64,000 nucleotides of DNA from a virus. Taxonomy: Duplodnaviria > Caudoviricetes. The stretch is taken from positions 8,683 to 72,682 of IMG/VR virus record IMGVR_UViG_3300032272_000009, one strand, 5' to 3'. Both the position numbers and the translations under genes were made by a program. Within the stretch, counting starts at the first letter, position 1. Every line of letters starts with the position of its first letter. This document shows, piece by piece, positions 1 through 64,000 of the stretch. Below the pieces are notes generated by a model that was given only the letters and a program-made list of their open reading frames with translations, made no database searches and was not told the origin of the DNA.

Positions 1-164
1 AGTCTAGTTACAAGCTGGATCATCTCAAACAAGTTTTTGTCATCTATGCGCACAAATATTTCCATGACTTTACCGTCATCATCATGGTTTATTGTTGTGT
101 AGAATGTGTGCTCTTGTGTCTCACTCTTGTAAGTTGCACCTTTGCTAATTCTTTCAATACTCAT
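1..164 (-). CDS. Partial CDS running off the left edge; TSCPD-like (class II ribonucleotide-reductase-associated) small protein
   Basis: Read manually: MSIERISKGATYKSETQEHTFYTTINHDDDGKVMEIFVRIDD...; ATGA overlap with the upstream gene; the Y-x-T-I-N-x-D-x-D-G-x-x-x-E-I-F pattern resembles TSCPD domains. Confidence 0.45.
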   Translation of the reverse strand, partial: MSIERISKGATYKSETQEHTFYTTINHDDDGKVMEIFVRIDDKNLFEMIQLVTR

Positions 165-328
165 TGCTTTTTACTCTTTGCGAGATAAAATGACTTATAC
201 AGCATACATTGCTCTATATATTTTCTTCGTTTCACTCTATATTGTTTTACCAAAACAAAAATTATAGTAAGAATAACTGTAATTAATGCATAAAACAAAT
301 AAGGGACTATATCATAAAATTCTGGCAT
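161..328 (-). CDS. Small single-pass membrane protein (55 aa)
   Basis: Read manually: MPEFYDIVPYLFYALITVILTIIFVLVKQYRVKRRK...; GAGG SD; coupled to the next gene. Confidence 0.55.
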   Translation of the reverse strand: MPEFYDIVPYLFYALITVILTIIFVLVKQYRVKRRKYIEQCMLYKSFYLAKSKKQ

Positions 329-339
329 TTTATTACCTC

Positions 340-504
340 TTATTTTCTGTATTTCCTGTCTTGTCTCGATTGAAAGTATTTTCGTCTGTTTTCCATTGTA
401 GCCTCTTTTCTTTTAGCAATTATTTTCTTTGCGGCTATAACTGCATCTTCTCTCGAGAAGCCATCTTCCATATACTCTTCGATCAAATCTTTTGAACCAA
501 GCAT
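340..504 (-). CDS. Hypothetical basic protein (54 aa)
   Basis: Read manually: MLGSKDLIEEYMEDGFSREDAVIAAKK...; strong GGAGGTG SD; fills the gap in the leftward gene array. Confidence 0.6.
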   Translation of the reverse strand: MLGSKDLIEEYMEDGFSREDAVIAAKKIIAKRKEATMENRRKYFQSRQDRKYRK

Positions 505-506
505 AA

Positions 507-719
507 TCACCTCCGTATATTTTTTAATTCAAATCTTTCTGTTATAATCGGTATTACAATTTCGCCATTTGCGCCAGTTGACTGGTTTTCTTCAGTGAGT
601 ATTGTAATAGTTGGTCTATGGTTTACTTTGATATTCAAAGTCAGTTCAACGATATTGTCTGGAAGATCAATTATCTTTTTTAATTGTTCAAACAATTCTT
701 GAGACGTATATATACTCAC
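507..719 (-). CDS. Hypothetical protein
   Basis: 70-aa ORF, 4-nt overlap with the upstream ORF. Confidence 0.6.
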   Translation of the reverse strand: MSIYTSQELFEQLKKIIDLPDNIVELTLNIKVNHRPTITILTEENQSTGANGEIVIPIITERFELKNIRR

Positions 720-943
720 TTCTGATCTGCCTCATATTTTTCCATGAACCTCTCAATAACGGTCATGACATTTTTATCAAATTCTTCGGTAGCGGCTATT
801 GATCCTCCATTGTCTTTGTGGGCATTCAAGGCATTCAATACTATATTGTTTACTTTGATACCGGTATCAGAACTATGCTGTACTAGCCAGTCCTCAAGCT
901 CTTGTGGCAAGTACATACCACGTCTAACTGTGTTATCTGCCAT
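716..943 (-). CDS. Ribbon-helix-helix (Arc/CopG-like) DNA-binding protein
   Basis: N-terminal VRRGMYLPQELEDWL...SSDTG.KVNNIVLNAL strand-helix-helix pattern. Confidence 0.55.
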   Translation of the reverse strand: MADNTVRRGMYLPQELEDWLVQHSSDTGIKVNNIVLNALNAHKDNGGSIAATEEFDKNVMTVIERFMEKYEADQK

Positions 944-1128
944 TATATTAATCCTTTCTCATCTGCTAACCACTGCGTTATAAAAATAGATTCTGGGTTG
1001 TTTTCATCAATCCCACAATAATCTTGAATTTGCGATTTAGGAATCCATACAGGATCACCTGATGCATCAAGAACCTGTAAAGCCTTATCTGTAAATGCGG
1101 TAACTTCAACTTCTACTTCAATTGTCAT
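943..1128 (-). CDS. Hypothetical phage protein
   Basis: 61-aa ORF with AGGAG SD; beta-rich TDKAL...VWIPKSQI motif typical of small phage proteins. Confidence 0.65.
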   Translation of the reverse strand: MTIEVEVEVTAFTDKALQVLDASGDPVWIPKSQIQDYCGIDENNPESIFITQWLADEKGLI

Positions 1129-1146
1129 TTTTCTCTCCTAATAAAA

Positions 1147-1301
1147 TGGTTGGGCTGGCAGGATTCAAACCTGCACGAAGATTCTCACTATGGTCACGGG
1201 GAAGGGTTCCAGCCATTCATCATCTTCTAGCATCGCTTTAACAGAAATCAGGATGCTTACCCTATCATAGAAAGTTAGTGTCTATATTCCACCACAGCCC
1301 A
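1147..1301 (-). ncRNA. tRNA-like RNA (155 nt) with about 70 extra nt in the anticodon/variable region
   Basis: Acceptor stem TGGGCTG/CAGCCCA plus encoded ACCA; Leu/Ser-type D arm GTG-GAATATAGA-CAC; T arm GCAGG-TTTGAAT-CCTGC; the middle is far too long for a tRNA. Confidence 0.7.
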
Positions 1302-1308
1302 TAAACTT

Positions 1309-2415
1309 TTACTGTCTCCAGTTTACTGCGCTATCAATCAGTTGTTTCATTGATACTATTGCTTGTCGCCTCATATATTTCTTATTTGCTTTTAGAAAAT
1401 CTTTCAGTTCATCTGCCGGAGTTCTTGGTTTCGGCATTGAAACATGTACATATGAACTTGACTGTTTGATGATTCTCACATAATTTGATGGAACTACTGC
1501 GGCCTTCTTGCCAAGCTCAGTAAGTTCATTTGCTTCTTGTTGCGTCGAAACTGGTACAGAATCGCCAAATGATTTTGTGAACAACTCAGCACAAGAATCA
1601 GCTATATCAGAAACGCTATAGCTAGGAGTCGTATCACTAAGATAACTTACATCTGGTACGGCATTGGCAATGTCTAGTGCTATGCTCTCATTTCTGCCTT
1701 TTACCTGACCCCACATGTTACCAGTAATCCACTGTAAATCAAAGTCACTAACAGTCTGGCGGTCTCTTTCTATTTTCAAAAATTCAGGTTTGATGTTATA
1801 ACCATACTTTAGTTTCGTGTCAGTAACATACAATCCATTGACATACAGTTTACCGGGTTCATCTAGTAATATTTGACCTTTTGAGACGTCTATAGTCTCA
1901 CCAGCTTCTCGCATTTGCAAACAGTTATTAACAACCAATTCAAGTTCTTCTTTCGTCATGTTGCGAATAACGAAACTAAGGTCTTCAGAATCTTTGTGAG
2001 ACTGCATATAATATTCGTCAATGTGCAATACTTGATCACCAAATGTCTCACTATATTTATATACAGGAATCCACGTTACATTGCCATTATAGACTATGAT
2101 TTCTCTGTCTTCTCTAGCAAGCACCGCCATAGCAAGCTTGAAACCCTCTCCAAACTTCCCTATTGACCCAACTTCATCACGCTTAGTGCTATTCCCAAGG
2201 ATAAGATCAGATGGTGACAACTTGACACCTTCGCTGGTTATAATCAAAGAGCTATCAAGAATATCGAAACTGAACTTTCCTACTCCATCAATTGCGTTCT
2301 GTATCAATTCACGAATTGCTTCTTGAATGCCCCAATGATTAACGTAACCTTTTGATATTGGTAACACAAAAGATTCAAATGGTTCTGCACATGTTACCTC
2401 TTTTAGAGCGCTCAT
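1309..2415 (-). CDS. GHKL (HATPase_c/Hsp90-like) ATPase
   Basis: AIRELIQNAID (N box), LILGNSTK, IGKFGEGFKLA (G2 box); start chosen at MSALKE behind a GAGGA SD. Confidence 0.8.
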   Translation of the reverse strand: MSALKEVTCAEPFESFVLPISKGYVNHWGIQEAIRELIQNAIDGVGKFSFDILDSSLIITSEGVKLSPSDLILGNSTKRDEVGSIGKFGEGFKLAMAVLAREDREIIVYNGNVTWIPVYKYSETFGDQVLHIDEYYMQSHKDSEDLSFVIRNMTKEELELVVNNCLQMREAGETIDVSKGQILLDEPGKLYVNGLYVTDTKLKYGYNIKPEFLKIERDRQTVSDFDLQWITGNMWGQVKGRNESIALDIANAVPDVSYLSDTTPSYSVSDIADSCAELFTKSFGDSVPVSTQQEANELTELGKKAAVVPSNYVRIIKQSSSYVHVSMPKPRTPADELKDFLKANKKYMRRQAIVSMKQLIDSAVNWRQ

Positions 2416-2561
2416 TGCTATTTGTCCTCGTTTCAATTTATTGCTTATGAAGCTAATAATAGCATTATAAAACATCTTTTGTCAACATATCATTTTACTC
2501 CTTATATATAGGGCTGTATCAGGCACAGATATTTGATGTTATGGTTGCGTGTTTTTGGTTG

Positions 2562-2589
2562 TTGCATCGGGTCATCTATCCTGTATAAT
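2562..2589 (+). promoter_or_regulatory. sigma70-type promoter, 16-bp spacer
   Basis: TTGCAT-N16-TATAAT at the divergence point upstream of the rightward block. Confidence 0.6.
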
Positions 2590-2637
2590 CAACACCATGA
2601 TTTAAGAAAAACTTTCTATAATCCAAGAGGCAAAAAA

Positions 2638-2922
2638 ATGAGAATCAATTATAAAGGCCATGCAATAGATACAAAAGTTGTAACCGGCCAACTGACAAAA
2701 GCAAGCATAAAAAGTTTAGATGTGTTCTTCTCATATGATGAACCTATTGCTATTTGTTATCCTCAAAAAGCTATAATTAATGCTGAACCTGCATGTTCGT
2801 CAACAACTTCTCGACATATAAACCATGTTAAGAAACTATACACTGAAAGAGAAGAGTTTCTGTATATCGATTTTCACATCAAGATGGAACAACTACTGAA
2901 TGGTGAATGGGGCGAATCATGA
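2638..2922 (+). CDS. Hypothetical phage early protein
   Basis: Start at MRINYKG behind GAGG; FSYDEPIA...SSTTSRHIN motif seen in small phage proteins. Confidence 0.65.
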   Translation: MRINYKGHAIDTKVVTGQLTKASIKSLDVFFSYDEPIAICYPQKAIINAEPACSSTTSRHINHVKKLYTEREEFLYIDFHIKMEQLLNGEWGES

Positions 2923-3428
2923 TATACAAAATAGGCCAAAATGTAGTATTCGAAGATATGGTTAAGGGTTCATTCAGAATATCAGAAATTATATGTACAG
3001 TATGTGAACCAGAAGATCCGCAGGATGATGAATATGATTTGTGGATATATAACCCTAATCGCGGAGAGAAACATGGCGTCATAAAACACAATATAAGAGT
3101 TGTGACAATTGCTGATTATGAAAAGGCTTCCCGACTAAAACAATCAATTGGTCGCAGTATTAGACCATTGCAAAAAAATACTGATGTTGAAATAATAGGT
3201 TTTACCGATCTTGCAAGATTTTCAGAAAAAGAAACTTATCGCAATGCATCAGAAAAATGTGTTGATGATAGCCTAGATAAAATAGACGCAGCTTTGTTTT
3301 CTGGAGATGTGTTTATGGATAGAAAGAATATTAAAATTATTGAAGAGTACATTGAACGTTGGAGCAGAGAGATAAGTTCTAATAAAATGCTATTAGATCA
3401 AATTGATGATGAAGAAAACAAATCTTAA
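2919..3428 (+). CDS. Hypothetical protein
   Basis: ATGA overlap with the previous gene; about 169 aa. Confidence 0.65.
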   Translation: MIYKIGQNVVFEDMVKGSFRISEIICTVCEPEDPQDDEYDLWIYNPNRGEKHGVIKHNIRVVTIADYEKASRLKQSIGRSIRPLQKNTDVEIIGFTDLARFSEKETYRNASEKCVDDSLDKIDAALFSGDVFMDRKNIKIIEEYIERWSREISSNKMLLDQIDDEENKS

Positions 3429-3442
3429 CGAAGGGGTACAAA

Positions 3443-5437
3443 ATGTCAGAATTTAAAGATTTTAGAAACGCTGTAAGCAATAAGATTGATGCCTTGGAAG
3501 CATCTGGGTTGCTATACACCGATACAGATAAAGATGAACTGTGGGAAGCGTACTTGGAGAGTTTCAAAGAAGGAACAAATCCCATATACAAAGAGCGAAC
3601 TGAACATGACTGCCAGTGTTGCAAACAATTCATTCGTGCATGTGGATCAGTTGTTGCAATCGTTGATGGTGAGCTTGTCTCTGTCTGGGATATTGAAGTT
3701 GGCGGTATCTATCAGGTCGTTGCTGATGCGCTGTCAGCACTTGTAAAATCAAATCATATCAATAACAAGTACCTGCATTACGAAGCACAGATCGGTGTTG
3801 AGCGCAATCATCAAGTTGTAAAAGGCGGAAATGTAAAGGCTTGGGATCACTTCAGTCACGTTCTTGGTCAAGCTTATGTAGTCAAAGATGGAACAATTGA
3901 TTCCAAATTAGGATCTCACAAAACCTCTATTCAGACTTTTAATAGGGCATTAGAATCAATCACGCCTGTGTCTGTTGATATTGTTCTTGATCTTATGGAT
4001 CAAAACTCTCTATATCGTGGTGAGGAACACAAGGCATCAGTTGAGAGATTTAAAGCTCACCAAGATAAATATAAAGCTCTTGACGACAAACAGAAGGGGT
4101 TTTATTTATGGTCAAACACAGATATGGGTGTTGCCGGAATTCGCAACTCTGTTATTGGCTCACTACTGGTTGACCTGTCAGAAGGGAAAGAAATTGATCA
4201 AGCTGTGAATAGTTTTGAAGACAAGGTATCGGCTGGAAAATACAAACGCACAATGGCTGTTGCGACTAAAGGTATGATTGACAAGGCAGAAGCAAAATTT
4301 AACAAGCTTGGTTTGCATGATTCTATTGATCGCAGATATGCTTATATGGATGATTTGACAATCAATAACGTAATCTTTGCCAACAGAGCAACAAAAAAAT
4401 CATTTAACGTATTTGACGAAATGAAAAACGAAGTGTCAGTTGATGTGTCGAAATTTGATAAAGTAGAAGAGATTGGTATCGATGTATTTATTCGAGATGT
4501 GCTTCCAAAAGCAGATGCAATTGAAATGATGTTTGCAAACAATCATATAAATAACTTGGTAAGCCTGATTGCACCAGAAGTTGCAAGTGCGCCTAACATT
4601 TTAAAATGGGATAATAATTTCTCGTGGTCTTACAATGGTGAAGTTGCAGACTCTATCAAAGAGCGAGTAAAGAATGCTGGTGGCAATGTTGATGCATATA
4701 TGCGTGTTTCATTATCTTGGTATAACACTGATGATTTAGATATTCATGTTATCGAGCCTAATGGTAATGAGATATTTTATGGTAGCAAAATATCTCATGA
4801 CACTGGTGGCAGATTAGATGTTGATATGAACGTTAACAGCTTAAGGCGAGATGCAGTGGAAAACATCATGTGGGCGAATGAAAACAGAATGATTGAAGGT
4901 GAATACAAAGTTTTCATTCGCAATTATACACCTCGTGAAACTGTTGATGTTGGTTTTGAAATTGAAACAGAATGGAATGGCAAGATCAAAAACTTTGCTC
5001 ATCCTAAGAGAGTTACCAAGGATGTATCTGTATTGACGTTCACTTACTCAAAGGCTGGTGGCGTCAGTATCAGAAGCGAAATGAAAGAATCAAATATCGT
5101 TAAAGAGGCATGGGGGATCAATACTCAAGGTTTCCATAACGTCTCAATGGTAATGAATTCACCTAATCATTGGGATGGCGAATCAACGGGAAACAAACAC
5201 TGGTTCTTTATGCTTGATAAATGTAACAATGAGAAACCATCAAGAGGGTTTTATAATGAATTCTTGAGAAATGAGTTTAATGAACACCGTAAAGTGTTTG
5301 AATTATTAGGCTCGAAAATGAAAACAAAGGTTTCTGATAATCAACTTAGTGGACTGGGTTTTTCTTCAACAAAGAGAGATTCGGTTCTTTGTAGGGTGAG
5401 TGGTAGTTTTAACCGTGTAGTAAAAATCAACTTTTAA
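3443..5437 (+). CDS. Large uncharacterised phage protein with a YfaP/DUF2135-like domain
   Basis: 664 aa; HDCQCCKQF Cys cluster; RVSLSWYNTDDLDIHVIEPNG...GRLDVDMN...AVENI matches the YfaP-like pattern. Confidence 0.7.
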   Translation: MSEFKDFRNAVSNKIDALEASGLLYTDTDKDELWEAYLESFKEGTNPIYKERTEHDCQCCKQFIRACGSVVAIVDGELVSVWDIEVGGIYQVVADALSALVKSNHINNKYLHYEAQIGVERNHQVVKGGNVKAWDHFSHVLGQAYVVKDGTIDSKLGSHKTSIQTFNRALESITPVSVDIVLDLMDQNSLYRGEEHKASVERFKAHQDKYKALDDKQKGFYLWSNTDMGVAGIRNSVIGSLLVDLSEGKEIDQAVNSFEDKVSAGKYKRTMAVATKGMIDKAEAKFNKLGLHDSIDRRYAYMDDLTINNVIFANRATKKSFNVFDEMKNEVSVDVSKFDKVEEIGIDVFIRDVLPKADAIEMMFANNHINNLVSLIAPEVASAPNILKWDNNFSWSYNGEVADSIKERVKNAGGNVDAYMRVSLSWYNTDDLDIHVIEPNGNEIFYGSKISHDTGGRLDVDMNVNSLRRDAVENIMWANENRMIEGEYKVFIRNYTPRETVDVGFEIETEWNGKIKNFAHPKRVTKDVSVLTFTYSKAGGVSIRSEMKESNIVKEAWGINTQGFHNVSMVMNSPNHWDGESTGNKHWFFMLDKCNNEKPSRGFYNEFLRNEFNEHRKVFELLGSKMKTKVSDNQLSGLGFSSTKRDSVLCRVSGSFNRVVKINF

Positions 5438-5463
5438 TCAATAAATAATAGAGGATACAAAAA

Positions 5464-5850
5464 ATGCATAATTTTGAAAAAGCAAGCAAAGAGCAACTTC
5501 GTTTTATGGCGCCAGGTGGGGTCTTGTCGATGGAAGACTTGTGGCATATTAAAATTGATAGCCTTGATACTTTGACAGTTGGTTACAGCAACCAGTTGGA
5601 AAACAGCGAGAGAAAAAGTTTTATCAAGAGCAAGCCTGTAGGTGAAAACAAAAATTTGCAGTTGCGGTTTGATGTTGCTAAAAGAATCTTGGATATCCGG
5701 ATTGAAGAATCTGAGAAAGCTGAGAAAGCAAAAGCTCGCAAAGCTAACAATGCCAAAATCATGGAGCTTATTGCGGATAAGGAAAGTGATAAGCTGAAAG
5801 ACAGCAGCTTGGATGAATTGCGTGCAATGCTGAAAGATGAAGATGACTAG
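5464..5850 (+). CDS. Conserved helical phage protein, probable partner of 3443-5437
   Basis: 128 aa; LRF...GVLSMEDLW motif and charged coiled-coil C-terminus. Confidence 0.7.
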   Translation: MHNFEKASKEQLRFMAPGGVLSMEDLWHIKIDSLDTLTVGYSNQLENSERKSFIKSKPVGENKNLQLRFDVAKRILDIRIEESEKAEKAKARKANNAKIMELIADKESDKLKDSSLDELRAMLKDEDD

Positions 5851-5890
5851 GTAAACCGGTAGCATTAGCCTAGGCCGTAAAAATAACACT

Positions 5891-5918
5891 TTTATCGGTC
5901 TAGGCTGTATGTTATAAT
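5891..5918 (+). promoter_or_regulatory. sigma70-type promoter (extended -10), 16-bp spacer
   Basis: TTTATC-N16-TATAAT with TGnTATAAT. Confidence 0.55.
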
Positions 5919-5958
5919 AAAATCTAACAAACAGCAGATAAACCAACAAGGAAAACAA

Positions 5959-6315
5959 ATGAGCAATAAAATTGACATAATCGTGATTGATCCACTTTTG
6001 AAAATTATATCGACAAAAACAATTGAGGATACACTAAGTGATCTTCAAGAGTCAATTGGTGGTCATGGCATTGAGATTGTCTATATTGACGGTGGTGAGA
6101 TTATGTATGTTGATGAAGAAGGCTTGTATCGTGACAATCAATCATTCTTTGTCTATACATCAGATGATGGTGTCAAAACCCCTTTCGCTGGTAAAGCAAT
6201 TGTCCTTGGAACAAATGGCGCTGGTGAGTCTGCAAGCACAAAATTTAGTGTTCTGGATATTTCGAAAAAGATAGAGTTTCTTTCTGTCTCAGAAATTGCG
6301 GCAATGAGGCTTTAA
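5959..6315 (+). CDS. DUF3846-like protein
   Basis: TLSDLQESIGG..IEIV.....MYVDEEG pattern. Confidence 0.7.
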   Translation: MSNKIDIIVIDPLLKIISTKTIEDTLSDLQESIGGHGIEIVYIDGGEIMYVDEEGLYRDNQSFFVYTSDDGVKTPFAGKAIVLGTNGAGESASTKFSVLDISKKIEFLSVSEIAAMRL

Positions 6316-6526
6316 TCATGAGTCGTGAAGCTTTCAAAAATCCTAGCAGAACTTATGCAACTTACACCAATGCCAAAAAGGCAATTGATCGTCTAATAGA
6401 TGGTGATTATAAGTGGTCTATTTGTTGCACACATAGAATACTGTCATGCCACAACAACTGGTAGCCTGAATCACTTTTACTTTATAGATCAAGGCTGTTG
6501 CGTAACAGTATCATAATAGGCATACA

Positions 6527-6763
6527 ATGAATAGCAAACTGTCAAGTTTTATTGAAGGGCATAACTGTGAGCGTTGTGGTTCTTATTTTAAGTTCAAGCA
6601 AGGTCAAGGCCCGTCAGCAACAACAAAATGTCCAGCGTGCGTTGAATTATGTGAGATTGATACAGAGCAAAACTTTTTAGAAAGCCTTAAAGAAATGACT
6701 TTAGAAGAAAGAGTTGAGCGTCTCGAAAAACTTAGATATGAACAAAATGGAGAAGAATACTGA
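6527..6763 (+). CDS. Small zinc-ribbon protein
   Basis: CERC...CPAC. Confidence 0.6.
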   Translation: MNSKLSSFIEGHNCERCGSYFKFKQGQGPSATTKCPACVELCEIDTEQNFLESLKEMTLEERVERLEKLRYEQNGEEY

Positions 6764-7209
6764 TGAAACCGTTTGTTGAAGCCTACATTGATGTAGGAAC
6801 ACTTGAAGAGTTTACCGAAAAGAACAAAGCCATGTTTGGTGAGTTTTCAGATGAGGAAATATCTTTCCAGTACGAAAGATTGAAAGCTGATCTTATTTAC
6901 GTGAATGGAACTTATCAGGTAAACGCAGACACAAAAACATATTGTGCAAATCCTATTGGTGTTCCATTAATTCATCTTATGATTAAACGCATTGATGGTG
7001 ATCCAATATGCGATTGGAACATTATACAAGAAATCAAAAACATGATACTTGGTGAAGAAGCTGACTGCGCTGAGTTATACCCATCTGAGTCAAGAAACCT
7101 GAAAGTTGACAACAACCAGACTCATTTATGGTGCCTCGCTACTGGAAACACATTTCCATTCGGATGGGCTGGCGAACCAAGTTTAGAAAATACTGATAAC
7201 CAAGGATAA
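6763..7209 (+). CDS. Conserved hypothetical phage protein
   Basis: HLMIKRIDG.PI.DW..IQEIKN.ILGEE...ELYP motif; TGATG coupling. Confidence 0.7.
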   Translation: MKPFVEAYIDVGTLEEFTEKNKAMFGEFSDEEISFQYERLKADLIYVNGTYQVNADTKTYCANPIGVPLIHLMIKRIDGDPICDWNIIQEIKNMILGEEADCAELYPSESRNLKVDNNQTHLWCLATGNTFPFGWAGEPSLENTDNQG

Positions 7210-7213
7210 AGTA

Positions 7214-7528
7214 ATGAGTCCAAACAAAAACAATCTAGTTGATCATAAAACTGTAGTCGATTTTAAATCTATTGGTGATCTAAACCAAAATCTTCGTGCA
7301 CCAAATGAGTATAAACTTGTGACTGATGGGGAATCACTGTACCGAATTCATCCAAACTTTCCAATACCAAAAGGTCTAAAAGAAGTTTTTACTCATTTTG
7401 GTAAAAAAGTGTATCAAAGCAATGGTAAACTTCATTCGAAGTTTATGGCACTACAAAGAGTGCAACCTAGTTATAATGTAAACAAAGTGACAGTTGCGGT
7501 TCGAGAAGCATTGAGTGAAATAGATTAA
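7214..7528 (+). CDS. Hypothetical protein
   Basis: 104-aa ORF; TAATG coupling to def. Confidence 0.6.
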   Translation: MSPNKNNLVDHKTVVDFKSIGDLNQNLRAPNEYKLVTDGESLYRIHPNFPIPKGLKEVFTHFGKKVYQSNGKLHSKFMALQRVQPSYNVNKVTVAVREALSEID

Positions 7529-7968
7529 TGAGTATCAAGCAAATAGTTACTGATGTTGATAAATTGGCTATGGTGTCTCTTCCTGTTGATGACCACAGGG
7601 AAGCTTTAACCATCATTGATGATATAATGCACACTGCCCATGATTGCTCTCAGAAGCCTTTAGGTTGCCTCGGTTTAGCATGTAATCAGATAGGTATTTT
7701 AAAAAGAATCATAGTTGTAGATATTGCTGGTGAGTTTGTCCCGATGATAAACCCAGTGATAGATTATATCCATACTGCCGCAGGAAAAATGAATGGCAAA
7801 GAAAGTTGTTTGTCAAGGCCAAAAATAACTGTAAAGATAAAAAGATATAAAAAAATTACAGTTTCGTATACTGACATTTCAGGGGCAAGAATCACAACAA
7901 AATTCTCAAAGATGACAGCTAGAGTTATACAGCATGAAATAAACCATCTGGACGGAAAATACATATAG
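7528..7968 (+). CDS. def: Peptide deformylase (short form)
   Basis: Motif 1 GLACNQIG, motif 2 ESCLS, motif 3 QHEINHLDG. Confidence 0.9.
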   Translation: MSIKQIVTDVDKLAMVSLPVDDHREALTIIDDIMHTAHDCSQKPLGCLGLACNQIGILKRIIVVDIAGEFVPMINPVIDYIHTAAGKMNGKESCLSRPKITVKIKRYKKITVSYTDISGARITTKFSKMTARVIQHEINHLDGKYI

Positions 7969-8004
7969 CAGTGTCAGATTGCCACTATCAATAGAGAAGC
8001 CAAA

Positions 8005-8208
8005 ATGAAAATTGATGAAATAGTTGAACGCAAGAAAAAGCTTGAGGCAGATATAACCACTGAGATAAACAGATTATTGTTGCGTTTTCACATGGATACA
8101 AAATTGACCCCAAGTCGTATTTCTATATACTTGGAAGATGTAACCACTATAAATGATAGAATGAAATATTACATTGTTTCTAAAAGCGAAGCTGAAATTG
8201 TTTTATAA
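8005..8208 (+). CDS. Hypothetical protein
   Basis: 67-aa ORF in the co-oriented array. Confidence 0.55.
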   Translation: MKIDEIVERKKKLEADITTEINRLLLRFHMDTKLTPSRISIYLEDVTTINDRMKYYIVSKSEAEIVL

Positions 8209-8217
8209 TTTTTAATA

Positions 8218-8496
8218 TTGGGTAATGTTATGGAAAACTTTGAAGACGATGGAATTGAATTGGTTGTTGATGGGCATGATTATTATGTTACGAAAGAACA
8301 ACATAATGAATTCAAGATAGCAGATAGTAACCAAGAAGATTTCGCAGAGATAAAAGTATCAGAATGTGGTGAATACTACATACACGAATACTCTCCAGAA
8401 TATTCAAATTTTGATAATGATGGTGGTAGCACATATATCACAAATTTTGATAGCTTCGTTGACTTTTGTAGATGGGTTATCTCAGCTAATCAATAA
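8218..8496 (+). CDS. Hypothetical acidic protein
   Basis: 92-aa ORF (start may be the ATG at 8230). Confidence 0.55.
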   Translation: MGNVMENFEDDGIELVVDGHDYYVTKEQHNEFKIADSNQEDFAEIKVSECGEYYIHEYSPEYSNFDNDGGSTYITNFDSFVDFCRWVISANQ

Positions 8497-8512
8497 TTTT
8501 TGCAACAAGGGA

Positions 8513-8812
8513 ATGCTGATGCTTGAAGAAATTTTAGAAAAAATGAATTTACCAAAATTGGAAGATATGAATCCGACTGATGCAGCATTAATAGCAGGGT
8601 ATTTGAAAACTGGTAATCCTGTACTTGCAGTCGGTCTTATTATGAGATTGATTAAACAGAATGAGAGTTTGTTGCGTAGCCTTAACCTGCAAATAACAGT
8701 AAATGATGATTCTTTTAGAACACATAAAGATACACTGGAAAGAGTCGAAGCACTTGAGAACAAGATGAAAAATATGTATGTGAGTGAGGATGATGTTAAA
8801 AATCCACATTGA
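8513..8812 (+). CDS. Hypothetical protein
   Basis: Start chosen at MLMLEE behind AAGGG; avoids the long overlap of the 148-aa ORF call. Confidence 0.55.
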   Translation: MLMLEEILEKMNLPKLEDMNPTDAALIAGYLKTGNPVLAVGLIMRLIKQNESLLRSLNLQITVNDDSFRTHKDTLERVEALENKMKNMYVSEDDVKNPH

Positions 8813-8836
8813 CGTATAACCAAAAAACAATAAAAT
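8809..8836 (+). promoter_or_regulatory. sigma70-type promoter, 16-bp spacer
   Basis: TTGACG-N16-TAAAAT immediately before the helicase. Confidence 0.45.
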
Positions 8837-8842
8837 GTTTAT

Positions 8843-10201
8843 ATGTGGTATAGTACCAAACCAAACCAAACAGGAGATACAGAAGTGGAAGAACAAGCGG
8901 AACAAGTTGGGCAAATAGCCACTGAAGCATTATTACCAGCATCAGCCAAACAGCTAGAATCTATTGATTTTCTAGTTGAAGCTATTCTTGATAAAAAACC
9001 AGTTGTTGGTTTTATAGCTCCTGGCGGATGTGGAAAGACATTTTCACTAAAACACTTGGCCAGAGATAGCCGCCTTCGCGAAGTTGATATAACTTTCACC
9101 GCTACAACAAACAAAGCAGCAGCAGTAATGAAGAAAGAAGGTGTGAAAGGTGCCAAGACTTTGCACGCAGCTATATCAGCTCACATCTCAACAGATATGT
9201 ATACACACATGAAAGAGTTGTTTGCTGCATATAAGAAAAACCCAGATGCCAACATAGAAATTGATAATGACGTGATTGATTTCTTGGAAGAGGTTAATGT
9301 CAAACAAGAGGACTTTTTTAGTTACAAAGATGAGAAAGACCTTATTGCTGAAAATGGTGTTAGCGCATTTGATGACAGGATATTCTCACACTACACCGTA
9401 GAAAGTTATAAAGGTGGTGTATGCTCTATTGATGAATCGTCAATGTTGCCAACGAAATCACAGTATCAGAAAGACACTGGGCCAGATGGCCGTCTTAAGC
9501 TAAAAACAATAGGTTTGGATTTAGTTAAAAAGATATTTGATACAGTTATCTTAGTTGGCGATGATTCTCAGTTGCCACCAATAAATGGTGAATCGTCTTT
9601 TCAGGATATTGAGAAAACTACACTAACTGAGAATTTCCGCTCTGATAAGGGTTTGCTAAGGCTCCTTTCATATGCAAGAGAAGGTGGAAACCTTGCCAAT
9701 TTTGAACCACAAGAGGGTGAGAATGTTCAAATAGTTGCGTCTGTTGGAGATACATATTTTGATAGAGAACAACTCATTGCGAACAAGGTTACACATATTG
9801 TTTACAGAAACAAGACTCGGTTTGCAATAACAAAACAGATCAGGACCGGTTTGAGTTCTGAACCAGAAGTAGATGAGCCTATCGTTTACAAAGGTGCTAA
9901 TATTGATGAACCTGATCGCTCAATCTCAAAAAATGAGACTGGGTTTTTCAATGGCATGATGGGCGAATGGGAAAATCACAGTCAGTCTGTAAGTGGTAGA
10001 AACTTTGATGAGTATGGAACAGGATTCACATACCTTCAATATGCATATGCAATTACCGCACATACTTCTCAAGGATCATCATTTGATTACGTTGTGGTTC
10101 ATCTTGATGATATACCACATTTTATTGATGCAGAGACTAAGAGGAAGTGGATTTACACCGCTGTATCAAGAGCTCGTAAAGGGATAGTTGTTGTTTATTG
10201 A
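8843..10201 (+). CDS. SF1B (Dda/RecD-like) DNA helicase
   Basis: APGGCGKT, IDESSM, LVGDDSQLPP, YAITAHTSQGSSFDYV, IYTAVSRAR. Confidence 0.9.
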   Translation: MWYSTKPNQTGDTEVEEQAEQVGQIATEALLPASAKQLESIDFLVEAILDKKPVVGFIAPGGCGKTFSLKHLARDSRLREVDITFTATTNKAAAVMKKEGVKGAKTLHAAISAHISTDMYTHMKELFAAYKKNPDANIEIDNDVIDFLEEVNVKQEDFFSYKDEKDLIAENGVSAFDDRIFSHYTVESYKGGVCSIDESSMLPTKSQYQKDTGPDGRLKLKTIGLDLVKKIFDTVILVGDDSQLPPINGESSFQDIEKTTLTENFRSDKGLLRLLSYAREGGNLANFEPQEGENVQIVASVGDTYFDREQLIANKVTHIVYRNKTRFAITKQIRTGLSSEPEVDEPIVYKGANIDEPDRSISKNETGFFNGMMGEWENHSQSVSGRNFDEYGTGFTYLQYAYAITAHTSQGSSFDYVVVHLDDIPHFIDAETKRKWIYTAVSRARKGIVVVY

Positions 10202-10244
10202 TTGTGGGTATCATTAATATTTTGCTATTACAAGGGTTAGTTAA

Positions 10245-10640
10245 ATGAATGATGTATATATATCACCTGTGTTTAAACTTGCTAAAGATATAGTTGAATC
10301 TGGATGGCTTTATGGCAATTGTTTAAATTCTATTAGTAAAGATTTTGAACCGTCTGAAAGAAATAGCATAGGTATATACAGAGAAATAAAAGACACAATT
10401 GAACCGTGGTTTTTTGGTCTATTAAAGAAAAAAGTACACCATCAAAATCCAAAAATTGGTATGATCTGGATAAACAATCAATCAAGAGGGGCTTATGAAA
10501 CGACAAAGTGGGTGTTAGAAATATTTGGTAATGAACACATTGAAAAGTTAAAAGAATTCATAGAAAATACTTGTCCAGTTAAAGTTGAAATTGTGCTGGC
10601 ATCACATAATGAGTCTATTTATACACAAACAGATTATTAA
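10245..10640 (+). CDS. Hypothetical protein
   Basis: 131-aa ORF. Confidence 0.6.
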   Translation: MNDVYISPVFKLAKDIVESGWLYGNCLNSISKDFEPSERNSIGIYREIKDTIEPWFFGLLKKKVHHQNPKIGMIWINNQSRGAYETTKWVLEIFGNEHIEKLKEFIENTCPVKVEIVLASHNESIYTQTDY

Positions 10641-10647
10641 ATAAGGG

Positions 10648-10845
10648 TTGAATAGCGTGCAAAATGTATTTACCACAAATGTAATGGTATTAAGAGAATA
10701 TAGCAAATTTTTAAATGTTGCTATTGGTGACAAAGAAATAATCGTAAACAAAAACAAGGTTGTGGGTGGGTATTATGGTGAGGGTTTTAATATCGTCATT
10801 ATGATGCCTGTACAATGTGCGAAGATTTTAGGGATAAAACATTAG
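10648..10845 (+). CDS. Hypothetical protein
   Basis: 65-aa ORF, TTG start behind AAGGG. Confidence 0.45.
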   Translation: MNSVQNVFTTNVMVLREYSKFLNVAIGDKEIIVNKNKVVGGYYGEGFNIVIMMPVQCAKILGIKH

Positions 10846-10916
10846 AGGCAATTTATGCTTCATATAGTATTATTTTTATTAGCTTTATTGATAGTTATAT
10901 TAATGGATAGAAAGGA

Positions 10917-11159
10917 TTGAAAATGGGCGAACCTAGTGAAGTGAATGAATTGAGCGAATTTGATAAAGATGATTTGGTGTTGCAAGAACTGAAATCACAA
11001 AATATTGAAGGGTTGACAGGTAGGGGAAGAGTTGCTGTCCGTGAACTTGCAGATCAAAACCAAGGCGCTGTTATTTTTCTAATACTTAGCATGAATTCAA
11101 GAATCCGTGAGCTTGAATCTCAATTAAGTGGTCTTGCAAACTTGGCTGTACAACATTGA
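10917..11159 (+). CDS. Hypothetical protein
   Basis: 80-aa ORF overlapping the ligase start. Confidence 0.55.
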   Translation: MKMGEPSEVNELSEFDKDDLVLQELKSQNIEGLTGRGRVAVRELADQNQGAVIFLILSMNSRIRELESQLSGLANLAVQH

Positions 11160-12223
11160 AAACTTTATATGCAGTTGACAACAAAGGTCAGACTAGAACT
11201 TGGTCTGTTGAAGAACTTGATGATGGCATACTTATTACTCACGGTGTAATGGGTGGCGCTCAGCAAGAGAAACATGAACCAATATTGGAAGGATTAGCAT
11301 CTCGTTCTCTTGAAGAACAAATTCATAGCAGAGCAGAGTCTCGCATAAACAAAAAGATTGATTCTGGGTATTGTGTTTCTTTGGTAGAGGCAATGGAAAA
11401 ACCAAGAACCAATGCTTTAGGTTTCGAAAAACCTATGCTTGCTGCAAAGTTCGCTGATTGTAAAAAGATTGATTACGATAATCTTTTTATTCAGCACAAA
11501 TACGATGGCAACAGAATGTTGGTCAGGAATGAAGGTGGTACAAATGTTGCTTACACTAGAAATGGTAAAGTGATAGATACTATTCCTGAAATCATCGAAC
11601 ATATGATTATACCTTTGGGCGTAACAATTGATGGTGAGATTTATTGTCATGGTGAAAGCCTGCAAACAATTGTTTCATGGGTGAAGCGCAGACAAGAAAA
11701 CTCTCTGAAATTGCGTTATCATGCTTATGATGTAATGGTTGATTTTAGGTATGAAACAAGATTCTCAATGCTAACACAAATGGATTTAGGAGACTTTGCT
11801 GAGGTTGTCCCTACATATAAGTATTCGCAGGGGCAAGGAAAAACAATAAAACAACTGCTTAATGAAAGTATTGAGCTAGGTTATGAAGGTTTGATTCTGC
11901 GCCAGGATGATTGTGGGTATGAAACTGGAAAACGCAGTAAGTCTTTAATCAAAGTCAAACACTTTTTGGACAATGAGTTTAAAATTACCGGTATGCATCT
12001 GTCAAAAGATGGACTGCCTATGATTGACTATATCACTGACGAAGGTGTGGTCGGTAAAGCTACAGCTCCGGGCACTATGCTTCAAAAGAGTGAACTTTAT
12101 GATGACCGTAAAAATATGGTTGGCAAATGGGTTCATTTAGAGTATAGTCAGTTGACCAAGGATAGGGTGCCGTTTCATCCAACTGCAACGGCAATTTTGA
12201 ACAGCAAAGACGAACTTAAATAG
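11156..12223 (+). CDS. ATP-dependent DNA ligase with N-terminal WGR-like domain
   Basis: QHKYDGNR (motif I), EIY, YDV, EGLILR (motif IV), LIKVK (motif V), OB fold ending RVPFHP. Confidence 0.92.
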   Translation: MKTLYAVDNKGQTRTWSVEELDDGILITHGVMGGAQQEKHEPILEGLASRSLEEQIHSRAESRINKKIDSGYCVSLVEAMEKPRTNALGFEKPMLAAKFADCKKIDYDNLFIQHKYDGNRMLVRNEGGTNVAYTRNGKVIDTIPEIIEHMIIPLGVTIDGEIYCHGESLQTIVSWVKRRQENSLKLRYHAYDVMVDFRYETRFSMLTQMDLGDFAEVVPTYKYSQGQGKTIKQLLNESIELGYEGLILRQDDCGYETGKRSKSLIKVKHFLDNEFKITGMHLSKDGLPMIDYITDEGVVGKATAPGTMLQKSELYDDRKNMVGKWVHLEYSQLTKDRVPFHPTATAILNSKDELK

Positions 12224-12235
12224 AGGTTAGAAATT

Positions 12236-12628
12236 ATGGCTAAGAAATTAGTAGCTCAAGATGTTCTCGATTATGAGAAAGCGGTCCAAGATTTAAAGGC
12301 TGCAAAAAAGACTGAAATCACATTGAGAAACAAAATCATTGGTGCTTTCAAATATGATGCGACAGAAGGTGTACAACACAAGACCATTGAAGGGCTTGAT
12401 ATTGACATTGCAATCACTTTGGGGCTTACCCGCAAGATTGATGTGGATGCACTTGATACTCTATGGGCTGATCTGTCAGCGGAACAGAAAACAGCTATTC
12501 TGAGAAAACCTAGTCTCGATGTTAAGGTTTTCAAAGGCTTGGTTGAAGAAGGCGATGCTGGCTACCTAACCAAGATTGTTGTTGAAACACCGTCTCAAGC
12601 TACAGTAAAACTCAAGTTTGAAGAATAG
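12236..12628 (+). CDS. Conserved phage protein of the recombination/replication module
   Basis: 130 aa; helical N-terminus, C-terminal KP(S)LD...ETPSQATVK pattern. Confidence 0.7.
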   Translation: MAKKLVAQDVLDYEKAVQDLKAAKKTEITLRNKIIGAFKYDATEGVQHKTIEGLDIDIAITLGLTRKIDVDALDTLWADLSAEQKTAILRKPSLDVKVFKGLVEEGDAGYLTKIVVETPSQATVKLKFEE

Positions 12629-12664
12629 CGGTTGAATGTAAGATGATCTGAGAGGTTAAAATAA

Positions 12665-12949
12665 ATGGCTTATGTAGCTATAGACAAGGCATTAAATGTG
12701 CATCTTGGCCTACCAGAAGAGTACCCACTTGATAAAAAAGAGGCTTTCAGCCTGTATCAATTGTTTATGCATTTGTTCAATACACCGCTACCAATCAGTA
12801 GGGTGACATTGTTGTACTATGCAGATGAGCGACCATTTTTTCATGATAACCCTAAAACGAAACAGGATAAGGTTGTCAAGGATATATTGCTCAATTTGAA
12901 CAAAGAAGATCAATTCTGGGTTTTATCGTATATCGGTGGAATAGTATAA
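12665..12949 (+). CDS. Hypothetical protein
   Basis: 94-aa ORF with GAGG SD. Confidence 0.6.
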   Translation: MAYVAIDKALNVHLGLPEEYPLDKKEAFSLYQLFMHLFNTPLPISRVTLLYYADERPFFHDNPKTKQDKVVKDILLNLNKEDQFWVLSYIGGIV

Positions 12950-12959
12950 CAATGACCGG

Positions 12960-12988
12960 TTGACAACGGATACCATAACTGGTATAAT
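12960..12988 (+). promoter_or_regulatory. Consensus sigma70 promoter
   Basis: TTGACA-N17-TATAAT, perfect match. Confidence 0.85.
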
Positions 12989-13012
12989 CAGAAATTAGGA
13001 GAAAATAAGACA

Positions 13013-13807
13013 ATGGCAATTAAATTAACAACAACGGGTCAAAGCTCAAGATTTGTAAAAGCATTATGTTATGGCGATGCTGGTGTTGGTAAGACAGTTT
13101 TGTGTTCTACTGCACCAAATCCAATAATCATATCAGCAGAAAGTGGTTTGCTTTCACTGTCACATCTGAACATTCCTGTTATTGAGGTTAGCACACTTGC
13201 TGACGTTCAGGAAGCATATCAATTTATCACTGAGTCAGATGATGCGAAACAGTTTCAAACTGTATGTCTTGATTCTATTACTGAAATCGCAGAAGTAATG
13301 CTAAGTCAGTACAAGAAAGAAGATAAAGACCCTCGCAAATCTTATGGTGCATTGGCAGATCACATGTCACAGCTTGTACGTACTTTTAGAGACTTACCAG
13401 AAAAACATGTTTATTTTTCCGCCAAGATGGCCAGGATTGAAGACGAGTACTCAGGTGTTTCTACATTCCGTCCAGCTATGCCGGGTAAGACTCTGGTTAA
13501 TGGTCTTCCATTTTTCTTTGATGAGGTTATGGCATTGCGTATTGGTACTGAAGAAGATGGAACAATGTTTCGCTATCTTCAGACTGAGCCTAGTGTTCAG
13601 TATACAGCAAAAGATCGCTCAGGTAAACTTGATAAAATTGAACGCCCAGACTTAACACACATGTTTGATAAGGTGCTTGGTGCAGAAAAACCTCGTTTAT
13701 CTGAAAATGTCATGCAGAACAAGAAGGCTGGTGCCGCCACTGATAAACAAGAAGCTGAACAAGATGAGGCAAAAGCTGCTGAATCTGGTGACGTGACTGA
13801 TGGTTGA
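13013..13807 (+). CDS. AAA_24 / Sak4-like ATPase (single-strand annealing recombinase)
   Basis: YGDAGVGKT, IISAESGLLSL, VCLDSITE, FFFDEV, AKDRSG. Confidence 0.85.
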   Translation: MAIKLTTTGQSSRFVKALCYGDAGVGKTVLCSTAPNPIIISAESGLLSLSHLNIPVIEVSTLADVQEAYQFITESDDAKQFQTVCLDSITEIAEVMLSQYKKEDKDPRKSYGALADHMSQLVRTFRDLPEKHVYFSAKMARIEDEYSGVSTFRPAMPGKTLVNGLPFFFDEVMALRIGTEEDGTMFRYLQTEPSVQYTAKDRSGKLDKIERPDLTHMFDKVLGAEKPRLSENVMQNKKAGAATDKQEAEQDEAKAAESGDVTDG

Positions 13808-13964
13808 AATAAATGAAGGCGACATTCTTGAGTTGATAGATACTATCGGTTGGCTTTCTGATGAGTGTGATCGCATACAGAAATACCTTCCAACCGGTCA
13901 GGATTCTGAAGCAAGCAGGGCAATTGCTGTCGGCAAAGAGTTGGTAGAAAAATATTCAAAATAG
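13800..13964 (+). CDS. Hypothetical protein (54 aa)
   Basis: Read manually: MVEINEGDILELIDTIGWLSDECDRIQ...; overlaps the upstream stop. Confidence 0.5.
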   Translation: MVEINEGDILELIDTIGWLSDECDRIQKYLPTGQDSEASRAIAVGKELVEKYSK

Positions 13965-14038
13965 TATATGGGAGCTATTCAAAATCCCTAAATTAATGAA
14001 TAGTAGCGTAGCTACATAAAATGAAAAGGAAGTAAAAA

Positions 14039-14545
14039 ATGGCTAAGTTAAATTTTAATGGTGCTGGTCAGGAAGCAATGGATGATTTTTCTGTTGTTCC
14101 TGCTGATACGTACAATGTTCAGATTGTAAAATCAGAAGTTGTTGAAACCAAGGCAAAAACTGGCACTTTGCTGAAAACGCAATTCAAAGTGATTGATGGA
14201 AAATTCAAAGGTCGTATCATCTTTGGTCAGTATAATCTGACCAATCCAAATGTGCAGGCAGTTGAAATTTCTCGCAAGCAAATGAAGACACTTTGTGACG
14301 CAATTGGCAAACCCGATGGCGTACAAGATTCTAATGAAATGCACAATATCCCACTGCAAATCAAAGTATCTGTAAAGCCTGCTGATGGCCAATATGCTGA
14401 ACAGAACGAAATTAAGTTCTACAGCAAGTATGAAGGGCCAAAAGTTGAAGGTTCTGGTTCTGGCGGATCTTCTACTGATTCTGCTGCCGCAGCAAATACT
14501 GCTGCTAGTGCTGAACCAAAAACAGCTCCTTGGGCTAAAGATTAA
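14039..14545 (+). CDS. ssDNA-binding protein (DUF669 family)
   Basis: FSVVPADTY.V.I..SE, GRIIF...NL.N, NEIK, C-terminal APW. Confidence 0.85.
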   Translation: MAKLNFNGAGQEAMDDFSVVPADTYNVQIVKSEVVETKAKTGTLLKTQFKVIDGKFKGRIIFGQYNLTNPNVQAVEISRKQMKTLCDAIGKPDGVQDSNEMHNIPLQIKVSVKPADGQYAEQNEIKFYSKYEGPKVEGSGSGGSSTDSAAAANTAASAEPKTAPWAKD

Positions 14546-14567
14546 TTTGTAATTAATCTGTAACAAA

Positions 14568-14592
14568 ATACCCCTTTCGAGGGGTATCTTTT
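14568..14592 (+). terminator. Intrinsic terminator
   Basis: ATACCCCT-TTCG-AGGGGTAT followed by CTTTT. Confidence 0.75.
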
Positions 14593-14604
14593 GAAAGGGA
14601 TAAC

Positions 14605-15462
14605 ATGGCTAATTTAGAAGCGTATTTCAAAGAAAACAAATCAACAATATCTGATTTAATTGATGAAGCTGGAAAGGTAAAATCACTCCCACGTCCATAT
14701 TTAGGCATGTCACAATTAGGTGAAGAATGCTGGCGCAAATTGTGGTATTATTTTAGATGGTGTACATACTCAGAATACGATGGTAGAGTACAAAGAATTT
14801 TTGATACTGGTCATAGAGCTGAAGCTGATATGATCAGAGATTTAGAAAGTATCGGTGTGAAGACTTGGGATACACTTGACGCTCAAGCAGGTTTTGTAGC
14901 TGTTGGCGGACACTGCCAAGGTCATGGCGATGGAATGGGAATCGGTATACCTGATGCCCCAAAAACAGAACATTTGTTGGAGTTCAAAACTAGTTCCGAT
15001 AAGTATTTTAAAGAAGTGCAAAAGAAAGGCGTAATGGTAAGTAAACCTCTGCATTATGCACAGATGGTTTTGTACATGAAATTCACAAAAGCAACTCGTG
15101 GTTTGTACATGGTGTACAACAAAAACACTTCTGCATATTATACTGAAAGAGTTCGTGAAGACAAAACTTATGCTAAAGACTTGCTTAGAAAAGCTGAGTC
15201 TATTATCACATCAGAAACAGTCGAAGCTTTTCAAAAGATTGGTAATGGTACTGAATCATTTTTTATGTGTAGATTCTGTGACTCTTCTGACGTTTGTCAT
15301 AATGGTGCAAAACCTGTAAAAACTTGCAGAACTTGCACAAGTGCAAACCTACTTGATGATGGTGTCTGGGGTTGCGGTTTACAAAAAGACAAACCATTAA
15401 GCACCGAAGAACAGGCTGAAGCTTGCCCGAACTATAATTTGCTAGAGTGTTTTAATGGATAG
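14605..15462 (+). CDS. Cas4-like PD-(D/E)xK exonuclease
   Basis: YLGMSQLGEECWRKLWY, GH.DG, LLEFKT, HYAQ..Y, C-terminal CRFC...C and CRTC. Confidence 0.85.
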   Translation: MANLEAYFKENKSTISDLIDEAGKVKSLPRPYLGMSQLGEECWRKLWYYFRWCTYSEYDGRVQRIFDTGHRAEADMIRDLESIGVKTWDTLDAQAGFVAVGGHCQGHGDGMGIGIPDAPKTEHLLEFKTSSDKYFKEVQKKGVMVSKPLHYAQMVLYMKFTKATRGLYMVYNKNTSAYYTERVREDKTYAKDLLRKAESIITSETVEAFQKIGNGTESFFMCRFCDSSDVCHNGAKPVKTCRTCTSANLLDDGVWGCGLQKDKPLSTEEQAEACPNYNLLECFNG

Positions 15463-17101
15463 TTTCAGTCTTGTTGAAGACAATTCTATTGAAGGCGAAT
15501 TTATACCAGCTGGTTTTGAAGAACGCTGGTATCAAGAAGAAGCAACAGTCGCCACATTAGAAGCAATAAAAGACAAAAACCGCCACCCTATTGTAGCTGT
15601 TCCTACTGGTGGCGGTAAAACACACATCATAGGCAAGTTGATAAACAGGTACTTGCATCAAAACCCAACCCGTGACGTCATTGTTCTTAGTCACGTTAAA
15701 GAAATTCTTGTTCAAGATTATGCAGCGATAAAAAAATATACTAACGCTCCAATAGGTATATATTCTGCTATGCTTAATTCTAAAACTGTAGCAAGAATAA
15801 CTGTCGCTGGTATACAATCAGTATACAAAAGGGCTTCTGAATTTGGTGATGTTGGATTGATCATAGTTGATGAATGTCACTTGGTAACAGACGACAATCA
15901 GGGGATGTACAGAACTTTCCTTGCTGAGTTTAATGCAAACATAGTTGGTTTAACTGCTACACCATTCAGGCCTCGTGGATATTTACATCTCGTAAAAGAT
16001 GCATTGTTTACTGATATATGTTACGATCTAACTTCTTCTGCTAATTTCAGAAGACTTATTGCCGAAGGTTATCTGTCTAAACTGTATTCAAAAGCTACGT
16101 ACATGAAAATGGATGTTGATGACATACCTAATCAAGCTGGTGACTTCAACAATAAGATAATGGCAAAGAAGTTCAACACTGAAGAAGTTACAGAAATAGC
16201 GCTAGAAGAAACAATCAAAATAGGTACTAACTACAAAAAGTGGTTGATTTTTGCTATATCTATTGAACACGCTGAGTCCATCAGAGACTATTTGAATGAC
16301 GCTGGGTATAACACTGGCATAGTTCATTCAAAAATGGAAAGGGATGGTGAAGACAGGGACGAAATGCTTGCTAGGTTTAAGACTCCATTTTATCGAGCTA
16401 TGGTTAATGTCAATGTTCTCACAACCGGTCTTGACATACCAGAAATAGACTTGATAGTTATGTTAAGGCCAACTCAAAGCCCTGTGATATATGCTCAATC
16501 TGTAGGTAGAGGTCTGAGAGTGGTTAAAGGCAAGGATCATTGCTTAGTGTTAGACTTTGCTGGGAATGTTGCTAGGCATGGCCCTGTAGATGACATACAG
16601 ATAAGACAGAAGGGCGAGAAAAAGTCAGGTGATCCGGTAACTAAACAATGTCCTTCGTGTATGGCTATATGTCATCCTATAATGCAAATCTGTGAAGCTT
16701 GCGGTCATAAATTTGAATTCAAGGTTAAAATAGCTGACAAACCAACTGAACTTGATATATTAAAAACAACAAAGAAAAGCTGGTTAAACGTCAGTCTTAT
16801 GACGATAAACAAACACAAGAAACCAAAAAGTCCCGACTCAATAAGGATTGATTATGTTTGCGGTCTCAGAAAATTTAGTCAATGGGCTGCAATACAATCT
16901 AACTCTAGGCAAGCTGTACATTTCGCAAAGTATATACTAAACAAATTCTGCGACTTTCCAGAAGATTTTGAATATACAGTAGATAACATTCTTGAATATA
17001 GAGACAAGTTCAAGAAACCAAAAAGAATATACGTAGATCAAACTGAGAATTACCCACAAATAGAAGAAATTGATTTTGGAGATAATAATGAAGAAGCCTG
17101 A
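15455..17101 (+). CDS. SF2 (RadD/UvsW-like) helicase with zinc finger
   Basis: VPTGGGKT, IVDECH, LTATP, VLTTGLD.P, QSVGRGLR, CPSC...CEACG. Confidence 0.92.
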   Translation: MDSFSLVEDNSIEGEFIPAGFEERWYQEEATVATLEAIKDKNRHPIVAVPTGGGKTHIIGKLINRYLHQNPTRDVIVLSHVKEILVQDYAAIKKYTNAPIGIYSAMLNSKTVARITVAGIQSVYKRASEFGDVGLIIVDECHLVTDDNQGMYRTFLAEFNANIVGLTATPFRPRGYLHLVKDALFTDICYDLTSSANFRRLIAEGYLSKLYSKATYMKMDVDDIPNQAGDFNNKIMAKKFNTEEVTEIALEETIKIGTNYKKWLIFAISIEHAESIRDYLNDAGYNTGIVHSKMERDGEDRDEMLARFKTPFYRAMVNVNVLTTGLDIPEIDLIVMLRPTQSPVIYAQSVGRGLRVVKGKDHCLVLDFAGNVARHGPVDDIQIRQKGEKKSGDPVTKQCPSCMAICHPIMQICEACGHKFEFKVKIADKPTELDILKTTKKSWLNVSLMTINKHKKPKSPDSIRIDYVCGLRKFSQWAAIQSNSRQAVHFAKYILNKFCDFPEDFEYTVDNILEYRDKFKKPKRIYVDQTENYPQIEEIDFGDNNEEA

Positions 17102-17618
17102 AATAATAGTAAACGCTTATGAAATGAAAACAATACAAGATTTGTTTAAGATCGGTATGTCGCGTGAAGTTCCTATGCTTTTAAGTAAAGATCATGGCAC
17201 TCACATAAATGTAGGCGCTGGAACTTATAAAACTTTACACGGTGCTGAACCTATCGATTACCCTGAGTGGGACGCTAGAAAAGATCGATTACCATATGAA
17301 GACGAATCAGTTGACGTCATCCATTGTTATCACTTTCTTGAGCATATGGCCGACCCTGTATTAATACTTCAAGATTTTGAAAGAGTTTTGAAAGTTGGTG
17401 GCTACACAAACATTGTCGCACCTTACTACAATTCACATTTGCAGGCGAAATGTTTAGACCACAAATCAATGTTCAATGAGTCAACGTGGGATAATCTGTT
17501 CAACCAGTATTCATATGACAATTTTTCTGGTGAATGGAAGTTAAAAGTTCACACAACTTTTATTATGGGCGTAGAAGAAAAGAACATGGCGTTACTAACC
17601 CAATTGGTGAAGGTATAA
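17088..17618 (+). CDS. Class I SAM-dependent methyltransferase (Methyltransf_11-like)
   Basis: INVGAG, RLPYEDESVDVI.C.HFLEH, ERVLKVGG. Confidence 0.85.
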   Translation: MKKPEIIVNAYEMKTIQDLFKIGMSREVPMLLSKDHGTHINVGAGTYKTLHGAEPIDYPEWDARKDRLPYEDESVDVIHCYHFLEHMADPVLILQDFERVLKVGGYTNIVAPYYNSHLQAKCLDHKSMFNESTWDNLFNQYSYDNFSGEWKLKVHTTFIMGVEEKNMALLTQLVKV

Positions 17619-18517
17619 TGAAAATTTTTGGAGCGGGTCTATCAGGTTTGATTGCAGGCGTTGCAAACCCTAGAGCAAAGATTTATGAAAAAGGTGATTA
17701 TGGAACACAAGGTCATCAAGCACTATTGAGGTTTAGAACTAATGCCGTAAGTGATATGACTGGCATTAAGTTTAAGAAAGTAAAAGTAATCAAGGCTATT
17801 TGGAGTAATGGTGCAGAACGACAACCTTCGCCTAGATTGGTAGCTCTGTACTCACATAAGAACACTGGTCATTTCGAAAACAGATCAATTATGGATATCA
17901 AAACTGTTGAGCGGTTTATTGCTCCAGATAATTTTCATCAGTTATTGGTTGATGAGTGCGAAGATAGAATAACTTATGAACATGCTGTAGACAAAGATGA
18001 TTTTAAGTCTGATGAGAACATAATAAGCACTTTGCCATTGTCGTTCAATGCAAAAATGTTAGGTTATGATTTTCCTACTGAGAAAAACATGAGTAAAATT
18101 TATGTCACTAGGGTAATTGTAGATAATTGTGATATGTATACAACTGTGTACTATCCTGATGATGACATATCAGTATATCGTGCATCTATTACTGGAAAAA
18201 CATTGATAATCGAATCTAAAGATGAAATTGACAATGAATATTTAGGCATTGTGTTGAAATCTATGGGTTTAGATTCTTCTATCATAGAAATCGAGATGGG
18301 CAACCATATACAGCCTATGGGTAAATTGTCAGACGTTAATGACAGTGAGCGCAGGGTAATGATTTACAAAATGAGTCATGATCATGGTGTATTTAGTCTT
18401 GGTAGATTTGCACTACACAAGAATATTTTGCTTGATGATGTTGCACACGATATTAGAGTAGTAAAAGCCATGATGGCTGATGATTCTTACGGAGTTTCAA
18501 CAAGGGGTAGAACATGA
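17618..18517 (+). CDS. FAD-dependent Rossmann-fold enzyme, UDP-galactopyranose-mutase-like
   Basis: N-terminal IFGAGLSGLIAG...IYEK dinucleotide-binding motif, IISTLPL, C-terminal SLGRFA; TAATG coupling. Confidence 0.7.
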   Translation: MKIFGAGLSGLIAGVANPRAKIYEKGDYGTQGHQALLRFRTNAVSDMTGIKFKKVKVIKAIWSNGAERQPSPRLVALYSHKNTGHFENRSIMDIKTVERFIAPDNFHQLLVDECEDRITYEHAVDKDDFKSDENIISTLPLSFNAKMLGYDFPTEKNMSKIYVTRVIVDNCDMYTTVYYPDDDISVYRASITGKTLIIESKDEIDNEYLGIVLKSMGLDSSIIEIEMGNHIQPMGKLSDVNDSERRVMIYKMSHDHGVFSLGRFALHKNILLDDVAHDIRVVKAMMADDSYGVSTRGRT

Positions 18518-18951
18518 AGTTAGTAGTTGTCGATCTTGAAAACACTATATCAGATTCAAGACATAGAATGTGGTTACTTGGTTATGGTGTGGATGACGCA
18601 TCAAAAAAAGAACACTACGATAAGTTTCAAGAAGAGTTTAAATACGATAAACTGAACATGAATGTAAAAATGTTCATTGACTCGTTGGTAAGAAAAGGGT
18701 ATACTATTGTAATCCTAACAGCCAAGCTTGAGAAATACAGGGTTATGGTTACGAATTGGCTTGTAGAAAATGATGTATTGTTTTCTTCGCTGGTTATGAA
18801 GAAAAAAGAAAACATTAGTGATTTAAAATTTAAAGAAAATTATATAATTGTAAATCAAAAATTAATCACATTTGCACTTGATGACGTAGGCAGTAATTGC
18901 GCTCTATTTGGCAAATATAATATTCCATGTTTAAGGATCGAACAGAAATGA
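18514..18951 (+). CDS. HAD-superfamily phosphatase (PNKP/class B-like)
   Basis: VVDLENT (motif I variant), ILTAK (motif II), K (motif III), FALDD (motif IV). Confidence 0.75.
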   Translation: MKLVVVDLENTISDSRHRMWLLGYGVDDASKKEHYDKFQEEFKYDKLNMNVKMFIDSLVRKGYTIVILTAKLEKYRVMVTNWLVENDVLFSSLVMKKKENISDLKFKENYIIVNQKLITFALDDVGSNCALFGKYNIPCLRIEQK

Positions 18952-19502
18952 GTGACATGACAATAATAGTGACGGATACTGAAACTACCGGGTTGGTAAA
19001 GCCTATCCCTACTGATATTCAGTTTCAACCTTTCATGACAGAAATTTATGCATGTAAGCTGGATCAGAATTTTAAATTCTTGGGAGAGTTTGGGTCTCTG
19101 GTTAGACCACCAATTCCTATCTCTGCGGAAATAACTAAGATAACTGGTATAGATGATGCTAAGTTAATTGGCGCTCCAACTTTTGCTGAAATATATGATC
19201 CATTGTATGATTTCTTTCAAGGCGCTGATATGGTTGTTGGTCAAAACATAATGTTTGATATTAATGTTATCAATTATGAGTTGATGCGTCATGATTGGGA
19301 TAAAAAGTTTTGTTATCCAAAGAGGCACGTTTGCACTATTGAGTCTTCATATCACTACCAAAACAAAAGATTAAATCTTGCAAAATTGCATGAGCTTTTG
19401 TTTGGCGAAGGGTTTGAGGATGCTCATAGAGCAAAATCTGATGTTATGGCTACCGTTAGATGTTTCATTGAGCTTGTCAAGCGTGGAGATATTGTACTAT
19501 AA
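18948..19502 (+). CDS. dnaQ: DEDDh 3'-5' exonuclease (Pol III epsilon-like)
   Basis: DTETTG, GQNIMFD, HRAKSDV; ATGA-coupled to the upstream gene and adjacent to dnaE. Confidence 0.85.
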   Translation: MSDMTIIVTDTETTGLVKPIPTDIQFQPFMTEIYACKLDQNFKFLGEFGSLVRPPIPISAEITKITGIDDAKLIGAPTFAEIYDPLYDFFQGADMVVGQNIMFDINVINYELMRHDWDKKFCYPKRHVCTIESSYHYQNKRLNLAKLHELLFGEGFEDAHRAKSDVMATVRCFIELVKRGDIVL

Positions 19503-22309
19503 TGTACCACTTAACCCTAAAATCGGAATATTCTTTCAAACAGACTTTTAGTTTTCTGCAAGAGTTGCATGATAACTACTCACATAATAACGTCATTGGT
19601 ATTGCAGATACAACTACACTTGGTTTTTATAAACTGTATGAGATGTGTAAAAAATCTGGAAAGAAAGCAATATACGGTTTTAGGGTTTCCGTTGTTCAAG
19701 ATGCAACTGAAAAGGTTAAACCTAGAGGTCAGTTTGGTAAAGAATACATAATCATAGCGAAGAATTATCATGGATTACAAGAAATTTTTATGCTGTCTAA
19801 GATTCAATCTGAAAACTTTTACTATCGTGGGAACGTTAGTTGTAGTGATATTGATAGTCTTAGTCAAAATGTCTTTGTTGTTTCAACAGACCCCGTTGCT
19901 AACAGGCTTGATTTTATTGGTGTTAATTATACTACGAGGCCAAAAGTCTTAGCATATGATTACCCAAAATTATATGTCGATAATAATTACTACACAACAA
20001 ATGAAATGAAAAAGATTTATGAGTTGATGCTTGGCGGTTCAGCAGATAACAAAACATTTCCACAGCACATCTTATACCAAGATGAGATTCGTGGTTTTGG
20101 ACTTGAATGTATTGAAAATTTACAAGCTGTCGTTGACCAGTGTGAGGATATTGAGTTTAAGAAAGCTGCAAATATTAGATACAAAGGCAAAGGCAACATT
20201 GTAGATTTATGTAAAGAAGGTGCAACAAGAAAAAACATAGATTTGTCTGATCCAGTTTACAAGGCACGTTTTGAAAGGGAGATTAATCTTTTAGCAGATA
20301 AAGATTATGGTGATTATCTGCTTGTTGTTGCCGACTTGATAAAGAGTGCTAAGAAATTCTGTTTGGTTGGTGGTGGTCGTGGTTCAAGTGCTGGATCACT
20401 AGTATGTTATTTGCTTGATATTACAGAGGTCGATCCACTTGTTCATGGTTTGATCTTTGAGAGATTTGTTGATATAAACAGATACGATCCACCAGATGTT
20501 GACACAGATTTTCCAGACAACGCAAGAAAAAAGGTTGTCAAATACCTAGAAAAACTTTATGGGGTAGACAACGTAAAAACAATATCTACCATCTCAAAAT
20601 ACAAACCAAAAATAACTATTGGTGAGTTTGCAAAACATATGGAAATCCCAAAGTTTGAAACTGAGGCCGTAAAAGATATAATCATTGAGAGGGCTGGTGG
20701 GGATGCTCGGGCATCATTTTGTTTAGAAGATACTCTAATGGGAACAGATGTTGGCAAAGAGTTTCTCGAAAAACACCCTAACATGATTAACGTCAAATAT
20801 GCAGAAGGACACAGCAAACAGAAAGGCAAACACGCAGCTGGGGTAATTGTATGTAATGACCCAATAGTTGAGTATTGTGGTATTGATTCAAGAGATGAAA
20901 CCGCAATGCTTGACAAGAAAGATGCGGAAAAACTGAACCTGTTAAAAATTGATGTTCTAGGTCTTAGAACTTTGTCAGTGTTACAAGATTGTGCCAAAGC
21001 AATAAAAATGGATTACAGAGATTATTATAAGTTACCACTCGATGATGAGAATGCTTATAAGGTATTCCAAGAAAAAAGATTGGGTGGTATATTCCAGTTT
21101 GAAGGCGAAGCAATGAAGTCTATAAATGACTCGGCCCCAATGGAGAAGTTTGAAGATATAGTTGCTGCTGGTGCTTTGGGTAGACCGGGAGCATTATCAT
21201 CTGGTGGGACATCAAGGTACGTCCAGTTAAGGAATGGTACTAGAGAGCCTTTGTACTATTGTCCTGAACATAAGAAACTGACAGAAGAAACTTATGGTAT
21301 CGTCATATATCAAGAGCAAATGATGTGGTTGTGTAAAAATATTGCTGGCATGTCTTGGGAGGATGTGTCAGATTTAAGAAAGGCCGCATCAAAATCGCTA
21401 GGTGAAGAGTTTTTTGATAAGTATAGAATCAAGTTTGTTGAAGGCGCATGTTCACTTTCTGGATACGATGAAGAGACAGCAAATAAAGCTTGGCTGGATA
21501 TAAGCTCGATGGGTTCTTATGCCTTCAACAAGTCTCACAGTGTTGTTTATGGGCAGATAAGCTACTGGACAGCATATATGAAGGCCAATTACCCATTGGA
21601 GTTTATTGCGTCAATTCTAAACAATGCTAAGGATGATGATAGCTCATTAAAAATATTGCGTGAATTCTATGAGTCTGAAGATTTAGTATTTAAAGCCGTT
21701 GATCCTTGGAAATCAAAGACTGCATGGGAGATTATAGACGGAACTTTGCTTGGCGGCATAACAAATATAAAAGGAATTGGCGCAGCAAAAGCACTAGATA
21801 TAATAAAAATGAGAGAAGGCAAGAAACCATTTACACCAGCTATGAAAAGACATATGGAGAATCCAAAAACCCCATTTGATGTACTTTACCCAGCTCAACA
21901 TCATTGGGGCGAGCTGTATAGAGACCCGCAGAAATTCGGTTTGAACAAAGTTGACTATATAAAAGATGTTGAATCGCCTAGGGATTATGCTATAATAGGC
22001 AAAATGATACATGTGGATGATGTCAATGTTAATGATGTTCAATCAATAGCAAAAAGAGGTGGTGAGGTATTAGACGGCCCAAACATGAAAGTTCATGTAA
22101 GGCTAGAAGATGACACTGGCGTTATGATGTGTATAGTGAATAGATTTGTATATGAAAAACTATCACAAGATTTCCTTAGAGAAAAGGTTGGTGAAACCTG
22201 GTTCTGTTTGATAGGTAAAGTTATGCCTGGCGCTAAGATATTGTTCGTTAAAGAAGTGGCAAATCTGAATAGAGATATTGGTCTTAATGAATCCGAGGAA
22301 CAAAGATAG
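19502..22309 (+). CDS. dnaE: DNA polymerase III alpha subunit (C family), compact
   Basis: GRGSSAGSLVCYLL.IT.VDP, FERF, PPDVDTDF, KHAAGV, LLKIDVLGL, YQEQ, YAFNKSH; degenerate PHP at the N-terminus, OB fold at the C-terminus. Confidence 0.95.
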   Translation: MYHLTLKSEYSFKQTFSFLQELHDNYSHNNVIGIADTTTLGFYKLYEMCKKSGKKAIYGFRVSVVQDATEKVKPRGQFGKEYIIIAKNYHGLQEIFMLSKIQSENFYYRGNVSCSDIDSLSQNVFVVSTDPVANRLDFIGVNYTTRPKVLAYDYPKLYVDNNYYTTNEMKKIYELMLGGSADNKTFPQHILYQDEIRGFGLECIENLQAVVDQCEDIEFKKAANIRYKGKGNIVDLCKEGATRKNIDLSDPVYKARFEREINLLADKDYGDYLLVVADLIKSAKKFCLVGGGRGSSAGSLVCYLLDITEVDPLVHGLIFERFVDINRYDPPDVDTDFPDNARKKVVKYLEKLYGVDNVKTISTISKYKPKITIGEFAKHMEIPKFETEAVKDIIIERAGGDARASFCLEDTLMGTDVGKEFLEKHPNMINVKYAEGHSKQKGKHAAGVIVCNDPIVEYCGIDSRDETAMLDKKDAEKLNLLKIDVLGLRTLSVLQDCAKAIKMDYRDYYKLPLDDENAYKVFQEKRLGGIFQFEGEAMKSINDSAPMEKFEDIVAAGALGRPGALSSGGTSRYVQLRNGTREPLYYCPEHKKLTEETYGIVIYQEQMMWLCKNIAGMSWEDVSDLRKAASKSLGEEFFDKYRIKFVEGACSLSGYDEETANKAWLDISSMGSYAFNKSHSVVYGQISYWTAYMKANYPLEFIASILNNAKDDDSSLKILREFYESEDLVFKAVDPWKSKTAWEIIDGTLLGGITNIKGIGAAKALDIIKMREGKKPFTPAMKRHMENPKTPFDVLYPAQHHWGELYRDPQKFGLNKVDYIKDVESPRDYAIIGKMIHVDDVNVNDVQSIAKRGGEVLDGPNMKVHVRLEDDTGVMMCIVNRFVYEKLSQDFLREKVGETWFCLIGKVMPGAKILFVKEVANLNRDIGLNESEEQR

Positions 22310-22734
22310 TGAATTTCATAGTATTTAGTGGCATCTCAGAATCATTTAACAAGGCTATAATAAGTGCTTGTTTAGAAAAAACAAACTATAGAGATTATTT
22401 TGTAAATAGAGACCCGAGCAACTGTATGGCTCTAAATTTTATACAAGATAAAATCGATACTATTGAGCAAATGGACGAATATATTGGTTTTTTAAATTAT
22501 TTCAAAGAAGGTGTAGATTTAGCTGTATTGATAACATGTGATAATGAAGCATTAGAAAAAAGATTCGCAGATTATAACAAAATTTTTACCAGTAATGAAT
22601 CATTTTTAGAACGACAAGAGGTGATAAAACAGTATTTTGATAAAGCGAAATATCAAAACTGTATAGAAATAAATGCTACGGACAAAACTGTAGATCAATG
22701 TGTCAAGTTAATAATAAACAAACTAGAGGAATAA
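22309..22734 (+). CDS. dNMP/thymidylate-kinase-like fold with degenerate P-loop
   Basis: IVFSGISESFNK in place of IxxEGxDGxGKT; NRDP, LITCDNEALEKRF and IEINAT.KTVDQ follow TMPK topology. Confidence 0.5.
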   Translation: MNFIVFSGISESFNKAIISACLEKTNYRDYFVNRDPSNCMALNFIQDKIDTIEQMDEYIGFLNYFKEGVDLAVLITCDNEALEKRFADYNKIFTSNESFLERQEVIKQYFDKAKYQNCIEINATDKTVDQCVKLIINKLEE

Positions 22735-22740
22735 TAAGTT

Positions 22741-23643
22741 ATGCCAGTCAATAATGAATTAGAAGAGCGCCCACTTTTGGTAAATCTGAAGATAGGTGAA
22801 AAACCTAAAACACGGTTCTTGCATGGTCTTGATGCAGTAAATGTTCGAATGATTGATTGCCCTACCACAGAAGACTTGATGAAGTATATCCCAGAATTTG
22901 CGTCTGGTACTTGGGAAGACAAATCAAAAACAGATTTTACTGATGCTGAGCGTGCTCAAGTAGTAGATGATCTGTTTGCAGGTTATATCCTGCCTACAGC
23001 TCTTGAAACCATCAAGATGACATTTATCATCGAAGGTATTGATTTGGTTGATGTATGCCATCTTATCCGCCATAGAACTTTGTCATTCTCTGCTCAAGGT
23101 ACTGGTGACCGTGACATGCGAAATGATGATATTTTGGTCAAGCCTTCAATTCTTGGTAATAAAAAGTATGCTGACAGATTTGAGAAACTGATGCTTGACG
23201 CAAAAGACCTGTATGCTGATGTAACAGATGATCCAGATATGCCTATTCTTGATGCTCGCACATTCATGCCACGCTGTACATCAAACTACTACTATGTGTC
23301 TGGCGATCTTAAAGCAATCATGGCTTTTGTTGGTCAGCGCAAGGATGAGTCTATTGAGCCAGAAACAATGAACATCTTTGCTCTCAAATTGTGGATTGAA
23401 GTTGTTAAGCGTTTTCCACAACTAAAAGGAAAAATTGACCTGTTATCACCAGATCATTTTGCAATTGAAACGTCTATAGGTGGTAGAAGTAGCAATTTCT
23501 ACAAACCTGAACCAAAGAACGATATTTATGAGTATCGTCTTGACTGGTTCATGAGAGACAAAATGCGCCAAGAAATGACTGGTGGGCAAGATTACATCAT
23601 CATGCGTGACAAACTGATTGATCAATTTAATGAAATAGTTTAA
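22741..23643 (+). CDS. Divergent ThyX (flavin-dependent thymidylate synthase) fold protein
   Basis: TFIIEGI...HLIRHRTLSFSAQ, DARTFMP, and later R...W features; the canonical SxRY is replaced by GTGD. Confidence 0.8.
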   Translation: MPVNNELEERPLLVNLKIGEKPKTRFLHGLDAVNVRMIDCPTTEDLMKYIPEFASGTWEDKSKTDFTDAERAQVVDDLFAGYILPTALETIKMTFIIEGIDLVDVCHLIRHRTLSFSAQGTGDRDMRNDDILVKPSILGNKKYADRFEKLMLDAKDLYADVTDDPDMPILDARTFMPRCTSNYYYVSGDLKAIMAFVGQRKDESIEPETMNIFALKLWIEVVKRFPQLKGKIDLLSPDHFAIETSIGGRSSNFYKPEPKNDIYEYRLDWFMRDKMRQEMTGGQDYIIMRDKLIDQFNEIV

Positions 23644-23649
23644 GAGGTA

Positions 23650-23943
23650 GTGATGGCTAAGAAAAAGATAATTCTGGTTGAGGGCGACAAACATTTTGGT
23701 TTGATTGAAAACTATATCAATGCAGATGAAAATGATCTACCAACGCCAGAGCATGTCTTACAAGATGAGTTTAACAGGATGATGGATAAAATAAAATCAT
23801 TGGTTAATGTAAGCTCAATAATCGAAAATAAAGAAGTGAAGCTTGTATTGGAAGAAAAGATTGCGGCATATAAGGATGCTTCTCAATCTTTGCTTTATGT
23901 AGTTGAGAAAATAAATCAATTCAAAATGGAGATAAAACAGTGA
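23650..23943 (+). CDS. Hypothetical protein
   Basis: 97-aa ORF, GAGG SD, coupled downstream. Confidence 0.6.
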   Translation: MMAKKKIILVEGDKHFGLIENYINADENDLPTPEHVLQDEFNRMMDKIKSLVNVSSIIENKEVKLVLEEKIAAYKDASQSLLYVVEKINQFKMEIKQ

Positions 23944-24518
23944 GCAATATTCAACACCCTGAAATGGTAAAAGGTTTGGCAAAAAGTGGCGCACAGATAA
24001 TCAATGATTTTACGCCAGATACAGCCCATATACTGCACATGGCAATTGGGATAGCTGGAGAATCTGGTGAGTTAGCTTCTGTCATTCACTCGAAATTTGA
24101 GTTTGAGGCAATTGACAAAAAGAACGTCGTGGAAGAGCTTGGTGATCTTGAGTTTTATCTTGAGGGGTTTCGACAGGGGTTAGGCATTAGTCGCTTGGAA
24201 ACAATTGTGGATGATACATCATATGACATGGATCGTGGGATTATGTCAAGTGCAAAAAATGGTGCCATGTTCTTAAATATTGCGTCATCAATCTTGCTTG
24301 ACCAGATAAAGAAAGTTGCATTCTATGTCAAGCCAGTAAATACTGACAACGTGGTAAAATCTCTTATCAAGATTGAAGGTCATATGTATATCTTGAGAAA
24401 GTGTTTTTATATTACGTATGAGCAGACTCTCGAACACAACATAGCCAAGCTTGGTGATCGCTATCAAGGCCATCAATATTCTGATGAACAGGCAATAGCT
24501 AGAGCTGATAAAAACTAG
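23940..24518 (+). CDS. mazG: MazG-like all-alpha NTP pyrophosphohydrolase with internal duplication
   Basis: HMAIGIAGESGEL...VEELGDLEFY; second degenerate repeat ending NIAKL.DRY. Confidence 0.8.
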   Translation: MSNIQHPEMVKGLAKSGAQIINDFTPDTAHILHMAIGIAGESGELASVIHSKFEFEAIDKKNVVEELGDLEFYLEGFRQGLGISRLETIVDDTSYDMDRGIMSSAKNGAMFLNIASSILLDQIKKVAFYVKPVNTDNVVKSLIKIEGHMYILRKCFYITYEQTLEHNIAKLGDRYQGHQYSDEQAIARADKN

Positions 24519-24763
24519 TGCAACAAACCAGAGTTGAATCTGCAATAGAAAGAGCTTGTGATATTATCACAGGCTTTTTTCTTTCGTGGTGTTTGTATGA
24601 ATTTTATATAAGAAACCATCCTGAGTTTTCAAGTTTGTATATAGTATCTTGTTTTACCGCAGTATCATTGATAAGAGGCTATTACTGGCGCAGATTCTTC
24701 AATAGAGGTTTGCATAAAATTGTACATAAATACGCAAACAAAATCTTTAAGAGGTTAAAATGA
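24518..24763 (+). CDS. Small membrane protein
   Basis: 81 aa, two hydrophobic segments, [13 protein letters not shown] motif. Confidence 0.65.
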
Positions 24764-25611
24764 AAGAATATTTGAAGTTATGTAACAGAGTGATCAACGA
24801 AGGTCACTGGGTTACTAACAAAAGAACTGGTAAGCGTTGTCTTACTGTTATAAATGCAGACTTAGAGTATTATGTAGGCGATGGTACTCTTCCAGTTTTG
24901 ACTACTAAAAAACTGTTCTGGAAACCTGCAATTGCAGAGATGCTTGGATACTTGCGAGGTTATACAAGTGCTGCTCAGTTCAGAAGGCTTGGATGTAATA
25001 CATGGAATGCAAATGCTAATGAAAATTCTGCTTGGCTTGCAAACAGGTTTAGAACTGGTGTAGATGACATGGGCAGATGTTACGGTGCTCAAGGTAGAGA
25101 CTGGAGAAACCCAGAAAATGAATCTATCGACCAGTTAAGAAATATTTACAATGACCTTCGAAATGGGATTGATAATAGAAGTGAGATTCTTACTTTTATG
25201 AATCCCGGAGAGAGAGACAGGGCTTGTTTAAATTCCTGTATGCACACACACACCTTTAGTTTGCTGGATGGTGGCTTGTATTTGACATCATACCAGAGGT
25301 CTGATGACCTGCCACTAGGACATGGCTTTAATCAGGTGCAGGTGGCTTGGTTGTTGATGATAATGGCACAGATAACAGGCTTAAGAGCTGAGACAGCCTA
25401 TCATAAAATAGTCAATGCTCATATTTATGAAGACCAGTTGCAACAGTTGCAGGATGTTCAATTGGTGCGGGAGCCTCTAAACCTTCCAACTTTGCGAATA
25501 AATCCTGAGATTAAAACACTGGAAGACTTAGAGACTTGGGTTACTCTGGATGATTTTGAACTTTTAGATTATGAACATCATCCTGCGATAAAATATGAAT
25601 TTAGTGTTTAG
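24760..25611 (+). CDS. thyA: Thymidylate synthase (ThyA, Vibrionaceae/Pasteurellaceae type)
   Basis: [30 protein letters not shown] (catalytic Cys), YQRSDD...[11 protein letters not shown]. Confidence 0.93.
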
Positions 25612-25982
25612 TAAGTCCATATCAAAGGTCTAGGTCTTTTACCGGGGATTGCCTCTGCGTCATCAAGATGTAGCTGGTAAGCCCCATTTTTATTCTTGAT
25701 TCCAATACCAGTAAAACCAACACTAATTGCTACACTTACTGCTTTAAACAACAAGTCTTTAGGTAGATTTGGATCAATTGCTCTACCCTCTACATGAGCG
25801 CCTGTTTTGCTTTTGTTATAGCTCTCACATCTATACCCACCACCTTTTACTGGACTAAAAGGAATGCCCATTACTTCTCTGAAAGTTTGCAGGCGTTGCA
25901 TAAACTTAGCATTCATTTTTGTCTCGCCACAGCAAGGGCAAACAAATTCATTAGTGTTAAAGTTTTTAGTTAATTGAGCCAC
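25608..25982 (-). CDS. Endolysin, peptidase M15A-type Zn peptidase
   Basis: [31 protein letters not shown]. Confidence 0.85.
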
Positions 25983-26003
25983 ATTATTCTCCAGTGTAAT
26001 GAA

Positions 26004-26171
26004 TTAGTTTTTAGAATCACGAATACCCATTAAGCTTAGTCCATTTCCTACTGCTGCTACTGAAAGGGTATATTCACCTTTTAGCGCCAAAAACAAACCA
26101 AGAATTACAACAATGGCGCCACCAATCATACCTTTACTTTTCGATGCTTCTTTAACTGTCATATTCAACAT
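26004..26171 (-). CDS. Putative holin (55 aa, two TM segments)
   Basis: Read manually: MLNMTVKEASKSKGMIGGAIVVILGLFLALKGEYTLSVAAVGNGLSLMGIRDSKN; directly upstream of the endolysin. Confidence 0.65.
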   Translation of the reverse strand: MLNMTVKEASKSKGMIGGAIVVILGLFLALKGEYTLSVAAVGNGLSLMGIRDSKN

Positions 26172-26193
26172 GCAATTATCCTTTTAATTTATA

Positions 26194-26535
26194 TCAACTT
26201 TTGTTTAAAAGCAATTTGTACAGCTCGTCAATCCGTTCATGAACTTTGTCTACAGATTCTAGCAATTTTTTCTCTTCTCTTTTTCTATCGGCCAAAAGCA
26301 ACTTTTGACTATTGTACATCTTAGCCTCACACCGTTTCATATCTTCAATAATAATACCGAATCTTAATTCTATTTCCTGTTCCGGCATGTGCGAATCTAC
26401 AACAGTGTCCCATTTTTTCAGAATGCGGCGCCCAAAAAAAGCAAGCAATGCTATCAAACCAACTGTCACCCATAACCAAATATTGACGATTAAATCTGGA
26501 AATGTACCTGCAATTACCGGAATACTTTTTGACAT
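26194..26535 (-). CDS. Membrane-anchored coiled-coil lysis-cassette protein (holin/XhlA-like)
   Basis: One TM segment (IWLWVTVGLIALLAFFG) followed by a coiled coil. Confidence 0.6.
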   Translation of the reverse strand: MSKSIPVIAGTFPDLIVNIWLWVTVGLIALLAFFGRRILKKWDTVVDSHMPEQEIELRFGIIIEDMKRCEAKMYNSQKLLLADRKREEKKLLESVDKVHERIDELYKLLLNKS

Positions 26536-26565
26536 GACAACCCTAAATAAAACATAACAATGATG

Positions 26566-26594
26566 ATTGTATCAAAAAGATACGCATAAGTCAA
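26566..26594 (-). promoter_or_regulatory. sigma70-type promoter for the lysis cassette
   Basis: TTGACT-N17-TACAAT on the minus strand. Confidence 0.6.
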
Positions 26595-26605
26595 GACGAT
26601 ACATA

Positions 26606-27685
26606 TTACGCAACTAATCCTAATCTGTCACCAGTTACGTTCCAAGTTACATTTGCATTTCCAACGATATAGTTTCCTGAGATTCCACCTGTTGTTCCGG
26701 AGGTTGGGCCAGATACTGTTTCTTGATAAAGCGGATCTACACTACCACCTGTATCACCATTTGCGCCTGAAGCTCCCCATCCTCCACCATTACCACCATC
26801 ACCACCTTTTACGCCATTTGTTGGAGTGCTTCCTGTTGAACCTGAAGAAGACGCTTGGTTTGACCCTAGACCTACACCTCCAATTCCACCTATCCCACCA
26901 GATATAGAAAGAGTAAACCTTCTCCTTATATAATAATAATAGTTCATAGACCCCGGCCAGAAACCCTCTTCTGAATAGCTAAATGCTCCCCTAAAATACG
27001 TATAACCATCATCGTCAACTGAGGAAGGGTTTCCTGCATCGCTAAATACATTCATTAAATAGTAAACAGAATAAACGTTTAGAGTATCAATCCACCACCA
27101 AGTACCAACCGTACCAGCCGGATCCTTCCACGTTGTATCTTCTGGAAAATAATAGCAGGATTCACCGATGCCACCATCTCCACCTCCACCACCGCCACCA
27201 TATATTCGACTATTATTTGTTACAGTCAGTATGACCTGAGCCTGAAGCGCATCTCCACCAGCTCCACCAATTGCCCCACCAGCACCATAGATATACCCAT
27301 TAATGATTAATTCAAGAGTTCCACCCATTGGTTGAGCGCCAACAGTTGTTCCTGTTCTGCATGATACAACACCTGATGACGTTGAACCAATGGTTACACC
27401 TGCATTTATGGTTACACTTTTCGGTGCAGAAGACACCCATTCTGCCTCAGTGAAATAATCTGACAATACAATATTATTTGCAGACGCCGTTATTAATTTT
27501 GCGTATATTAATTGTGTGCTATAAAATGCGTCCATTGACATTTCACCTGACGCCGGAACACCTGTGTTGTTCTCAGTTACAAGTCCTGCACCACGATAAT
27601 ATTCATCAAGTGCATCAGGATCGGAACCACCGAATTCTGTGACTATCTCTTCAATAGATAATGATCCTGACGCTTTTACAGTCAT
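26606..27685 (-). CDS. Glycine-rich receptor-binding adhesin (T-even gp38-like)
   Basis: Repeated GGGGGG/GGxGG blocks separated by aromatic-rich loops; N-terminal SGSLSI.EI..EFGG....L.EYYRG. Confidence 0.7.
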   Translation of the reverse strand: MTVKASGSLSIEEIVTEFGGSDPDALDEYYRGAGLVTENNTGVPASGEMSMDAFYSTQLIYAKLITASANNIVLSDYFTEAEWVSSAPKSVTINAGVTIGSTSSGVVSCRTGTTVGAQPMGGTLELIINGYIYGAGGAIGGAGGDALQAQVILTVTNNSRIYGGGGGGGDGGIGESCYYFPEDTTWKDPAGTVGTWWWIDTLNVYSVYYLMNVFSDAGNPSSVDDDGYTYFRGAFSYSEEGFWPGSMNYYYYIRRRFTLSISGGIGGIGGVGLGSNQASSSGSTGSTPTNGVKGGDGGNGGGWGASGANGDTGGSVDPLYQETVSGPTSGTTGGISGNYIVGNANVTWNVTGDRLGLVA

Positions 27686-28203
27686 TACACTGTACCTTTT
27701 TGTGTGATCGTTCCTGTAACTGTAAGATTACCAGAGCTATCAACTTTAAACACTGGCACACCATTAACCCAGATTCGCAATGGTCTAACACCAGATGATG
27801 CCAAATATGCCTCATCAGTATCGACGCCTAGATCAACTGTTCCAGCATTGCCCTCTACTCTCACGTGACAATCGTTTGTCCCTGTATTTACTATCTTCAG
27901 ACCATTAGCATTTGTGCTAGATAGTGCATATTTATATGTTGCATCAACGATACTCCGCACTAATTGATCCCAAACAACGCCATTACTTGCTTCAAACTCA
28001 TTGCGATCTGTATTAAACCTCAGAAAACCGCCTGTTGTGGCTGCTGGACGTAATGCTGTTGTTCCTTTTGACAGCGTTAAAAATCCATCAGTTATACCAA
28101 TGGTGTTTGTTAGAAAGTCAATCATGTTATCAAAGGATGTTTTATAACCACCTTCGGTAACAGCTGCACCTGTAAATAATGATTTATCCGGTAAATTTGG
28201 CAT
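27685..28203 (-). CDS. Tail fibre proximal/adaptor protein
   Basis: LRFNTD..EFE...G..W and DSSGNLTVTG fibre motifs; position. Confidence 0.65.
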   Translation of the reverse strand: MPNLPDKSLFTGAAVTEGGYKTSFDNMIDFLTNTIGITDGFLTLSKGTTALRPAATTGGFLRFNTDRNEFEASNGVVWDQLVRSIVDATYKYALSSTNANGLKIVNTGTNDCHVRVEGNAGTVDLGVDTDEAYLASSGVRPLRIWVNGVPVFKVDSSGNLTVTGTITQKGTV

Positions 28204-28214
28204 TGTTATTCCTC

Positions 28215-31200
28215 TTAATAACCTTGGATGCGCATGTCAATAAGACCTTGAACCTGCGTTGTTGTTCCACTATAACATCTTACTGTTATAGTGGTGTTTG
28301 TTTTTGATATAACCCTGCATGAATCAGCGTTGTTTCCATCAGATTGTAGCACAATACCTACGTTTGTGACAGCAATAAATGTCTTCGTCAGGGTTATAAC
28401 TGTATCTCCAGTCGATGCAACCACTAAATCATTAAACCATTCATTTATATCTGGAACATCCGTAGTCCAAGTCAGTGAATCTAACCGGTTTACATCAACA
28501 GAAATTGGTGATTCTACAATTACAACATAATCATCTGGGGTCAAATTTATAGGAGACGTGTATGGTATCACACCTTGTCCAGACCCTGTGTGTCGCAAAT
28601 ATGATAATGGTACATATTCAATCATTTCACCAAGTGTCAATAGTGCTCCCCATAAAACTATTTCTGCACCAGACGATGGAAAGTTAATATTGATATCTAG
28701 CCAATTATTTATAGCATGCGAAGTAACATCAACGTTTATCCTAGTAAGTTCTGTTGCTCCACTTATCTGTGATGATAGATCAGCAACAGTTCCATCGCCC
28801 AAGTTTACATCCATAGAAGTAATTGTACCTGACTTAACGTATGCCCAAATGCTGAATGAGTATACACCGCCACCTGATGTGTCTATCAACGGAACCTGTC
28901 TTATGATAATACTTGCAGTTGAAGTAGCGGTTATTGTATCTGCCCTATTAACCGTTTGATCAGGAGTTGGGTCGGTGTCTGCTGTCACTGTAAATCTATT
29001 GTACAAATCTGCCCAGTGAATTGTATCAAAAGATTCTGGGTGTGTTAGTAAATTTTCTATTTGTGTAAACGATTCTGGAAATGTTCCATGTGCATAAGAC
29101 GTTTTAATCTCACCATCGCCAACCCAATCAAGAGTTGTTATGCCGCCAGCTGGAATAGAAATGTTGCTTATCCATTTGAAACTATCATTCGGTGATTGCC
29201 ACATCAGTGATATGTCATCTTGCCACATCAATGTGCCAGTTGTTGAGTTCCACATGACGCCAGAAGTGCTTGTATCCACCGACAGTCTGTTGTTGCCATC
29301 AATTACAGGGTTTCCTTGAATTGGGTAGCCATCCCATTTCTCTACGCCTCCAGTTCTCGCAAGCATATATATAGCCCCAGCTCCACCTGCGCCTTCTAAA
29401 TAAGCACCAGATATCGAATCATGACCATCACTTGAAATCGAAACTGATTGTCCAAAATAATCGCCACTACTAGCATCACTTGCTTTTATGTTTTGTTCTT
29501 CAGTCCATACGCTTCCTGATCTTGTGAAAGTATAAGCAGCCCCTGAATTTGAACCATCTCTGCTTTCTCCAGTTGCACCAACTATTGCATTATTTCCATC
29601 GTCAGAAATAGAAACGGATATTCCAAAAAAATCACTACCTTGGATATCACTTGATAATAACTTTTGTTGTTCAGTCCAAACACCAACTGATCTTGTGAAG
29701 ACGTAGGCAGCTCCAGAGTCATATCCGCCTGAATCTTCTCCGTTTGCCCCAATTATTACAGTGTCACCATCTCCAGAGATTGAGACAGATATTCCAAAAT
29801 AGTCGCCTATTCGTGTATCACTAGCCTGTATTTTTTGCTCCTCAGTCCAAGTGCTACCAGACCTTGTAAAAATATAAGCAGCTCCAGCGTCTACACCTGC
29901 TGAAGTTTCGAGATAAGCACCTACTATTGCAGTATTACCGTCACTTGAAATTGAAACTGATTTTCCAAAATACTCAAATGTTTGTAAATCACTAGCCTGT
30001 ATTTTTTGCTCCTCAGTCCAAGTGCTACCAGACCTTGTAAAAATATAAGCAGCTCCAGCGTCTGCACCACCTGTATCTTCAGAATCGGCACCTACTATTA
30101 CATTATTTCCATCTCCAGAAATAGAAACTGATCGCCCAAAAGCGTCACCTGCTTGGATATCACTTGATAATATTTTTTGCTGTTCTGTCCATACCCCAAC
30201 TGACCTCGTAAAAATGTAAGCGGCTCCAGCATTTGCCCCTCCCGTGTCTTCTTCAGTTGCCCCAACTATTGCAGTGTTTCCATCATTTGAAATTGAAACT
30301 GATTTTCCAAAAAAATCATCCAATTGTAAATCACTTGCTTGTATTTTTTGCTCTTCGGTCCAAGTGCTACCTGACTTTGTAAAAATATAAGCAGCTCCAG
30401 CAAGTGACGCCCCAGAGCTTTCGAGATAAGCACCTGCTATTGCAGTGTTGCCGTCTCCAGAGATTGAGACAGATATTCCAAAAGCATCGCCTGCTTGGAT
30501 ATCACTTGATAATATTTTTTGTTCAAATAGACCGATCCCTCCAACAGCTTCAGTAAACAATACATTCTCTGTTGGCCGCTCTCCCATGTTAAATGATATT
30601 TTCCTAGACTCAATTGAAAGATTGTTTGATGTATCAATTGAGCGAATCATTACAGTTTGGGCACCTTGTGGAAGTGCTCTAATTTCAAATGGTGGGCTGA
30701 TTAGTATGCCATCATGAAGTGGCGTTGCTGACAACCAATCTTGTAAGGTTGAGCGCGTATACCTAATAAGAAAACCTTTTAGATCATCTGGCTCTACGCT
30801 ATAAACATAACTCCACCAAAAACGCCTAAAGTTCTCAGCTGTATTTTCTACTGTAAAAACGTCTGGAGCTGGAGGTATTGTTGTGTCGCCTAAAGGTACG
30901 ATAGATACTTGTCTACCAATTGCTGGATCAATATGCTCGCCTGTTTCTGACACAGCAACAACAGAAAAATTATGTTGAATACCAATTATAGGGTTGTTAA
31001 TTGCCAATATTTCTTTACCCCAAACAAATGACGTTTCAGTAGTGTTACCTTCTCTCTCCCAAGTAAAATCGTCAGCTTGTTTATAGATTATATAACTTGT
31101 TGGCACTGTCCCAAATGCTGGCAAATAATCCAAAGTTATCGTTATATAAGACAACTTATTTATCAACATCAATTCTTCAGTAGCAGTCAATGACTCAATA

Positions 31201-33569
31201 ATCAAAGGAACCTTGTTAGGCGTATTTATAGAACCAATATGTGGTGTATACACTGGTACAGGCAAGCTTGCTAGATCAAATAATGCTGGAGCATATTCAA
31301 CGCAAGTTATCTTTGCACTCTTATCTGGATTGACGTCAATATATTTAACTAATAAATCATAGCTTTCTGTACCAGATGAATTAAATATTACCAAGTCTCC
31401 AGCACTTGCACCAGCAACGCCTATATCAACCTCAAGAGGAGAACCTGAGTTGTAATATGCGACAAAACCTTTAATTACGCTACCATTTTGAGGGCGCAAT
31501 TCAAAGTAGTCGACAGCGTTACCATTCATGTCAGGTTTGGTATCCATTGTAAGAACAGTACCATTCACAGCGCGAACCCTTCCAGACGTCCCTCCAGTTT
31601 TTATAACATCATGCTGAAAACCAACGAAACTTCCTCTCTTGCATTCTAACCATTCAAGATCAGTATCGAAAGTTACTGTTTCTCGCCTTAGAGTTGCTTG
31701 TTTTAGCCAGTAGCGCCCATTTCTATATGCTTCATCACTTGATGTAGTTTTTGGACTATCAATAGATTCAAACACTTTTGCATTTGCACTTGTAAACCCG
31801 TCATTGTAAACAATCAATTCACGCATCTGCCATCCTGAATCTGGATCACGAAAGTTTACTTTTACAGCATCAGGCAATTCTGTATATAACAAGCTACTAC
31901 TAAAATTGCTAGTGTTGTGATTTGAGAACAATTGAACTTTTGTTGTTTTTTCCTCTTCAAAAATTATACTATATGTATCGTCATATATATCAGGTGCTGC
32001 TTTGCCTATTGCAGCGATTTCCTTTAGTAGTGAATAAATTGTTGAAGAGTAATCTAACACGAAATTGCATGTATGAGCTTTTGTTGTTCCATGCTCACCT
32101 ATAGTCAATATGTCACAATAATCTGCCCAACGCTTTAGTTCTGTCCAATTTATTCTGTTATCTGCTTTAGGTCGTTGATTTAACTGTCCTGTGAGTATGT
32201 CTGCATATATCCATGCTGGGTTATCTGTCACAATTGGAGCTGTAAAACTAGCCCCATCATATGTTCTTAATTTCGCTGAAGCTATCAAGCTGAAAGAGTC
32301 AATAATACCATTAAGTTGGTCCGTTGCTCTAATGCGCATCTCAATCATAGTGCGTGATACTTGACCACCGTCAATTAATCTTGATTCTCCAAGTGCTGCC
32401 CCAAGTCTGAATGTTCTCAAAACTGAGTAACTACAGCGAGAATTTGTTGCTATTCCATTTGTTGAGCTTGCTGAGCGCGTCAACTCAAGCGTTACAGTGT
32501 CTGTTACGATAGTAGGTGTGATCTGAAGTGATATACCAAATCCATCATCAGTCATGCCTTCCACCTTAAACGAATCAAGTGTTGGGTATGTAATAGTCAG
32601 TGTTTGATCTGGAAGAGCGTATAGTGTGTATTCTGATGTAGTCATCAGTGTTCCGCCGGCATCTCTCAATACAACTGTAAAAGTCACATCCTCTGCAACG
32701 TCTTCATTGTTGTTATCTACACCATACAGCCCATTTGAGAACATTATATCGAACTGAATATATTTTTGTTCTGTTTTTGATGTTCTTATTACTGCTGGAT
32801 CACCAGTTGTCATTTCTATATTGATTGCTTCAGATTCGATATCATTAGTAAAAAATACTAAATCCTCTGGTGACGTCACATTTAATACATTGTATGAAAC
32901 TTCTTCGTAATCAGTAATCGCTGTATCACCAATTTTTAAATCTGAGACGCTAATGTCTCCATATCCTAAGTCAAACAATAGATAGACATATTGTGAACCA
33001 CTATGAGAAACAGTAAATGACTGAGCAGCATACGGTGGAAACATTTTTACTGTTCCATACACGCACTGGCAAGATTTGTTGTAAGAAGCTTGGTTTTTTG
33101 AACCACCAATTGTTAGCGCTGGTGAACTATCTCTTGACGATTTTGCAGCACCTATTGCACCAGAACCATCAGGTGGTGGAAACAAAGCATTCATTGCCAA
33201 AGAGCTTGCCATTGAGACACCAACAGTAAAAGCCGCTGCACCAAATGTTCCAGCTCCAAACATGGTTGCTCCAGCACCACCTGACCATACAGTTATAGCG
33301 ATCATCGCAATCATCTTAAGCAACCCGCCATTATCTCCACCTTGTGGAACTATGACTATTTTTACATTTACGCCTTCTTTAGGTTTGATCTTATCAAGGT
33401 ATTTGTTATCTACAAGATAACCGTTAATGTACACATGAATGCTTTCTTCCAATCCTGAAGGAAGTTTTATATCATCAATTATTTCTTGGAGTGTTTTACC
33501 TACAGGAATAGACGTATGAACATCATTCTTTGAAGTAGTGAATTGTTTTTTAAGATGTACTTGGGGCAT
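28215..33569 (-). CDS. Central tail / host-specificity protein (TipJ-like) with FG-GAP propeller insertion
   Basis: 1784 aa; YGTVKMFPPYAA, NPAWIYADIL, FNY/FnIII-like segments; follows NlpC/P60. Confidence 0.88.
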   Translation of the reverse strand: MPQVHLKKQFTTSKNDVHTSIPVGKTLQEIIDDIKLPSGLEESIHVYINGYLVDNKYLDKIKPKEGVNVKIVIVPQGGDNGGLLKMIAMIAITVWSGGAGATMFGAGTFGAAAFTVGVSMASSLAMNALFPPPDGSGAIGAAKSSRDSSPALTIGGSKNQASYNKSCQCVYGTVKMFPPYAAQSFTVSHSGSQYVYLLFDLGYGDISVSDLKIGDTAITDYEEVSYNVLNVTSPEDLVFFTNDIESEAINIEMTTGDPAVIRTSKTEQKYIQFDIMFSNGLYGVDNNNEDVAEDVTFTVVLRDAGGTLMTTSEYTLYALPDQTLTITYPTLDSFKVEGMTDDGFGISLQITPTIVTDTVTLELTRSASSTNGIATNSRCSYSVLRTFRLGAALGESRLIDGGQVSRTMIEMRIRATDQLNGIIDSFSLIASAKLRTYDGASFTAPIVTDNPAWIYADILTGQLNQRPKADNRINWTELKRWADYCDILTIGEHGTTKAHTCNFVLDYSSTIYSLLKEIAAIGKAAPDIYDDTYSIIFEEEKTTKVQLFSNHNTSNFSSSLLYTELPDAVKVNFRDPDSGWQMRELIVYNDGFTSANAKVFESIDSPKTTSSDEAYRNGRYWLKQATLRRETVTFDTDLEWLECKRGSFVGFQHDVIKTGGTSGRVRAVNGTVLTMDTKPDMNGNAVDYFELRPQNGSVIKGFVAYYNSGSPLEVDIGVAGASAGDLVIFNSSGTESYDLLVKYIDVNPDKSAKITCVEYAPALFDLASLPVPVYTPHIGSINTPNKVPLIIESLTATEELMLINKLSYITITLDYLPAFGTVPTSYIIYKQADDFTWEREGNTTETSFVWGKEILAINNPIIGIQHNFSVVAVSETGEHIDPAIGRQVSIVPLGDTTIPPAPDVFTVENTAENFRRFWWSYVYSVEPDDLKGFLIRYTRSTLQDWLSATPLHDGILISPPFEIRALPQGAQTVMIRSIDTSNNLSIESRKISFNMGERPTENVLFTEAVGGIGLFEQKILSSDIQAGDAFGISVSISGDGNTAIAGAYLESSGASLAGAAYIFTKSGSTWTEEQKIQASDLQLDDFFGKSVSISNDGNTAIVGATEEDTGGANAGAAYIFTRSVGVWTEQQKILSSDIQAGDAFGRSVSISGDGNNVIVGADSEDTGGADAGAAYIFTRSGSTWTEEQKIQASDLQTFEYFGKSVSISSDGNTAIVGAYLETSAGVDAGAAYIFTRSGSTWTEEQKIQASDTRIGDYFGISVSISGDGDTVIIGANGEDSGGYDSGAAYVFTRSVGVWTEQQKLLSSDIQGSDFFGISVSISDDGNNAIVGATGESRDGSNSGAAYTFTRSGSVWTEEQNIKASDASSGDYFGQSVSISSDGHDSISGAYLEGAGGAGAIYMLARTGGVEKWDGYPIQGNPVIDGNNRLSVDTSTSGVMWNSTTGTLMWQDDISLMWQSPNDSFKWISNISIPAGGITTLDWVGDGEIKTSYAHGTFPESFTQIENLLTHPESFDTIHWADLYNRFTVTADTDPTPDQTVNRADTITATSTASIIIRQVPLIDTSGGGVYSFSIWAYVKSGTITSMDVNLGDGTVADLSSQISGATELTRINVDVTSHAINNWLDININFPSSGAEIVLWGALLTLGEMIEYVPLSYLRHTGSGQGVIPYTSPINLTPDDYVVIVESPISVDVNRLDSLTWTTDVPDINEWFNDLVVASTGDTVITLTKTFIAVTNVGIVLQSDGNNADSCRVISKTNTTITVRCYSGTTTQVQGLIDMRIQGY
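29345..30530 (-). repeat. Seven tandem 57-aa FG-GAP repeats (171-bp period)
   Basis: EQKI.ASD...GD.FG.SVSIS.DG.T.IVGA..E..GG..AGAAY.FTRSG..WT x7. Confidence 0.92.
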
Positions 33570-33960
33570 ATCTATAAAATCCTATAACGCGCTGTTTCCA
33601 TTTCTTACTTGAATAATCTGCCAGTGATGACGAACCGCCTAAGCATAAATTATGTATAAACAATTTGTCTCCAACAACGACCCCAACATGTTTAGGATAT
33701 CCACCAATCACCAAGTAAACGACATCTCCAGCTTGTGGGACAGTGACTTCGATCCAATCTACCTTGTTATCATTATATATTTCAGTTAAGTCTTTATTTT
33801 TACTTTCAATTGTATATTCATTACTATAGGACGGCAGGTTTATACCAAACACTTCTTTATATATCAATCTAACCAATCCGTAACAGTCACATTTGTTCTT
33901 ATCACGACCATTTAGCTCATATGGTATACCGATATACTTGTTAGCCCATTCTGCAATCAT
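33550..33960 (-). CDS. NlpC/P60 tail-tip protein
   Basis: YIGIPYELNGR....CDCYGLV...HVGV. Confidence 0.9.
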   Translation of the reverse strand: MIAEWANKYIGIPYELNGRDKNKCDCYGLVRLIYKEVFGINLPSYSNEYTIESKNKDLTEIYNDNKVDWIEVTVPQAGDVVYLVIGGYPKHVGVVVGDKLFIHNLCLGGSSSLADYSSKKWKQRVIGFYRYAPSTS

Positions 33961-34415
33961 TAAAACAACCCCGGGAATCCAATGGCATCATATATATCTG
34001 ATGGTATTAGCTGGTTCAAATCATCATCTGCCATTAGTTGCGCCATTATAGACATTGAATCATATTGAACGCTTCGAATAACCAAGTCACTTATTGACTG
34101 TTCAACTGTCTCGGTGTCACCTGAAAAAATCAACTCAATTGATACTTGTATTGGTGCTACCAGTGTTCTTGCCCAGTCTATCATCTCTAGTGATACATTA
34201 TCAATCTTTAAATCCACCGTTTGTAATGTTTCGCCATCATCAGGAGATGTATCGACCTGTAATGGCATTGCTGTGTATACATTACCTCGGCTTGTTATAT
34301 CAACTAGATTGTTAACCAAACGAACTGGTGTGCCATCATATATTGTTATAAGCATCAATACAGCTTGGTCTTTATCACGACTGCGAATTTGTGATTGAGC
34401 GTTTACACTAGCCAT
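33960..34415 (-). CDS. Tail-tip protein (DUF1833 / lambda L-like)
   Basis: RLVNNLVDI.S.G.VY.A.P; C-terminal FPGLF; synteny. Confidence 0.8.
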   Translation of the reverse strand: MASVNAQSQIRSRDKDQAVLMLITIYDGTPVRLVNNLVDITSRGNVYTAMPLQVDTSPDDGETLQTVDLKIDNVSLEMIDWARTLVAPIQVSIELIFSGDTETVEQSISDLVIRSVQYDSMSIMAQLMADDDLNQLIPSDIYDAIGFPGLF

Positions 34416-34762
34416 TAATAAGTTTCCAGATTAAGTGTGACGTCATATGTTATACCACCAACATGTGTGATTACTGGTGGTGATACAAACCGCATCTCCC
34501 GAACAACAGAATCAATAGGGTTAAGTAAATCGAATGTTAATACCTTGTTAAGTGTTACATTATAAAAAGTATTAAATATTGCTATCTGATCCTGAGACAT
34601 ACGCATCTTACCGCTTATGTCAGTTATAGTTGTTGTATATCGATTACGCATTGAAGGTAAACCGATATCGTTCTCAGTTCTTATAACTGTATTCCTAGGA
34701 GACTCGCTGTATGCTTGACCTAGAAAGAATTCAGGTAGAGTTACGGGCCATGTTGCAGCCAT
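34415..34762 (-). CDS. Distal tail / minor tail protein
   Basis: WPVTLP, VIRTENDIG, RF..PP; directly after the tape measure gene. Confidence 0.8.
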   Translation of the reverse strand: MAATWPVTLPEFFLGQAYSESPRNTVIRTENDIGLPSMRNRYTTTITDISGKMRMSQDQIAIFNTFYNVTLNKVLTFDLLNPIDSVVREMRFVSPPVITHVGGITYDVTLNLETY

Positions 34763-37700
34763 TATCTTCCTCCTTGTCTTTGGATACCATACGGTTTGAG
34801 AAGTTTATCCATTTTACCTGATTGTACCATTGTTCCTACAGCCTGTTCAACCATGATGCGAATTACTTTCTCACCATTCTCATTTGTTGTTGTTTCTTGT
34901 TTTATTTCTGCTTGCGAATTATTAATTACGTTTACATGGACTACAGTATCGCCACCACCATTTGACATTATGCCTAATGAACCATCACGGCCACGCTTCA
35001 ATGGCATAATTGCTTCTTCACCAGCCTCACCCATAAGACCAACACCTTTTGCAAATGGGAATACAGTTGGTTTATCAACGACTGTGTTTGAGTAGCTAGA
35101 AATTCCTCTACCTGAGAATGTCCCGCCCTTTGCAGCAACTTGTGTGATTGGGTTAGGAGCTACCGAAGGCTTGACAGACGTTTTTACTGTTGGTGTTCCG
35201 AATCCCATAAAATCTAAAGACTGCAAAATGAGAGTTTTAACTATCATTCTTTGCAGATCAGCAAGGATAGATTCAGTCATACTTCTGAATGCTTCTTTAC
35301 CTTCGGACCCACCAATCACAAATGAGTTAGTCATCCCGTCTAAAAATGTTGTTGAAGATTCTGAAATAAGCTCAAACGTAGTTTTAGCACTATTTCTAAA
35401 ATCTTGCAGACCTTTATCCATGCCTCGAATGGCTTGTTCATTTTGAGTAAGCTCATTTCTAAGAGATTTAGACTGATTAACCTGAGCATTCATACTCTCA
35501 GTAAGCAAGCGAAGTTGGCGGCTGTGTTCCTCTTCAGAAAGATTCAATCTATCTTTTGCAACAGTAAGGGTTTTTATCTCTATGTTATAAGCTCTAATTG
35601 CAGATGCGCCAGAGTCAAATTTCTGCTCAAGATTTGATGTAAAATCATCGTCTTTCTTTTGAAGAAGTGCATCTCTCTGGTCTGCAAGAATTTTTGTCTG
35701 CTCAATTAGAACATCATTCATTGTTCCTATTTTTAATTTTGCGAACTCTGCTTCACTACCGTACTGTTTCATGTTTTCTTTAAGAGATATAACGCTCTTA
35801 TCATAATCAGAAACAATACTAGCTTTATCGAAACCAAGTGTAGCTGAGATATCTCCTTTAAGTTTTGCAGTATTTGCAAGTGCAGCATTACCAACACTGT
35901 TTATACTTGCGGTCACACTATCCATGTGATCTTTAATTTCTTTAAGTTTTTTAGCATCAAGTTTTGCTATCAACTCAGCAGCAATTTCAGGCGTTGTTGT
36001 GCTAAGCTGCTCTGGAGCTTGCTTCTTTTTCAAGCCAATAACTCTAGCCTCTGCGGAAGACTCAACAGCTAACACCTCTTTCGCAAATTTTTTCTTTATA
36101 GCTAAAATTTTACCGGTTGTTTTTAACTCTTCTTCTATTTTCTCAATGTTTATATTAGTTTTGAAACCTTTTAATCTTAATTCACCGTCTATTTCTTTTT
36201 TGATTACTTGATCTATCTTTATTTTTGTTGATTCATCAAGTGTTTTGTTAAGATCAGCCATGACGTCATCAGCAATACCGCCAGCTTCACCTAATGCATG
36301 TAGCTCATTTTTTTGTTTTATAAGATTTCGAGTAAGAGTCTCATTCTTTTTAATTGTTGCAATGCTTTTACCACCACGCAACTTGTCAATAAGCTCTAAA
36401 GTTTTTTGATTTTCACTAAATACTCTATTTTCTTCACGAATTGCTTGTATTTTATCATCTGCCGCCTTTTTGGCTATATCTCCAGCAGAAGTTCCAGTTA
36501 AAACTTTATACTTTTCTTCAAGAGAAGCTATAAGTGCTTTCTGTTGTTCGATTTGTTTAAGTCTTATCTCTATGATTCTATCTGCGTGACCTTTAGTTAT
36601 AACATCGGCGTCACTAGATTTAATCAATATGCTTTTTTGAAGCTCAGCTTGCCACATAGCAAGTCTTTTTCTAGCCGTTTTTGTATCTTTCAGCGTAGAA
36701 TCTAACTGCCCTTGTTCAATAGATTCGGCTGTTCCAATAAAGAATTCACTTAGTGAATTCATAATGTCTTTAGATACTGTTGTGTTTGAAATCTTAGAGA
36801 CTAGATTATCCCATGACGATGACAATCTACCAAGTGAAGCCTCAACAGTATTCGTTGCATCTGGAAAACCTTCTAATAGAACTTTAGTTCTACTGAATGC
36901 CTCTATCAATACTTTATTGGTCAGCAAACCTTGTGAAGAGAGTTCTTTTAGTGAAGATGTACTTCTACCAAACATGTCTCGCAATGCTACAGTAAGCAAT
37001 GGTAAATTTTCTGTTACAGAGCGATACTCATCACCCATCAGGCGTCCAGCAGACATTGCCTGTGTGATCTGGATTAATGCCCCTGTCATCTCCTGTGTGC
37101 TTGTACCAGTGGCCCTAGCACTCTGAACCAGTGTGCTTGACCATTCAGCCATAGTATCAATGTTAAATGCCCTGTTAGTCACTACAGCAAACCTAGTGAT
37201 AATCTTGTTTGCAGCCGCCATATTCATACCGACGTCTTGTGTCATACTAAAAAGCTTTTTGTATGCGCCGGAATCACCAGTCAGGAATGTGAGTTTTTGA
37301 TCTAATAATTTTATTGCTTCTGCTGTCTTTTCAAACTCAACGAACATTTTAACTGCTCTTATAGCAGCATAAGCACCAAGCAATAGGCGTGAGTATACAC
37401 TAACCAGCCTTGCAGCTTTAGCCATGCGCATCTGGCTAGTTATCATCTTATGGTTTTCGTTAACTACTGCTTTTATTCTTTTTCTTTGTTCATTTAAAAG
37501 CTTATTGTATTGAGCCGTGTTGATAGAACCATTCTTCAATAATAAATTTAATTGTTTTTGAGCAACAGATACTTTGTTTTTTATAGCATAATCTTTGCTG
37601 AATCGCATTTCAGCTTCATGCAATTGATCAGATTGTTTTTTTAGAGCTGCATTAAGCTTTTTGGTTTCTGCTATTTTTGTTTTATATGCTTGTGTACCCC

Positions 37701-38133
37701 TGTTAAGCATAGCCGCTTCTCTATTAAAAATAGCATTAGCTTCTTTTTGAGTTTTTAATCCTGATGCGGTTACTATGCGTAACTCTTTTCTTATCTCTAT
37801 GAGTTTGCGTTCCACCATTGCTGACTCATCATATTTGCGATTAAGTTTATCAGCTAGTGCAACATGTGATTTTTGAGTGTCAGTAAGTTTGCTATAACTC
37901 TGCTTCTGATCGTGCATCAAAGTTATAGATTTTAGAATTGCTTGATTGGCTTTTTGAGTAGATTTAATGTATCCACGGAATACATTAGAACCTCCACCTT
38001 GTGCCGTTGCTCTAGTTTCTGCTTGGAATTTCTTTAGTGTTTTGCTTGCGGCGGTTGTCCCATCAGCAAACTTTCTCATCTGCTCCGTGGCCGATGTTGC
38101 GTCTAACTTAATTGATGCGCCGAATTCAACCAT
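34762..38133 (-). CDS. Tail tape measure protein
   Basis: 1123 aa helical; QITQAMSAGRL.GDEYRSV.EN (tape_meas domain); C-terminal FAKG.GLMGEAGEEAIMPL. Confidence 0.92.
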   Translation of the reverse strand: MVEFGASIKLDATSATEQMRKFADGTTAASKTLKKFQAETRATAQGGGSNVFRGYIKSTQKANQAILKSITLMHDQKQSYSKLTDTQKSHVALADKLNRKYDESAMVERKLIEIRKELRIVTASGLKTQKEANAIFNREAAMLNRGTQAYKTKIAETKKLNAALKKQSDQLHEAEMRFSKDYAIKNKVSVAQKQLNLLLKNGSINTAQYNKLLNEQRKRIKAVVNENHKMITSQMRMAKAARLVSVYSRLLLGAYAAIRAVKMFVEFEKTAEAIKLLDQKLTFLTGDSGAYKKLFSMTQDVGMNMAAANKIITRFAVVTNRAFNIDTMAEWSSTLVQSARATGTSTQEMTGALIQITQAMSAGRLMGDEYRSVTENLPLLTVALRDMFGRSTSSLKELSSQGLLTNKVLIEAFSRTKVLLEGFPDATNTVEASLGRLSSSWDNLVSKISNTTVSKDIMNSLSEFFIGTAESIEQGQLDSTLKDTKTARKRLAMWQAELQKSILIKSSDADVITKGHADRIIEIRLKQIEQQKALIASLEEKYKVLTGTSAGDIAKKAADDKIQAIREENRVFSENQKTLELIDKLRGGKSIATIKKNETLTRNLIKQKNELHALGEAGGIADDVMADLNKTLDESTKIKIDQVIKKEIDGELRLKGFKTNINIEKIEEELKTTGKILAIKKKFAKEVLAVESSAEARVIGLKKKQAPEQLSTTTPEIAAELIAKLDAKKLKEIKDHMDSVTASINSVGNAALANTAKLKGDISATLGFDKASIVSDYDKSVISLKENMKQYGSEAEFAKLKIGTMNDVLIEQTKILADQRDALLQKKDDDFTSNLEQKFDSGASAIRAYNIEIKTLTVAKDRLNLSEEEHSRQLRLLTESMNAQVNQSKSLRNELTQNEQAIRGMDKGLQDFRNSAKTTFELISESSTTFLDGMTNSFVIGGSEGKEAFRSMTESILADLQRMIVKTLILQSLDFMGFGTPTVKTSVKPSVAPNPITQVAAKGGTFSGRGISSYSNTVVDKPTVFPFAKGVGLMGEAGEEAIMPLKRGRDGSLGIMSNGGGDTVVHVNVINNSQAEIKQETTTNENGEKVIRIMVEQAVGTMVQSGKMDKLLKPYGIQRQGGR

Positions 38134-38151
38134 TGAAATCCATCCTACATT

Positions 38152-38478
38152 TTATAAAGTCACTTGCGGTTTTGGGTTTCTCTTTGCCTCTTTATATCTT
38201 GAATATGCATTATGAATAGCATAAATTATCAAAACGAATTCTTTAAAAGAGCCAATAAGTCCAAAGTTTTCTTCATAACATTTAAGCTCCGATAGTGGTA
38301 TTGAGCCGCTATCGGAGTTTGAATGGGATAGTATATCGTAAGCATTCATAAACCAGCTATGTGAAAAATCCATATCTGGTATATGATTCAAAGGTGTATC
38401 CTCACCCTTTAAGCTTTTGTAATGTTTTATATGTTCGCCATGTTCTAGGTTCCACTCCAGAAGGCGAATTACTTTGCC
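38152..38478 (-). CDS. Tail assembly chaperone C-terminal extension (lambda gpT-like), probably reached by -1 frameshift
   Basis: The -1 frame is open across the chaperone stop: GKVIRLLEWNLEHG...IPLSELKCY. Confidence 0.65.
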   Translation of the reverse strand, partial: GKVIRLLEWNLEHGEHIKHYKSLKGEDTPLNHIPDMDFSHSWFMNAYDILSHSNSDSGSIPLSELKCYEENFGLIGSFKEFVLIIYAIHNAYSRYKEAKRNPKPQVTL

Positions 38479-38855
38479 TCTAAAGCTTCGTCCGCAACAG
38501 TAAGATAATTATCAATGTTTTCGGCAAAAATCATGATTGAATCATATGCATCTTTATCGTCAGTAAGCAAAGCTTTTGCGTTATCATAAGAATACTTATG
38601 CTCTACGCCATCTACATCTTTTAGGTTAGTCCACCCTACTAAGATTGTTTTGGCCACACAATCAATCATAATTTCGTTTGATTGTTCTTCACTCATTCGA
38701 CCACTATCAAATTCTTCTTTGAAAGGTTTTAACAGTTCACGAAACACCTTTTTAAAATTGGTGTTTCCAGATCGTGCAACAATTAGTTTGTTGCCACGAT
38801 AGATGTGAATAGAGCCTTCAGTCTCTGTCCGTCCTTTGATTGGCGTAACCTTCAT
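38469..38855 (-). CDS. Tail assembly chaperone (gpG-like)
   Basis: ARSGNTNF...ILVGW.N...YS.DNAKALL; between tail tube and tape measure genes. Confidence 0.8.
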   Translation of the reverse strand: MKVTPIKGRTETEGSIHIYRGNKLIVARSGNTNFKKVFRELLKPFKEEFDSGRMSEEQSNEIMIDCVAKTILVGWTNLKDVDGVEHKYSYDNAKALLTDDKDAYDSIMIFAENIDNYLTVADEALEAK

Positions 38856-38864
38856 TTTATAACT

Positions 38865-38937
38865 CCTGTGTTATAATTTGGTGCCTGTGTTAAATTAATA
38901 AGAGCGAGACCTCGAACACAGGCATAAGAGGTCTCGC
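38865..38937 (-). promoter_or_regulatory. Structured intercistronic RNA (hairpin with a predicted pseudoknot)
   Basis: 10-bp stem GCGAGACCTC/GAGGTCTCGC; loop UGCCUGUGUU complementary to two downstream AACACAGG copies. Confidence 0.6.
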
Positions 38938-38974
38938 AATCTAAGGTAAAGAAACTTACCAAAGCAGGTTTAGA

Positions 38975-40144
38975 TTAAGCGTCTATTCGAGACAGTTTAA
39001 TCATGTAGTCATTTACAGTATCGCGCAATGCTTTGAATGAACCAGATTGCATCAAAAATGCATCTTTTCCAGATATAGGAGTGTCAAGTGATTCAAATTT
39101 ACATTTAGGCATATCGACCCCAATTGCATTATCATCGCCGTCCTTAAGGATGATTGTTACACTGAATGATTCTGCCGCAACAAACTTATTATACAGCTCA
39201 AGATCAGCAAAGTAAACTTCTGTGTTGCCCGTGACCATCAGGCTATAAGCAGAGAGGTCACATGCACCCAAAGTACCGATTGCTTTAGCAGGGTTGATTT
39301 GATTATCAAGTGTAAGATCAAGACTTGCAAAAGAACATGTACCAACAGTTACGCCACCAATGCGAATAACACCAACACTTGAGACTGAATTCAAGATTGA
39401 ATATGCAGGGACTGGCACATCAGCTGTTTCGCCAGTAAGGACAATTGCTCTGGTTTCTTCTGTCAACCCGACGATTCCAAAAGTTCCATTAAGGATAGAA
39501 CCTGTTGCAAAATTCAAATTCATTGAATTGATTGCACAACCGCGATAGTACCAGTAGTAAGGAGTTGCAACATTGGTAGCTATCTTACGGATTGTATAGC
39601 CTTCTATTGGGCTTGAACCATTCTTGCTAATGCCTGTAGCTGTAATGACAACATCAGTAAGAGCAGTTGTTGCGCCAGTCGCAGGGTATACAGTGATTTC
39701 ATCTGTTCCAGTTGCCGAACAAGTATATTCGCCATCAATAGTTGAATCAGCAACAGACGTCAATCTGAATACATCACCAGTTTCTACCAGCGCTTCAATA
39801 CCAGCCTTTCCAACAATTGTGTTATCAACTGTGCCATCATTTGTTGCTGTTGTAATTGCAATTGCGCGTGGTGCAGCAGCATTCATCAGCACTGATTGCA
39901 TAAAATCTGCATAAGGTGCATAAGACAATTCAAAATTTACGTCACCGTTGATATCACCATCAACAACAATCAAATCGTCTGTCTGTCGATCAGAGCGGAT
40001 AACATCTGATACAGCAGTTACTATATTGTTTGCAGGGCTACCGCCAGTCGTTGGCAGAAGTGTAAATGTTGGCGTTGCATCAGTTGTGCCAAACACTGTC
40101 TCTTTGTCATAAGCTAGGCTCGTTTTATTGGTACTTGCTACCAT
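38975..40144 (-). CDS. Major tail (tube) protein
   Basis: IRSDRQ..D, GDVNFELSY, VTGNTEVYF.D..LYNKF; no sheath gene nearby. Confidence 0.88.
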   Translation of the reverse strand: MVASTNKTSLAYDKETVFGTTDATPTFTLLPTTGGSPANNIVTAVSDVIRSDRQTDDLIVVDGDINGDVNFELSYAPYADFMQSVLMNAAAPRAIAITTATNDGTVDNTIVGKAGIEALVETGDVFRLTSVADSTIDGEYTCSATGTDEITVYPATGATTALTDVVITATGISKNGSSPIEGYTIRKIATNVATPYYWYYRGCAINSMNLNFATGSILNGTFGIVGLTEETRAIVLTGETADVPVPAYSILNSVSSVGVIRIGGVTVGTCSFASLDLTLDNQINPAKAIGTLGACDLSAYSLMVTGNTEVYFADLELYNKFVAAESFSVTIILKDGDDNAIGVDMPKCKFESLDTPISGKDAFLMQSGSFKALRDTVNDYMIKLSRIDA

Positions 40145-40211
40145 GATTTTTCTCCTAAGTTAAGAGTAAAATTAAGTTCAAAAAGCATGGCTACAGTTTG
40201 AACGGCTATCA

Positions 40212-40616
40212 TCATTCTTCGTCAGATACATAAGGTGTATCAACTATTAAACCGAACCAACCAACATCGGCCTCTTTATTTCTTCTAGTCATTGAAGCTT
40301 TTGTAAACAAATTATTCTGATTAATGTTATCCATAAACCCACGGATTTGATCTGAGTAAGCATATGCCTTACTAGTTCCAATATCTTTTTTGATATAAAT
40401 CTTTACAGCCAAAACGCCTTCATGTCTTACTCGTCTGGTTATTGCTGATCCTATACCAACGTTTGTTGATGTGTAGTTTATAAACTTCACTGATATAAAA
40501 GCGGCTAAATTCTTATCATCAAAGTCTACATTATCAAACTTAATTGGTGTTGTCACTCCCCAACCATCAATTAATGCTGTCTCTAAAAGCTCTCTTGTTT
40601 TATCGAGGTTAGGCAT
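40212..40616 (-). CDS. Tail terminator-like protein
   Basis: IKFDNV, GVLAVKIY....GT; synteny. Confidence 0.7.
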   Translation of the reverse strand: MPNLDKTRELLETALIDGWGVTTPIKFDNVDFDDKNLAAFISVKFINYTSTNVGIGSAITRRVRHEGVLAVKIYIKKDIGTSKAYAYSDQIRGFMDNINQNNLFTKASMTRRNKEADVGWFGLIVDTPYVSDEE

Positions 40617-40980
40617 TTTTAGTCATCATCATAGCTTCCTGTATAAAATTCTGGTTGTGGTCATTTCCACCTTCACCATTATTCACCAACACTATATACG
40701 GGCTATTATTATAAATAGTAAACATTGTCCAGTTGCGCACATATCTATCAAAATCTGGAACTGGTGTCTCTTTAACATTTCTACCAGTATTTTCTATTAC
40801 CGTCTTACCAGCTTTGCTTCCGGGTCTAGCTTTCCAATTAGCCTTCAAAGTGCCAGTAGCTTCCGGTGTAGTCTCCATAAGATTATCAAAAAGCTGTGAG
40901 GCTATTTTTTTCTTATGATCGCCAAAGATATTAATCATAATATCTCCGACTTCTTCAAGACTACTAGCTCTAAATGGCAT
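40609..40980 (-). CDS. Neck / tail-completion protein (HK97 gp10-like)
   Basis: TPEATGTLKANW; IYNNSPYI..VN.G. Confidence 0.75.
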   Translation of the reverse strand: MPFRASSLEEVGDIMINIFGDHKKKIASQLFDNLMETTPEATGTLKANWKARPGSKAGKTVIENTGRNVKETPVPDFDRYVRNWTMFTIYNNSPYIVLVNNGEGGNDHNQNFIQEAMMMTKNA

Positions 40981-41375
40981 TATAATCTCCTACATTTAAG
41001 ATTATGAGTTGCGCCTACTGGATCAATTGTTACTTTTCCTATTTCGTGATTTGAACCAACAAGAGTTCTTTTATTTGTTATTGTAGCTTTCATTCCCGGT
41101 CTAAACTCAGGAATAGTTCTATCGCTGTCAAGCACAATTACGCTTACATAATCTGTAGTGGCGTCAGCATTATCCTTGCCTTCTTCATCTGTGCCAAGAG
41201 CTATGCAGTCCATTGTATAGATTACTGGTGTTGATGTAACCGATTCGGCGCCAGCAGCAGGATTATAGTTGATGCTTGATGCCTCTTCAGTAATGACCAA
41301 AGTTGACACGGCATCAGAAAGATCATCTAGCATGGCCTCTCTTAAATCTGCTTGTATGTCTGCGTAGATTCCCAT
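40980..41375 (-). CDS. Head-closure / head-tail joining protein
   Basis: YNPAAG...; beta-rich; synteny. Confidence 0.65.
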   Translation of the reverse strand: MGIYADIQADLREAMLDDLSDAVSTLVITEEASSINYNPAAGAESVTSTPVIYTMDCIALGTDEEGKDNADATTDYVSVIVLDSDRTIPEFRPGMKATITNKRTLVGSNHEIGKVTIDPVGATHNLKCRRL

Positions 41376-41376
41376 T

Positions 41377-41784
41377 TTATACTCTAGTCAAGCTTCCTTT
41401 AGTGTAATTGCAAACTGTCTTAAGTATTGCAATAACCTTTGACAGCGAATTTGGCTGATCTGATTTTGAATAACCATAATCTGTTTCAGTTGTGACCGGT
41501 CCTGCTTTTACCTTTTTGCTTTTTACATTTTTCTTATTGTCAAAGAATAAATCGCCTTGGATAAAATAATCATATGCGAGTAAAGTGTTTGCATATTTTA
41601 CCTCATCACTTATTGCTGAGTAATCAACCACACAATCAAAATTTGCATCAATATAATATCTTCCCCATAATAAGGCGTCTTCTTTTACTTCATCATCAAG
41701 ATCGAGCCAATCTTCTTTAAGCGCCAAAAAGACATCTGCTTCAGCGGCGGTAGCATAACTCTGCGTTGCTGTTGCTGTAGTCAT
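41377..41784 (-). CDS. Head-tail adaptor (DnaT-like family of connector proteins)
   Basis: SYATAAEAD.F...W...KE.AL..G..YID; KVKAGPV...Y. Confidence 0.75.
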   Translation of the reverse strand: MTTATATQSYATAAEADVFLALKEDWLDLDDEVKEDALLWGRYYIDANFDCVVDYSAISDEVKYANTLLAYDYFIQGDLFFDNKKNVKSKKVKAGPVTTETDYGYSKSDQPNSLSKVIAILKTVCNYTKGSLTRV

Positions 41785-41805
41785 AATATTTTATATGCCT
41801 TTGTA

Positions 41806-42126
41806 TCAATCACAAGTCTTTATTGCTGCTTTGACTTTACATTCTCTATGCTGTCTAAGGCCGGGGCCTCCATCAATATCAATCTTGATTATATAAGTTG
41901 TCCGGTTTACAAATTCAACGTCATATGGAACTGTTCCACGATACAAACCATCGCTAAGACTAATGTATGTAAGAGTTAGTGGCCAGACAAAACCAGCCAC
42001 TTCAACCCCATTGCGATCTACAACTGTTGCAGTAATAACAGCATCATTAATATACAACCCTGATATATTATTGATTAACCCACTAACGGTAATGAGATTA
42101 TCAGATAATATAAAGACTTCAGACAT
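41806..42126 (-). CDS. Virion-associated Ig-like/beta protein
   Basis: beta-rich 106 aa within the structural operon. Confidence 0.6.
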   Translation of the reverse strand: MSEVFILSDNLITVSGLINNISGLYINDAVITATVVDRNGVEVAGFVWPLTLTYISLSDGLYRGTVPYDVEFVNRTTYIIKIDIDGGPGLRQHRECKVKAAIKTCD

Positions 42127-42352
42127 CTGCTTTTACCGATACAGCCTGGCGAATTGACTTAACATCAATCTTATTAGGGCCAGCTTTACGCTCACCTTGC
42201 TGGCCGGTATCTAAATCCTTTGCCCAGCCAACCTGAACCCATTCACTGTACTGCGTAGCCTGCTCAATGCCATCAGAAACAAGAACTTCGCCTTTCAGGT
42301 GATGGATTTTACCAACTTTGATTCCATCTTCTTCAACAATTTCAACTCTCAC
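42119..42352 (-). CDS. Hypothetical protein
   Basis: 77-aa ORF overlapping the next gene. Confidence 0.6.
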   Translation of the reverse strand: MRVEIVEEDGIKVGKIHHLKGEVLVSDGIEQATQYSEWVQVGWAKDLDTGQQGERKAGPNKIDVKSIRQAVSVKADV

Positions 42353-42393
42353 GATTAACTACTCCAAATTTGATATTAAAATAAACAATGACA

Positions 42394-42762
42394 CTACGCG
42401 GTTGGATCAGCAATTTCATGATCCCAAGCTGGAATATCAACTGTACCGCCTGAGGTCAGTGCCTGTGATGTGCAAGTTGTAACGTCAAGAACATTAATGC
42501 CATCAGTTAGAGCAACATGAGTTGCCGTTCCAGTTGCTGTAATGCTTACTCCAGCCTTTGCTGCAACAGTAACTTTGCGACCAGAAACGTCACCATTTGC
42601 ATTTGTGTAATCACCGCCAACCATAGCCTGAGTCGCTAGATTGTAGGTGGTTGTTGCTTCAGCCAAAGTCGTTGGTTCAGCAGAACAAACATGCTGACTG
42701 GTAGACGTTGCAATCTTATCTAGTGCAGCATCCATAACACTATCGTGTGTAACCTTTCCCAT
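42394..42762 (-). CDS. Virion structural protein
   Basis: GRKVTVAAK.GV....GTATHVAL...IPAWD.EI.DP; GAGG SD. Confidence 0.7.
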   Translation of the reverse strand: MGKVTHDSVMDAALDKIATSTSQHVCSAEPTTLAEATTTYNLATQAMVGGDYTNANGDVSGRKVTVAAKAGVSITATGTATHVALTDGINVLDVTTCTSQALTSGGTVDIPAWDHEIADPTA

Positions 42763-42802
42763 GATCCGTCCTCACTTAAAAGTAAAAAAATTGTACCATA
42801 CA

Positions 42803-45049
42803 TTAAACAGAGCTGTCAACGTCAATCAGTCCATCTATTGGAATTGATATAACAATTCCGCCATCTATAGGTGCCGCAATAACGATCACACCACCTATTT
42901 CACCAAACAGTGATCCGATGTTGACATTTTGAACTGTCTGTATCTGCTCAATATCGGAAACAACCAAAATATTATGTGACGCCAGGGTAACAGAATCTAT
43001 ATTTTGAACTTGATCAACACCGGCAACAATCAATGTTCCATGCTGTGCAAGTGCAATATTCTCAAGGTCTTGAGTCTGAAGAATGTCACTAATGAACAAA
43101 ATATTATGCTGTAGTAGTGTTACATTCATCAATGTTTGAGTTTGATCTATTCCATCGACGCTTAATGAATTATGCTGTGTTAAAGTTATGTCTTCTATAT
43201 TCTGTATTTGTTCAATATCGTTAATTATTATAGCACTATGTTGCGTCAGTGAAAGTGAATCAATAGTTTGCGATTGATCAGAGTCCTGAACATTTAATGT
43301 GCCAGCCACAGCAAGGATTATATTATCAATTTGCTGCGATTGAATAATATTTTGAATAGCCAATATATTATGCTGAAGTAACGCAAATATATCTATTGAT
43401 TGCTCTTGATCAATTTGATCAACCGCCAAGGAATTATGTTGTGTTATTGATACGCTGTCAATCACTTGATCTTGATTGACATTGTTAACAGCAATTATAC
43501 CATGCTGTGTAAGTGATGGTGTATCTAATATTTGCGCTTGAAGTACGTCACTGATAATTAGTATATTATGTTGTGTAAGCAAAACATTGTCAATAGTTTG
43601 TGATTGTTCCAGATCACTAACTAATAGCGAATTGTGCTGGACTAGTGATACATTATCAATTGTTTGAGCCTGCGTAGAATCCTGAGCAACAAGCTGAGTT
43701 GATATTGATAGAATAACGTTATCAATTGTTTGAGGCTGTATCAAATCACCAACTAACAAATCCCCATGCTGTATGAGGTCTATATTATCAATCGCCTGAG
43801 ATTGTGCAATATCACCAACTGACAATGCTGAATGTTGAGTCAGCGAAATATTATCAATTGATTGTGATTGAAAAATATCCTGCACAACCAATGCGGTTCC
43901 ACCAGCAGCAGTAAAGGTGCAATATATTGAAACTATAAGACCATCATACTCAGTTGGGGCCAGTGGATCAGGCCAAGCTGAAGCATATGTGACAGGGTCT
44001 ATTAAGGCATATTGACCTGAAGAGGCAGAGTCATAATATATTTGACCACCGACGCCTCGTACCATTGGCTGATATTCAGTAGCATCTGCAATGGTTGGTG
44101 CCGTTGGGAAGGTGAAATCCTGCCAGTGTTGCCCATTAGCAACGTCTATTACCTCTGCTGTAGTACCGTTTGTCACTAGCGCATCTGAAGTTCTACCTTC
44201 ATATATAGCTGCTTTCATGTCTTCAGTAGCTATGGTACCGTCCACAGAGGCTGTTAACTTATCGCCAGTACCAGCCCCCGCACTGTTTGTGAAGTTTGAA
44301 CCGACTGCGTTAGCGAAAAGAGGTGTTGACGATGCCCCCGCTGTTGTATACCCGAACGTAGGGTCAACAATTACGGGATATACCGCAGTATCTAGGAAAG
44401 CTTGAGGGACGGTTACCGTTAGTGTACTAGTTGAATCATTATAGAAAAGGTCACACCACACCTCATTTTCAGACGCGTCTACTGCATGAGCGCGGTATAT
44501 ATGAAACGCTTTTCCAGCCCGGTAATGCTTCCCACCAATTGTATTATTCTTTTTTGTTTTATGATAAACAGCATACGACTTTTCAACATTAGCAGGCCTG
44601 ATTGCACCTCTGTCGATCTCACCTTGTGTTAAAGGGGGTTGATACTCAAACCTAAACCCTTTTGACTGCACAGAAAATTCAATGACGTTACTTGTTGGTT
44701 TAGCTGCAAACTCAACCTCAAACTCAAAACCGCCATCTTCACCACCAGTAGCCAGCTCATAGAATCGCGCCTTTCTTCCTGCGCGTTCCCATTCGATTTT
44801 ATCCGCAACAGTTTGGATTGTTGCGACCATGTAATCATCATCAATGAGGCGTAATGAAAAATTACATTCATTATCCCAGTGCTTTGTTTTGAATTGTGGG
44901 TAAGCTATACCGGGCTGTTTTTTGTCACCGACTTCTATTTCTATACTGCGTGCTGTATCAGGTTGTTTTATATGTGCGAACGTGTTGTCGGCAACAGTGA
45001 ATGCAGTGTCTACCTGCGGCGATAATTCAGCTATGTTTATCTGCGCCAT
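42803..45049 (-). CDS. Large virion fibre-like protein with a 22-aa repeat stalk
   Basis: 748 aa; globular N-terminal domains followed by about 14.5 QxQxIDxxxLxQHxxLxVxDxx repeats. Confidence 0.75.
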   Translation of the reverse strand: MAQINIAELSPQVDTAFTVADNTFAHIKQPDTARSIEIEVGDKKQPGIAYPQFKTKHWDNECNFSLRLIDDDYMVATIQTVADKIEWERAGRKARFYELATGGEDGGFEFEVEFAAKPTSNVIEFSVQSKGFRFEYQPPLTQGEIDRGAIRPANVEKSYAVYHKTKKNNTIGGKHYRAGKAFHIYRAHAVDASENEVWCDLFYNDSTSTLTVTVPQAFLDTAVYPVIVDPTFGYTTAGASSTPLFANAVGSNFTNSAGAGTGDKLTASVDGTIATEDMKAAIYEGRTSDALVTNGTTAEVIDVANGQHWQDFTFPTAPTIADATEYQPMVRGVGGQIYYDSASSGQYALIDPVTYASAWPDPLAPTEYDGLIVSIYCTFTAAGGTALVVQDIFQSQSIDNISLTQHSALSVGDIAQSQAIDNIDLIQHGDLLVGDLIQPQTIDNVILSISTQLVAQDSTQAQTIDNVSLVQHNSLLVSDLEQSQTIDNVLLTQHNILIISDVLQAQILDTPSLTQHGIIAVNNVNQDQVIDSVSITQHNSLAVDQIDQEQSIDIFALLQHNILAIQNIIQSQQIDNIILAVAGTLNVQDSDQSQTIDSLSLTQHSAIIINDIEQIQNIEDITLTQHNSLSVDGIDQTQTLMNVTLLQHNILFISDILQTQDLENIALAQHGTLIVAGVDQVQNIDSVTLASHNILVVSDIEQIQTVQNVNIGSLFGEIGGVIVIAAPIDGGIVISIPIDGLIDVDSSV
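42915..43870 (-). repeat. Tandem 22-aa (66-bp) repeats, about 14.5 copies
   Basis: QSQSIDNISLTQHSALSVGDIA / QSQAIDNIDLIQHGDLLVGDLI / QAQTIDNVSLVQHNSLLVSDLE ... Confidence 0.9.
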
Positions 45050-45227
45050 GCGTTATTGCACTCAAATTGGATTGTATCAGTATAAAATAGTGTTATTTTT
45101 ATAGCAGCATCCTTGCCAGTACAGTCTATATCCAAATCTTCCGTGATTAAACTTTCATTGCTCACTTCAAATTCTCCGAATTAAACTATGAGCGCTGAAA
45201 GTTTAAAATCATGCTCGTACAAAATTA

Positions 45228-45581
45228 TTATTTTTTCTCTGCTTCTTTCTTTGCATTGTTGTATGTTGCACGAGCTGCGCGATTAATCTCGGCAAGTGAA
45301 GGTTTTTCGCGAGCAGCAATCTTAGCTGCTTCTTCGTTAGTTTCTTCAACAATTGCGGCAGCAGCTTCTTCAGCTTCAGATTCTTCAAGCTCGGCTAGGT
45401 CGTCAGTTTCTTTTTGTTTAGCAACGACTTCTTCAGCTTCAAGTTCTTCGGCAGCAACTAATTCTGCGGCGGCAGCTTCTTGTTCGGCAACCAGTTCTTC
45501 TTCGGTTTTTTCAGTGATAGACTCAATGGCAGCTTTTTCAGCAAGCTCTTCAGCGATTGTTTTGTCTTTTTTATTACTCAT
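45228..45581 (-). CDS. Glu/Ala-rich protein downstream of the capsid gene
   Basis: 117 aa, low-complexity acidic helix; AGGTAGG SD. Confidence 0.7.
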   Translation of the reverse strand: MSNKKDKTIAEELAEKAAIESITEKTEEELVAEQEAAAAELVAAEELEAEEVVAKQKETDDLAELEESEAEEAAAAIVEETNEEAAKIAAREKPSLAEINRAARATYNNAKKEAEKK

Positions 45582-45710
45582 TTTAATATACCTACCTGTG
45601 GTTGTAGTTAAAATTAATTAGTACCTTTTGCTTTAGGTATTACCGTCAAAGTCCATCCAGCATTTACAGAAACCGTTGTCGGTAGATTCTCAATAATTAA
45701 TACCTTGTTT

Positions 45711-45740
45711 AAAAATGAGGCTGCTACATTACAGCCCCAT
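45711..45740 (-). terminator. Intrinsic terminator after the major capsid gene
   Basis: AUGGGGCUG-loop-CAGCCUCAU-UUUU. Confidence 0.7.
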
Positions 45741-45760
45741 TCTAGTTCAGTTAAAGAATA

Positions 45761-46777
45761 TTAACCATTGGTTTTCAGGAATGACAGTGGGATATTCTTA
45801 CGATCTGTATAGATACGATCCCATTGTGTGGCAACTTCAAGCTGTGCACGAGTAGCAGAGATACCCTGAGCAAGACCAGTAGACAAGAAAGCAAAACCCT
45901 GTGGGTGAATGATTTCATTGTAACGAGAATGCAAGATATCCTGACCACTACCATTACCAGAACTTGCAACACGCTCCAGTTCTGAAGGTTGCAGAGCAGG
46001 AGATTCACCATAACCGAATGCACCAACACCAAACAGCACAGAGGTATAAACAAAACCATTTGTACCACCAGCTGTAACGTCAAGTGCATCATCAACAATT
46101 ACTCGCAGACCAAGATAGGTAGCGATATTAACTTCGCCACGCGCATCAGGAATAAAAGTGATCAGATTGAGTTTCTGCAAAGTGCTGTATACAGTAGAGT
46201 GAATTGCAATGGCAGTCACAGAGCCAGCAGCATCGCCCAGAGTGGCCAGAGCATCAATCACAGCATCAGCATGGATCAAGTTAGCAGCAACAGCACTAAG
46301 GCCAGCAGCGATTGACACATCAACAACCATATCACCACCATCATTGGCGATATTATCAGCCATCACGCCCATTGAAGAAGAAACCACACGCTGTTGAGTA
46401 TTTACAGCCCAATAGTGACCAATGCGATTGGTGATTGCACCAAGAGGATCAGCAAGAGCCAGCTGGCGAGATAAATCCATAGTAGACCAAGACTTATTCT
46501 GATTTGCCAGGCGATAGATTTGAGTACCACTATCAATCTTTGCTGGCGTAGAATTTACAGCAGGATCATCCGTTGAGTAATTAGGCTCATCGTTGGTCAA
46601 TGGATTGAAGTTTGGCAGTTCGCCAATCATGCCACCAGTTGAAACCATGTCGTTGATGCGAGGGTCTTGCACTAAGATACCAGATGCAAGGAAAGCGTTA
46701 CGTTCTGTTGCTGATTCTTGAACAGCAGCATTAAATGCCGTTGGTTCATAAATATCTGCAAGTTGTACTGCGGCCAT
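45761..46777 (-). CDS. Major capsid protein (HK97 fold)
   Basis: 338 aa after the scaffold gene; LADIY.P..F...F.ASGI, IGHYW, HP.GF; high-expression codon bias. Confidence 0.9.
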   Translation of the reverse strand: MAAVQLADIYEPTAFNAAVQESATERNAFLASGILVQDPRINDMVSTGGMIGELPNFNPLTNDEPNYSTDDPAVNSTPAKIDSGTQIYRLANQNKSWSTMDLSRQLALADPLGAITNRIGHYWAVNTQQRVVSSSMGVMADNIANDGGDMVVDVSIAAGLSAVAANLIHADAVIDALATLGDAAGSVTAIAIHSTVYSTLQKLNLITFIPDARGEVNIATYLGLRVIVDDALDVTAGGTNGFVYTSVLFGVGAFGYGESPALQPSELERVASSGNGSGQDILHSRYNEIIHPQGFAFLSTGLAQGISATRAQLEVATQWDRIYTDRKNIPLSFLKTNG

Positions 46778-46916
46778 ATTGTTTCTCCATTTTGTTTAAT
46801 CACTCAATGGAGAAAATTCGCCAAAGAGCATAAAATTTAATTTATTCTCCTCGACCAAATCAAGGGTGTTTCGACCAAATCGAAACTTGAATGTTATTTT
46901 GTATCTGTCAGTGTTA

Positions 46917-46956
46917 AAAATAACCCAAACCACAAGATATGTCAAGTGGTTTGGGT
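46917..46956 (-). promoter_or_regulatory. Terminator-like hairpin containing a sigma70 promoter
   Basis: 11-bp inverted repeat ACCCAAACCAC/GTGGTTTGGGT; TTGACA in the loop, N17, TATTTT as the -10 that is also the U tract. Confidence 0.6.
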
Positions 46957-46972
46957 AATTTATTTACATTTA

Positions 46973-47773
46973 TTACGCTACGCCAGCAGCTTTCTTGAAT
47001 TGTGCTGCAAGAGCAGGATTTTCTCTTGTTACTCTTGCCTGTTCTGTTATGTTCTTGGTTTCAGCCTTCCAAGGATTGACGTTTGATCCACCTTTGCCAC
47101 CTGTATTGACGTCACCACCTGAACCGTTATTCATGTCAGGAAAAGCAGGAGCGAATTGTGGGTCCGCCTTGAATTCTGCAACCAAATCTTTAACAGCAAA
47201 AGGAGTCGTCGCATCATCTTGAAAACGAGGATTACCTTTTTTATCTACAACTTGCTCACTGTAAGAACCATCTTCACCACGTACAGTGATAACTTGACCT
47301 TTCATATGTGGCAACAAGAACAGGGAGTTACCTTTTTCAAACTCAACCGCTTTGATCAATTTATTCTCAATCAATTCACGATCAAGAGCTTTGCGAAGAC
47401 CAGTAATTTCAGTGGCAGAATCGCTTGTAACCTTATCAAGTGCAGTTTTGTGCGCAGTGTTCAATTGAATTTTCAGAGCTTCCCATTGGCCTTTGCCTTC
47501 CAGTTCGGCATCTGCAAGTTCTTTCTGCTTCTTGGCAAAGTCTTCTTTTTCGGTCAGGTATACAGCGTAACCATCCTTGTCGAAACCATCAGGAATTTGA
47601 TTCTTCTTCAACTTGTCCATCTGATCTAGCAGTTTGGTCTTGTTGGTCTTAAGGCCACTTGTTTCTGCATCAACCAACTTTTTCGCTTCTTCATTAAAAG
47701 CATCAAGTGCTGCTTGGATTTGTATATCCGTAGCGCCCTCACCCATTAATTTTTTCATTGCCGCAAAATTCAT
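46973..47773 (-). CDS. Capsid scaffolding protein
   Basis: Coiled coil GLKTNKTKLL..., C-terminal GSG..GG...NPWK...N.TEQ; between portal and MCP. Confidence 0.85.
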   Translation of the reverse strand: MNFAAMKKLMGEGATDIQIQAALDAFNEEAKKLVDAETSGLKTNKTKLLDQMDKLKKNQIPDGFDKDGYAVYLTEKEDFAKKQKELADAELEGKGQWEALKIQLNTAHKTALDKVTSDSATEITGLRKALDRELIENKLIKAVEFEKGNSLFLLPHMKGQVITVRGEDGSYSEQVVDKKGNPRFQDDATTPFAVKDLVAEFKADPQFAPAFPDMNNGSGGDVNTGGKGGSNVNPWKAETKNITEQARVTRENPALAAQFKKAAGVA

Positions 47774-47801
47774 TTTGTTCTCCTGTGCATTCTAACTGAT
47801 A

Positions 47802-49376
47802 TCAATCAGTTTGGTTATTGTTAACGTTGCCATTATCTAAATTACTGCCTTTGGTTCCATCATCTTTATCATTTCCGTTATCTGATTTTGATGATTCTTT
47901 TGGTACTGCTAGTGCTGCCGTCTTAGTTGCTATCTCTATAGCATTTTCTGTCTCAACCTTCTTGGCAAAGAATGGTGGCGGATTAAGTTTGATCAACGCC
48001 AGTTCTTCTTCAAATGTTCTTTCTGTCGGAAGAATCTCACCTTCTTTCATTTTATCAAACATTGATCTGTGAGAGATAGCGCCATCCAACCAAGACTTAA
48101 CAAGAGCTATTTGAGCATTCGGCTCCATGTCAATCTTGAGAAAATCATCATTCAAATCATACGCAAAATCATTAGGTACTTTAGTACCGCTCCATTTAAG
48201 GAAGATTGTAAATGATCCTGTGATCTGTCCAGAGACGTTATTGACAAGAGTTGCTATTAATGATGTCTGGGCAGCAGTCCTAACAAGTACCGATGTTGCT
48301 GTCTCTCTGGATATACCTTCTTTTTTTAGAATCTGCGCACCCATGCTTGCCATGATGTCTTTCAGATTATCAATAAAATCTTGATGCGCCCTTGCTGAGT
48401 TACCAGTAAACTCAAGCATGCCGACTTTTGCTTCTGGGTTAGATATATGTATAAATTTTGACGGACCAATAGTGTTTGGTGCATCATCGCCATCAACGCC
48501 AGTTGCCCAAGGTGTAGGCAGTGCAGTCCAGTGCAACATGTACACTTGATCAATGACCCGCTGAATCACACTGATGTTCATGTCAGATATATCTTGCAGC
48601 GGAGATTTACCAATGCTAAAATTATTCTGGTTTATGCCATGAATAGTAATTGGTATAGTTTTGAAAAACTCACCATCAATCTTTGGATAGACATCTTCTC
48701 CAACCTGAACCATCTTCTCAACTTCATTTGGCGAAGCTTTTTTTACACCAGTTGACATGTAACGGCGTACTCTATACTTTTCATCTTTCAGGTCAAGTAC
48801 AACGTATATATTTCTTATCTCTGAATCAAATTCATTATCAGGATGATCGACCTCAGTCTCTTCTTTAAAGATAAACTTAGAAATGACAGGATACCCGGAT
48901 ACTGAGCTTGTTCTAAAAGATATAAACTGATGCGGTGCAATGAATCTCTGATATGGCCGTGATGCTGTATCAGAATAATCTGTCATCGTTGCACAGAAGC
49001 CATCTTCGAATACAGTGTTTATGATCTTCTCAGAAAACTTGTCAATGCTATTACCTAGCATGTCGCAGTTTTTGTTTAACTCTTTCTGTTTATCAGAGAA
49101 TTCAATGTTTCTGACTACTGGCGGTTTCGCAAATACTGTACCAGAAAAACCATCAACCACTTTCGGGTAGAGGATGTACATTGGCGCCATTGACACCATA
49201 GCTTTAAACTGGTCATCAGTCTGACCATCAAGCCTCGTGATGTAGGTGTCACGATTTGCGATTATAGTGCTTCTACCAGCTCTGATAGTGGCATTCTGCA
49301 TGATGCGAGCTTGTGCATCAAACACAGCACTATTCATAGGTGGCGTCGATAGCTCTACTTTTGTTTCATCTGGCAT
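47802..49376 (-). CDS. Portal protein (DUF4055/SPP1-like)
   Basis: 524 aa; PLQDISDMNI...LH.TALP, GMLEF.G, ETAT; downstream of terL. Confidence 0.88.
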   Translation of the reverse strand: MPDETKVELSTPPMNSAVFDAQARIMQNATIRAGRSTIIANRDTYITRLDGQTDDQFKAMVSMAPMYILYPKVVDGFSGTVFAKPPVVRNIEFSDKQKELNKNCDMLGNSIDKFSEKIINTVFEDGFCATMTDYSDTASRPYQRFIAPHQFISFRTSSVSGYPVISKFIFKEETEVDHPDNEFDSEIRNIYVVLDLKDEKYRVRRYMSTGVKKASPNEVEKMVQVGEDVYPKIDGEFFKTIPITIHGINQNNFSIGKSPLQDISDMNISVIQRVIDQVYMLHWTALPTPWATGVDGDDAPNTIGPSKFIHISNPEAKVGMLEFTGNSARAHQDFIDNLKDIMASMGAQILKKEGISRETATSVLVRTAAQTSLIATLVNNVSGQITGSFTIFLKWSGTKVPNDFAYDLNDDFLKIDMEPNAQIALVKSWLDGAISHRSMFDKMKEGEILPTERTFEEELALIKLNPPPFFAKKVETENAIEIATKTAALAVPKESSKSDNGNDKDDGTKGSNLDNGNVNNNQTD

Positions 49377-49445
49377 TTTACAAACCTTTATTTATCGCTG
49401 ATATATCATATCACATAAACGCACATATAGCAATACAGACTACTT

Positions 49446-50180
49446 CTACGTGGACTCTTCATGCCCTTGAACTCTCATCCTGCAAGAAGTCAGTGCCTGT
49501 ATATCATCTTGAATCAATACTTCTAAATAATCGCCTTTTGCATAATTTAGCCTGATTTTAACATCTAACTCTTCAAGCAAAGTGCGTGCTCTAGTCCCAA
49601 ACTTTCCACCACCTGATTTGGCGTCATAGACAAGATCATACATATCTAAAATGACGTCATCATTTGTCTTCCAGTTTGAGAATGTTCTTATCACACCGTT
49701 TATTAATCCACGGACTACAACCCCATTAGACAATGCTACCAAATCGCCAAATTTTGAGTTATCTCCAGCACCTGCGTGTACCATTGACAATATAAGTATA
49801 GTTATGTGCTCTACTGTATCTTTTCGTGGATAGTATTTATATGATATTGGTGCAACTAGTGTACCAATATCTGTAGACATATCAACGATTACTTCTTCTA
49901 TTTCATCGCCAATTTGGAAATTGTTATCAATTGGTCTATCTAGCGTTATATTGTTAACCGCAATAGCTGTAATTTGTGAATGAATAGGTTCTGTATGTCC
50001 AATTTCTGCACCGAAATGAACGAACTGACCTACAGAAAAGCCTGATGCATCTAACACGTCTACTGACGTATCGCCAGTTGATACTGCTACTGCTAGCGTT
50101 GTTGCAGCCCCATGTCGATGAACATAATCATTGACAGGTACATTATTTATTCTGAATTCTCTTCCGCCATTGCCAATCAT
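49446..50180 (-). CDS. Hypothetical virion-associated protein
   Basis: 244 aa, TTLAVAV..GDTS..V..ASGF.VG beta motif; between terL and portal. Confidence 0.65.
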   Translation of the reverse strand: MIGNGGREFRINNVPVNDYVHRHGAATTLAVAVSTGDTSVDVLDASGFSVGQFVHFGAEIGHTEPIHSQITAIAVNNITLDRPIDNNFQIGDEIEEVIVDMSTDIGTLVAPISYKYYPRKDTVEHITILILSMVHAGAGDNSKFGDLVALSNGVVVRGLINGVIRTFSNWKTNDDVILDMYDLVYDAKSGGGKFGTRARTLLEELDVKIRLNYAKGDYLEVLIQDDIQALTSCRMRVQGHEEST

Positions 50181-50211
50181 TATATGTTCCCATTATATAA
50201 ACGATGATAAA

Positions 50212-50472
50212 TTATAAATCAACCCTTACTCGTCCATCTTTATTCTGAGCCATTATATAGACGTCTATACCTTGAGAATGTGATATATCAGCGCTATCTT
50301 CAAATGCTTTACCAATGTTTACATTTGTTGGTGCCGCATCACCTGTTTCTCGATACGTATGAAAATAAACATTTGGGGTATCAGACATTATTTTTATTGA
50401 ACCGACAGTTACATTTGTCGCAACCTTTGTCCACGTATTTGAAGGACAATCAACCAATAGTGGGTTCGACAT
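50212..50472 (-). CDS. Hypothetical protein
   Basis: 86-aa ORF starting 2 nt after the terL stop. Confidence 0.65.
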   Translation of the reverse strand: MSNPLLVDCPSNTWTKVATNVTVGSIKIMSDTPNVYFHTYRETGDAAPTNVNIGKAFEDSADISHSQGIDVYIMAQNKDGRVRVDL

Positions 50473-50473
50473 A

Positions 50474-51817
50474 TCATAATCCTTTAATTGTTTTGCTGGA
50501 CATAGTATTTCTATTAATTGGAAACTTCATATGAATGAAGTAACCGAATGAGTCATTGATATCATCAATAGAGCTACCGCTGGTCTTTTCTGGAAGCTCT
50601 GTAGCTTTATTATATACCTGTTGCTCAAGTGCATCAGCAACCTTTTCACATTCTCTTACATTTACTTTGATAAGTCCAGTCATAAATGCAGAATTTACAC
50701 TTTGCACTCTTTCCATTATCCGAGGATTTTTCTGCGGATATTTACAGTGAAAACCAGCAGCTTTTAGCAATGAAATATCTGACGTTGTAAATCCCTTTGA
50801 GCTTGTGTTTTTTCCTGAAGCATCAGGGTAACAGTACACAGGAGACCGTGGGTAGCGCTCCCTAATGACCTGAATCATCTCTGGGGTATCCATGATGTTA
50901 GTCAGGTGTTTGACAGCATGGAAGCTGTTATAGCCTTCATAAACAAATAGTGGATTGCTAGTAAATACAGGGTCACGCTCAACAAATACAACCCCGTTCA
51001 TATTGGTAACATTGAAATCTAGTGAGATATGGATAGCCTCGCCATCTCTATATATTGCATCACTACCACACAGTATTCTATCGTACTGCTTGTAGACCGC
51101 ACCTACCGCCATGTTGACGAACTTACCATTGATGTAAGCTTCTACTAACTCAGGCGGATATATCATCTTCAGATTATCATAATAATCTTTTGGTAGATGA
51201 ACGTTCTCATAACCACTAGCTTGTATCAGAGTGTAGTTATCAGGCTTGTTCTTTTCAAACATTTGATACAAGAGGCGATAGCCTTCTGGAGTCGAGCCAA
51301 CTATCATTTGATTGATAAGCTCTATCTCTTCGCCATTCTCATCTAGTGCTATTGTGCCATCTTCGTTAAATACATTTACTTTCTTACGTGCCCGAGCAAG
51401 TGCTTTGATCCAAACCTGTCTTGCTTTGTCAGTTGGTAGGGTATCCAGCTCATCAAGTAGCACAGCAAACACATTCATACCAACAATTGTGTCGGGATTG
51501 TCCATTGACTTCAGGATTACCCGCCCACCTGCGTCAAAGTAGATTTCACCCGTTGTTTTATTGATCTTGTATTCGATACCAGTGCCTTCTAGTACCTCAA
51601 CCAAAGTTGGGAATAGAATGTCACGGAACATTGAGTAGGTAGGTAGTAGATAGAGTAAATCTACTTTAGGATGGCGAAGTTTAATATCAACCATCTTATT
51701 GACAAGCGAAAAAGTCTTACCACCTCCAAAACCAGTGACAAAAGCTACCGCTTTAGAAAAGTCGTCGTCATAAAACTGTGTTTGACTTTTTGTAAGTTCA
51801 ATTACTCTTTGTTGCAT
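50474..51817 (-). CDS. terL: Terminase large subunit
   Basis: GFGGGKT, VLLDE, STPEG, ISLDFNV, YPDASG, DDINDSFGY. Confidence 0.95.
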   Translation of the reverse strand: MQQRVIELTKSQTQFYDDDFSKAVAFVTGFGGGKTFSLVNKMVDIKLRHPKVDLLYLLPTYSMFRDILFPTLVEVLEGTGIEYKINKTTGEIYFDAGGRVILKSMDNPDTIVGMNVFAVLLDELDTLPTDKARQVWIKALARARKKVNVFNEDGTIALDENGEEIELINQMIVGSTPEGYRLLYQMFEKNKPDNYTLIQASGYENVHLPKDYYDNLKMIYPPELVEAYINGKFVNMAVGAVYKQYDRILCGSDAIYRDGEAIHISLDFNVTNMNGVVFVERDPVFTSNPLFVYEGYNSFHAVKHLTNIMDTPEMIQVIRERYPRSPVYCYPDASGKNTSSKGFTTSDISLLKAAGFHCKYPQKNPRIMERVQSVNSAFMTGLIKVNVRECEKVADALEQQVYNKATELPEKTSGSSIDDINDSFGYFIHMKFPINRNTMSSKTIKGL

Positions 51818-52073
51818 TTAGCTATCGATCTCTTTTACTGCATCAATTATTACACCCTCCATATGTCTAAGAGCGCCAATCATTGTTACGTTCTTGTTTA
51901 GATTAGCATAACTATAAGTGATTGTTCCTTCATCGTCAACTAATACAATGACACAATTCACAATATTTAGCCTGTCAAGGTCTTCTTTAGCATTCTCAAA
52001 GGCTTTATCTACTGTTTTCTTTGTGTGGCTCTCCCCCGAATAGATGAGTTACATTGTTTGTTTTCTTAATCAT
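51818..52073 (-). pseudogene. Small phage gene interrupted by one extra A (frameshift or sequencing error)
   Basis: MIKKTNNVTHLFGGEPHKE, then the +1 frame TVDKAFENAKEDL...IGALRHMEGVIIDAVKEIDS; 256 nt = 85 codons + 1; coupled at both ends. Confidence 0.65.
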
Positions 52074-52441
52074 AAAGCCTCCACGTGAAGTAAAACAGAA
52101 CCTTCTTTTGATATCTCTGGTGCATAGTCCATAGATAGTTTACGCACAAATGAGTCATCCTGCCAGAAATGAGCATGAGTTAAAGAGTCGAATAGGCATT
52201 TTAAAACGTTGTCTATATCATGAACCCTGTTATCTTTCGGTGTTAGAGTTATTGATACAGATAGAGGAACATTCGCTCTTAGTTCAAGGTCTTTTGATTG
52301 GATTATCTCTTGGACTCTTATGCGGTATTGCTCACCCTTTGTCTTTATGAACTTGCGAGGCCTTTTTGCATTACAGGCCATTCCATAGTAATCATTTACC
52401 GATGGAGGGAAAGGGAGAACTATTAGGTATCCGGTTTTCAT
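52070..52441 (-). CDS. rusA: RusA-like Holliday junction resolvase
   Basis: LPFPPSVN.YY, DNRVHDIDNVLKCLFDSL.HA.FWQDDS. Confidence 0.88.
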   Translation of the reverse strand: MKTGYLIVLPFPPSVNDYYGMACNAKRPRKFIKTKGEQYRIRVQEIIQSKDLELRANVPLSVSITLTPKDNRVHDIDNVLKCLFDSLTHAHFWQDDSFVRKLSMDYAPEISKEGSVLLHVEAL

Positions 52442-52643
52442 TTTAAGGGTTCGCTTTTTGTCGTTATCTTTATTCGTGGTTGTAGGGGTGGCGGTTTGAA
52501 ACAGTATAACATGATTTTGGTGCGATTGCAATGTAGGCGGTTTCTTATTATCGGGTGGTAGAATTAGGTTAAAATTGGCGTTTTCAAATTTTTTAGGCGG
52601 ACTATGGCGTTGGCACGATGAAAATTTACGAAGGGGTGAATAC

Positions 52644-52659
52644 TGGCACGAGTATTGCT
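52644..52659 (+). promoter_or_regulatory. sigma54 (-24/-12) consensus site
   Basis: TGGCACGAGTATTGCT. Confidence 0.6.
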
Positions 52660-53004
52660 AGGAGATATTTGCGTAACGAGCGCAACACGGATTTTATGTT
52701 AAAAAAAATGCCGGACTGAAAAATAAGTCAAGCATTTGATTTGCTATGTTAGTCTCGTCCTGCGAACCATGTTATAACTATTGCAAGAACCAACAAAAGA
52801 AAAGTCATCTATTCAAAAACGCATATAGAAAAAGTTGTTTTTTAGATCATACTTTAAATTACTGAAACCAAAAATCCTACCTAGCGAATACACTTCTTTA
52901 TCAGAGTCAAGTAAAATCTTTTTCATAACATTACCAACAAAGATATAAAGCGGAATTTGTTTTTTCTTTTTCATTATGTACACCTCACAGTAAAAACAAT
53001 ATGT

Positions 53005-53045
53005 ATAAAATCAGAGCCTAGGCTTTTTTGTATGCCTAGACTCTG
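53005..53045 (-). terminator. Probable terminator downstream of 53053-53604
   Basis: CAGAG-x-CTAGGC / GCCTAG-x-CTCTG hairpin followed by ATTTT. Confidence 0.55.
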
Positions 53046-53052
53046 TTTATTT

Positions 53053-53604
53053 TTATCCTGCCAGACTCTGAAAAAATTCCCTGTACGCTAGGAACTCCTC
53101 GAAGTATTCTGTTCTGTGCGGAGCATCTGCAATCAATCCAGAATTCAAGATTTCATCATGCGTGAATTTTGGATTTGCTCTGACCCACTCTGCAATTTTT
53201 CCCATGTGACCAGAATTATTAAACTGTTTAAACTTCTTACTCGCTGTAACTGTTGACTTGTTCACACCAGAAAAATCAACAATGGCCTTTTCAACTTCAG
53301 AATTTGAAAGTTGTGGGATTTCTAAAGTGCTGGCCAGCTTTTGCACATCCAGAAAATGGCTGATTGATTTACCTTTAATATGCTCTTGCACCTTTGCTTG
53401 CAGTTTCTCAGGCGTCAGAATCCAATCATTGGCCAGTCCTACACTCTTAATTGTGTTTTGAATGTCTGAGAAGGCTACGCCATTTTGCGTCAATAGCAGG
53501 GCTGTCTCATCCAGAGAAACCCCCTTGTTGAAATGTTGGTCAATGATACCAGCGATGATTTTTTTGTTGCTTGCTGCTGTAGTTTTTTTAGTTGCTGAAG
53601 TCAT
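53053..53604 (-). CDS. Uncharacterised early protein, paralog of 54360-54938
   Basis: Start MTSATKK behind an AAGGTG SD; own promoter and terminator. Confidence 0.75.
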   Translation of the reverse strand: MTSATKKTTAASNKKIIAGIIDQHFNKGVSLDETALLLTQNGVAFSDIQNTIKSVGLANDWILTPEKLQAKVQEHIKGKSISHFLDVQKLASTLEIPQLSNSEVEKAIVDFSGVNKSTVTASKKFKQFNNSGHMGKIAEWVRANPKFTHDEILNSGLIADAPHRTEYFEEFLAYREFFQSLAG

Positions 53605-53673
53605 AATGTTTATCACCTTTAATAATCAAGAAAATTAAAATGGGCTTTTCTTGTTTACCCTCACTTGTTACCA

Positions 53674-53701
53674 AGTATACACCATGCAAAACATTATGCA
53701 A
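53674..53701 (-). promoter_or_regulatory. sigma70-type promoter, 16-bp spacer
   Basis: TTGCAT-N16-TATACT on the minus strand. Confidence 0.65.
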
Positions 53702-53768
53702 CATTTTAAAACATTATTTTCAATTTAATTTTACTCTATATATATAGGCAAAATCAGAAAATTCTGTA

Positions 53769-53972
53769 AGCATAAAACATGCCAACAATAATTGGCCCGG
53801 TTCTTGCAACAACAAAAATCATGCCAGAAAAGTTGGCCTAAAATATGCAAGGGAAAAATCATGCCAAAACAATTGGCACGGTCGTTGCATGGTCAAAAAT
53901 CGTGCCAACTTTCTCGAACGTGGCGGAATTCAAGAATCGTGCCAAAAAAGCGTAACGGACGGAGCGGTGCCA
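53769..53972. repeat. About 41-bp periodic array of TGCCA...TGGC...TGCA units (sigma54-type sites)
   Basis: RTGCCA at 53779, 53821, 53861, 53902, 53939, 53967; GG-N10-GC sites at 53793, 53834, 53874 (+) and 53769 (-). Confidence 0.8.
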
Positions 53973-54129
53973 GAATTTTTTCCGTCGCGTATATACACCA
54001 AAAAATATACCGAAAAGCGCACTTATAAGCATGCCCGATTCGCGCTGTGAGTCGTGAAGCGAAATGAATAAATCATATATTATACAGCGTAACATACATA
54101 AATTATTTTGATTGAAAAGTTTTAACCAG

Positions 54130-54195
54130 TTGCAAAACACAAGTTGTAAAATATAATAAATATAAGCTTGCAACGCTTACTAGTTGTGTTATAAT
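54130..54195 (+). promoter_or_regulatory. Two tandem sigma70 promoters, 16-bp spacers
   Basis: TTGCAA-N16-TATAAT at 54130 and at 54168. Confidence 0.75.
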
Positions 54196-54359
54196 AAATG
54201 CTCTTGTTGAGAAAGAAGCAGAAGCACATATGTAACCGCTTAGCAATAAAAATTTTATTAGTTAAGCAAAAAATAAACTTGCAAACGATTAGAGTTTGTG
54301 AGATAATCTTAAAACTGGAATCTTCCAGAAAACACAATTAACACGGGAGTGTAAACATC

Positions 54360-54938
54360 ATGGGTAAGAAAGAAAATACAGCTATTGTAGTTGCCGGTCT
54401 GGCCGCAGGTAAATCAGATGATGCCATCTTGCAAGAACTGTTTGAAGGTGGTATTGCGTTCGGTGAGCTGCGCAATGTGTTCAATGAAGTAATCAAGGAA
54501 AAAGGTCTGCGCCTGACTGCGAAAGAACGCAAGGTCAAAACTGGTGAGCTGATGGAAGGCGTTGAAAAAATCGAAACTGTTGATGAAGTCAACAAGATCA
54601 TTGCCAAGCTGGTCAAAAGCCTTAAGGTTGCTGAGACAAAAGCAATGGGATCGCTTCGCACATGGGCTAAAGAGGCTGGTATTGAACTGCCTAAAACTCC
54701 TCGTGCTGCAAAGACTCGCAAGACTGGTTTTGGTGGTCATTACAAAAACATCCTTGATTTCATCTTGGAAAATCGTGAAGCTGACAAGGTTGCTGTTGTT
54801 GCCTTCTGTCATGCGAACAAGATTCCAGAAGCATACTCTACTCAGGCCATGAATGTTGTTCATTTTGCCAAGGTTTGGAGTGGTGAGCTGGTTGAAGAAG
54901 TTGTTACCGAAACTCCTGCTGAACCAGCAGCAACCTAA
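54360..54938 (+). CDS. Highly expressed uncharacterised early protein, paralog of 53053-53604
   Basis: 192 aa; GGGAG SD; strong CTG/GGT/CGC codon bias; followed by a terminator. Confidence 0.8.
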   Translation: MGKKENTAIVVAGLAAGKSDDAILQELFEGGIAFGELRNVFNEVIKEKGLRLTAKERKVKTGELMEGVEKIETVDEVNKIIAKLVKSLKVAETKAMGSLRTWAKEAGIELPKTPRAAKTRKTGFGGHYKNILDFILENREADKVAVVAFCHANKIPEAYSTQAMNVVHFAKVWSGELVEEVVTETPAEPAAT

Positions 54939-54965
54939 TACCTCCCGGGTATAGCAGGAAAGAAG

Positions 54966-54991
54966 ATAGGCTCGCAAGAGCCTATTTTTTT
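54966..54991 (+). terminator. Intrinsic terminator
   Basis: ATAGGCTC-GCAA-GAGCCTAT-TTTTTT. Confidence 0.9.
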
Positions 54992-55016
54992 GTCTTGAAT
55001 TCCGTGAAACTGCCTC

Positions 55017-55044
55017 TTGTTAGAATGTTTTAAACTGTTATAAT
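55017..55044 (+). promoter_or_regulatory. sigma70-type promoter, 16-bp spacer
   Basis: TTGTTA-N16-TATAAT; shares AATGTTTTAAAxTGTTATAATAxAATCTCT with 55939. Confidence 0.7.
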
Positions 55045-55098
55045 AAAATCTCTCTTAGGAGAAAACATAAAAATAATTCAGATATAAGGTGAACCAAA

Positions 55099-55257
55099 AT
55101 GGCAGTTAAAACGGTAAAACAAATCATTACTGAAAGGGGTTATGAGGGAATTCTGGCGCAAGATGGCTGGGAAACCCTCGAACTTACAGTAAAAACTAAT
55201 CATTCACATGCGGTTGCTAAAGCAATTATCACAGAAATGGAGAAGAAAAATGGATAA
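55099..55257 (+). CDS. Hypothetical early protein (52 aa)
   Basis: Read manually: MAVKTVKQIITERGYEGILAQDGWETLELTV...; AAGGTG SD. Confidence 0.6.
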   Translation: MAVKTVKQIITERGYEGILAQDGWETLELTVKTNHSHAVAKAIITEMEKKNG

Positions 55258-55609
55258 TCTGCCAATGGTATACACCGATTTTTCCAAAGAAAAGCACTTT
55301 GATGACTGGCCTTATGGTAGCAAACGTGTCAAATGTAGCTTCATGGTAGAGCAAAACAAGGGCAAGGAGCGTGCTGTAAGGCTTACTGAAAATCCAAAAG
55401 GTGGTATGAATAAGCCGAAGAAAATGACTTATTCAAGCAAAGTTCTCTTTGCTACTGGCGATGATGGTAAGATTTATATCATTCAGGACGTTGGCTGGGC
55501 ATTTTGCATCATACAAAGCAACATGAAATATCAGCACGAATATGTCAATACTGATGATCCAAGATACGAAATTCTGTTTAAAGAGTTCTATCCAAAGGTG
55601 GCGTCATGA
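55250..55609 (+). CDS. Hypothetical early protein
   Basis: Start MDNLPMVY behind GGAG; DWPYG...C.F.VE....GERAVR motif. Confidence 0.7.
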   Translation: MDNLPMVYTDFSKEKHFDDWPYGSKRVKCSFMVEQNKGKERAVRLTENPKGGMNKPKKMTYSSKVLFATGDDGKIYIIQDVGWAFCIIQSNMKYQHEYVNTDDPRYEILFKEFYPKVAS

Positions 55610-55914
55610 TAGTTCCAGTAGGCATTTGGCTCAGATGTGGGTGCTGTGGCGAGGATTTTAGAACTTGGGAAGGCTATGAAGACCAAGATCAAGACAGTGA
55701 ATACGGTATCTGTTTTGAGTGTCAAGGTGACATAGGTGACCGCAACGAGCAAGAATTTGACAAGCTGATTGATGCTGTTCGTGGTGGTCTTAGCCCTGCT
55801 AACCTGCTGAAATTTAATAAGAAAAGCAGAGATTGGCAGAAATCGTTTGCTTTTGATCAGCTTAACAAAGGTAATATTACGTACAGTATTGTACCACATA
55901 GTATTACGGGTTAG
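55606..55914 (+). CDS. Zinc-finger (CxxC...CxxC) early protein
   Basis: CGCCG...GICFEC. Confidence 0.7.
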   Translation: MIVPVGIWLRCGCCGEDFRTWEGYEDQDQDSEYGICFECQGDIGDRNEQEFDKLIDAVRGGLSPANLLKFNKKSRDWQKSFAFDQLNKGNITYSIVPHSITG

Positions 55915-55938
55915 TTTAGAATTCCGCAAAACTGGTAG

Positions 55939-55966
55939 TTGTAATAATGTTTTAAAATGTTATAAT
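55939..55966 (+). promoter_or_regulatory. sigma70-type promoter, 16-bp spacer
   Basis: TTGTAA-N16-TATAAT. Confidence 0.7.
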
Positions 55967-56001
55967 AGAATCTCTTTCAAACAAAGCATAAGGTGAAAAT
56001 T

Positions 56002-56685
56002 ATGTCACAGTCCGCAGAAAACAAACAAAAAGCAGAAAACAGAATAATCGAAAAAGTAAGAAAGCTTTTTGCTCTTGCCGCAGATAAAGGTGCAGTTGGT
56101 GCAGAATCAGAAAATGCAATGCGCATGGCTAATGGTTTACTGGCAAAACATTCTTTAGAGATGAGTCAGCTTGCTTCGCCAGATACTGTGTTTTGTACCT
56201 TTGCAGATTATAATGTAAAGACTCCCGGCAACATGTCAATCATTGGCTCAATTGCCCGCCTGTATAATTGCAGGATTATCTTTGACGCAAACTGGACACC
56301 AACCAAGTCACTGATCATTGGTACTGGCTCAAACAGAATGACCGCAACAATTGTCATTGATCAAATCTTAGATCAGGTGAGGAAGGAAACCAAAGGCAAA
56401 AACGCTATGTTTAAAAAAGGTGTTGCAATTGGCTTGGCTGAAGTATGTCAGAAGATTATTGATGAGCGCAGGGCTGATAAAACAGAGATTCTTCCCGGTA
56501 CAGGCTTAGTACCTCTTGACCAAATGAAACAGCAAGATATTGCGAATGCTGAATTTGTAGAGTCTAATTTCAAAGGACTCACACGAGCCAAACCAATCAG
56601 AGGTTCCGAAGAAGGTGCTGCATATGGTAGAAGTCTGAATCCTGGCGCAAGAGTTGGTGGTGAAGGTCAGCGGAGAATCTCATGA
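56002..56685 (+). CDS. DUF2786-domain protein
   Basis: IIEKVRKLFALA...E.ENAMRMANGLLAKHSL. Confidence 0.8.
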   Translation: MSQSAENKQKAENRIIEKVRKLFALAADKGAVGAESENAMRMANGLLAKHSLEMSQLASPDTVFCTFADYNVKTPGNMSIIGSIARLYNCRIIFDANWTPTKSLIIGTGSNRMTATIVIDQILDQVRKETKGKNAMFKKGVAIGLAEVCQKIIDERRADKTEILPGTGLVPLDQMKQQDIANAEFVESNFKGLTRAKPIRGSEEGAAYGRSLNPGARVGGEGQRRIS

Positions 56686-56915
56686 TCCCACAATTAAAAA
56701 TTGATGGTAAAGAAGTTCTAACTATATCTGAGCCGCTATGGTGGCAGCTTAAAGGTTTACAGCAAACCCAATCAGGCTATGGTAGTAAAATATCAACGCA
56801 GTACAAAGTAAAACATGAAGGCAGATGGAAAAGGGTTTACTGTCGCATTTTTAGCAACTCTGGCACACTCTATGTTCTTAAAAAGGGTGAGCGGGTTATT
56901 GTGAGTGAATCATGA
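56682..56915 (+). CDS. Conserved small phage protein
   Basis: GLQQTQSGYGSKIST.YKV...GRWKRVY...FSNSG. Confidence 0.7.
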   Translation: MIPQLKIDGKEVLTISEPLWWQLKGLQQTQSGYGSKISTQYKVKHEGRWKRVYCRIFSNSGTLYVLKKGERVIVSES

Positions 56916-56982
56916 AAGATAGATACGAAATTTATGTTACATGTATGAAAGACCTTGGTTTACCATACAAAACTTTTGACGA

Positions 56983-57189
56983 GTGGTTAGACTCATGAGT
57001 GACGCGAATTATAGAGAATTTTTATCCCACTTGAGATTCATTCATTTTTATCGTGGTGGTCTTGAGCTTAGAAATATTGATAGTTTTCAAGATAGGATTG
57101 AAAACGATTACCCTGATTTGATCCCGGCGCTAAAAGAACAAGAAGCAGTAGAAGGCCGCATCAGGTTTATCGCTAACCAATTTGATTAA
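56983..57189 (+). CDS. Hypothetical protein
   Basis: 68-aa ORF followed by a terminator. Confidence 0.55.
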   Translation: MVRLMSDANYREFLSHLRFIHFYRGGLELRNIDSFQDRIENDYPDLIPALKEQEAVEGRIRFIANQFD

Positions 57190-57205
57190 ACAGTTTTCAC
57201 CTTTT

Positions 57206-57235
57206 GGCCAAGTACGAGAGTGCTTGGTCTTTTTT
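57206..57235 (+). terminator. Intrinsic terminator
   Basis: GGCCAAGTAC-GAGA-GTGCTTGGTC-TTTTTT. Confidence 0.8.
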
Positions 57236-57420
57236 ATTATTCCTGTAAAATTATGCGGAGCGTACGTCCCGTCCCAGTATATTTTAACCAGACCGAAATA
57301 ACCCAACCTCTAGCGCCATTTTCTGTAATTTTCATGTTATTCTCGGTCTCATATGAGGTGTGATGGCTGGATTATCTTGGTTGGGGTGCTACCTTGGCCT
57401 TGATAATTTCTAAAAGTGGC

Positions 57421-57636
57421 TCAGTCAGGCTTAAAAGTGGCTTCTGGCCTGTCCTGTACCCTGTGGCTAGGTGTGTTTGGTGGCCTCTGGTAATCTGGGT
57501 GCATTACAACGACCAAACCATTCAACTTCTCGATAGAATCATCTATTGTTGCTCTGTGTACAGAAGCTCGTGATAATTTTGCAGATGCATCAGCAATAGC
57601 CTTCTTCGCCCTCTTGATTAGTTGATCATAATTCAT
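57421..57636 (-). CDS. Hypothetical protein
   Basis: 71 aa, TAATG-coupled to 57636-58229. Confidence 0.55.
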   Translation of the reverse strand: MNYDQLIKRAKKAIADASAKLSRASVHRATIDDSIEKLNGLVVVMHPDYQRPPNTPSHRVQDRPEATFKPD

Positions 57637-58229
57637 TATTTATTCTCCAGCGCATCAAGTGTTGCTAAAAGTTTTGGCAGTTGTTGTAAGTTGAAACCTG
57701 ACGACACAAGTGCCATGTATTCTTTAGCATCAGCAATAGTAATCTTACCTTCAGACACTTTCGTAAGTATTGCATCAATCTGATCATCGATTGATTTGCC
57801 TTTTAGATCAATCATAGGTGCAGGATTGTCGGTTCTAACAATGATATCTTTCATTACCGACCAGATTTCTCTTTTAGCCCATTCTTCTGTTGTGTTTGGT
57901 TTTACCGATAATTTCTTATCACCATTTGCAAGACCGACCATTTCATCAATCAATGGGGCTGCACCTTCAAGAAAATGCTTTTTCATTTTTACAGGGTCAG
58001 ATACAAGCTCAGCGTGTTTCGCTGCTTTGATTTTCTGTAGATCAATATACTCACGATCAGAAAAATCAGATTTTTGGACATCTGTTAAATCATCCCAATA
58101 TAAGGCGGCCAGAACTTTCTTATCGGAAATGTCAAGATTGTTCCATTCTTTTAACCAATGTTTTTCCCAGATTAGGAAGATGCCCTCGGACGCCCCTAAA
58201 ACCACTTCTTTGCTTATTCTGTTGTCCAT
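57636..58229 (-). CDS. Putative terminase small subunit
   Basis: C-terminal P.IDL.GKSIDDQIDAIL.KV.EG.IT..DA...M.L....L..LDALE pattern recalled from TerS-like proteins; no other TerS candidate in the window. Confidence 0.45.
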   Translation of the reverse strand: MDNRISKEVVLGASEGIFLIWEKHWLKEWNNLDISDKKVLAALYWDDLTDVQKSDFSDREYIDLQKIKAAKHAELVSDPVKMKKHFLEGAAPLIDEMVGLANGDKKLSVKPNTTEEWAKREIWSVMKDIIVRTDNPAPMIDLKGKSIDDQIDAILTKVSEGKITIADAKEYMALVSSGFNLQQLPKLLATLDALENK

Positions 58230-58290
58230 GTGTCAATCTCTCGTTTATTGTGATTTTTATTAAAAATTCATGTTTTTCGGTGCTAAAAGC

Positions 58291-58790
58291 GAAAGGTACC
58301 GCTAAAGTACCTGTAAAGTGTACCATAAAGGTACCGTTAAGTTCCAGTGTAAGTGCTTGAAAGTGTTGAATAAATTGAAAAGGTACCGGATAAAAGAAAT
58401 AGTAGAGATTTTTAGTGAAAAAGGGGTGTGATTTTTTTTATCGGTTATTAGGGTTCGTGCACAAAGGGCGGCGCCGCGGTACCTTTCGGGAATTTCGGCT
58501 CTATCACCGCTACATTCTATAACAATATCAACAACTTGCAACACATTCCAAGAAGTACCATGACGGTACCTTCCACGGTACCTTTTCAGCCCAATTTCCC
58601 CAGATTGGGCAATTATTACCCACATTTGAATCCACACAGAAAACAATGTTATCCAGATTCCCAGAATCTCGCTCGGACGAGTTTTTCTAACCACACTAAA
58701 ACCATCTATATTATCCATTTCTTGAGCCTCGATTCCAAACATTTCAAACACCATTCTCCGGGTACCTTCAAGGTACTTTCACGGTACCTT
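58291..58790. repeat. GGTACC iteron-like array (putative origin or pac region)
   Basis: GGTACC at 58295, 58330, 58382, 58478, 58565, 58577, 58761, 58783, plus near-copies. Confidence 0.8.
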
Positions 58791-58806
58791 TACAATTTTA
58801 AACAAA

Positions 58807-59010
58807 TTACGAACCATCAGTCATAGCCCTAATTTTAAACCATATAAGCAAACTATAACTAGCAATAACAAGAGCACCATATGTAGCAATAAGAAAACCA
58901 AAATAATACCCATCAGATTCGGAGATATTAGTATTAGTTATAGCCCAATAAATAACATAAAACAAGAAAACCTGAGACAAAACATACGGAACACAAACCC
59001 AATATTTCAT
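58807..59010 (-). CDS. Small two-TM membrane protein
   Basis: Two hydrophobic helices. Confidence 0.6.
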   Translation of the reverse strand: MKYWVCVPYVLSQVFLFYVIYWAITNTNISESDGYYFGFLIATYGALVIASYSLLIWFKIRAMTDGS

Positions 59011-59396
59011 TTCTTCGCCCCTTTCCTATAATATTCTATCTTATTTAACGCATCTATAGCCATACAATTACCAATACTATTTCCATGTGTGTTACCATTA
59101 CCTAAACAAGCAATAGTTTCTAAAGATGCTCGTAAAGATTGAATCAACGAATCCATCTCATCAGGTTCATCAGGTTCATAACTAAGAATTTTAAGTGGAT
59201 CAATAGCTAAATCATTTGCACGCAGATAGTTAAGAACAGCATGTTTAACCAATTCTCGCAAACACTGAGGTGGATCGGGAACCGTCTTAGATACTAATTT
59301 GGTTACAGCGCTAACCAATTCAGATATTTCATTGTCTTTAAGACCTCTTATAATTTCGTATGGGTATTGATTATCACTCATTATCTTGTTATCCAT
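59007..59396 (-). CDS. Hypothetical protein
   Basis: 129 aa; coupled; C-terminal IACLGNG...GNSIGN.MA..AL. Confidence 0.65.
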   Translation of the reverse strand: MDNKIMSDNQYPYEIIRGLKDNEISELVSAVTKLVSKTVPDPPQCLRELVKHAVLNYLRANDLAIDPLKILSYEPDEPDEMDSLIQSLRASLETIACLGNGNTHGNSIGNCMAIDALNKIEYYRKGAKK

Positions 59397-59400
59397 TTTG

Positions 59401-59760
59401 TTAGGTTATTTTGCACACGAAAACTGGTTTCGGGTCAACTACATGTAATAATGATTCAGCCTTAAGCTTCATTTCTTTTGCAGTATCTAACCGAGACGAT
59501 AATATTCTTATCTGACACTCTTTCCTTTTAAGAAAAGAGTTAAGTGCGCCTGTTTGATCAATACATGCAAACTGTTTTTTAGCATGAAGATTGACAAACT
59601 TCTTCTTTCCGAAGTTATCAATCCATGCACCCTTTGGCGTCTCTTTTAGTATCTTAAACTCAGTAAGATTCAACATAACTCGATATCCATGTGATGTTCC
59701 ATATTCATCAACACCAGTTGAATACCTTAACCCGTCATATCTATAAAGTACATTACTCAT
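59401..59760 (-). CDS. Conserved hypothetical phage protein
   Basis: ILKETPKGAWI...KKFV....KQFA motif. Confidence 0.7.
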   Translation of the reverse strand: MSNVLYRYDGLRYSTGVDEYGTSHGYRVMLNLTEFKILKETPKGAWIDNFGKKKFVNLHAKKQFACIDQTGALNSFLKRKECQIRILSSRLDTAKEMKLKAESLLHVVDPKPVFVCKIT

Positions 59761-59764
59761 TTCA

Positions 59765-60325
59765 TTATCCTTTTGTTTTAAATGCTACTAAAGCTCTCAT
59801 TGCAGCTATTAATACTGTCGGGCCCATCACTGATGTATCACAAGTAGGGTTATCTTTAGTTACAGTTGCCCACCAATATGTTTCGCCTTCTATCTTAGTT
59901 GGTGTCAAATCAATCCTATGCTGTTCAATCAGAGGACCGCCTTGTTCCCAATTACTAGAGAACTCCAAAGGCATATCAGATTTATATTCATCTATATAGG
60001 CATAACATATACCATTCTTTATTCCCGGTTTAAAACAGTCATCATCATAATGCCCAAGCACTTTGGCAACAGCCAAATCAAGTTCCGCACCAATCAACTC
60101 TTTTTCACAAAGAACATTTATTTTACAAAAATGTTCAGCAACTAATACGCCATTACGTTTACACTCAAGACAGTCACCAATTCTATTATCCATCTCAATA
60201 TCTATATTATCAATCAATATATAACCATGTGGATCGAACCCAAACATAGAAATATGATCTTCAATAATACTAACATCGCACCAATTACCATTCTCCCATT
60301 TTGCAATTTTCATTTTATTCTCCAT
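59765..60325 (-). CDS. NinX/DUF2591-family protein
   Basis: LIGAELDLAVAK...FSSNWEQGGPLIEQHRIDL...GPTVLIAAMRALVA. Confidence 0.8.
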   Translation of the reverse strand: MENKMKIAKWENGNWCDVSIIEDHISMFGFDPHGYILIDNIDIEMDNRIGDCLECKRNGVLVAEHFCKINVLCEKELIGAELDLAVAKVLGHYDDDCFKPGIKNGICYAYIDEYKSDMPLEFSSNWEQGGPLIEQHRIDLTPTKIEGETYWWATVTKDNPTCDTSVMGPTVLIAAMRALVAFKTKG

Positions 60326-60672
60326 TAATCTTCTTCTTTACACGGACTTGGGTTTTCGTCAAACCGAACAGCCTTTATAGTCTTTCTTCCTTCAATCATG
60401 GCCTTGATTATCCTATGTCTACCGTCCATTAACTCACCATCCTCATCAAGAATAATAGGAAAATCCAAGTTTGCTGAATTAACCGCATTAATATGCATTG
60501 CCATTGCCCTTAATGTAAGGTCTTCATACTTGTTATACACGTTAAGGTGATCTAATGGTATATCCATGACTTCAAAATCTTTTGATAGATCGAACAGTCT
60601 AGCTACTGACCAATGATGCCGACCAATTTTAGACATTTGTGTTTCAGTTGGACAAAATTTTGGTATTTTCAC
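60325..60672 (-). CDS. Stand-alone ParB/Srx-like domain protein
   Basis: NLDFPIILDEDGELMDGRHRIIKA...G; GTG start behind GGAG. Confidence 0.75.
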   Translation of the reverse strand: MKIPKFCPTETQMSKIGRHHWSVARLFDLSKDFEVMDIPLDHLNVYNKYEDLTLRAMAMHINAVNSANLDFPIILDEDGELMDGRHRIIKAMIEGRKTIKAVRFDENPSPCKEED

Positions 60673-60674
60673 AA

Positions 60675-60956
60675 CTACTCTCCATGATATTCCCACAAAA
60701 CAGCGTTACAATAACTATGAACTGCACCAATAGTCATCCCAGTATCGTGATTATGATGCAAATGAACAGGCCATTTGAAAAAATGAAAAGGAAATAACGC
60801 AATGTTAACCTTTTTACAAAGCATTTCCTTAGTAGGTTTGCCAATCAACGGTGCCCCACAATGGCAACATAGACCTTTTTGGCGCGTAATATACTCTTGC
60901 CTAACAAGCTTCCTGACAGAAAAATGAGTATCATTATAATTTACTGGTAATTCCAT
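60675..60956 (-). CDS. His-Me finger (endonuclease VII/HNH-like) protein
   Basis: QKGLCCHCG...VHLHHNHDTG...GAVHSYCN. Confidence 0.75.
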   Translation of the reverse strand: MELPVNYNDTHFSVRKLVRQEYITRQKGLCCHCGAPLIGKPTKEMLCKKVNIALFPFHFFKWPVHLHHNHDTGMTIGAVHSYCNAVLWEYHGE

Positions 60957-60957
60957 A

Positions 60958-61161
60958 TTATTCGCCCTCTTTATTACAAGAGCTAAACCTATTAAGCCAT
61001 TTTACATTTTTCTTAAGTGTCTCAATCTTTTTATCTTGATCAACAATGCAATCATTAGCGAGAGTTAAATCCTCAACCAAATGTTCAATGATTGCCTCAG
61101 CTTCATTTACGTCTTCTGAGTCACTAACAAGCCACTCATTTGCGGCATCAATTATATTCAT
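60958..61161 (-). CDS. Hypothetical coiled-coil protein
   Basis: 67-aa ORF, coupled. Confidence 0.55.
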   Translation of the reverse strand: MNIIDAANEWLVSDSEDVNEAEAIIEHLVEDLTLANDCIVDQDKKIETLKKNVKWLNRFSSCNKEGE

Positions 61162-61409
61162 GACTCTACCTCAATGATAGTCCATCTACTAAATGTCAAC
61201 ACATCAAGAAGTTTTTTATAATTACACATTTTATGTGCAGAACGTAATATATGAACAGTAGCATGTTCACCATGAATACCAACAATGCAATCCATCCTGT
61301 CTACAATTCTTGCTCTGTGTTTTTCAATATTGTTTGCAGTGCAAAAATCATAAAGTTCTTTTCTATCAATAGACATGATATAAACGTAGTCTTCTTTATT
61401 TATGCTCAT
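61158..61409 (-). CDS. Hypothetical protein
   Basis: 83-aa ORF, coupled. Confidence 0.55.
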   Translation of the reverse strand: MSINKEDYVYIMSIDRKELYDFCTANNIEKHRARIVDRMDCIVGIHGEHATVHILRSAHKMCNYKKLLDVLTFSRWTIIEVES

Positions 61410-61637
61410 CTAAACATACTCATAGATAATCTTCTTATCTAATTTACTTCTAAGTTTATGCGTTTTTATCTGTTTTATAGCCCAGTCTTTATTAGAGTTC
61501 CAAGGAGAGTTACCATGATCAATATCGGTTGGACGTTGTATTGGCAGTCTAACCCATAAAAACAATATTTTAATTTGAGGCAAATAAATCAAATTTCCTA
61601 TATTGTTTAGTTTTATAGCAATCCTGTACCGTTTCAT
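61410..61637 (-). CDS. Hypothetical protein
   Basis: Start MKRYRIA behind a GGAG SD. Confidence 0.55.
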   Translation of the reverse strand: MKRYRIAIKLNNIGNLIYLPQIKILFLWVRLPIQRPTDIDHGNSPWNSNKDWAIKQIKTHKLRSKLDKKIIYEYV

Positions 61638-61638
61638 T

Positions 61639-64000
61639 TTAACTCTCTCCTGATTTAACTGGCATATCAAAGGCACTGCTTAAGGTTTCACCCCAGTTTA
61701 AAGCAATCCTAAAGCCTTTCTTCTGCTTTTTAGCAGCAAGGGTAAACTTAGCATACCTAAAACCTTTTGTGGCTAGGTAGTTGCTTATAGTGCCTGCTAC
61801 TCTTGAGTCGGATATGTTAACACCAATCTCTGAACATATTTCTTTTGAGGTAAGTGTTACAAAGCTAATTGCTTCACCAATATCAGTAACACCAATCTCA
61901 CCCCTTACACCATGAATCTTTCTCCATTCATCATTCTTTTCAACGTCAAACTTCTGTTCAAGAGCTTCAATGTTTGGATCAATCCTATCATGCGACTTTG
62001 TGACAACTCTCAAATAGCTCTCCAGTTCATCATCTGGCCACCATTGCTCACCTTCTAGGTAATAATGATACATCTCAGCCCAGAATTGTTGCGTGTGGTA
62101 GCTGTCACTCATTCTTTCATGCATTTTCTCAGCTACTACAGCGGTTGGTTCCTGTTTCTCTTCAATCTTTGTTTCGCTCTTCGCTTCATTCTGACTAACA
62201 ATATCAGATGAACTAAGAATCGCTCTACCAAATGCATCAGTTTTCTTAGGTTCTTCAACAAAGTTAGAAATATCCGTGACGGGCTCTGCCTGTTTAGGTG
62301 GCGTAATCTCTTTACTTATAGAGGTATCAGATTCGGTTTCTTGGTCGCCATTAGGGATAGCAATTTCATAGAAAGGTTTTAGAAGTTTTACGTGTAAAGG
62401 TAGGTATCGTCTATTACCAGTTTTATCAACTAAAAATTGAATATCATTAACGGTACCAACAAAGGATGTCCGTCTTACAAACTTACTTTCAGAGGCAGCA
62501 TAAGGCATTCTAATCTGGTCATCTTCTTTAGATAGGAAAGCTTTAAGGCTTGATATATCAGACTTCTTGAAGGTGCTATCAAGCTCCCCCAGCTCAGTTA
62601 TCCAGTGGGATATAGCAATCTTAATATTGTCCTTGTCTTTAACATCAAGCTCATGACCTGTAAGAATGTATTGTTTTAGCTCGTTAGGAAGTAGTGACTT
62701 GATAAACTTGGTTTTCTGTATACCCTGATCGCCAACAAATACAAGTATGTGCTCATACTTGGGAACAGCAATACCCATCTTGTGCGACAATGGTGAGTTT
62801 CTAGCACTATCTAAAGCTGCGATACATTGAAGGAACCACATTCTCAACACTTTGGTTTTGTAGCGCTTTGAAAAAGATTCATTAACTCTTTCATCACTAC
62901 TGGAGCCATACACCTCAGTCTTGATATTATCAGTCACTAATTGGAGTCGTGGGTTACCATCCCACTTAACCCTAGCAACCCAATCAAGAACGGGATTCAT
63001 CTGATTTGAGTTTACCATCTCAGCAACATAGTTCACACTATCCTTGCCCAAGCCATTCAACACACAAAGGGATTTGAGCCTAGATAAACATGCGTTCATT
63101 TTGTTGTCACCATCAGGAACACTATTTGATGGAAACACTATCTCAGGTATCTTTAACACAACATCGTAACTAAACTGTATACCATAAGCCTGAGTCATAA
63201 ACTCAAAGTTCTCAACAGTATCGAAGTTCATCCTGCTCTCGCCACGATAGAAGGTGTGAGGGAACTCTAATGTAATTGGCGCACTTATGTTTCCTTGTAT
63301 CATCTCAGGGATGAAAGAGCCGTCATCTCTGATAGCATGAGATACTAGATTAAGCATTACTGATTCACGCTTAGAACCATCACCACCTTTTATCCTAGCA
63401 TAATGCTCCCTGAATGCCTTATCACACGAACTCTTCTTGAGTCCAGCATACTTAGCGAGCATAGCTATTAACTGGTCAATCTCTGTAGCCATAAAATCAA
63501 AGCGTGCTGCCTCCATAGCAGCAGTCTTGAACATTATTTTATGGTCTTTTGTATCACATACCTCAAGAGCAATTTCAGAGGCAGACTTGCGTTCACTATG
63601 TTCTAGTGCATAAACAATGCCACCATGTGCGTGACTATGTATGATCCTATTGTCTATGTCAATCCAAGCTTTTGTGGCACTCCCAGAACTACCACCATAA
63701 TCAGGCTCAAGCGGATCATGGCAGTATTCTGCATCATACAATTCAGGGTTATCAAATAAATCATGTACTGTAATCTCAACGCCTGTACTCATCTTTATAG
63801 GGTTGTCGCTGTATAACACTTTGTTAACAACACAGCTATTTAATTTGGAAGCACTAAGACCAAATCGCTCATGGTTCTTTGTTACATAAGAGTCACGGAC
63901 TGAAGTTGCCAATCCTGATCTTTTATCCTTTGCATTATCTATAAGCTGTTTGCAGCGCTCATCTTCTTCCATAGTGAGGTCGGTAATCACCCTAGTATTT
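61639..64000 (-). CDS. VirE/VapE-family (SF3-like) primase-helicase, 5'-truncated by the window
   Basis: VFVGDQGIQKT (Walker A), WITELGEL, LKAFLS...D.IR.PY, RRTSFVGTVN...FL.D.TGNRRY, QFWAE...Y..GE.WW; the frame is open to the window edge. Confidence 0.88.
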   Translation of the reverse strand, partial: NTRVITDLTMEEDERCKQLIDNAKDKRSGLATSVRDSYVTKNHERFGLSASKLNSCVVNKVLYSDNPIKMSTGVEITVHDLFDNPELYDAEYCHDPLEPDYGGSSGSATKAWIDIDNRIIHSHAHGGIVYALEHSERKSASEIALEVCDTKDHKIMFKTAAMEAARFDFMATEIDQLIAMLAKYAGLKKSSCDKAFREHYARIKGGDGSKRESVMLNLVSHAIRDDGSFIPEMIQGNISAPITLEFPHTFYRGESRMNFDTVENFEFMTQAYGIQFSYDVVLKIPEIVFPSNSVPDGDNKMNACLSRLKSLCVLNGLGKDSVNYVAEMVNSNQMNPVLDWVARVKWDGNPRLQLVTDNIKTEVYGSSSDERVNESFSKRYKTKVLRMWFLQCIAALDSARNSPLSHKMGIAVPKYEHILVFVGDQGIQKTKFIKSLLPNELKQYILTGHELDVKDKDNIKIAISHWITELGELDSTFKKSDISSLKAFLSKEDDQIRMPYAASESKFVRRTSFVGTVNDIQFLVDKTGNRRYLPLHVKLLKPFYEIAIPNGDQETESDTSISKEITPPKQAEPVTDISNFVEEPKKTDAFGRAILSSSDIVSQNEAKSETKIEEKQEPTAVVAEKMHERMSDSYHTQQFWAEMYHYYLEGEQWWPDDELESYLRVVTKSHDRIDPNIEALEQKFDVEKNDEWRKIHGVRGEIGVTDIGEAISFVTLTSKEICSEIGVNISDSRVAGTISNYLATKGFRYAKFTLAAKKQKKGFRIALNWGETLSSAFDMPVKSGES

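Follow-up and report, generated by a model that had tools for sequence, protein, structure and literature searches.

A solitary element of 155 nt in the genome of an uncultured tailed phage from sediment combines the shell of a leucine tRNA with an oversized middle, and it is located between two protein genes of one operon. Our preferred reading, to which we give a probability of roughly 45%, is that this tRNA-Leu-derived RNA would be excised from the operon transcript by host tRNA-processing enzymes and would not decode. The source record, IMGVR_UViG_3300032272_000009, comprises 72,682 bases and is rated 100% complete. The analysed stretch of 64,000 nucleotides (bases 8683–72682 of the record) is referred to as the window. 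The element lies on the minus strand and runs from window position 1301 to position 1147, so that an RNA position (1–155) equals 1302 minus the window coordinate.

At both of its ends the element has the anatomy of a tRNA. RNA 1–7 (window 1295–1301) and RNA 145–151 (window 1151–1157) form an acceptor stem of seven Watson-Crick pairs, with U1-A72 as the first and G3-C70 as the third pair. The 3' strand is followed by the discriminator A73 and an encoded CCA (RNA 152–155), which extends this part, assigned by Rfam alignment and pairing, over window 1147–1157. The T arm (window 1158–1174), identified in the same way, comprises a stem of five Watson-Crick pairs (RNA 128–132 with 140–144) and the 7-nt loop UUUGAAU, with U at position 56. 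Pairing and comparison with tRNA-Leu identified a D arm of the class II (Leu) type at window 1278–1292, with a 3-bp stem (RNA 10–12 with 22–24) and a 9-nt loop that lacks G18G19. The three arms together preserve 15 of 15 stem pairs, and no mismatch interrupts the 12 bp in the acceptor and T stems. A preliminary description of the sequence had listed the 7-bp acceptor stem with U1-A72, the ACCA end, the UUUGAAU loop and an excess of about 70 nt between the D and T arms, and all of these are present on the minus strand. The D arm that it had called Leu/Ser-style is more exactly Leu-type, as comparison from U8 to U16 revealed.

The Rfam tRNA model (RF00005) aligned to the element from end to end (model positions 1–71) with 26.1 bits, corresponding to an E value of 0.0029 in a 500-nt search and of 1e-4 in the 72.7-kb genome. 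It was the only tRNA-like RF00005 match in the whole genome, and the resemblance to tRNA is far beyond chance. The gathering score of the model is 29 bits, so the curated tRNA threshold is not reached and a default Rfam search reports nothing. ARAGORN at default settings, with or without intron mode, found neither a tRNA nor a tmRNA in the window or the genome.

The leucine-type origin is seen in the D arm. Over the 5' half of this arm (U8 to U16), every base agrees with the tRNA-Leu(UAA) genes of two related phages (L014, positions 8532–8618; L015, positions 6846–6932). The class II pattern continues in the last part of the D-loop and in the D stem of 3 bp, and A73 is as in tRNA-Leu. Judged from the U8–U16 identity, the class II D arm and A73, the frame of the element is that of a class II tRNA-Leu. 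With such a tRNA it shares the 7-bp acceptor stem, U8, the 3-bp D stem, A73, the encoded CCA, the 5-bp T stem and its 7-nt loop; in addition, one helix closes at a distance of 2 nt from the T stem, in the manner of a long variable arm. It differs in length (155 nt versus 82–87 nt) and in the distance from the anticodon-like hairpin to the T stem, which is 84 nt versus the normal 13–15 nt (the variable arm of a class II tRNA-Leu measuring about 10–20 nt). Two bases instead of the normal one separate the D stem from the next helix, and the weak anticodon hairpin displays AUG, which is no Leu anticodon (NAG or YAA).

Further differences concern the elbow. The D-loop is two bases shorter than that of tRNA-Leu and G18G19 is gone, while position 56 is U and not C. 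The standard elbow contacts G18-U55 and G19-C56 are not available in the element. Among 806 phage tRNAs from the fetched loci, C56 occurred in 800 and U56 in four. In all four tRNAs with U56, GA replaced GG in the D-loop, which is the expected covariation between positions 19 and 56. The element carries U56 without a comparably placed GA, so its elbow may be defective.

Between the D and T arms, the minimum-free-energy fold consists of three hairpins. The first (RNA 27–43, window 1259–1275) has the size of an anticodon arm, with 5 bp including two G-U pairs and a 7-nt loop containing U33, AUG and A37. The second (RNA 45–73, window 1229–1257) has a 6-bp stem and a 17-nt loop. The third (RNA 75–125, window 1177–1227) occupies the position of a class II variable arm, and is closed by a 6-bp stem that leaves 2 nt to the T stem. 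An alternative set of nested helices that had been described earlier (32–36 with 110–114, 39–43 with 95–99 and 45–50 with 68–73) is indeed fully complementary; it excludes the three-hairpin fold. The two folds are similar in stability, their bare helices amounting to −30.3 kcal/mol for the nested and −31.7 kcal/mol for the three-hairpin arrangement.

Compared with dinucleotide-shuffled sequences, the whole element gave z-scores of −1.3 to −1.4, RNA 25–127 gave +0.26 and the nested region 32–114 gave +0.12. The hairpin at 45–73 (z −2.2) was the only sub-hairpin at that level; hairpin 3 reached −1.0. Thus the middle folds no better than shuffled sequence and neither drawing beats chance. The reading of the nested region as a miniature tmRNA helix 2 is not borne out by this z-score, and no homologue lends it comparative support.

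The weak anticodon arm that had been offered as an alternative does occur within the minimum-free-energy fold, as hairpin 27–43. In isolation it has a free energy of 0 kcal/mol and does not fold, and it competes with two other pairings. The label 'anticodon-less' is uncertain, since a hairpin of anticodon-arm size with U33 and A37, albeit a weak one, can be drawn. With introns allowed and the threshold lowered (-i -ps80), and only then, ARAGORN proposed a 72-nt intron (window 1193–1264) at position 37/38. The corresponding 83-nt tRNA would have AUG as its anticodon, a variable region of 12 nt and an anticodon stem with a U-U mismatch. This AUG does not belong to the Leu anticodons, and we know of no bacterial tRNA that carries it. 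The insert has no second copy in the phage genome, which leaves a repeat or mobile origin unsupported.

The surrounding genes are those of a tailed phage with its own replication genes, among them tape measure, central tail fibre, portal, large terminase, DNA polymerase and helicases. Two genes of the same strand are separated by 180 nt, and the element occupies this gap, starting 7 nt past the upstream stop codon and ending 18 nt before the next start codon. Upstream lies a 388-aa ORF (368 aa in the record; window 1309–2475, minus strand) that belongs to PHROG 6077 and gives weak GHKL-ATPase-like signals. The downstream gene (window 943–1128, minus strand) encodes 61 aa, belongs to PHROG 8389 and has an AGGAG ribosome-binding site after the CCA of the element. 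At the head of this leftward operon we found a strong promoter-like site (window 2456–2485, minus strand) with 11 of 12 consensus matches and an extended −10 TG. No terminator-like site was detected on the minus strand from there to the element. The operon, which is probably early, continues via many small genes and a few nucleotide-metabolism genes to the left end of the genome. No ORF of at least 40 aa overlaps the element on either strand; a 22-codon ORF can be read inside it (window 1232–1164) and lacks a ribosome-binding site. The genome is compact, and the gap of the element is among its few non-coding ones. Neither an RtcB or Rnl2-type RNA ligase nor a CCA-adding enzyme was detected in the phage genome, while the search for a T4 Rnl1-type ligase had no working control.

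These data suggest the following route to a processed RNA. A class II tRNA-Leu ancestor would have kept its acceptor/T half, A73 and encoded CCA, while its anticodon/variable region was replaced or expanded by about 70 nt, with loss of decoding as the probable consequence. The element would be transcribed as the second unit of the leftward operon. Bacterial RNase P recognizes the stack of acceptor stem and T arm together with a 3' RCCA. Because the element presents this recognition unit, host RNase P would be expected to cut exactly at the 5' end of the RNA, 7 nt past the upstream stop codon. In E. coli, RNase E and exonucleases usually trim where an A/U-rich trailer follows a CCA; here, RNase E or 3' exonucleases would be expected to act at the A/U-rich stretch just past the CCA. 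Processing of this kind is predicted to yield a stable RNA of about 155 nt with a CCA end and to sever the polycistronic mRNA, with the 368-aa gene on one side of the cut and the small genes on the other.

Several observations touch on this proposal from either side. In its favour are the full-length match to the tRNA model, the Leu-type D arm, the fit into the operon gap behind a promoter-like site and the recurrence of oversized Leu-type genes in viral contigs (see below). The acceptor and T stems are perfect, and it is there that a decaying copy is expected to be damaged, as are degenerate tRNA-like remnants that we found in related phages (L022, with 5 of 7 acceptor pairs, and L044, without a T arm). 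That the element scores below the thresholds of both tRNA finders, shows AUG on an unstable anticodon hairpin and has no G18G19 fits an RNA that does not decode. The uniqueness of the insert, the unstructured middle, the missing G18G19 and U56 count against the proposal as a whole. Moreover, a perfect acceptor/T half in a single lineage also fits a recent insertion that has not yet decayed.

We compared the element with known tRNA-like and tRNA-associated RNAs. It is not an Ala-type tmRNA, as the preliminary description had already stated: the third acceptor pair is G3-C70 instead of G3-U70, and neither ARAGORN in tmRNA mode nor the Rfam tmRNA models at E values up to 10 gave a match. A tmRNA identity was rejected on these grounds and for the lack of a tag reading frame and of pseudoknots. 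Group I introns in tRNA genes have a catalytic core of 200 nt or more and are located in the anticodon loop. The same description had excluded such an intron on account of size, correctly so, since the element contains only about 70 extra nt and no Rfam intron model matched at E values up to 10. Ribozyme, riboswitch and YrlA identities were likewise rejected because Rfam gave no match. A box C/D sRNA hit (sR23, 14.3 bits, E 0.4) was dismissed as chance, its D box being inside the T loop. As to an archaeal-type intron, no bulge-helix-bulge was seen by eye and the annotated gene content gives no sign of an archaeal host.

Like the element, the tRNA-like domain of tmRNA and YrlA keep the acceptor/T-arm half with the anticodon arm replaced. 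In YrlA, however, the tRNA-like module is internal and not at the RNA ends. Species 1 and species 2 RNA of phage T4 are long-known stable, non-decoding, tRNA-like phage RNAs of unexplained function. Species 1 (rnaC, AF158101 70908–71046) measures 139 nt and species 2 (rnaD) 119 nt; as with the element, both are phage-encoded and oversized. In addition, the 3' part of rnaC, which lies on the same strand as its neighbour genes and is expected to be released by tRNA enzymes, contains a canonical T arm together with an acceptor-like stem. In contrast to the element, rnaC has no Rfam tRNA match, no Leu-type D arm and no encoded ACCA end. It scored 13.2 bits with the covariance model of the element, about as much as ordinary T4 tRNAs, which gives no specific homology. 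Furthermore, rnaC and rnaD sit in a tRNA cluster, whereas the element is solitary in a protein operon.

Searches for closer relatives yielded little. Among GenBank phages there was no DNA match, near or distant, beyond generic T-arm matches. The best relatives of the flanking proteins are 48–53% identical, those closest to the upstream protein being P0002–P0004 from Logan/ENA; judged by these sequences, the phage is isolated. With the covariance model of the element, 42 related loci and their whole virus records were searched, and no oversized homologue came to light. In IMG/VR, the exact 3' 28-mer was absent and a gapped pattern of D arm and T loop had no match, while a search for the same acceptor stem at ordinary tRNA size gave two chance matches, neither of them a tRNA. 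A pattern of the loops only retrieved three sequences from JGI metagenomes, all chance matches within coding sequence. The 5' part of the element had 105 matches in 185,579 prokaryote genomes, without a source tRNA or a clue to the host; the only tRNAs among them were tRNA-Val or tRNA-Gly, on the other strand or unrelated.

Public sequencing runs containing the stretch were two sediment DNA runs from different studies, and no RNA run was listed. In the second study, one difference in 279 nt was counted over the element and its borders versus six in 315 nt of the upstream gene, on low-depth contigs, for which reason we take this similarity as a weak hint only. According to the preliminary description, ordinary-sized homologues together with a unique, unconserved insertion would mark a decayed tRNA. 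The insertion is unique and unconserved; an ordinary-sized homologue was not found. Homologues sharing the insert are lacking, and with them any sign that the element is under selection.

Other oversized genes of the Leu type do exist. We scanned IMG/VR for a Leu-type D arm followed 95–125 nt later by a T loop, and as an acceptor filter demanded pairing of the 7 nt that precede the D arm with the 7 nt that follow the T arm. The unfiltered scan returned more than 119 stretches, mostly neighbouring tRNAs in clusters. After the acceptor filter, 15 stretches with at least 6 of 7 pairs remained, 12 of them with 7 of 7, where about 0.1 would be expected by chance. Three of the 15 were tandem tRNAs and 12 were single genes of 134–166 nt (at least 12 in viral contigs): L167, L178, L184, L190, L194, L201, L224, L230, L249, L253, L259 and L268. 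The covariance model of the element matched nine of the 12 at E values of 1e-9 to 1e-4, the exceptions being L167, L178 and L230, where the listed match of the model lay elsewhere or was absent.

All share with the element a Leu-type D arm, perfect acceptor and T stems and 40–86 extra nt in the anticodon loop and/or the variable region, but most keep G18G19 and C56. Removal of the insert left a Leu anticodon in 5 of the 12, and some resemble clean tRNA-Leu genes with a 49–86-nt insert in the anticodon loop. The clearest case is L253, a tRNA-Leu(UAA) with a 49-nt hairpin insert, a normal variable arm and ACCA, which is located within a cluster of 18 tRNAs. In contrast, L201, L259, L224, L190 and L184 are solitary, with no other ARAGORN tRNA in the locus. 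Several genes (L194, L190, L201, L178 and L249) are wedged between ORFs of the same strand, directly after a stop codon and/or 14–25 nt before a start codon.

The inserts of these genes have no demonstrable homology to that of the element or, as far as tested, to one another. The best similarity was to L201, with a local P of about 0.01 before correction for 15 comparisons and a global P of 0.10. Homology to L201 was rejected, since the similarity was not significant after correction and the shared motif, used as a pattern, retrieved only L201 itself. For an alignment of nine oversized elements the covariation count looked strong, with 95% of the positions paired; we did not take it as support for helices 3–5, because the structure had guided the alignment and the middles share no homology. 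As the genes were selected by pattern, they do not constitute a defined family. Our literature searches brought up no description of small inserts other than group I introns in the tRNA genes of phages, nor of an oversized Leu-type class. With due reserve, and rating it as rather unlikely, we raise the idea of a class of phage genes, widespread yet undescribed, to which the element would belong and in which class II (Leu-type) frames carry non-group-I inserts of 40–90 nt. These inserts might be removed by an undescribed bacterial or phage tRNA-splicing route, or else the RNAs might be released from operons as non-decoding mimics that act on the tRNA-handling machinery of the host.

The main rival explanation, conceivable if on balance improbable, is decay: the element would be a pseudogene that arose when one insertion or several disrupted a former phage tRNA-Leu, functionless and tolerated as an intergenic spacer. 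Such a gene would still look tidy if the event were recent. The insert without demonstrable homologues (even in L201, with its uncorrected local P of about 0.01), a middle no more structured than chance, the loss of G18G19, U56, the non-Leu anticodon and the additional base that separates the D stem from the anticodon stem all agree with decay, and degenerate tRNA remnants exist in related phages. However, decay would have spared every one of the 15 pairs of the acceptor, T and D stems as well as the CCA, in a compact genome with few non-coding gaps, and oversized Leu-type genes with intact shells recur. The near-identical stretch in the second sediment study, set against a difference of about 2% in nearby coding sequence, is a weak argument in the same direction. 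It is hardly credible that the tRNA features are a coincidence, or that the stretch serves in protein coding or regulation and only looks like a tRNA. The score is indeed under the Rfam gathering cut-off and the 22-codon ORF lies inside the element (window 1232–1164), but the E value is 1e-4 genome-wide, all four tRNA landmarks follow each other in correct order and spacing, and the D arm is identical to that of a real tRNA-Leu. The small ORF has no ribosome-binding site, and neither strand offers an ORF of at least 40 aa.

There are two further explanations. The RNA could be a trans-acting tRNA mimic, as the preliminary description had proposed, serving as decoy or sponge for LeuRS, EF-Tu, a tRNA-targeting defence nuclease or the ribosome, which we consider unlikely. 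E. coli LeuRS relies chiefly on A73 and uses neither the anticodon nor the variable arm as an identity element. This indifference to the anticodon makes a mimic plausible on a Leu frame, and the element keeps the acceptor/T half, A73 and CCA on such a frame and is placed in a (probably early) operon. Phage tRNAs that counter anticodon nucleases are known as well. Yet the sequence indicates no particular partner, and the element lacks the D-loop features used by LeuRS (G18G19 and where they are placed). It would escape recognition by nucleases that read the anticodon loop, ribosome rescue is unsupported since tag reading frame and pseudoknots are lacking, and there is no conservation. Still more doubtful is an intron-containing tRNA gene, from which 72 nt (window 1264–1193) would be removed by a non-self-splicing pathway to give a decoding class II tRNA of 83 nt. 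Here the other viral Leu-type genes with anticodon-loop inserts of 49–86 nt (most clearly L253, and 5 of 12 with a Leu anticodon after removal) speak in favour, and ARAGORN in intron mode builds the model, although only below its default threshold. The spliced product would be poor: its anticodon would be AUG, its anticodon stem would contain the U-U mismatch, G18G19 would be absent and position 56 would be U. Furthermore, the insert is far below group I size, Rfam finds no intron or ribozyme, no bulge-helix-bulge is visible by eye, neither an RtcB nor an Rnl2-type ligase was detected in the phage, and no known mechanism would account for the removal.

On our preferred reading, that of a non-decoding RNA excised from its operon, the element adds a solitary copy of clear leucine-tRNA origin, inside a protein operon, to the probably non-decoding tRNA-derived RNAs of phages. 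Rather than as a decoding tRNA, it should be annotated as a tRNA-like or pseudo-tRNA feature. Oversized Leu-type genes are missed or mislabelled by standard tRNA finders, and this recurring class is of greater interest than the orphan copy described here. If the oversized RNAs are processed, they would represent built-in RNase P cleavage sites that reshape the operon transcripts of phages. If some of the oversized genes are spliced, bacteria or phages would possess a tRNA-splicing route that is not self-splicing.

Oversized tRNA-like genes of the leucine type are not confined to this phage. By scanning IMG/VR contigs for a Leu-type D arm followed by a distant T loop, we found at least 12 such genes of 134-166 nt (in the viral loci L167, L178, L184, L190, L194, L201, L224, L230, L249, L253, L259 and L268), and further ones are present in IMG/VR. 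Their acceptor and T stems are perfect or near-perfect throughout the 12, several of which have a stop codon immediately 5' and a ribosome-binding site just 3'. In the 106-kb viral contig L167, several oversized tRNA-like matches, among them L167:2873-3056 (184 nt) and L167:3478-3619 (142 nt), lie in a cluster alongside nine ordinary tRNAs.

The tRNA-Leu(UAA) at L253:1324-1459 (minus strand) carries a 49-nt hairpin inside its anticodon loop and is otherwise canonical: its variable arm is normal and ACCA is present. The gene belongs to a cluster of 18 tRNAs, in which the other Leu gene is Leu(UAG). At 49 nt, the insert is far below the size needed for a group I intron. An anticodon-loop insert, here of about 35-44 nt, was also found in a 110-nt tRNA (L046:101-210; 52 bits) on a 202-kb contig, where this gene is part of the tRNA cluster. 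A 141-nt tRNA common to three related large phage contigs (L045:101-241, 55 bits with the Rfam tRNA model; same gene in L047) has a normal cloverleaf and an AUA anticodon loop with A34, and its variable loop is replaced by a 66-nt region.

Among 806 phage tRNAs from loci L002-L043 and L162-L280, only four had U at T-loop position 56. In all four, GA replaced GG in the D loop, that is, positions 19 and 56 covary.

The nearest IMG/VR homologue of the 388-aa protein encoded upstream of the element (35% identity, contig L044) is followed about 1.5 kb downstream by a tRNA-Gln(CUG)-like 5' half without a T arm (L044:1501-1562, minus strand), which is clearly a tRNA remnant. At L018:6831-6950, a 120-nt sequence combines a canonical T arm with a paired stem resembling an acceptor. 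It can also be read as an ORF of 45 codons that has its own ribosome-binding site, and could be either the relic of a tRNA or a small protein-coding gene.

Within the element itself, a 22-codon ORF (window 1164-1232, minus strand) ends in the T loop; it has no ribosome-binding site and is probably meaningless. At the head of the leftward operon containing the element is a predicted sigma-70-like promoter that is close to consensus and has an extended -10 (window 2456-2485, minus strand); it stands back to back with rightward genes starting near 2533-2907. Of the proteins encoded by two further genes of this operon (L053:7783-8328 and L053:8490-8846, minus strand, the latter overlapping window 1-164), one has the N-terminal domain of dATP/dGTP diphosphohydrolases and the other a TSCPD domain. 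Their presence suggests that the phage manipulates the nucleotide pool or has modified DNA.

Follow-up and report, generated by a model that had tools for sequence, protein, structure and literature searches.

A virus-only family of ThyX-fold paralogues with a rebuilt catalytic loop: putative flavin-dependent pyrimidine deoxynucleotide hydroxymethylases

The locus and its ThyX-fold protein

The window analyzed here, a 64,000-nucleotide stretch of a Caudoviricetes genome (IMG/VR record IMGVR_UViG_3300032272_000009), carries the genes listed in Table 1. At its center of interest is an intact open reading frame (ORF) of 300 codons, here called the ThyX-like gene, in a module embedded among the replication genes for an exonuclease and DNA polymerase III alpha (PolIII alpha; 18927..22309). 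The product matches Pfam family Thy1 (PF02511) at E 6.2e-15, its score of 55.9 bits exceeding the gathering cut-off (24.8), its AlphaFold2 model has a mean pLDDT of 89, and the best Foldseek matches of that model are all structures of ThyX or PolB (3HZG, 3GWC, 1O27, 4P5B; probability 1.0), bearing out the ThyX fold claimed in the original prediction.

Table 1. Features of the window around the ThyX-like gene
Feature	Coordinates	Strand	Remarks
SAM-dependent methyltransferase-fold protein	17070..17618	+	
Virus-specific FAD/NAD(P) Rossmann flavoprotein	17618..18517	+	Homologues annotated "UDP-galactopyranose mutase" or "polyamine oxidase"
HAD-family (PNKP-type) phosphatase	18514..18951	+	
DnaQ-like exonuclease	18927..19502	+	Replication gene
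DNA polymerase III alpha	19502..22309	+	Replication gene
Small thymidylate-kinase-like P-loop protein	22309..22734	+	Directly upstream of the ThyX-like gene
ThyX-fold paralogue, [C/G]-T-G-D-R family	22741..23643	+	RHR 110-112; loop GTGDRDMR 120-127; LPTALET 84-90; R173; R200
97-aa protein	23650..23943	+	Only in closest relatives
MazG-like all-alpha nucleoside triphosphate pyrophosphatase	23940..24518	+	phrog_229, E 3.6e-27
DUF7220 small protein	24518..24763	+	
ThyA-type thymidylate synthase	24760..25611	+	PF00303 full length, 239.6 bits

Residue equivalences were taken from a profile alignment to Thermotoga maritima ThyX, whose chain numbering is given minus a 12-residue tag. The relevant stretch of the window protein reads H107-L-I-R110-H-R112-TLSFSAQ-G120-T-G-D123-R-D-M-R127. 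The RHR motif (R78/H79/R80) is retained as R110/H111/R112, whereas the catalytic S-x-R-Y loop is lost: S88, G89, R90, and Y91 correspond to G120, T121, G122, and D123, and with S92 replaced by Arg the loop becomes G-T-G-D-R. Upstream, where ThyX reads H-x-[ST]-x-x-E-H, residues 84-90 read LPTALET, so that H53 is L84, E58 is E89, and H59 is T90. R147 and R174 are represented by R173 and R200. The motif readings first made from the letters, namely RHR kept, S-x-R-Y absent, and LPTALET in place of HxSxxEH, are thus confirmed by alignment.

In ThyX, R78, R147, and R174 contact or activate dUMP, with R147 binding the phosphate and R174 activating the uracil; H53 reportedly stacks on the folate pterin. 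ThyX proteins conserve S88, R90, and Y91 strictly, and the three residues matter for the kinetics (PMC8316439, PMC11940539), which makes ordinary dTMP synthesis less likely for a protein that has lost them. The stronger statement that the dUMP- and folate-side residues are all changed holds for S88, R90, Y91, and H53 but not for R78, R147, and R174, whose equivalents are essentially invariant.

A homodimer model of the protein scored 0.78, against 0.00 for the best of three controls, and so passed the tool's mark; of proteins with known structures, 20 of 30 solved as one-chain pairs pass it, as does one of 23 solved as single chains. Model runs agreed in at least 97% of contacts, with a partner pLDDT of at least 89. 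The modeled interface takes in the RHR loop, the TGD loop, and two family-specific additions, an N-terminal arm (residues 1-63) and a C-terminal extension (about 230-300). ThyX tetramers are solved structures, so the result may reflect likeness only.

The ThyA gene begins 1,117 bp downstream of the stop codon of the ThyX-like gene, as had been noted. Its product retains the catalytic Cys and an equivalent of Asn177 and ends in a TS-type C-terminus; it reads R-S at Escherichia coli R126-R127 and resembles the thymidylate synthases (TSs) of the Vibrionales/Alteromonadales type. It is a bona fide thymidylate synthase. The Walker A motif of the kinase-like protein is degenerate, reading GISESFNKA where relatives whose ThyX-like proteins are 85% identical have GIDKSGKTS, and the DR motif reads NR. 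Neither a glycosyltransferase nor a homologue of T4 gp56 was found in the window phage.

A conserved family confined to viruses

The family, whose consensus loop is [C/G]-T-G-D-R, occurs at 229 IMG/VR loci, from which 211 distinct proteins were compared. Pattern and tblastn searches of 185,579 prokaryote genomes returned no relatives; this is a virus-only family of ThyX paralogues. The only cultured carrier found is Geobacillus phage GR1, and we found no characterization of the family in the literature. A search of sequencing runs gave one DNA match, in a sediment metagenome from what is probably the source sample, and no RNA match.

Conservation is complete or nearly so for the RHR motif (R110 in 211/211, H111 in 202/211, R112 in 207/211), for the new loop (C/G120 in 201, G/A122 in 203, D123 in 207, and R/K124 in 206 of the 211), and for L84 (202), H107 (211), R173 (209), and R200 (211). 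Position 120 is Cys in 128 members and Gly in 73, and position 122 is Gly in 183 and Ala in 20. Near-invariant residues also lie in the family-specific arms (W58, Y254, P256, N260, D261, R276), and the C-terminal extension contains a segment SSNxYxPExxND. The same replacements in 211 nonredundant homologues form a pattern far beyond chance. The window protein departs from consensus at only one of the 59 positions with a conservation of 80% or more, and most of the phage's replication genes are less well conserved: identity to the relative L002 is 85% (PolIII alpha, 88%) and to L003 79% (PolIII alpha, 67%). The altered loop is a family signature showing no random decay, and on this comparison of sequences the motif changes are not decay.

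Canonical ThyX proteins (PF02511; e.g., T. maritima TM0449, Mycobacterium tuberculosis Rv2754c, PBCV-1 A674R) have in common with this family the fold, the RHR, E58, R147, and R174 equivalents, a homo-oligomer interface around the RHR loop (here predicted), and a phage nucleotide-metabolism context. The family differs in its C/G-T-G-D-R loop and Leu in place of S88, R90, Y91, and H53, in an invariant His at Q75, in the additional arms of approximately 60 and 70 residues, in its restriction to viruses, and in its co-occurrence with canonical TSs.

We considered a catalytic Cys nucleophile and rejected it. Cys106 and Cys120 are mutually exclusive (61 and 128 of the 211, with both in none), 25 members have Cys at neither position, and the split tracks clades; no nucleophile is therefore claimed for the family. 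No fused form of the ThyX-like protein exceeds 525 aa. The longer proteins from the representative search were a homing-endonuclease fusion and, as a hint only, a weak GT2 fusion (22.1 bits, below the cut-off).

Gene neighbors and co-resident thymidylate synthases

Gene context was assessed by ORF clustering over 82 related loci. The most constant neighbor is a deoxyribosyltransferase, present in 76 of the 82, and an HD 5'-deoxynucleotidase is found in 49. All-alpha NTP pyrophosphatases form clusters of 41, 23, and 20 loci, the largest of which is homologous to the T4 gp56 dCTPase/dUTPase (E down to 1.8e-11). A dCMP deaminase occurs in 17 loci and abuts the ThyX-like gene in L012 and L013, and thymidylate-kinase (TMK)-like kinases occur in at least 11. 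In the clade of the window phage, the Rossmann flavoprotein and HAD phosphatase fill the slot occupied in sister phages by the deoxyribosyltransferase and HD nucleotidase.

Only one subgroup of six loci, that of GR1, encodes a homologue of the T4 alpha-glucosyltransferase (phrog_2888 E 6e-53; BLASTP E 1e-10 across 332 aa), and here a nitroreductase-type flavin reductase adjoins the ThyX-like gene. The complete GR1 genome contains neither a PF00303 gene nor a ThyA-type hydroxymethylase, and the ThyX-like gene is its only TS-type gene. Databases label the GR1 protein an FAD-dependent thymidylate synthase; the GR1 paper is silent on DNA modification.

Among jumbo phages, ThyA and ThyX are normally anticorrelated (PMC7824862), and mutual exclusion with other TS genes would be expected of a genome's thymidylate synthase. 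The ThyX-like family departs from this pattern and shows no anticorrelation with true TSs: a canonical ThyX (115-177 bits) accompanies it in 14 of the 36 related virus records and a ThyA in three, 17 in all, including fully complete genomes of 40-46 kb and often within one operon. When only genomes at least 90% complete are considered (G000 counted), six of 12 carry the ThyX-like gene together with a canonical ThyX or ThyA, and in the other six it is the sole TS-type gene. In the closest relative (85% identity), a canonical S-x-R-Y ThyX sits in the slot of the window phage's ThyA.

Possible functions of the ThyX-like protein

The product of the ThyX-like protein is most likely not thymidylate but another DNA pyrimidine, and probably a 5-hydroxymethyl nucleotide. 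We suggest, with a little less than even confidence, that it is a putative flavin-dependent pyrimidine deoxynucleoside monophosphate (dNMP) hydroxymethylase. In this reading the gene is functional and encodes a probably oligomeric flavoprotein, and the phage's dTMP comes from the downstream ThyA instead. The original notion of a neofunctionalized flavoenzyme acting on a pyrimidine nucleotide gains comparative support from the conserved altered loop, the co-occurrence with TSs, and the nucleotide-pool gene clusters, while its chemistry stays putative.

The analysis establishes the protein's fold and altered motifs, its conservation and phyletic distribution, and its gene neighbors. The scheme proposed here goes further, to the use of FAD, the substrate, the product, and the individual catalytic steps, all of which are inferred. 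FAD would be bound as in ThyX, through the retained RHR and residues of the C-terminal helix, and a pyrimidine deoxynucleoside monophosphate (dUMP favored, dCMP possible) would stack on the flavin, held and polarized by R110, R173, and R200. A one-carbon unit would then pass to C5 of the pyrimidine. In the rebuilt loop, S88 has become C/G, R90 has become G, Y91 has become D, and S92 has become R; the folate-stacking H53 is now L, and the new N- and C-terminal arms extend to the subunit interface. The exocyclic methylene intermediate would be hydrated rather than reduced, most likely giving 5-hydroxymethyl-dUMP or 5-hydroxymethyl-dCMP. The neighboring MazG-type pyrophosphatase may supply the dNMP, the TMK-like kinase would phosphorylate the product, and in some relatives a T4-type alpha-glucosyltransferase would go on to decorate the base in DNA.

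Several systems can be compared with this one. The dCMP hydroxymethylase T4 gp42 and the dUMP hydroxymethylases of SPO1 (gp29) and PhiW-14 are ThyA-fold TS paralogues. In the proposed role the ThyX-like protein would likewise be a TS paralogue beside a genuine TS, with a dNTP pyrophosphatase supplying its substrate and a dNMP kinase acting after it, and the gp56 homologues, TMK-like kinases, and GR1-group glucosyltransferase counted above would be counterparts of the T4 partners. They differ in that the ThyX-like family has an unrelated fold, has no conserved Cys nucleophile, and presumably requires flavin; and the window phage, unlike T4, lacks gp56 and alpha-glucosyltransferase homologues, having only the MazG-like enzyme, the degenerate kinase, and ThyA. 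PolB of Streptomyces cacaoi (PDB 4P5A/4P5B), a UMP/dUMP C5-methylase of polyoxin biosynthesis, is likewise a neofunctionalized ThyX paralogue beside a housekeeping TS and ranks with the best matches by both sequence and structure, but it keeps the canonical Ser, still methylates, and is bacterial, in an antibiotic gene cluster. Phage SP-15 has two Thy1 genes, one taken as a TS and the other, gp130, hypothesized to be a hydroxymethyluridylate synthase (Kropinski et al. 2018, PMC5977210). The neighborhood resembles that of the ThyX-like family, since a deoxyribosyltransferase (gp127) and an SDR (gp129) directly precede gp130, but gp130 lacks RHR and shows no detectable kinship to the ThyX-like family (hhalign probability 0.7%).

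The replication module of the window phage (helicase, flavoprotein, phosphatase, exonuclease, PolIII alpha) is shared with Pbunavirus, Wifcevirus, and Vibrio phage VA-RY-3, and homologues of the flavoprotein, at 36-40% identity, occur in 362 phage records. In these phages a gene annotated "thymidylate synthase" adjoins the mutase-like flavoprotein. Pbunaviruses F8 and 14-1 contain hypermodified thymidine, to which no genes have been assigned (PMC12191111). The Pbunavirus-type ThyX variant was rejected as a family member: it belongs to another subfamily, with RTR...T-S-R-A or RNR...T-M-R-I (hhalign probability 88-96%, 17-22% identity).

It is unlikely, though worth weighing, that the protein is a genuine if divergent flavin-dependent TS producing dTMP, in which D123 and R124 take over the acid-plus-arginine role of Y91 and R90 and any co-resident TS reflects redundancy or recent acquisition. 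The six near-complete genomes in which no other TS is found fit a plain TS too, and R174-type activation, an abutting dCMP deaminase, and a TMK-like kinase would be no less expected of a real TS; the deaminase and the kinase, together with dUTPase-like enzymes, make up the classical surroundings of dTMP synthesis; the equivalents of R78, R147, R174, and E58 are kept, and the database label of the GR1 protein agrees. Set against dTMP synthesis are the replacement of S88, R90, Y91, and H53 together, when mutating S88, R90, or Y91 slows ThyX strongly (PMC8316439, PMC11940539); the canonical TSs co-resident in nearly half of the records, often in the same operon; the swapping of that partner between ThyA and ThyX while the ThyX-like gene stays; and GR1, which has the glucosyltransferase homologue and no other enzyme able to make a hydroxymethyl base. 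That the gene is a decaying or noncatalytic remnant, redundant beside ThyA, is very improbable: the protein does lack the canonical catalytic residues, and the window phage has a degenerate kinase beside it, but the ORF is intact with a single deviant conserved position, identity to relatives is equal to or above that of the polymerase, and the active-site arginines are invariant across the 211 proteins.

Two further readings concern the chemistry. The near-universal deoxyribosyltransferase partner, which the hydroxymethylase model leaves unexplained, would be at home beside a folate-free flavoenzyme that acts, by redox or some other chemistry, on pyrimidine nucleosides, bases, or nucleotides, in salvage or base swapping with the HD nucleotidase and deoxyribosyltransferase or, in the window clade, with the flavoprotein and phosphatase at their position. 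The Leu at the folate-stacking H53, the rebuilt phosphate-side loop, and the flavin reductase beside the gene in the GR1 group also fit, but R173, the counterpart of the phosphate-binding R147, is kept, and Leu could still stack a pterin; we consider this reading improbable, though not negligible. Specificity for dCMP, as in T4 gp42, with 5-hydroxymethyl- or 5-methyl-dCMP as product and cytosine rather than thymine modified, appears distinctly unlikely. The gene set of the relatives does mirror T4 (gp56-type dCTPase, dNMP kinase, dCMP deaminase, separate TS, and alpha-glucosyltransferase homologue), the new invariant D123 would lie beside the C4/C5 side of the pyrimidine, and Cys is the commonest residue at the S88 position; against it, R200, the counterpart of the uracil-activating R174, is invariant, there is no universally conserved nucleophile, the dCMP deaminase abutting in several loci points to dUMP supply, and T4 gp56 is annotated as hydrolyzing dUTP too.

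The suggestion that the protein is the likely core of a DNA modification pathway is plausible for the GR1-group relatives, which combine T4 alpha-glucosyltransferase and gp56 homologues with the lack of a ThyA-type hydroxymethylase, but stays tentative for the window phage, several features of which weigh against hydroxymethylation there. Besides its lack of a Walker A motif in the kinase, of a glycosyltransferase, and of a gp56 homologue, its genome is nearly devoid of eight 6-bp palindromes (observed/expected ratio 0.865, compared with 0.97 in T4, 0.79 in SPO1, and 0.63 in T7). This avoidance suggests that its DNA is exposed to restriction enzymes and, with the degenerate kinase, makes a bulky protective modification unlikely; the strong avoidance of TG-containing sites (e.g., CCATGG, CTGCAG) argues against a protective TG-specific modification. 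SPO1, whose DNA contains hydroxymethyluracil (hmU), avoids sites too, so these statistics leave room for small modifications such as hmU.

A wider and somewhat more doubtful proposal is that the [C/G]-T-G-D-R paralogues are the first flavin-dependent pyrimidine deoxynucleotide hydroxymethylases, a nonhomologous replacement of T4 gp42 and SPO1 gp29 that seeds hydroxymethyl-pyrimidine DNA modification across hundreds of uncultured phages, with glucosylation in GR1-like phages, and that the pathway has a pool-editing branch not described before, made up of the deoxyribosyltransferase and HD nucleotidase or, in the window phage, of the Rossmann flavoprotein and HAD phosphatase. To our knowledge, every enzyme that adds the hydroxymethyl group from which phage DNA hypermodification proceeds has the ThyA fold. 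A ThyX-fold hydroxymethylase would be a new enzymatic activity for the flavin methylene-transfer scaffold and would explain a gene mislabeled "FAD-dependent thymidylate synthase" in databases. Were the protein a plain TS instead, S88, R90, Y91, and H53 would be replaceable wholesale, which bears on the ThyX mechanism and on inhibitor design. Geobacillus phage GR1, grown on G. stearothermophilus ATCC 10149, offers a cultured entry point. If the hydroxymethylase reading is true, the ThyX-like gene would mark out which uncultured phages have modified genomes, and such genomes matter for restriction evasion, sequencing bias, and phage-therapy design.

The ThyX paralogue and its family

The window, 64 kb long, corresponds to positions 8683-72682 of a 72,682-bp record (G000), recovered from a sediment metagenome and judged 100% complete. 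The AlphaFold2 model of its ThyX-like protein (pLDDT 89, with 20 homologues as input) has only ThyX or PolB structures as top Foldseek matches (probability 1.0, TM 0.5-0.7, 15-20% identity). Residues were equated by aligning the family profile with Thermotoga maritima ThyX, chain numbers being reduced by the 12-residue tag. This alignment upholds the motif reading of the original prediction, an intact RHR with S-x-R-Y lost, but not its statement that the dUMP-side residues are all changed. In ThyX, S88 and Y91 are strictly conserved and critical, and the mutations S88A, R90A, and Y91A retard the step that consumes the flavin carbinolamine, with a more than 100-fold effect for Y91A (PMC8316439, PMC11940539).

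Features of the window discussed in the text
Feature	Position	Strand	Remarks
FAD/NAD(P) Rossmann protein	17618-18517		Virus-specific; at deoxyribosyltransferase/HD position
HAD phosphatase	18514-18951		At the same position, with the Rossmann protein
TMK-like P-loop protein	22309-22734		Intact ORF, directly upstream of ThyX paralogue
ThyX paralogue	22741-23643	+	300 aa; Pfam Thy1/PF02511, E 6.2e-15
ThyA	24760-25611		283 aa
Tail-associated protein	28215-33569	-	1,784 aa

Residue equivalences by profile alignment, and counts over 211 non-redundant family proteins
T. maritima ThyX	Window protein	Family
H53	L84	L 202/211
E58	E89	
H59	T90	
Q75	H107	H 211/211
R78-H79-R80	R110-H111-R112	R110: R 211/211
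S88	G120	C 128/211, G 73/211
G89	T121	T 188/211
R90	G122	G 183/211, A 20/211
Y91	D123	D 207/211
S92	R124	R 195/211, K 11/211
R147	R173	R 209/211
R174	R200	R 211/211

A word-indexed search found 120 homologues of the window protein; when all 1.84 billion cluster representatives were scanned with HMMER, just 243 matched at E <= 1e-3. IMG/VR contains 229 family loci, and no cellular relative was found in the 185,579 prokaryotic species genomes searched. The only good GenBank phage match is in Geobacillus phage GR1 (35% identity, E 9e-55); the others are weak and lie within canonical ThyX genes. We found no paper characterizing these [C/G]-T-G-D-R proteins. Conservation of the loop among homologues, which the original prediction had singled out for checking, marks the altered loop as a family signature rather than decay. 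The window protein matches the consensus at all but one of the 59 positions with conservation of 80% or more. Its identity to the orthologue in the closest relative, L002, is 85% (PolIII alpha 88%, helicase 82%), and to that in the related locus L003 79% (PolIII alpha 67%, helicase 55%); strong constraint acts on the gene. A FastTree phylogeny places the family in a clade of moderate support (0.685) from which all S-x-R-Y sequences, including the canonical ThyX of the same phages, are absent. We conclude that this is a real, conserved, virus-only family of ThyX paralogues with a rewritten catalytic loop. A 'QQC[TS]GDxDxRH' version of the same loop is found in more distant relatives, including those with R-x-R in place of RHR; the wider set of virus ThyX-like proteins (P0160-P0262) reads 'VRxR[IV]G[VI]T[FY]SQQC[TS]GDxDxRH', the middle His of RHR being gone, and several S-x-R-[IV] subfamilies also occur among virus ThyX-like proteins.

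A two-copy model with FAD scored 0.78 (best of three controls, 0.00), with at least 97% contact agreement between runs and partner pLDDT of at least 89; it reached the tool's mark, as do 20 of 30 proteins whose solved structures are one-chain pairs and one of 23 with single-chain structures, although this pass may reflect likeness only, since ThyX tetramers have already been solved. The predicted symmetric interface comprises the RHR loop (109-113), the T-G-D loop (121-123), and residues 164-179, including R173, together with a family-specific N-terminal arm (2-16), which begins with a conserved Met-Pro (Pro2 in 179 of 211 members), and a C-terminal extension (248-282) bearing Y254, P256, N260, D261, and R276. 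Because ThyX active sites sit at subunit interfaces, these arms plausibly contribute to a rebuilt active site.

Thymidylate synthases alongside the paralogue

The normal ThyA that had been noted nearby is confirmed by a full-length PF00303 match (239.6 bits) starting 1,117 bp downstream of the paralogue. The catalytic Cys, the Asn177 equivalent, and thymidylate synthase (TS)-type C-termini are kept in the ThyA-family genes of the window phage and three related records (G004, G026, G031), unlike T4 gp42, which lacks this set of features. Among 36 related virus records, 14 also carry a canonical ThyX (216-271 aa, 115-177 bits) and three a ThyA. Paralogue and canonical TS occur together in five of 11 genomes at least 90% complete (six of 12 with the window phage counted), and genomes with both include some of 40-46 kb with terminal repeats. 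The canonical gene often shares an operon with the paralogue, as in locus L024 (ThyX-like, gp56-like gene, dCMP deaminase, ThyX). The slot of the window's DUF7220 and ThyA genes is filled in L002/G001, the closest relative, by a canonical ThyX that reads RHRTQSYNELSARY, so the true TS has been swapped between nonhomologous types while the paralogue was retained. Among large phages, the occurrence of ThyA and that of ThyX are normally anticorrelated (PMC7824862). The paralogue is thus probably not the window phage's TS, and probably no TS at all; this phyletic co-occurrence is more telling against that role than are the residue losses.

The window ThyA reads CMH rather than CH after the catalytic Cys and has R-S at the position of Escherichia coli R126-R127, the second phosphate-binding Arg being absent; Vibrionales/Alteromonadales-type enzymes have Gly at that site (PMC6005164). 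Its resemblance to TSs of the Vibrionales/Alteromonadales/Aeromonadales/Pasteurellales type may point to a host in one of those orders.

Gene neighborhoods and DNA composition

Neighboring ORFs were called, clustered, and annotated by cluster in 82 loci. A nucleoside 2-deoxyribosyltransferase-like protein (PF05014) is present in 76, a YfbR-like HD 5'-deoxynucleotidase in 49, PolIII alpha in 38, an SDR epimerase/dehydratase in 37, dCMP deaminase in 17 (abutting the ThyX-like gene in L012/L013), and a small TMK-like P-loop kinase in 11. All-alpha NTP pyrophosphatases are represented by a dUTPase_2/MazG cluster (41 loci), homologous to the T4 gp56 dCTPase/dUTPase (E down to 1.8e-11), DUF6378 (23), and a dUTPase_2-NT5C fusion (20). 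The carriers, which have few other genes in common, include terminally repeated genomes of about 40 kb, 57-83 kb PolIII phages, 100-200 kb contigs, and a Geobacillus siphovirus.

Six GR1-group loci share the order deoxyribosyltransferase, HD, glycosyltransferase, TMK-like kinase, RNase H, nitroreductase, ThyX-like, another gene, PolIII alpha, gp56-like gene. Their glycosyltransferase matches phrog_2888 'alpha-glucosyltransferase' (E 6e-53) and aligns with T4 a-gt over 332 residues (pairwise E 1e-10). PF00303 genes are lacking from the complete GR1 genome, whose sole PF02511 gene is the paralogue, reading RHRTFSFSAQCTGDRW. Homologues of the T4 enzymes on either side of the hydroxymethyl base, those that feed it and those that decorate it, are thus present in GR1, but a ThyA-type hydroxymethylase is missing, which leaves the paralogue as sole candidate for that step.

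The DNA of phage SP-15 carries dihydroxypentyl-uracil. In SP-15 (KT624200, 113729-116910) deoxyribosyltransferase gp127 and SDR gp129 immediately precede the degenerate Thy1-like gp130, echoing the order ThyX-like, deoxyribosyltransferase, SDR of large uncultured phages (L046, L063), although no relatedness of gp130 to the [C/G]-T-G-D-R family was detectable. A role for gp130 as a Thy1-family hmdUMP synthase has been put forward as a hypothesis only (PMC5977210).

The deoxyribosyltransferase/HD pair is absent from the window clade (window, L002, L007). At this position in the replication operon (window 17070-18951) the clade has a SAM methyltransferase-fold protein followed by the Rossmann flavoprotein and HAD phosphatase, whereas sister phages (L003/L004/L006) have an FkbM-type methyltransferase, the deoxyribosyltransferase, and the HD 5'-nucleotidase; the swap suggests that the two pairs are analogous two-enzyme units. 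Flavoprotein homologues (36-40% identity) occur in 362 records of cultured phages, always within a PolIII alpha replication module: 292 are Pseudomonas phages, mostly Pbunavirus, and other carriers include Wifcevirus, Serratia, Vibrio phage VA-RY-3, and Rhizobium RHph_TM30. The Pbunavirus/Wifcevirus/VA-RY-3 module matches the window's (helicase, flavoprotein, phosphatase, exonuclease, PolIII alpha) but adjoins a different divergent ThyX variant. Pbunaviruses F8 and 14-1 have hypermodified thymidine in TG context, with no genes assigned (PMC12191111). The window TMK-like protein, only 54% identical to its orthologue, has a degenerate Walker A (GISESFNKA versus GIDKSGKTS in L002 and L007) and NR for the DR motif, which is kept in relatives with 85%-identical ThyX-like proteins; it is likely a pseudo-kinase or repurposed protein. 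The tail-associated protein has a long run of FG-GAP-like repeats ('GDxFGxSVSISGDGNT...GAAYIFTRSG').

Across the whole genome, AGATCT, CCATGG, CTGCAG, and TCTAGA are absent (11-14 copies expected), GAGCTC, GCTAGC, AGTACT, and GGATCC occur once each, and observed/expected ratios are 0.66 for GATC and 0.36 for CGCG. The summed 6-bp palindrome ratio is 0.865, compared with 0.97 for T4 (glucosyl-hmC; no avoided site), 0.79 for SPO1 (hmU; three), and 0.63 for T7 (unmodified; 10); related loci give about 1.0 in the large-phage group and 0.74-0.82 in the 40-kb group. Such clear avoidance of restriction sites makes it unlikely that the window phage has a TG-specific modification or one that is bulky and broadly protective; a small modification remains compatible with its palindrome statistics.

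Proposed chemistry

The paralogue would retain flavin binding, and nucleotide binding and polarization through R110, R173, and R200, with the acid/arginine pair near flavin N5 and pyrimidine C5 altered (Y91/R90 to D123/R124), the Ser and folate-stacking His changed, and arms added. Mainly because of the GR1 gene set, we consider it most likely a putative hydroxymethylase-type enzyme, flavin-dependent and active on the pyrimidine pool: a methylene would be transferred to C5 of dUMP, then hydrated instead of reduced, yielding 5-hm-dUMP. Mishanina and colleagues reportedly showed in 2012 that intermediates of ThyX are trappable in the form of hm-dUMP. We favor dUMP because the R174 equivalent is invariant and dCMP deaminase can be adjacent; with the T4-like gene set of relatives, dCMP would fit equally well. 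Live rivals are a true TS with an altered loop and a folate-independent flavin reaction coupled to a deoxyribosyltransferase route. The constant deoxyribosyltransferase partner is explained by none of these models.

In the window phage the downstream pathway looks reduced. More broadly, the viral ThyX superfamily is far more diverse than the label 'thymidylate synthase' implies.

Follow-up and report, generated by a model that had tools for sequence, protein, structure and literature searches.

Organization of the locus

The window analyzed here is a 64-kb stretch of the 72.7-kb genome of an uncultured phage. About ten copies of a 16-bp motif are found in this phage, arranged head-to-head and tail-to-tail on both sides of a small operon that precedes the DNA-packaging genes. 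The nine strong copies of the genome all fall in two clusters, one at 53769-53972 (the array) and one at 52611-52659, which bracket a conserved gene for a 187-amino acid (aa) protein together with a small gene, where the late/packaging arm begins. The features are as follows, with scores in bits given for a weight matrix built from the phage family:

52503-52531, minus strand: sigma-70-type promoter of the RusA/terminase arm (TTGCAA-17-TATACT with TG), conserved in relatives and lying directly downstream of the second cluster
52611-52626, plus strand: second cluster, half-site with the -24 element only, TGGCACGATGAAAATT, within a block conserved in relatives
52644-52659, plus strand: second cluster, exact consensus site TGGCACGAGTATTGCT, 18.8 bits
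52813-52983, minus strand: small 56-aa open reading frame (ORF), downstream of the 187-aa gene and within the bracketed unit
53053-53604, minus strand: 187-aa protein (183 aa from ATG), an all-helical orphan of family A1, bracketed by the two clusters
53769-53784, minus strand: S1, TGGCATGTTTTATGCT, GG-N10-GC intact, 21.1 bits, the copy closest to the promoter of the 187-aa gene
53793-53808, plus strand: S2, TGGCCCGGTTCTTGCA, 16.2 bits, head-to-head with S1 and tail-to-tail with S3
53811-53826, minus strand: S3, TGGCATGATTTTTGTT, GT at -12, 18.2 bits
53834-53849, plus strand: S4, TGGCCTAAAATATGCA, 17.3 bits
53851-53866, minus strand: S5, TGGCATGATTTTTCCC, 20.2 bits
53874-53889, plus strand: S6, TGGCACGGTCGTTGCA, exact sigma-54 consensus, 20.3 bits
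53892-53907, minus strand: S7, TGGCACGATTTTTGAC, GA at -12, 25.6 bits, the top match to the family matrix
53929-53944, minus strand: S8, TGGCACGATTCTTGAA, the distal copy, following a CGTTACGC box, 23.0 bits
53950-53967, no strand assigned: conserved box GCGTAACGGACGGAGCGG adjoining the array, present in most relatives, with a second copy at 52671-52690
53957-53972, minus strand: remnant with the -24 element only, TGGCACCGCTCCGTCC
54130-54307, plus strand: three tandem sigma-70-type promoters of the rightward arm
54360-54938, plus strand: 192-aa protein of family A2, a distant paralog of the 187-aa protein, divergently transcribed

The initial annotation had described most of these sites, and every one of them was recovered when strands and positions were checked against the sequence: the plus strand sites at 53793, 53834 and 53874, spaced by 41 and 40 bp, the minus strand sites at 53769-53784, 53811-53826, 53892-53907 and 53929-53944, and, in the second cluster, the exact consensus at 52644 and the half-site at 52611, both on the plus strand. 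To these we add S5 and the remnant at 53957-53972. The units of the array alternate in orientation on one helix face, with a period of about 40-41 bp. A GC at -13/-12, ten bases after the GG, is present in the copies at 52644, 53769 (minus strand), 53793, 53834 and 53874, and is missing from those at 53811, 53851, 53892, 53929 and 53957 on the minus strand and from the plus strand half-site at 52611.

None of the window sites has a sense-oriented gene at promoter distance. The plus strand sites lie 470 to 570 nt from the 192-aa gene, with the three sigma-70 promoters intervening; the nearest minus strand site is 165 nt from the start of the 187-aa gene, again with a sigma-70-type promoter in between, and the array as a whole is 70 to 270 bp upstream of that promoter. 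The site at 52644 points antisense, against the 187-aa/56-aa operon, and lies between the end of the operon and the late promoter. Promoters of the sigma-70 type are thus found on both sides of the array, as had been proposed. Operator-like candidates overlap the two promoters: CTGGAATCTTCCAG at 54315-54328, and the repeated AATGTTTT around 53690-53730. The claim that the phage encodes no bacterial enhancer-binding protein (bEBP) was also borne out, as PF00158 had no match in the phage record; no upstream activator site or bEBP gene for a sigma-54 promoter was recognized in it. The proposed position near the genome end was not supported: the record self-closes via an overlap of 211 bp that is imperfect, a primase/helicase ORF is interrupted at the record ends, and 10 kb separate the array from the end of the record. 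The two clusters are 0.8 and 2.0 kb upstream of the gene for the terminase large subunit (TerL). Between 52400 and 54400 the sole match to a DnaA box (53339) is inside the 187-aa gene, and the non-coding control region contains none. Finally, a ViI-like 664-aa protein suggests that the phage probably hypermodifies thymidine.

A motif matching the sigma-54 consensus

The family motif, gT-TGGCAYGATTyTTG-(c/a), is a 16-bp unit that fits the sigma-54 consensus TGGCACRNNNNTTGCW (Barrios 1999, as quoted in PMC4371752), including its flanking positions: the family matrix agrees with it at T1, G2, G3, C4, A5, Y6, G7, R8, T12, T13 and G14, and accommodates the flanking purine-pyrimidine pair as well.

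Its enrichment is strong. The exact form TGGCAC-N5-TTGCW occurs in the 64-kb window at 52644 and 53874 only, and the five occurrences of TGGCACG in the 72.7-kb genome are all in the region of the clusters. When up to two mismatches to TGGCAYGRTTNTTG were allowed, 19 matches were found against 7.95 +/- 2.6 in shuffled sequences; with at most one mismatch, eight of nine matches lay inside the two clusters. The matrix scan against the rest of the genome, which the initial annotation had suggested, gave nine sites of at least 16 bits, all at 52644 and 53769-53944, and the matches elsewhere were weaker and at shuffle level.

Conservation in related phages

Both clusters are present in 10 related contigs, where the number of copies ranges from 1 to 9 and their order differs; at the position of S8, for example, all relatives have a forward copy instead. 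Since copy number and order vary while the clusters persist, selection appears to act on the motif itself and not on alignable sequence. This indicates that the two clusters are probably selected docking sites of a sequence-specific protein, the identity of which we infer below. Taken together, the matrix, the shuffles and the 10 related contigs uphold the original observation that the sites match the sigma-54 consensus, and show them to be non-random and conserved.

The two halves of the motif are not equally kept. Over 56 sites (window and 10 relatives), the -24 element is close to fixed (G2 0.99, G3 0.95, C4 0.93, A5 0.92), and in the -12 element T13 reaches 0.99, G14 0.85 and C15 0.55. In true sigma-54 sites the -12 GC is nearly invariant, whereas in the phage family it is exact in 19 of 50 cluster sites, with a C in 26 of 50, so that T13 and the GATT stretch are better kept than the GC. 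Retention of the GC did not differ significantly with orientation (7/12 versus 6/22, p = 0.14). The geometry of pairs is tight: convergent sites are offset by 17-18 bp in 10 of 12 pairs and divergent ones by 23-25 bp in 8 of 10. There are also single copies, and copies repeated directly at 15, 27 and 37 bp. A palindrome conserved in relatives without the -12 GC had been named at the outset as an outcome that would speak against RpoN, and this is largely what the family displays: the paired geometry is kept, and the GC only in part of the copies.

TerL is below 40% and the portal protein below 27% identical to those of cultured phages; searches for a cultured close relative gave no match at the nucleotide level, nor did tblastn with the 187-aa protein find one among 50,697 phage records. 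Vibrio phage KF4, a distant cousin, has no such sites within its first 30 kb. Protein homologs numbered 46 and 69, and upstream DNA was looked at for a minority of them.

The flanking proteins A1 and A2

The array lies between the A1 (187-aa) and A2 (192-aa) genes in all relatives whose sequence extends far enough. Alignment of the two families by hhalign over 129 columns (probability 93.6%, E 2e-7), with reciprocal HMM cross-hits, shows them to be distant paralogs. Neither has a Pfam or PHROG match, no DNA-binding family or fold was detected in them with confidence, and their profile matches to the PDB look compositional. The AlphaFold model of the 187-aa protein (mean pLDDT 89.7) consists of three three-helix bundles of roughly 60 residues each. 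Its weak structural neighbors are mostly helix-turn-helix proteins, including those in the ESM Atlas (TM below 0.4), and its best structural Z is 5.3 over 50 residues; nothing rose above the background of helical bundles in searches with Foldseek against the PDB and BFVD, VIA-align wide and the ESM Atlas. That it is a small terminase or resembles the T5 A2 DNA-binding protein was rejected, with hhalign probabilities below 1%.

The same motif in unrelated phages

A scan of viral contigs with 16-mer seeds, in which extra sites were counted at 15 bits or more, yielded 70 independent sequence groups with 107 further sites, against 2 to 5 in shuffles. A C is present at -12 in 82% of these 107 sites, although the matrix barely rewards it. 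Two or more extra sites were found in 20 groups. The GC content of the loci spans 0.29 to 0.65, and clusters with the canonical -12 GC are present in at least 20 unrelated viral contig groups. A1 and A2 are absent from the fetched loci of at least 17 unrelated cluster-bearing groups, and from 5 other cluster-bearing records searched whole, of which 2 are at least 94% complete, one of them 100% complete. In five whole site-bearing records there was no match to PF00158, PF04552 or PF00940; readings of the motif that involve the promoter of a T7-type phage polymerase, or a sigma-54 or bEBP of phage origin, were rejected, none of these being found there. Given that the clusters occur in unrelated phages that lack A1 and A2 as well as genes of these types, a common host factor is the economical reader.

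In the complete 46-kb phage G001, 17 of 18 sites are on one strand and many are 27 to 113 nt ahead of ORFs; these sites read like true -24/-12 promoters. That they are instead sigma-70 promoters, with TTGGCA as the -35 element, was discarded because G001 has no -10 element at the right distance. The only proteins common to the cluster neighborhoods of unrelated contigs are the terminase subunits (TerL/TerS). Sites are upstream of TerL in about 20 of the 22 groups with TerL in reach, and a recognized small subunit (TerS) is nearby in three, but this bias is no more than expected for any regulatory element, since structural operons have no intergenic space; we therefore did not retain a link of the motif with terminase.

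What reads the array?

We favor, at a probability of about 40%, a shared host factor as the reader of the array, most likely sigma-54 bound as a closed, non-firing holoenzyme. Each 16-bp unit would dock one host sigma-54 RNA polymerase holoenzyme. Neighboring units overlap a single polymerase footprint, so that at most every second unit could be filled at once and the array would act as a landing pad of high avidity rather than a series of promoters. The bound polymerase may mark or insulate the small 187-aa operon, and the start of the late arm may depend on how available sigma-54 is, or on an activator that acts from solution. In favor of this reading are the fit of the family matrix to the consensus, flanking pair included, the recurrence of the clusters with turnover in 10 related contigs, the unrelated phages without A1/A2 in which the -12 C stands at 82%, and the promoter-like layout of G001. 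Moreover, there is a precedent: sigma-54 holoenzyme sits inactive at many non-promoter sites on DNA (PMC4591121). Against it, the -12 GC is exact in just 19 of 50 family copies while T13 (0.99) and GATT are better kept, offsets of 15-18 and 23-25 bp are easier to reconcile with a small protein than with a 450-kDa polymerase, the phage record has no activator gene, and the probable hypermodification of thymidine could alter the binding of a host protein. More broadly, many unrelated phages, this one included, might recruit sigma-54 polymerase to site clusters without an AAA+ activator, either as a silent closed complex serving as an architectural or boundary factor, or to be fired by an undescribed phage activator, for which the two flanking helical paralogs would be the candidates here. 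We regard this generalization as doubtful; such a strategy of phage transcription or chromosome handling was not found in the literature, and full-text searches returned no paper on phage-borne sigma-54 site arrays.

The small-protein spacing suggests another possible, if less probable, reader: a phage DNA-binding protein for which the array is an operator or assembly site, the 187-aa and 192-aa paralogs being the prime candidates. Each monomer would recognize a single 16-bp unit with two of its helical domains, and monomers packed next to one another would form an early/late switch around the 187-aa operon. Regular, closely set offsets and the additional conservation of the GATT positions would suit such a protein, dyad units at fixed spacing adjoin candidate regulator genes, the paralog genes stand on either side of the array in all relatives with sufficient sequence, and their paralogy and the helical model with its mostly helix-turn-helix, if weak, neighbors are in keeping with it. 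However, the motif does not travel with A1/A2, being clustered in unrelated phages without both, neither protein has a confident DNA-binding family or fold, and operator candidates of a more ordinary kind coincide with the two promoters themselves (CTGGAATCTTCCAG, AATGTTTT). The alternative raised in the initial annotation, operators of a dimeric phage protein, is alive but weakened by clusters in phages that lack the neighboring proteins. It is rather unlikely that the array is a pac/cos or replication-origin site, with phased repeats wrapped around an initiator or a terminase small subunit where the two genome arms meet. Such a site would agree with the distance of 0.8 and 2.0 kb to TerL, with the upstream position in about 20 of 22 groups and TerS nearby in three, and with the other conserved boxes and AT-rich stretches of the region, as in origins and cos regions. 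Yet no TerS was recognized in the window, A1/A2 are unrelated to the TerS family (phrog_3802) of the other loci, the upstream bias has the general explanation given above, and a single 16-bp specificity is not normally common to the terminase small subunits or initiators of phages that are unrelated; in addition, no contig or record ends at the array (the record ends are an assembly overlap) and the control region has no DnaA boxes.

Of the functions proposed for the array at the outset, the decoy and the roadblock are both weakly favored. As a decoy, or sponge, it would titrate host sigma-54 from psp, flagellar or nitrogen promoters; this role has been suggested for bacterial non-promoter sigma-54 sites (PMC4591121), consensus-matching sites without an activator would allow it and replicating phage DNA would multiply them. 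We hold it to be improbable: with merely two to five consensus-grade copies per genome (two exact, about three near-consensus) it would be a poor sponge, the -12 C is missing from about half of the family copies, the conserved pair geometry and operon-bracketing position are not needed by a sponge, and in other phages the motif looks like working promoters. As for a roadblock, the main array lies between divergent promoters with nothing there to block, and in E. coli the bound sigma-54 holoenzyme did not roadblock overlapping genes (PMC4591121). The least likely of all is that the head-to-head pairs and a T-run act in RNA or single-stranded DNA, as intrinsic terminators or structured signals. 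A terminator scan did detect two minus strand hairpins with T-runs at head-to-head pairs (53880-53860 and 53796-53781), and the predicted folding of both strands is slightly stronger than that of shuffled sequences (z = -2.25 and -1.95), but these scores are modest, no Rfam family matched, the single copies and the direct repeats (at 15, 27 and 37 bp) lack a partner to pair with, and an array between divergent promoters is probably not transcribed.

Comparison with known systems

The array unit shares with the -24/-12 promoters of sigma-54 (RpoN) at glnAp2, pspA and nifH the TGGCA(C/T)G and TTG(C) blocks, the spacing of these blocks and a preference for a flanking purine-pyrimidine pair, and two window copies are exact. 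In contrast to these promoters, the -12 C is kept in about half of the family copies, the copies face both ways and overlap one another's footprints, there is no gene at promoter distance, no bEBP gene and no recognized upstream activator site, and the flanking genes are served by ordinary sigma-70 promoters. The non-promoter sites of E. coli, at which ChIP-seq found inactive holoenzyme outside classical promoter contexts and for which decoy and architectural roles were discussed (Bonocora et al. 2015, PMC4591121), are single and mostly intragenic, whereas the putative phage sites are intergenic, clustered, phased and conserved as clusters.

T5-like phages have untranslated repeat regions with host DnaA boxes, known as the injection-stop region (Davison 2020, bioRxiv 10.1101/866236). 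Like the array, these are conserved non-coding blocks of a lytic phage with direct and inverted repeats, some matching the site of a host protein, and helical phasing was noted. In T5-like Vibrio phages the equivalent block even contains sigma-54-type sites, including a tail-to-tail pair, adjoining DnaA boxes. Our phage, however, is not T5-like and its locus has no DnaA or LexA-type boxes; the T5 block is conserved, in the terminal repeat, with paired DnaA boxes, which the control region here lacks. A hub of DnaA, LexA or IHF boxes as in the Vibrio phages was rejected, such boxes being absent from the control region, and so was E. coli T5 as a motif-bearing model, as T5 has no sigma-54-type sites.

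Iterated operator or centromere arrays of small proteins, such as the lambda ori iterons with the O protein and the 43-bp sopC repeats of F with SopB, resemble the phage array in their repeated units of about 20-40 bp with dyad symmetry, placed on one helical face and adjoining the gene of a small protein. They differ in that the phage unit equals the consensus of a host sigma factor and is also present in unrelated phages without the neighboring proteins.

Conclusions

To our knowledge, sigma-54 is the only bacterial sigma factor with which polymerase waits on DNA without firing, and hardly any study has addressed its role in phage infection. The locus is a compact test case, with a 220-bp array, two exact sites, two candidate proteins of less than 200 aa and ten natural variants, and no phage culture is needed. 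If the reader is sigma-54, the clusters would be a recurrent plug of lytic phages into host stress and nitrogen signaling, or would use the parked polymerase as a DNA-bound marker. If it is a phage protein, its specificity would copy that of a host sigma factor, suggesting competition at host promoters.

Site clusters in the control region

The site clusters are a real, conserved feature of this phage. All sites listed in the initial annotation are present in the window sequence. Two can be added, a copy on the minus strand at 53851-53866 and, at 53957-53972, a remnant keeping just the -24 element. The main array (53769-53972) sits between the divergent arms, clear of the sigma-70-type promoters on either side, while the second cluster (52611-52659) sits between the end of the unit encoding the 187-aa and 56-aa proteins and the RusA/terminase promoter.

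Features around the two clusters (window coordinates)
54360 (start), plus strand: 192-aa ORF
54130-54307: three TTGCAA-16/17-TATAAT-type sigma-70 promoters (promoter scan)
near 53674-53679: TATACT -10 of the 187-aa gene (our own reading of the sequence)
53053-53616, minus strand: 187-aa ORF, likely start ATG at 53604
next in the leftward late arm, minus strand: 56-aa ORF
between the 56-aa ORF and RusA, late arm: 280-bp gap
52531-52503, minus strand: conserved promoter serving RusA and terminase
leftward after the gap, minus strand, in this order: RusA, terminase large subunit (TerL), portal, tail genes

The array unit is 16 bp long and alternates in orientation from unit to unit, with offsets of 17-18 bp tail-to-tail and 23-25 bp head-to-head; the same-strand period is thus 40-42 bp, about four helical turns. 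TGGCACG occurs five times genome-wide, always within the site clusters, and exact TGGCAC-N5-TTGCW is found in the 64 kb at 52644 and 53874 only. With up to two mismatches, the family motif gT-TGGCAYGATTyTTG-(c/a) matches 19 times, against 7.95 +/- 2.6 in shuffled sequences; of the nine matches that differ at no more than one position, eight fall inside the two clusters, as do all nine sites reaching at least 16 bits in a weight-matrix scan.

The record (72,682 bases, of which the window is 8683-72682) is rated complete by CheckV. It is closed by a 211-bp imperfect overlap (bases 1-211 against 72472-72682, window 63790-64000; exact for 83 bases), and a primase/helicase ORF spans the junction of its ends. 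The genome was therefore assembled as a circle, despite its IMG/VR label of linear, and the record ends are assembly artefacts, uninformative on physical termini. No integrase was found in the phage and no recognisable small terminase subunit in window 50474-53616; RusA and TerL are separated by 250 bp and a 47-aa ORF only. Elsewhere, a 664-aa protein (window 3443-5437) shares about 51% identity with a conserved hypothetical protein from ViI-like (Ackermannviridae) phages and matches PHROG 1735 (E 1.6e-261). This likeness hints at thymidine hypermodification, which, if present, could alter protein binding to the array.

Other boxes accompany the clusters. A perfect palindrome, CTGGAATCTTCCAG, at 54315-54328, directly 3' of the -10 of the 192-aa gene promoter, is conserved, taking the form CTGGAAAATTCCAG or CTGGACAATTCCAG in relatives; as a candidate operator it is more conventional than the array. 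Between the second cluster and the late promoter (52532-52640, minus strand), a block CACCCC .. AAATTTTCAT .. CGCCATA .. GAAAAC is kept across relatives. TAGGCGG and GCGTAACG(G)A boxes (52534, 52594, 52671-52690 and 53950-53967) are nearly confined to the cluster flanks, with two of three window occurrences each, and two TAGGCGGATACGCATATAGA boxes lie upstream of the array in relatives.

The two flanking proteins

Pairwise BLAST revealed no significant similarity between the 187-aa and 192-aa proteins. Comparison of their family profiles (A1 and A2, respectively) gave a probability of 93.6% (E 2e-7, 129 columns), each profile recovered members of the other family in HMM cross-searches, and on these profiles we accept the two as paralogs. 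An AlphaFold model of the 187-aa protein (pLDDT 89.7) predicts three small three-helix bundles, and fold and family searches with this protein returned no match above background. Neither the A2-like DNA-binding protein of T5-like Vibrio phages nor a recognised small-terminase family shows any relationship to these proteins.

Conservation among relatives

Homologs of the 187-aa protein number 46, every one of them metagenomic. The comparison covered ten related contigs that include flanking DNA. In every relative with enough sequence, a cluster lies upstream of the promoter leading to the 187-aa gene; in most, a second follows the small downstream gene and a terminator, directly 5' of the conserved block and late promoter. 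Copies number from one to nine, and direct, convergent and divergent arrangements interchange. Although the array regions do not align, the motif is retained, which marks selection on binding sites. Three relatives (L006, L011, L012) have an insertion between array and 187-aa gene, consisting of one or two small genes, apparently for membrane proteins, and a second promoter-like copy, so the array tracks the promoter, not the 187-aa gene itself.

In a matrix of 56 sites, T13 (0.99) and G14 (0.85) are well kept and C15 reaches only 0.55; exact GC at the -12 position is present in 19 of 50 cluster sites. The initial annotation had proposed that its sigma-54 reading would be refuted if relatives kept the palindrome and not the -12 GC, and this is largely the pattern within the family.

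Site clusters in unrelated phages

One 16-mer seed, run against viral contigs, yielded 110 loci; with the window's family excluded, these form 70 independent sequence groups. The groups contain 107 further sites scoring 15 bits or more, where shuffled controls give 2-5, and 82% of the 107 carry the -12 C, though the matrix scarcely rewards it. Twenty groups have at least two extra sites. In 17 unrelated groups a 500-bp stretch contains at least three sites, and the 17-18 bp convergent offset is frequent there; GC content of the loci ranges from 0.29 to 0.65. The A1 and A2 families are absent from all these loci and from five whole records, among them one 100% and one 94% complete. Five whole site-bearing records lack a detectable AAA+ activator of sigma-54 (bEBP), sigma-54 DNA-binding domain or T7-type polymerase, and terminase is the only protein common to cluster neighbourhoods.

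Of the 18 sigma-54-type sites in one complete viral contig of 46,189 bp with direct terminal repeats (G001; L134-L136), 17 share a strand, and many precede an ORF start by 27-113 nt. Their -12 C, too, is relaxed, and searches of G001 detected neither a bEBP nor a sigma-54 domain or T7-type RNA polymerase. By sequence, these sites read like a real -24/-12 promoter class, making G001 a candidate for a phage that runs many genes from such promoters. In another unrelated phage (L050, 4080-4400), the array lies in the intergenic space between divergent genes, 1.1-1.4 kb upstream of TerL, and is interleaved with CATGTTGCC (five times) and GAATTTGACTCATGTT (three to four times); array followed by sigma-70 promoter is a layout much like the window's.

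In cultured T5-like Vibrio phages, six sites, two of them forming a tail-to-tail pair, adjoin DnaA boxes and CTGT-N8-ACAG boxes in a non-coding block upstream of A2/A1-like pre-early genes. E. coli T5 has no sigma-54-type sites. In Vibrio phage D419 (L132 6940-8230; OZ195672.1 bases 106334-107624), the block holds three DnaA boxes, two CTGT-N8-ACAG (LexA-type) boxes and six sigma-54-type sites including the pair; only tiny hypothetical ORFs are annotated there.

Which protein reads the motif

At every informative position, flanks included, the motif fits the sigma-54 consensus (Barrios 1999, as quoted in PMC4371752). An operator array for a phage-encoded protein was initially favoured; clusters in unrelated phages sharing no candidate protein moved the reading toward a conserved host reader, of which sigma-54 is the obvious one. 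Its inactive holoenzyme occupies many non-promoter DNA sites (PMC4591121). Within the window's family, four points tell against sigma-54: the relaxed -12 C, the extra conserved GATT, a packing density permitting polymerase on at most every second unit, and strict linkage to the two paralogs. With these weighed, we put a docking array read by sigma-54 at a probability of about 0.4, and regard phage-protein operators as somewhat less probable.

A packaging or origin site would suit the position ahead of terminase, but there is no recognisable small terminase, no mapped end and no DnaA box in the non-coding control region, and unrelated terminases would need one common specificity; we consider it improbable. 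Still less probable is the pure sigma-54 sponge first proposed, which leaves conserved geometry and placement unexplained. For the main array, situated between divergent promoters, the roadblock suggested with it is unlikely; in E. coli bound sigma-54 holoenzyme did not hinder overlapping genes (PMC4591121). An insulator role is conceivable for the second cluster, whose conserved copy faces incoming transcription of the 187-aa unit. A hairpin or terminator would account for paired copies only.

Sigma-54-type site clusters form a recurrent, unpublished class in phages, and the window array is one member of it, degenerate as to the -12 element. Its useful properties are that the two clusters bracket one small operon, that two paralogous orphan proteins adjoin the array, and that ten natural variants can be set beside it.
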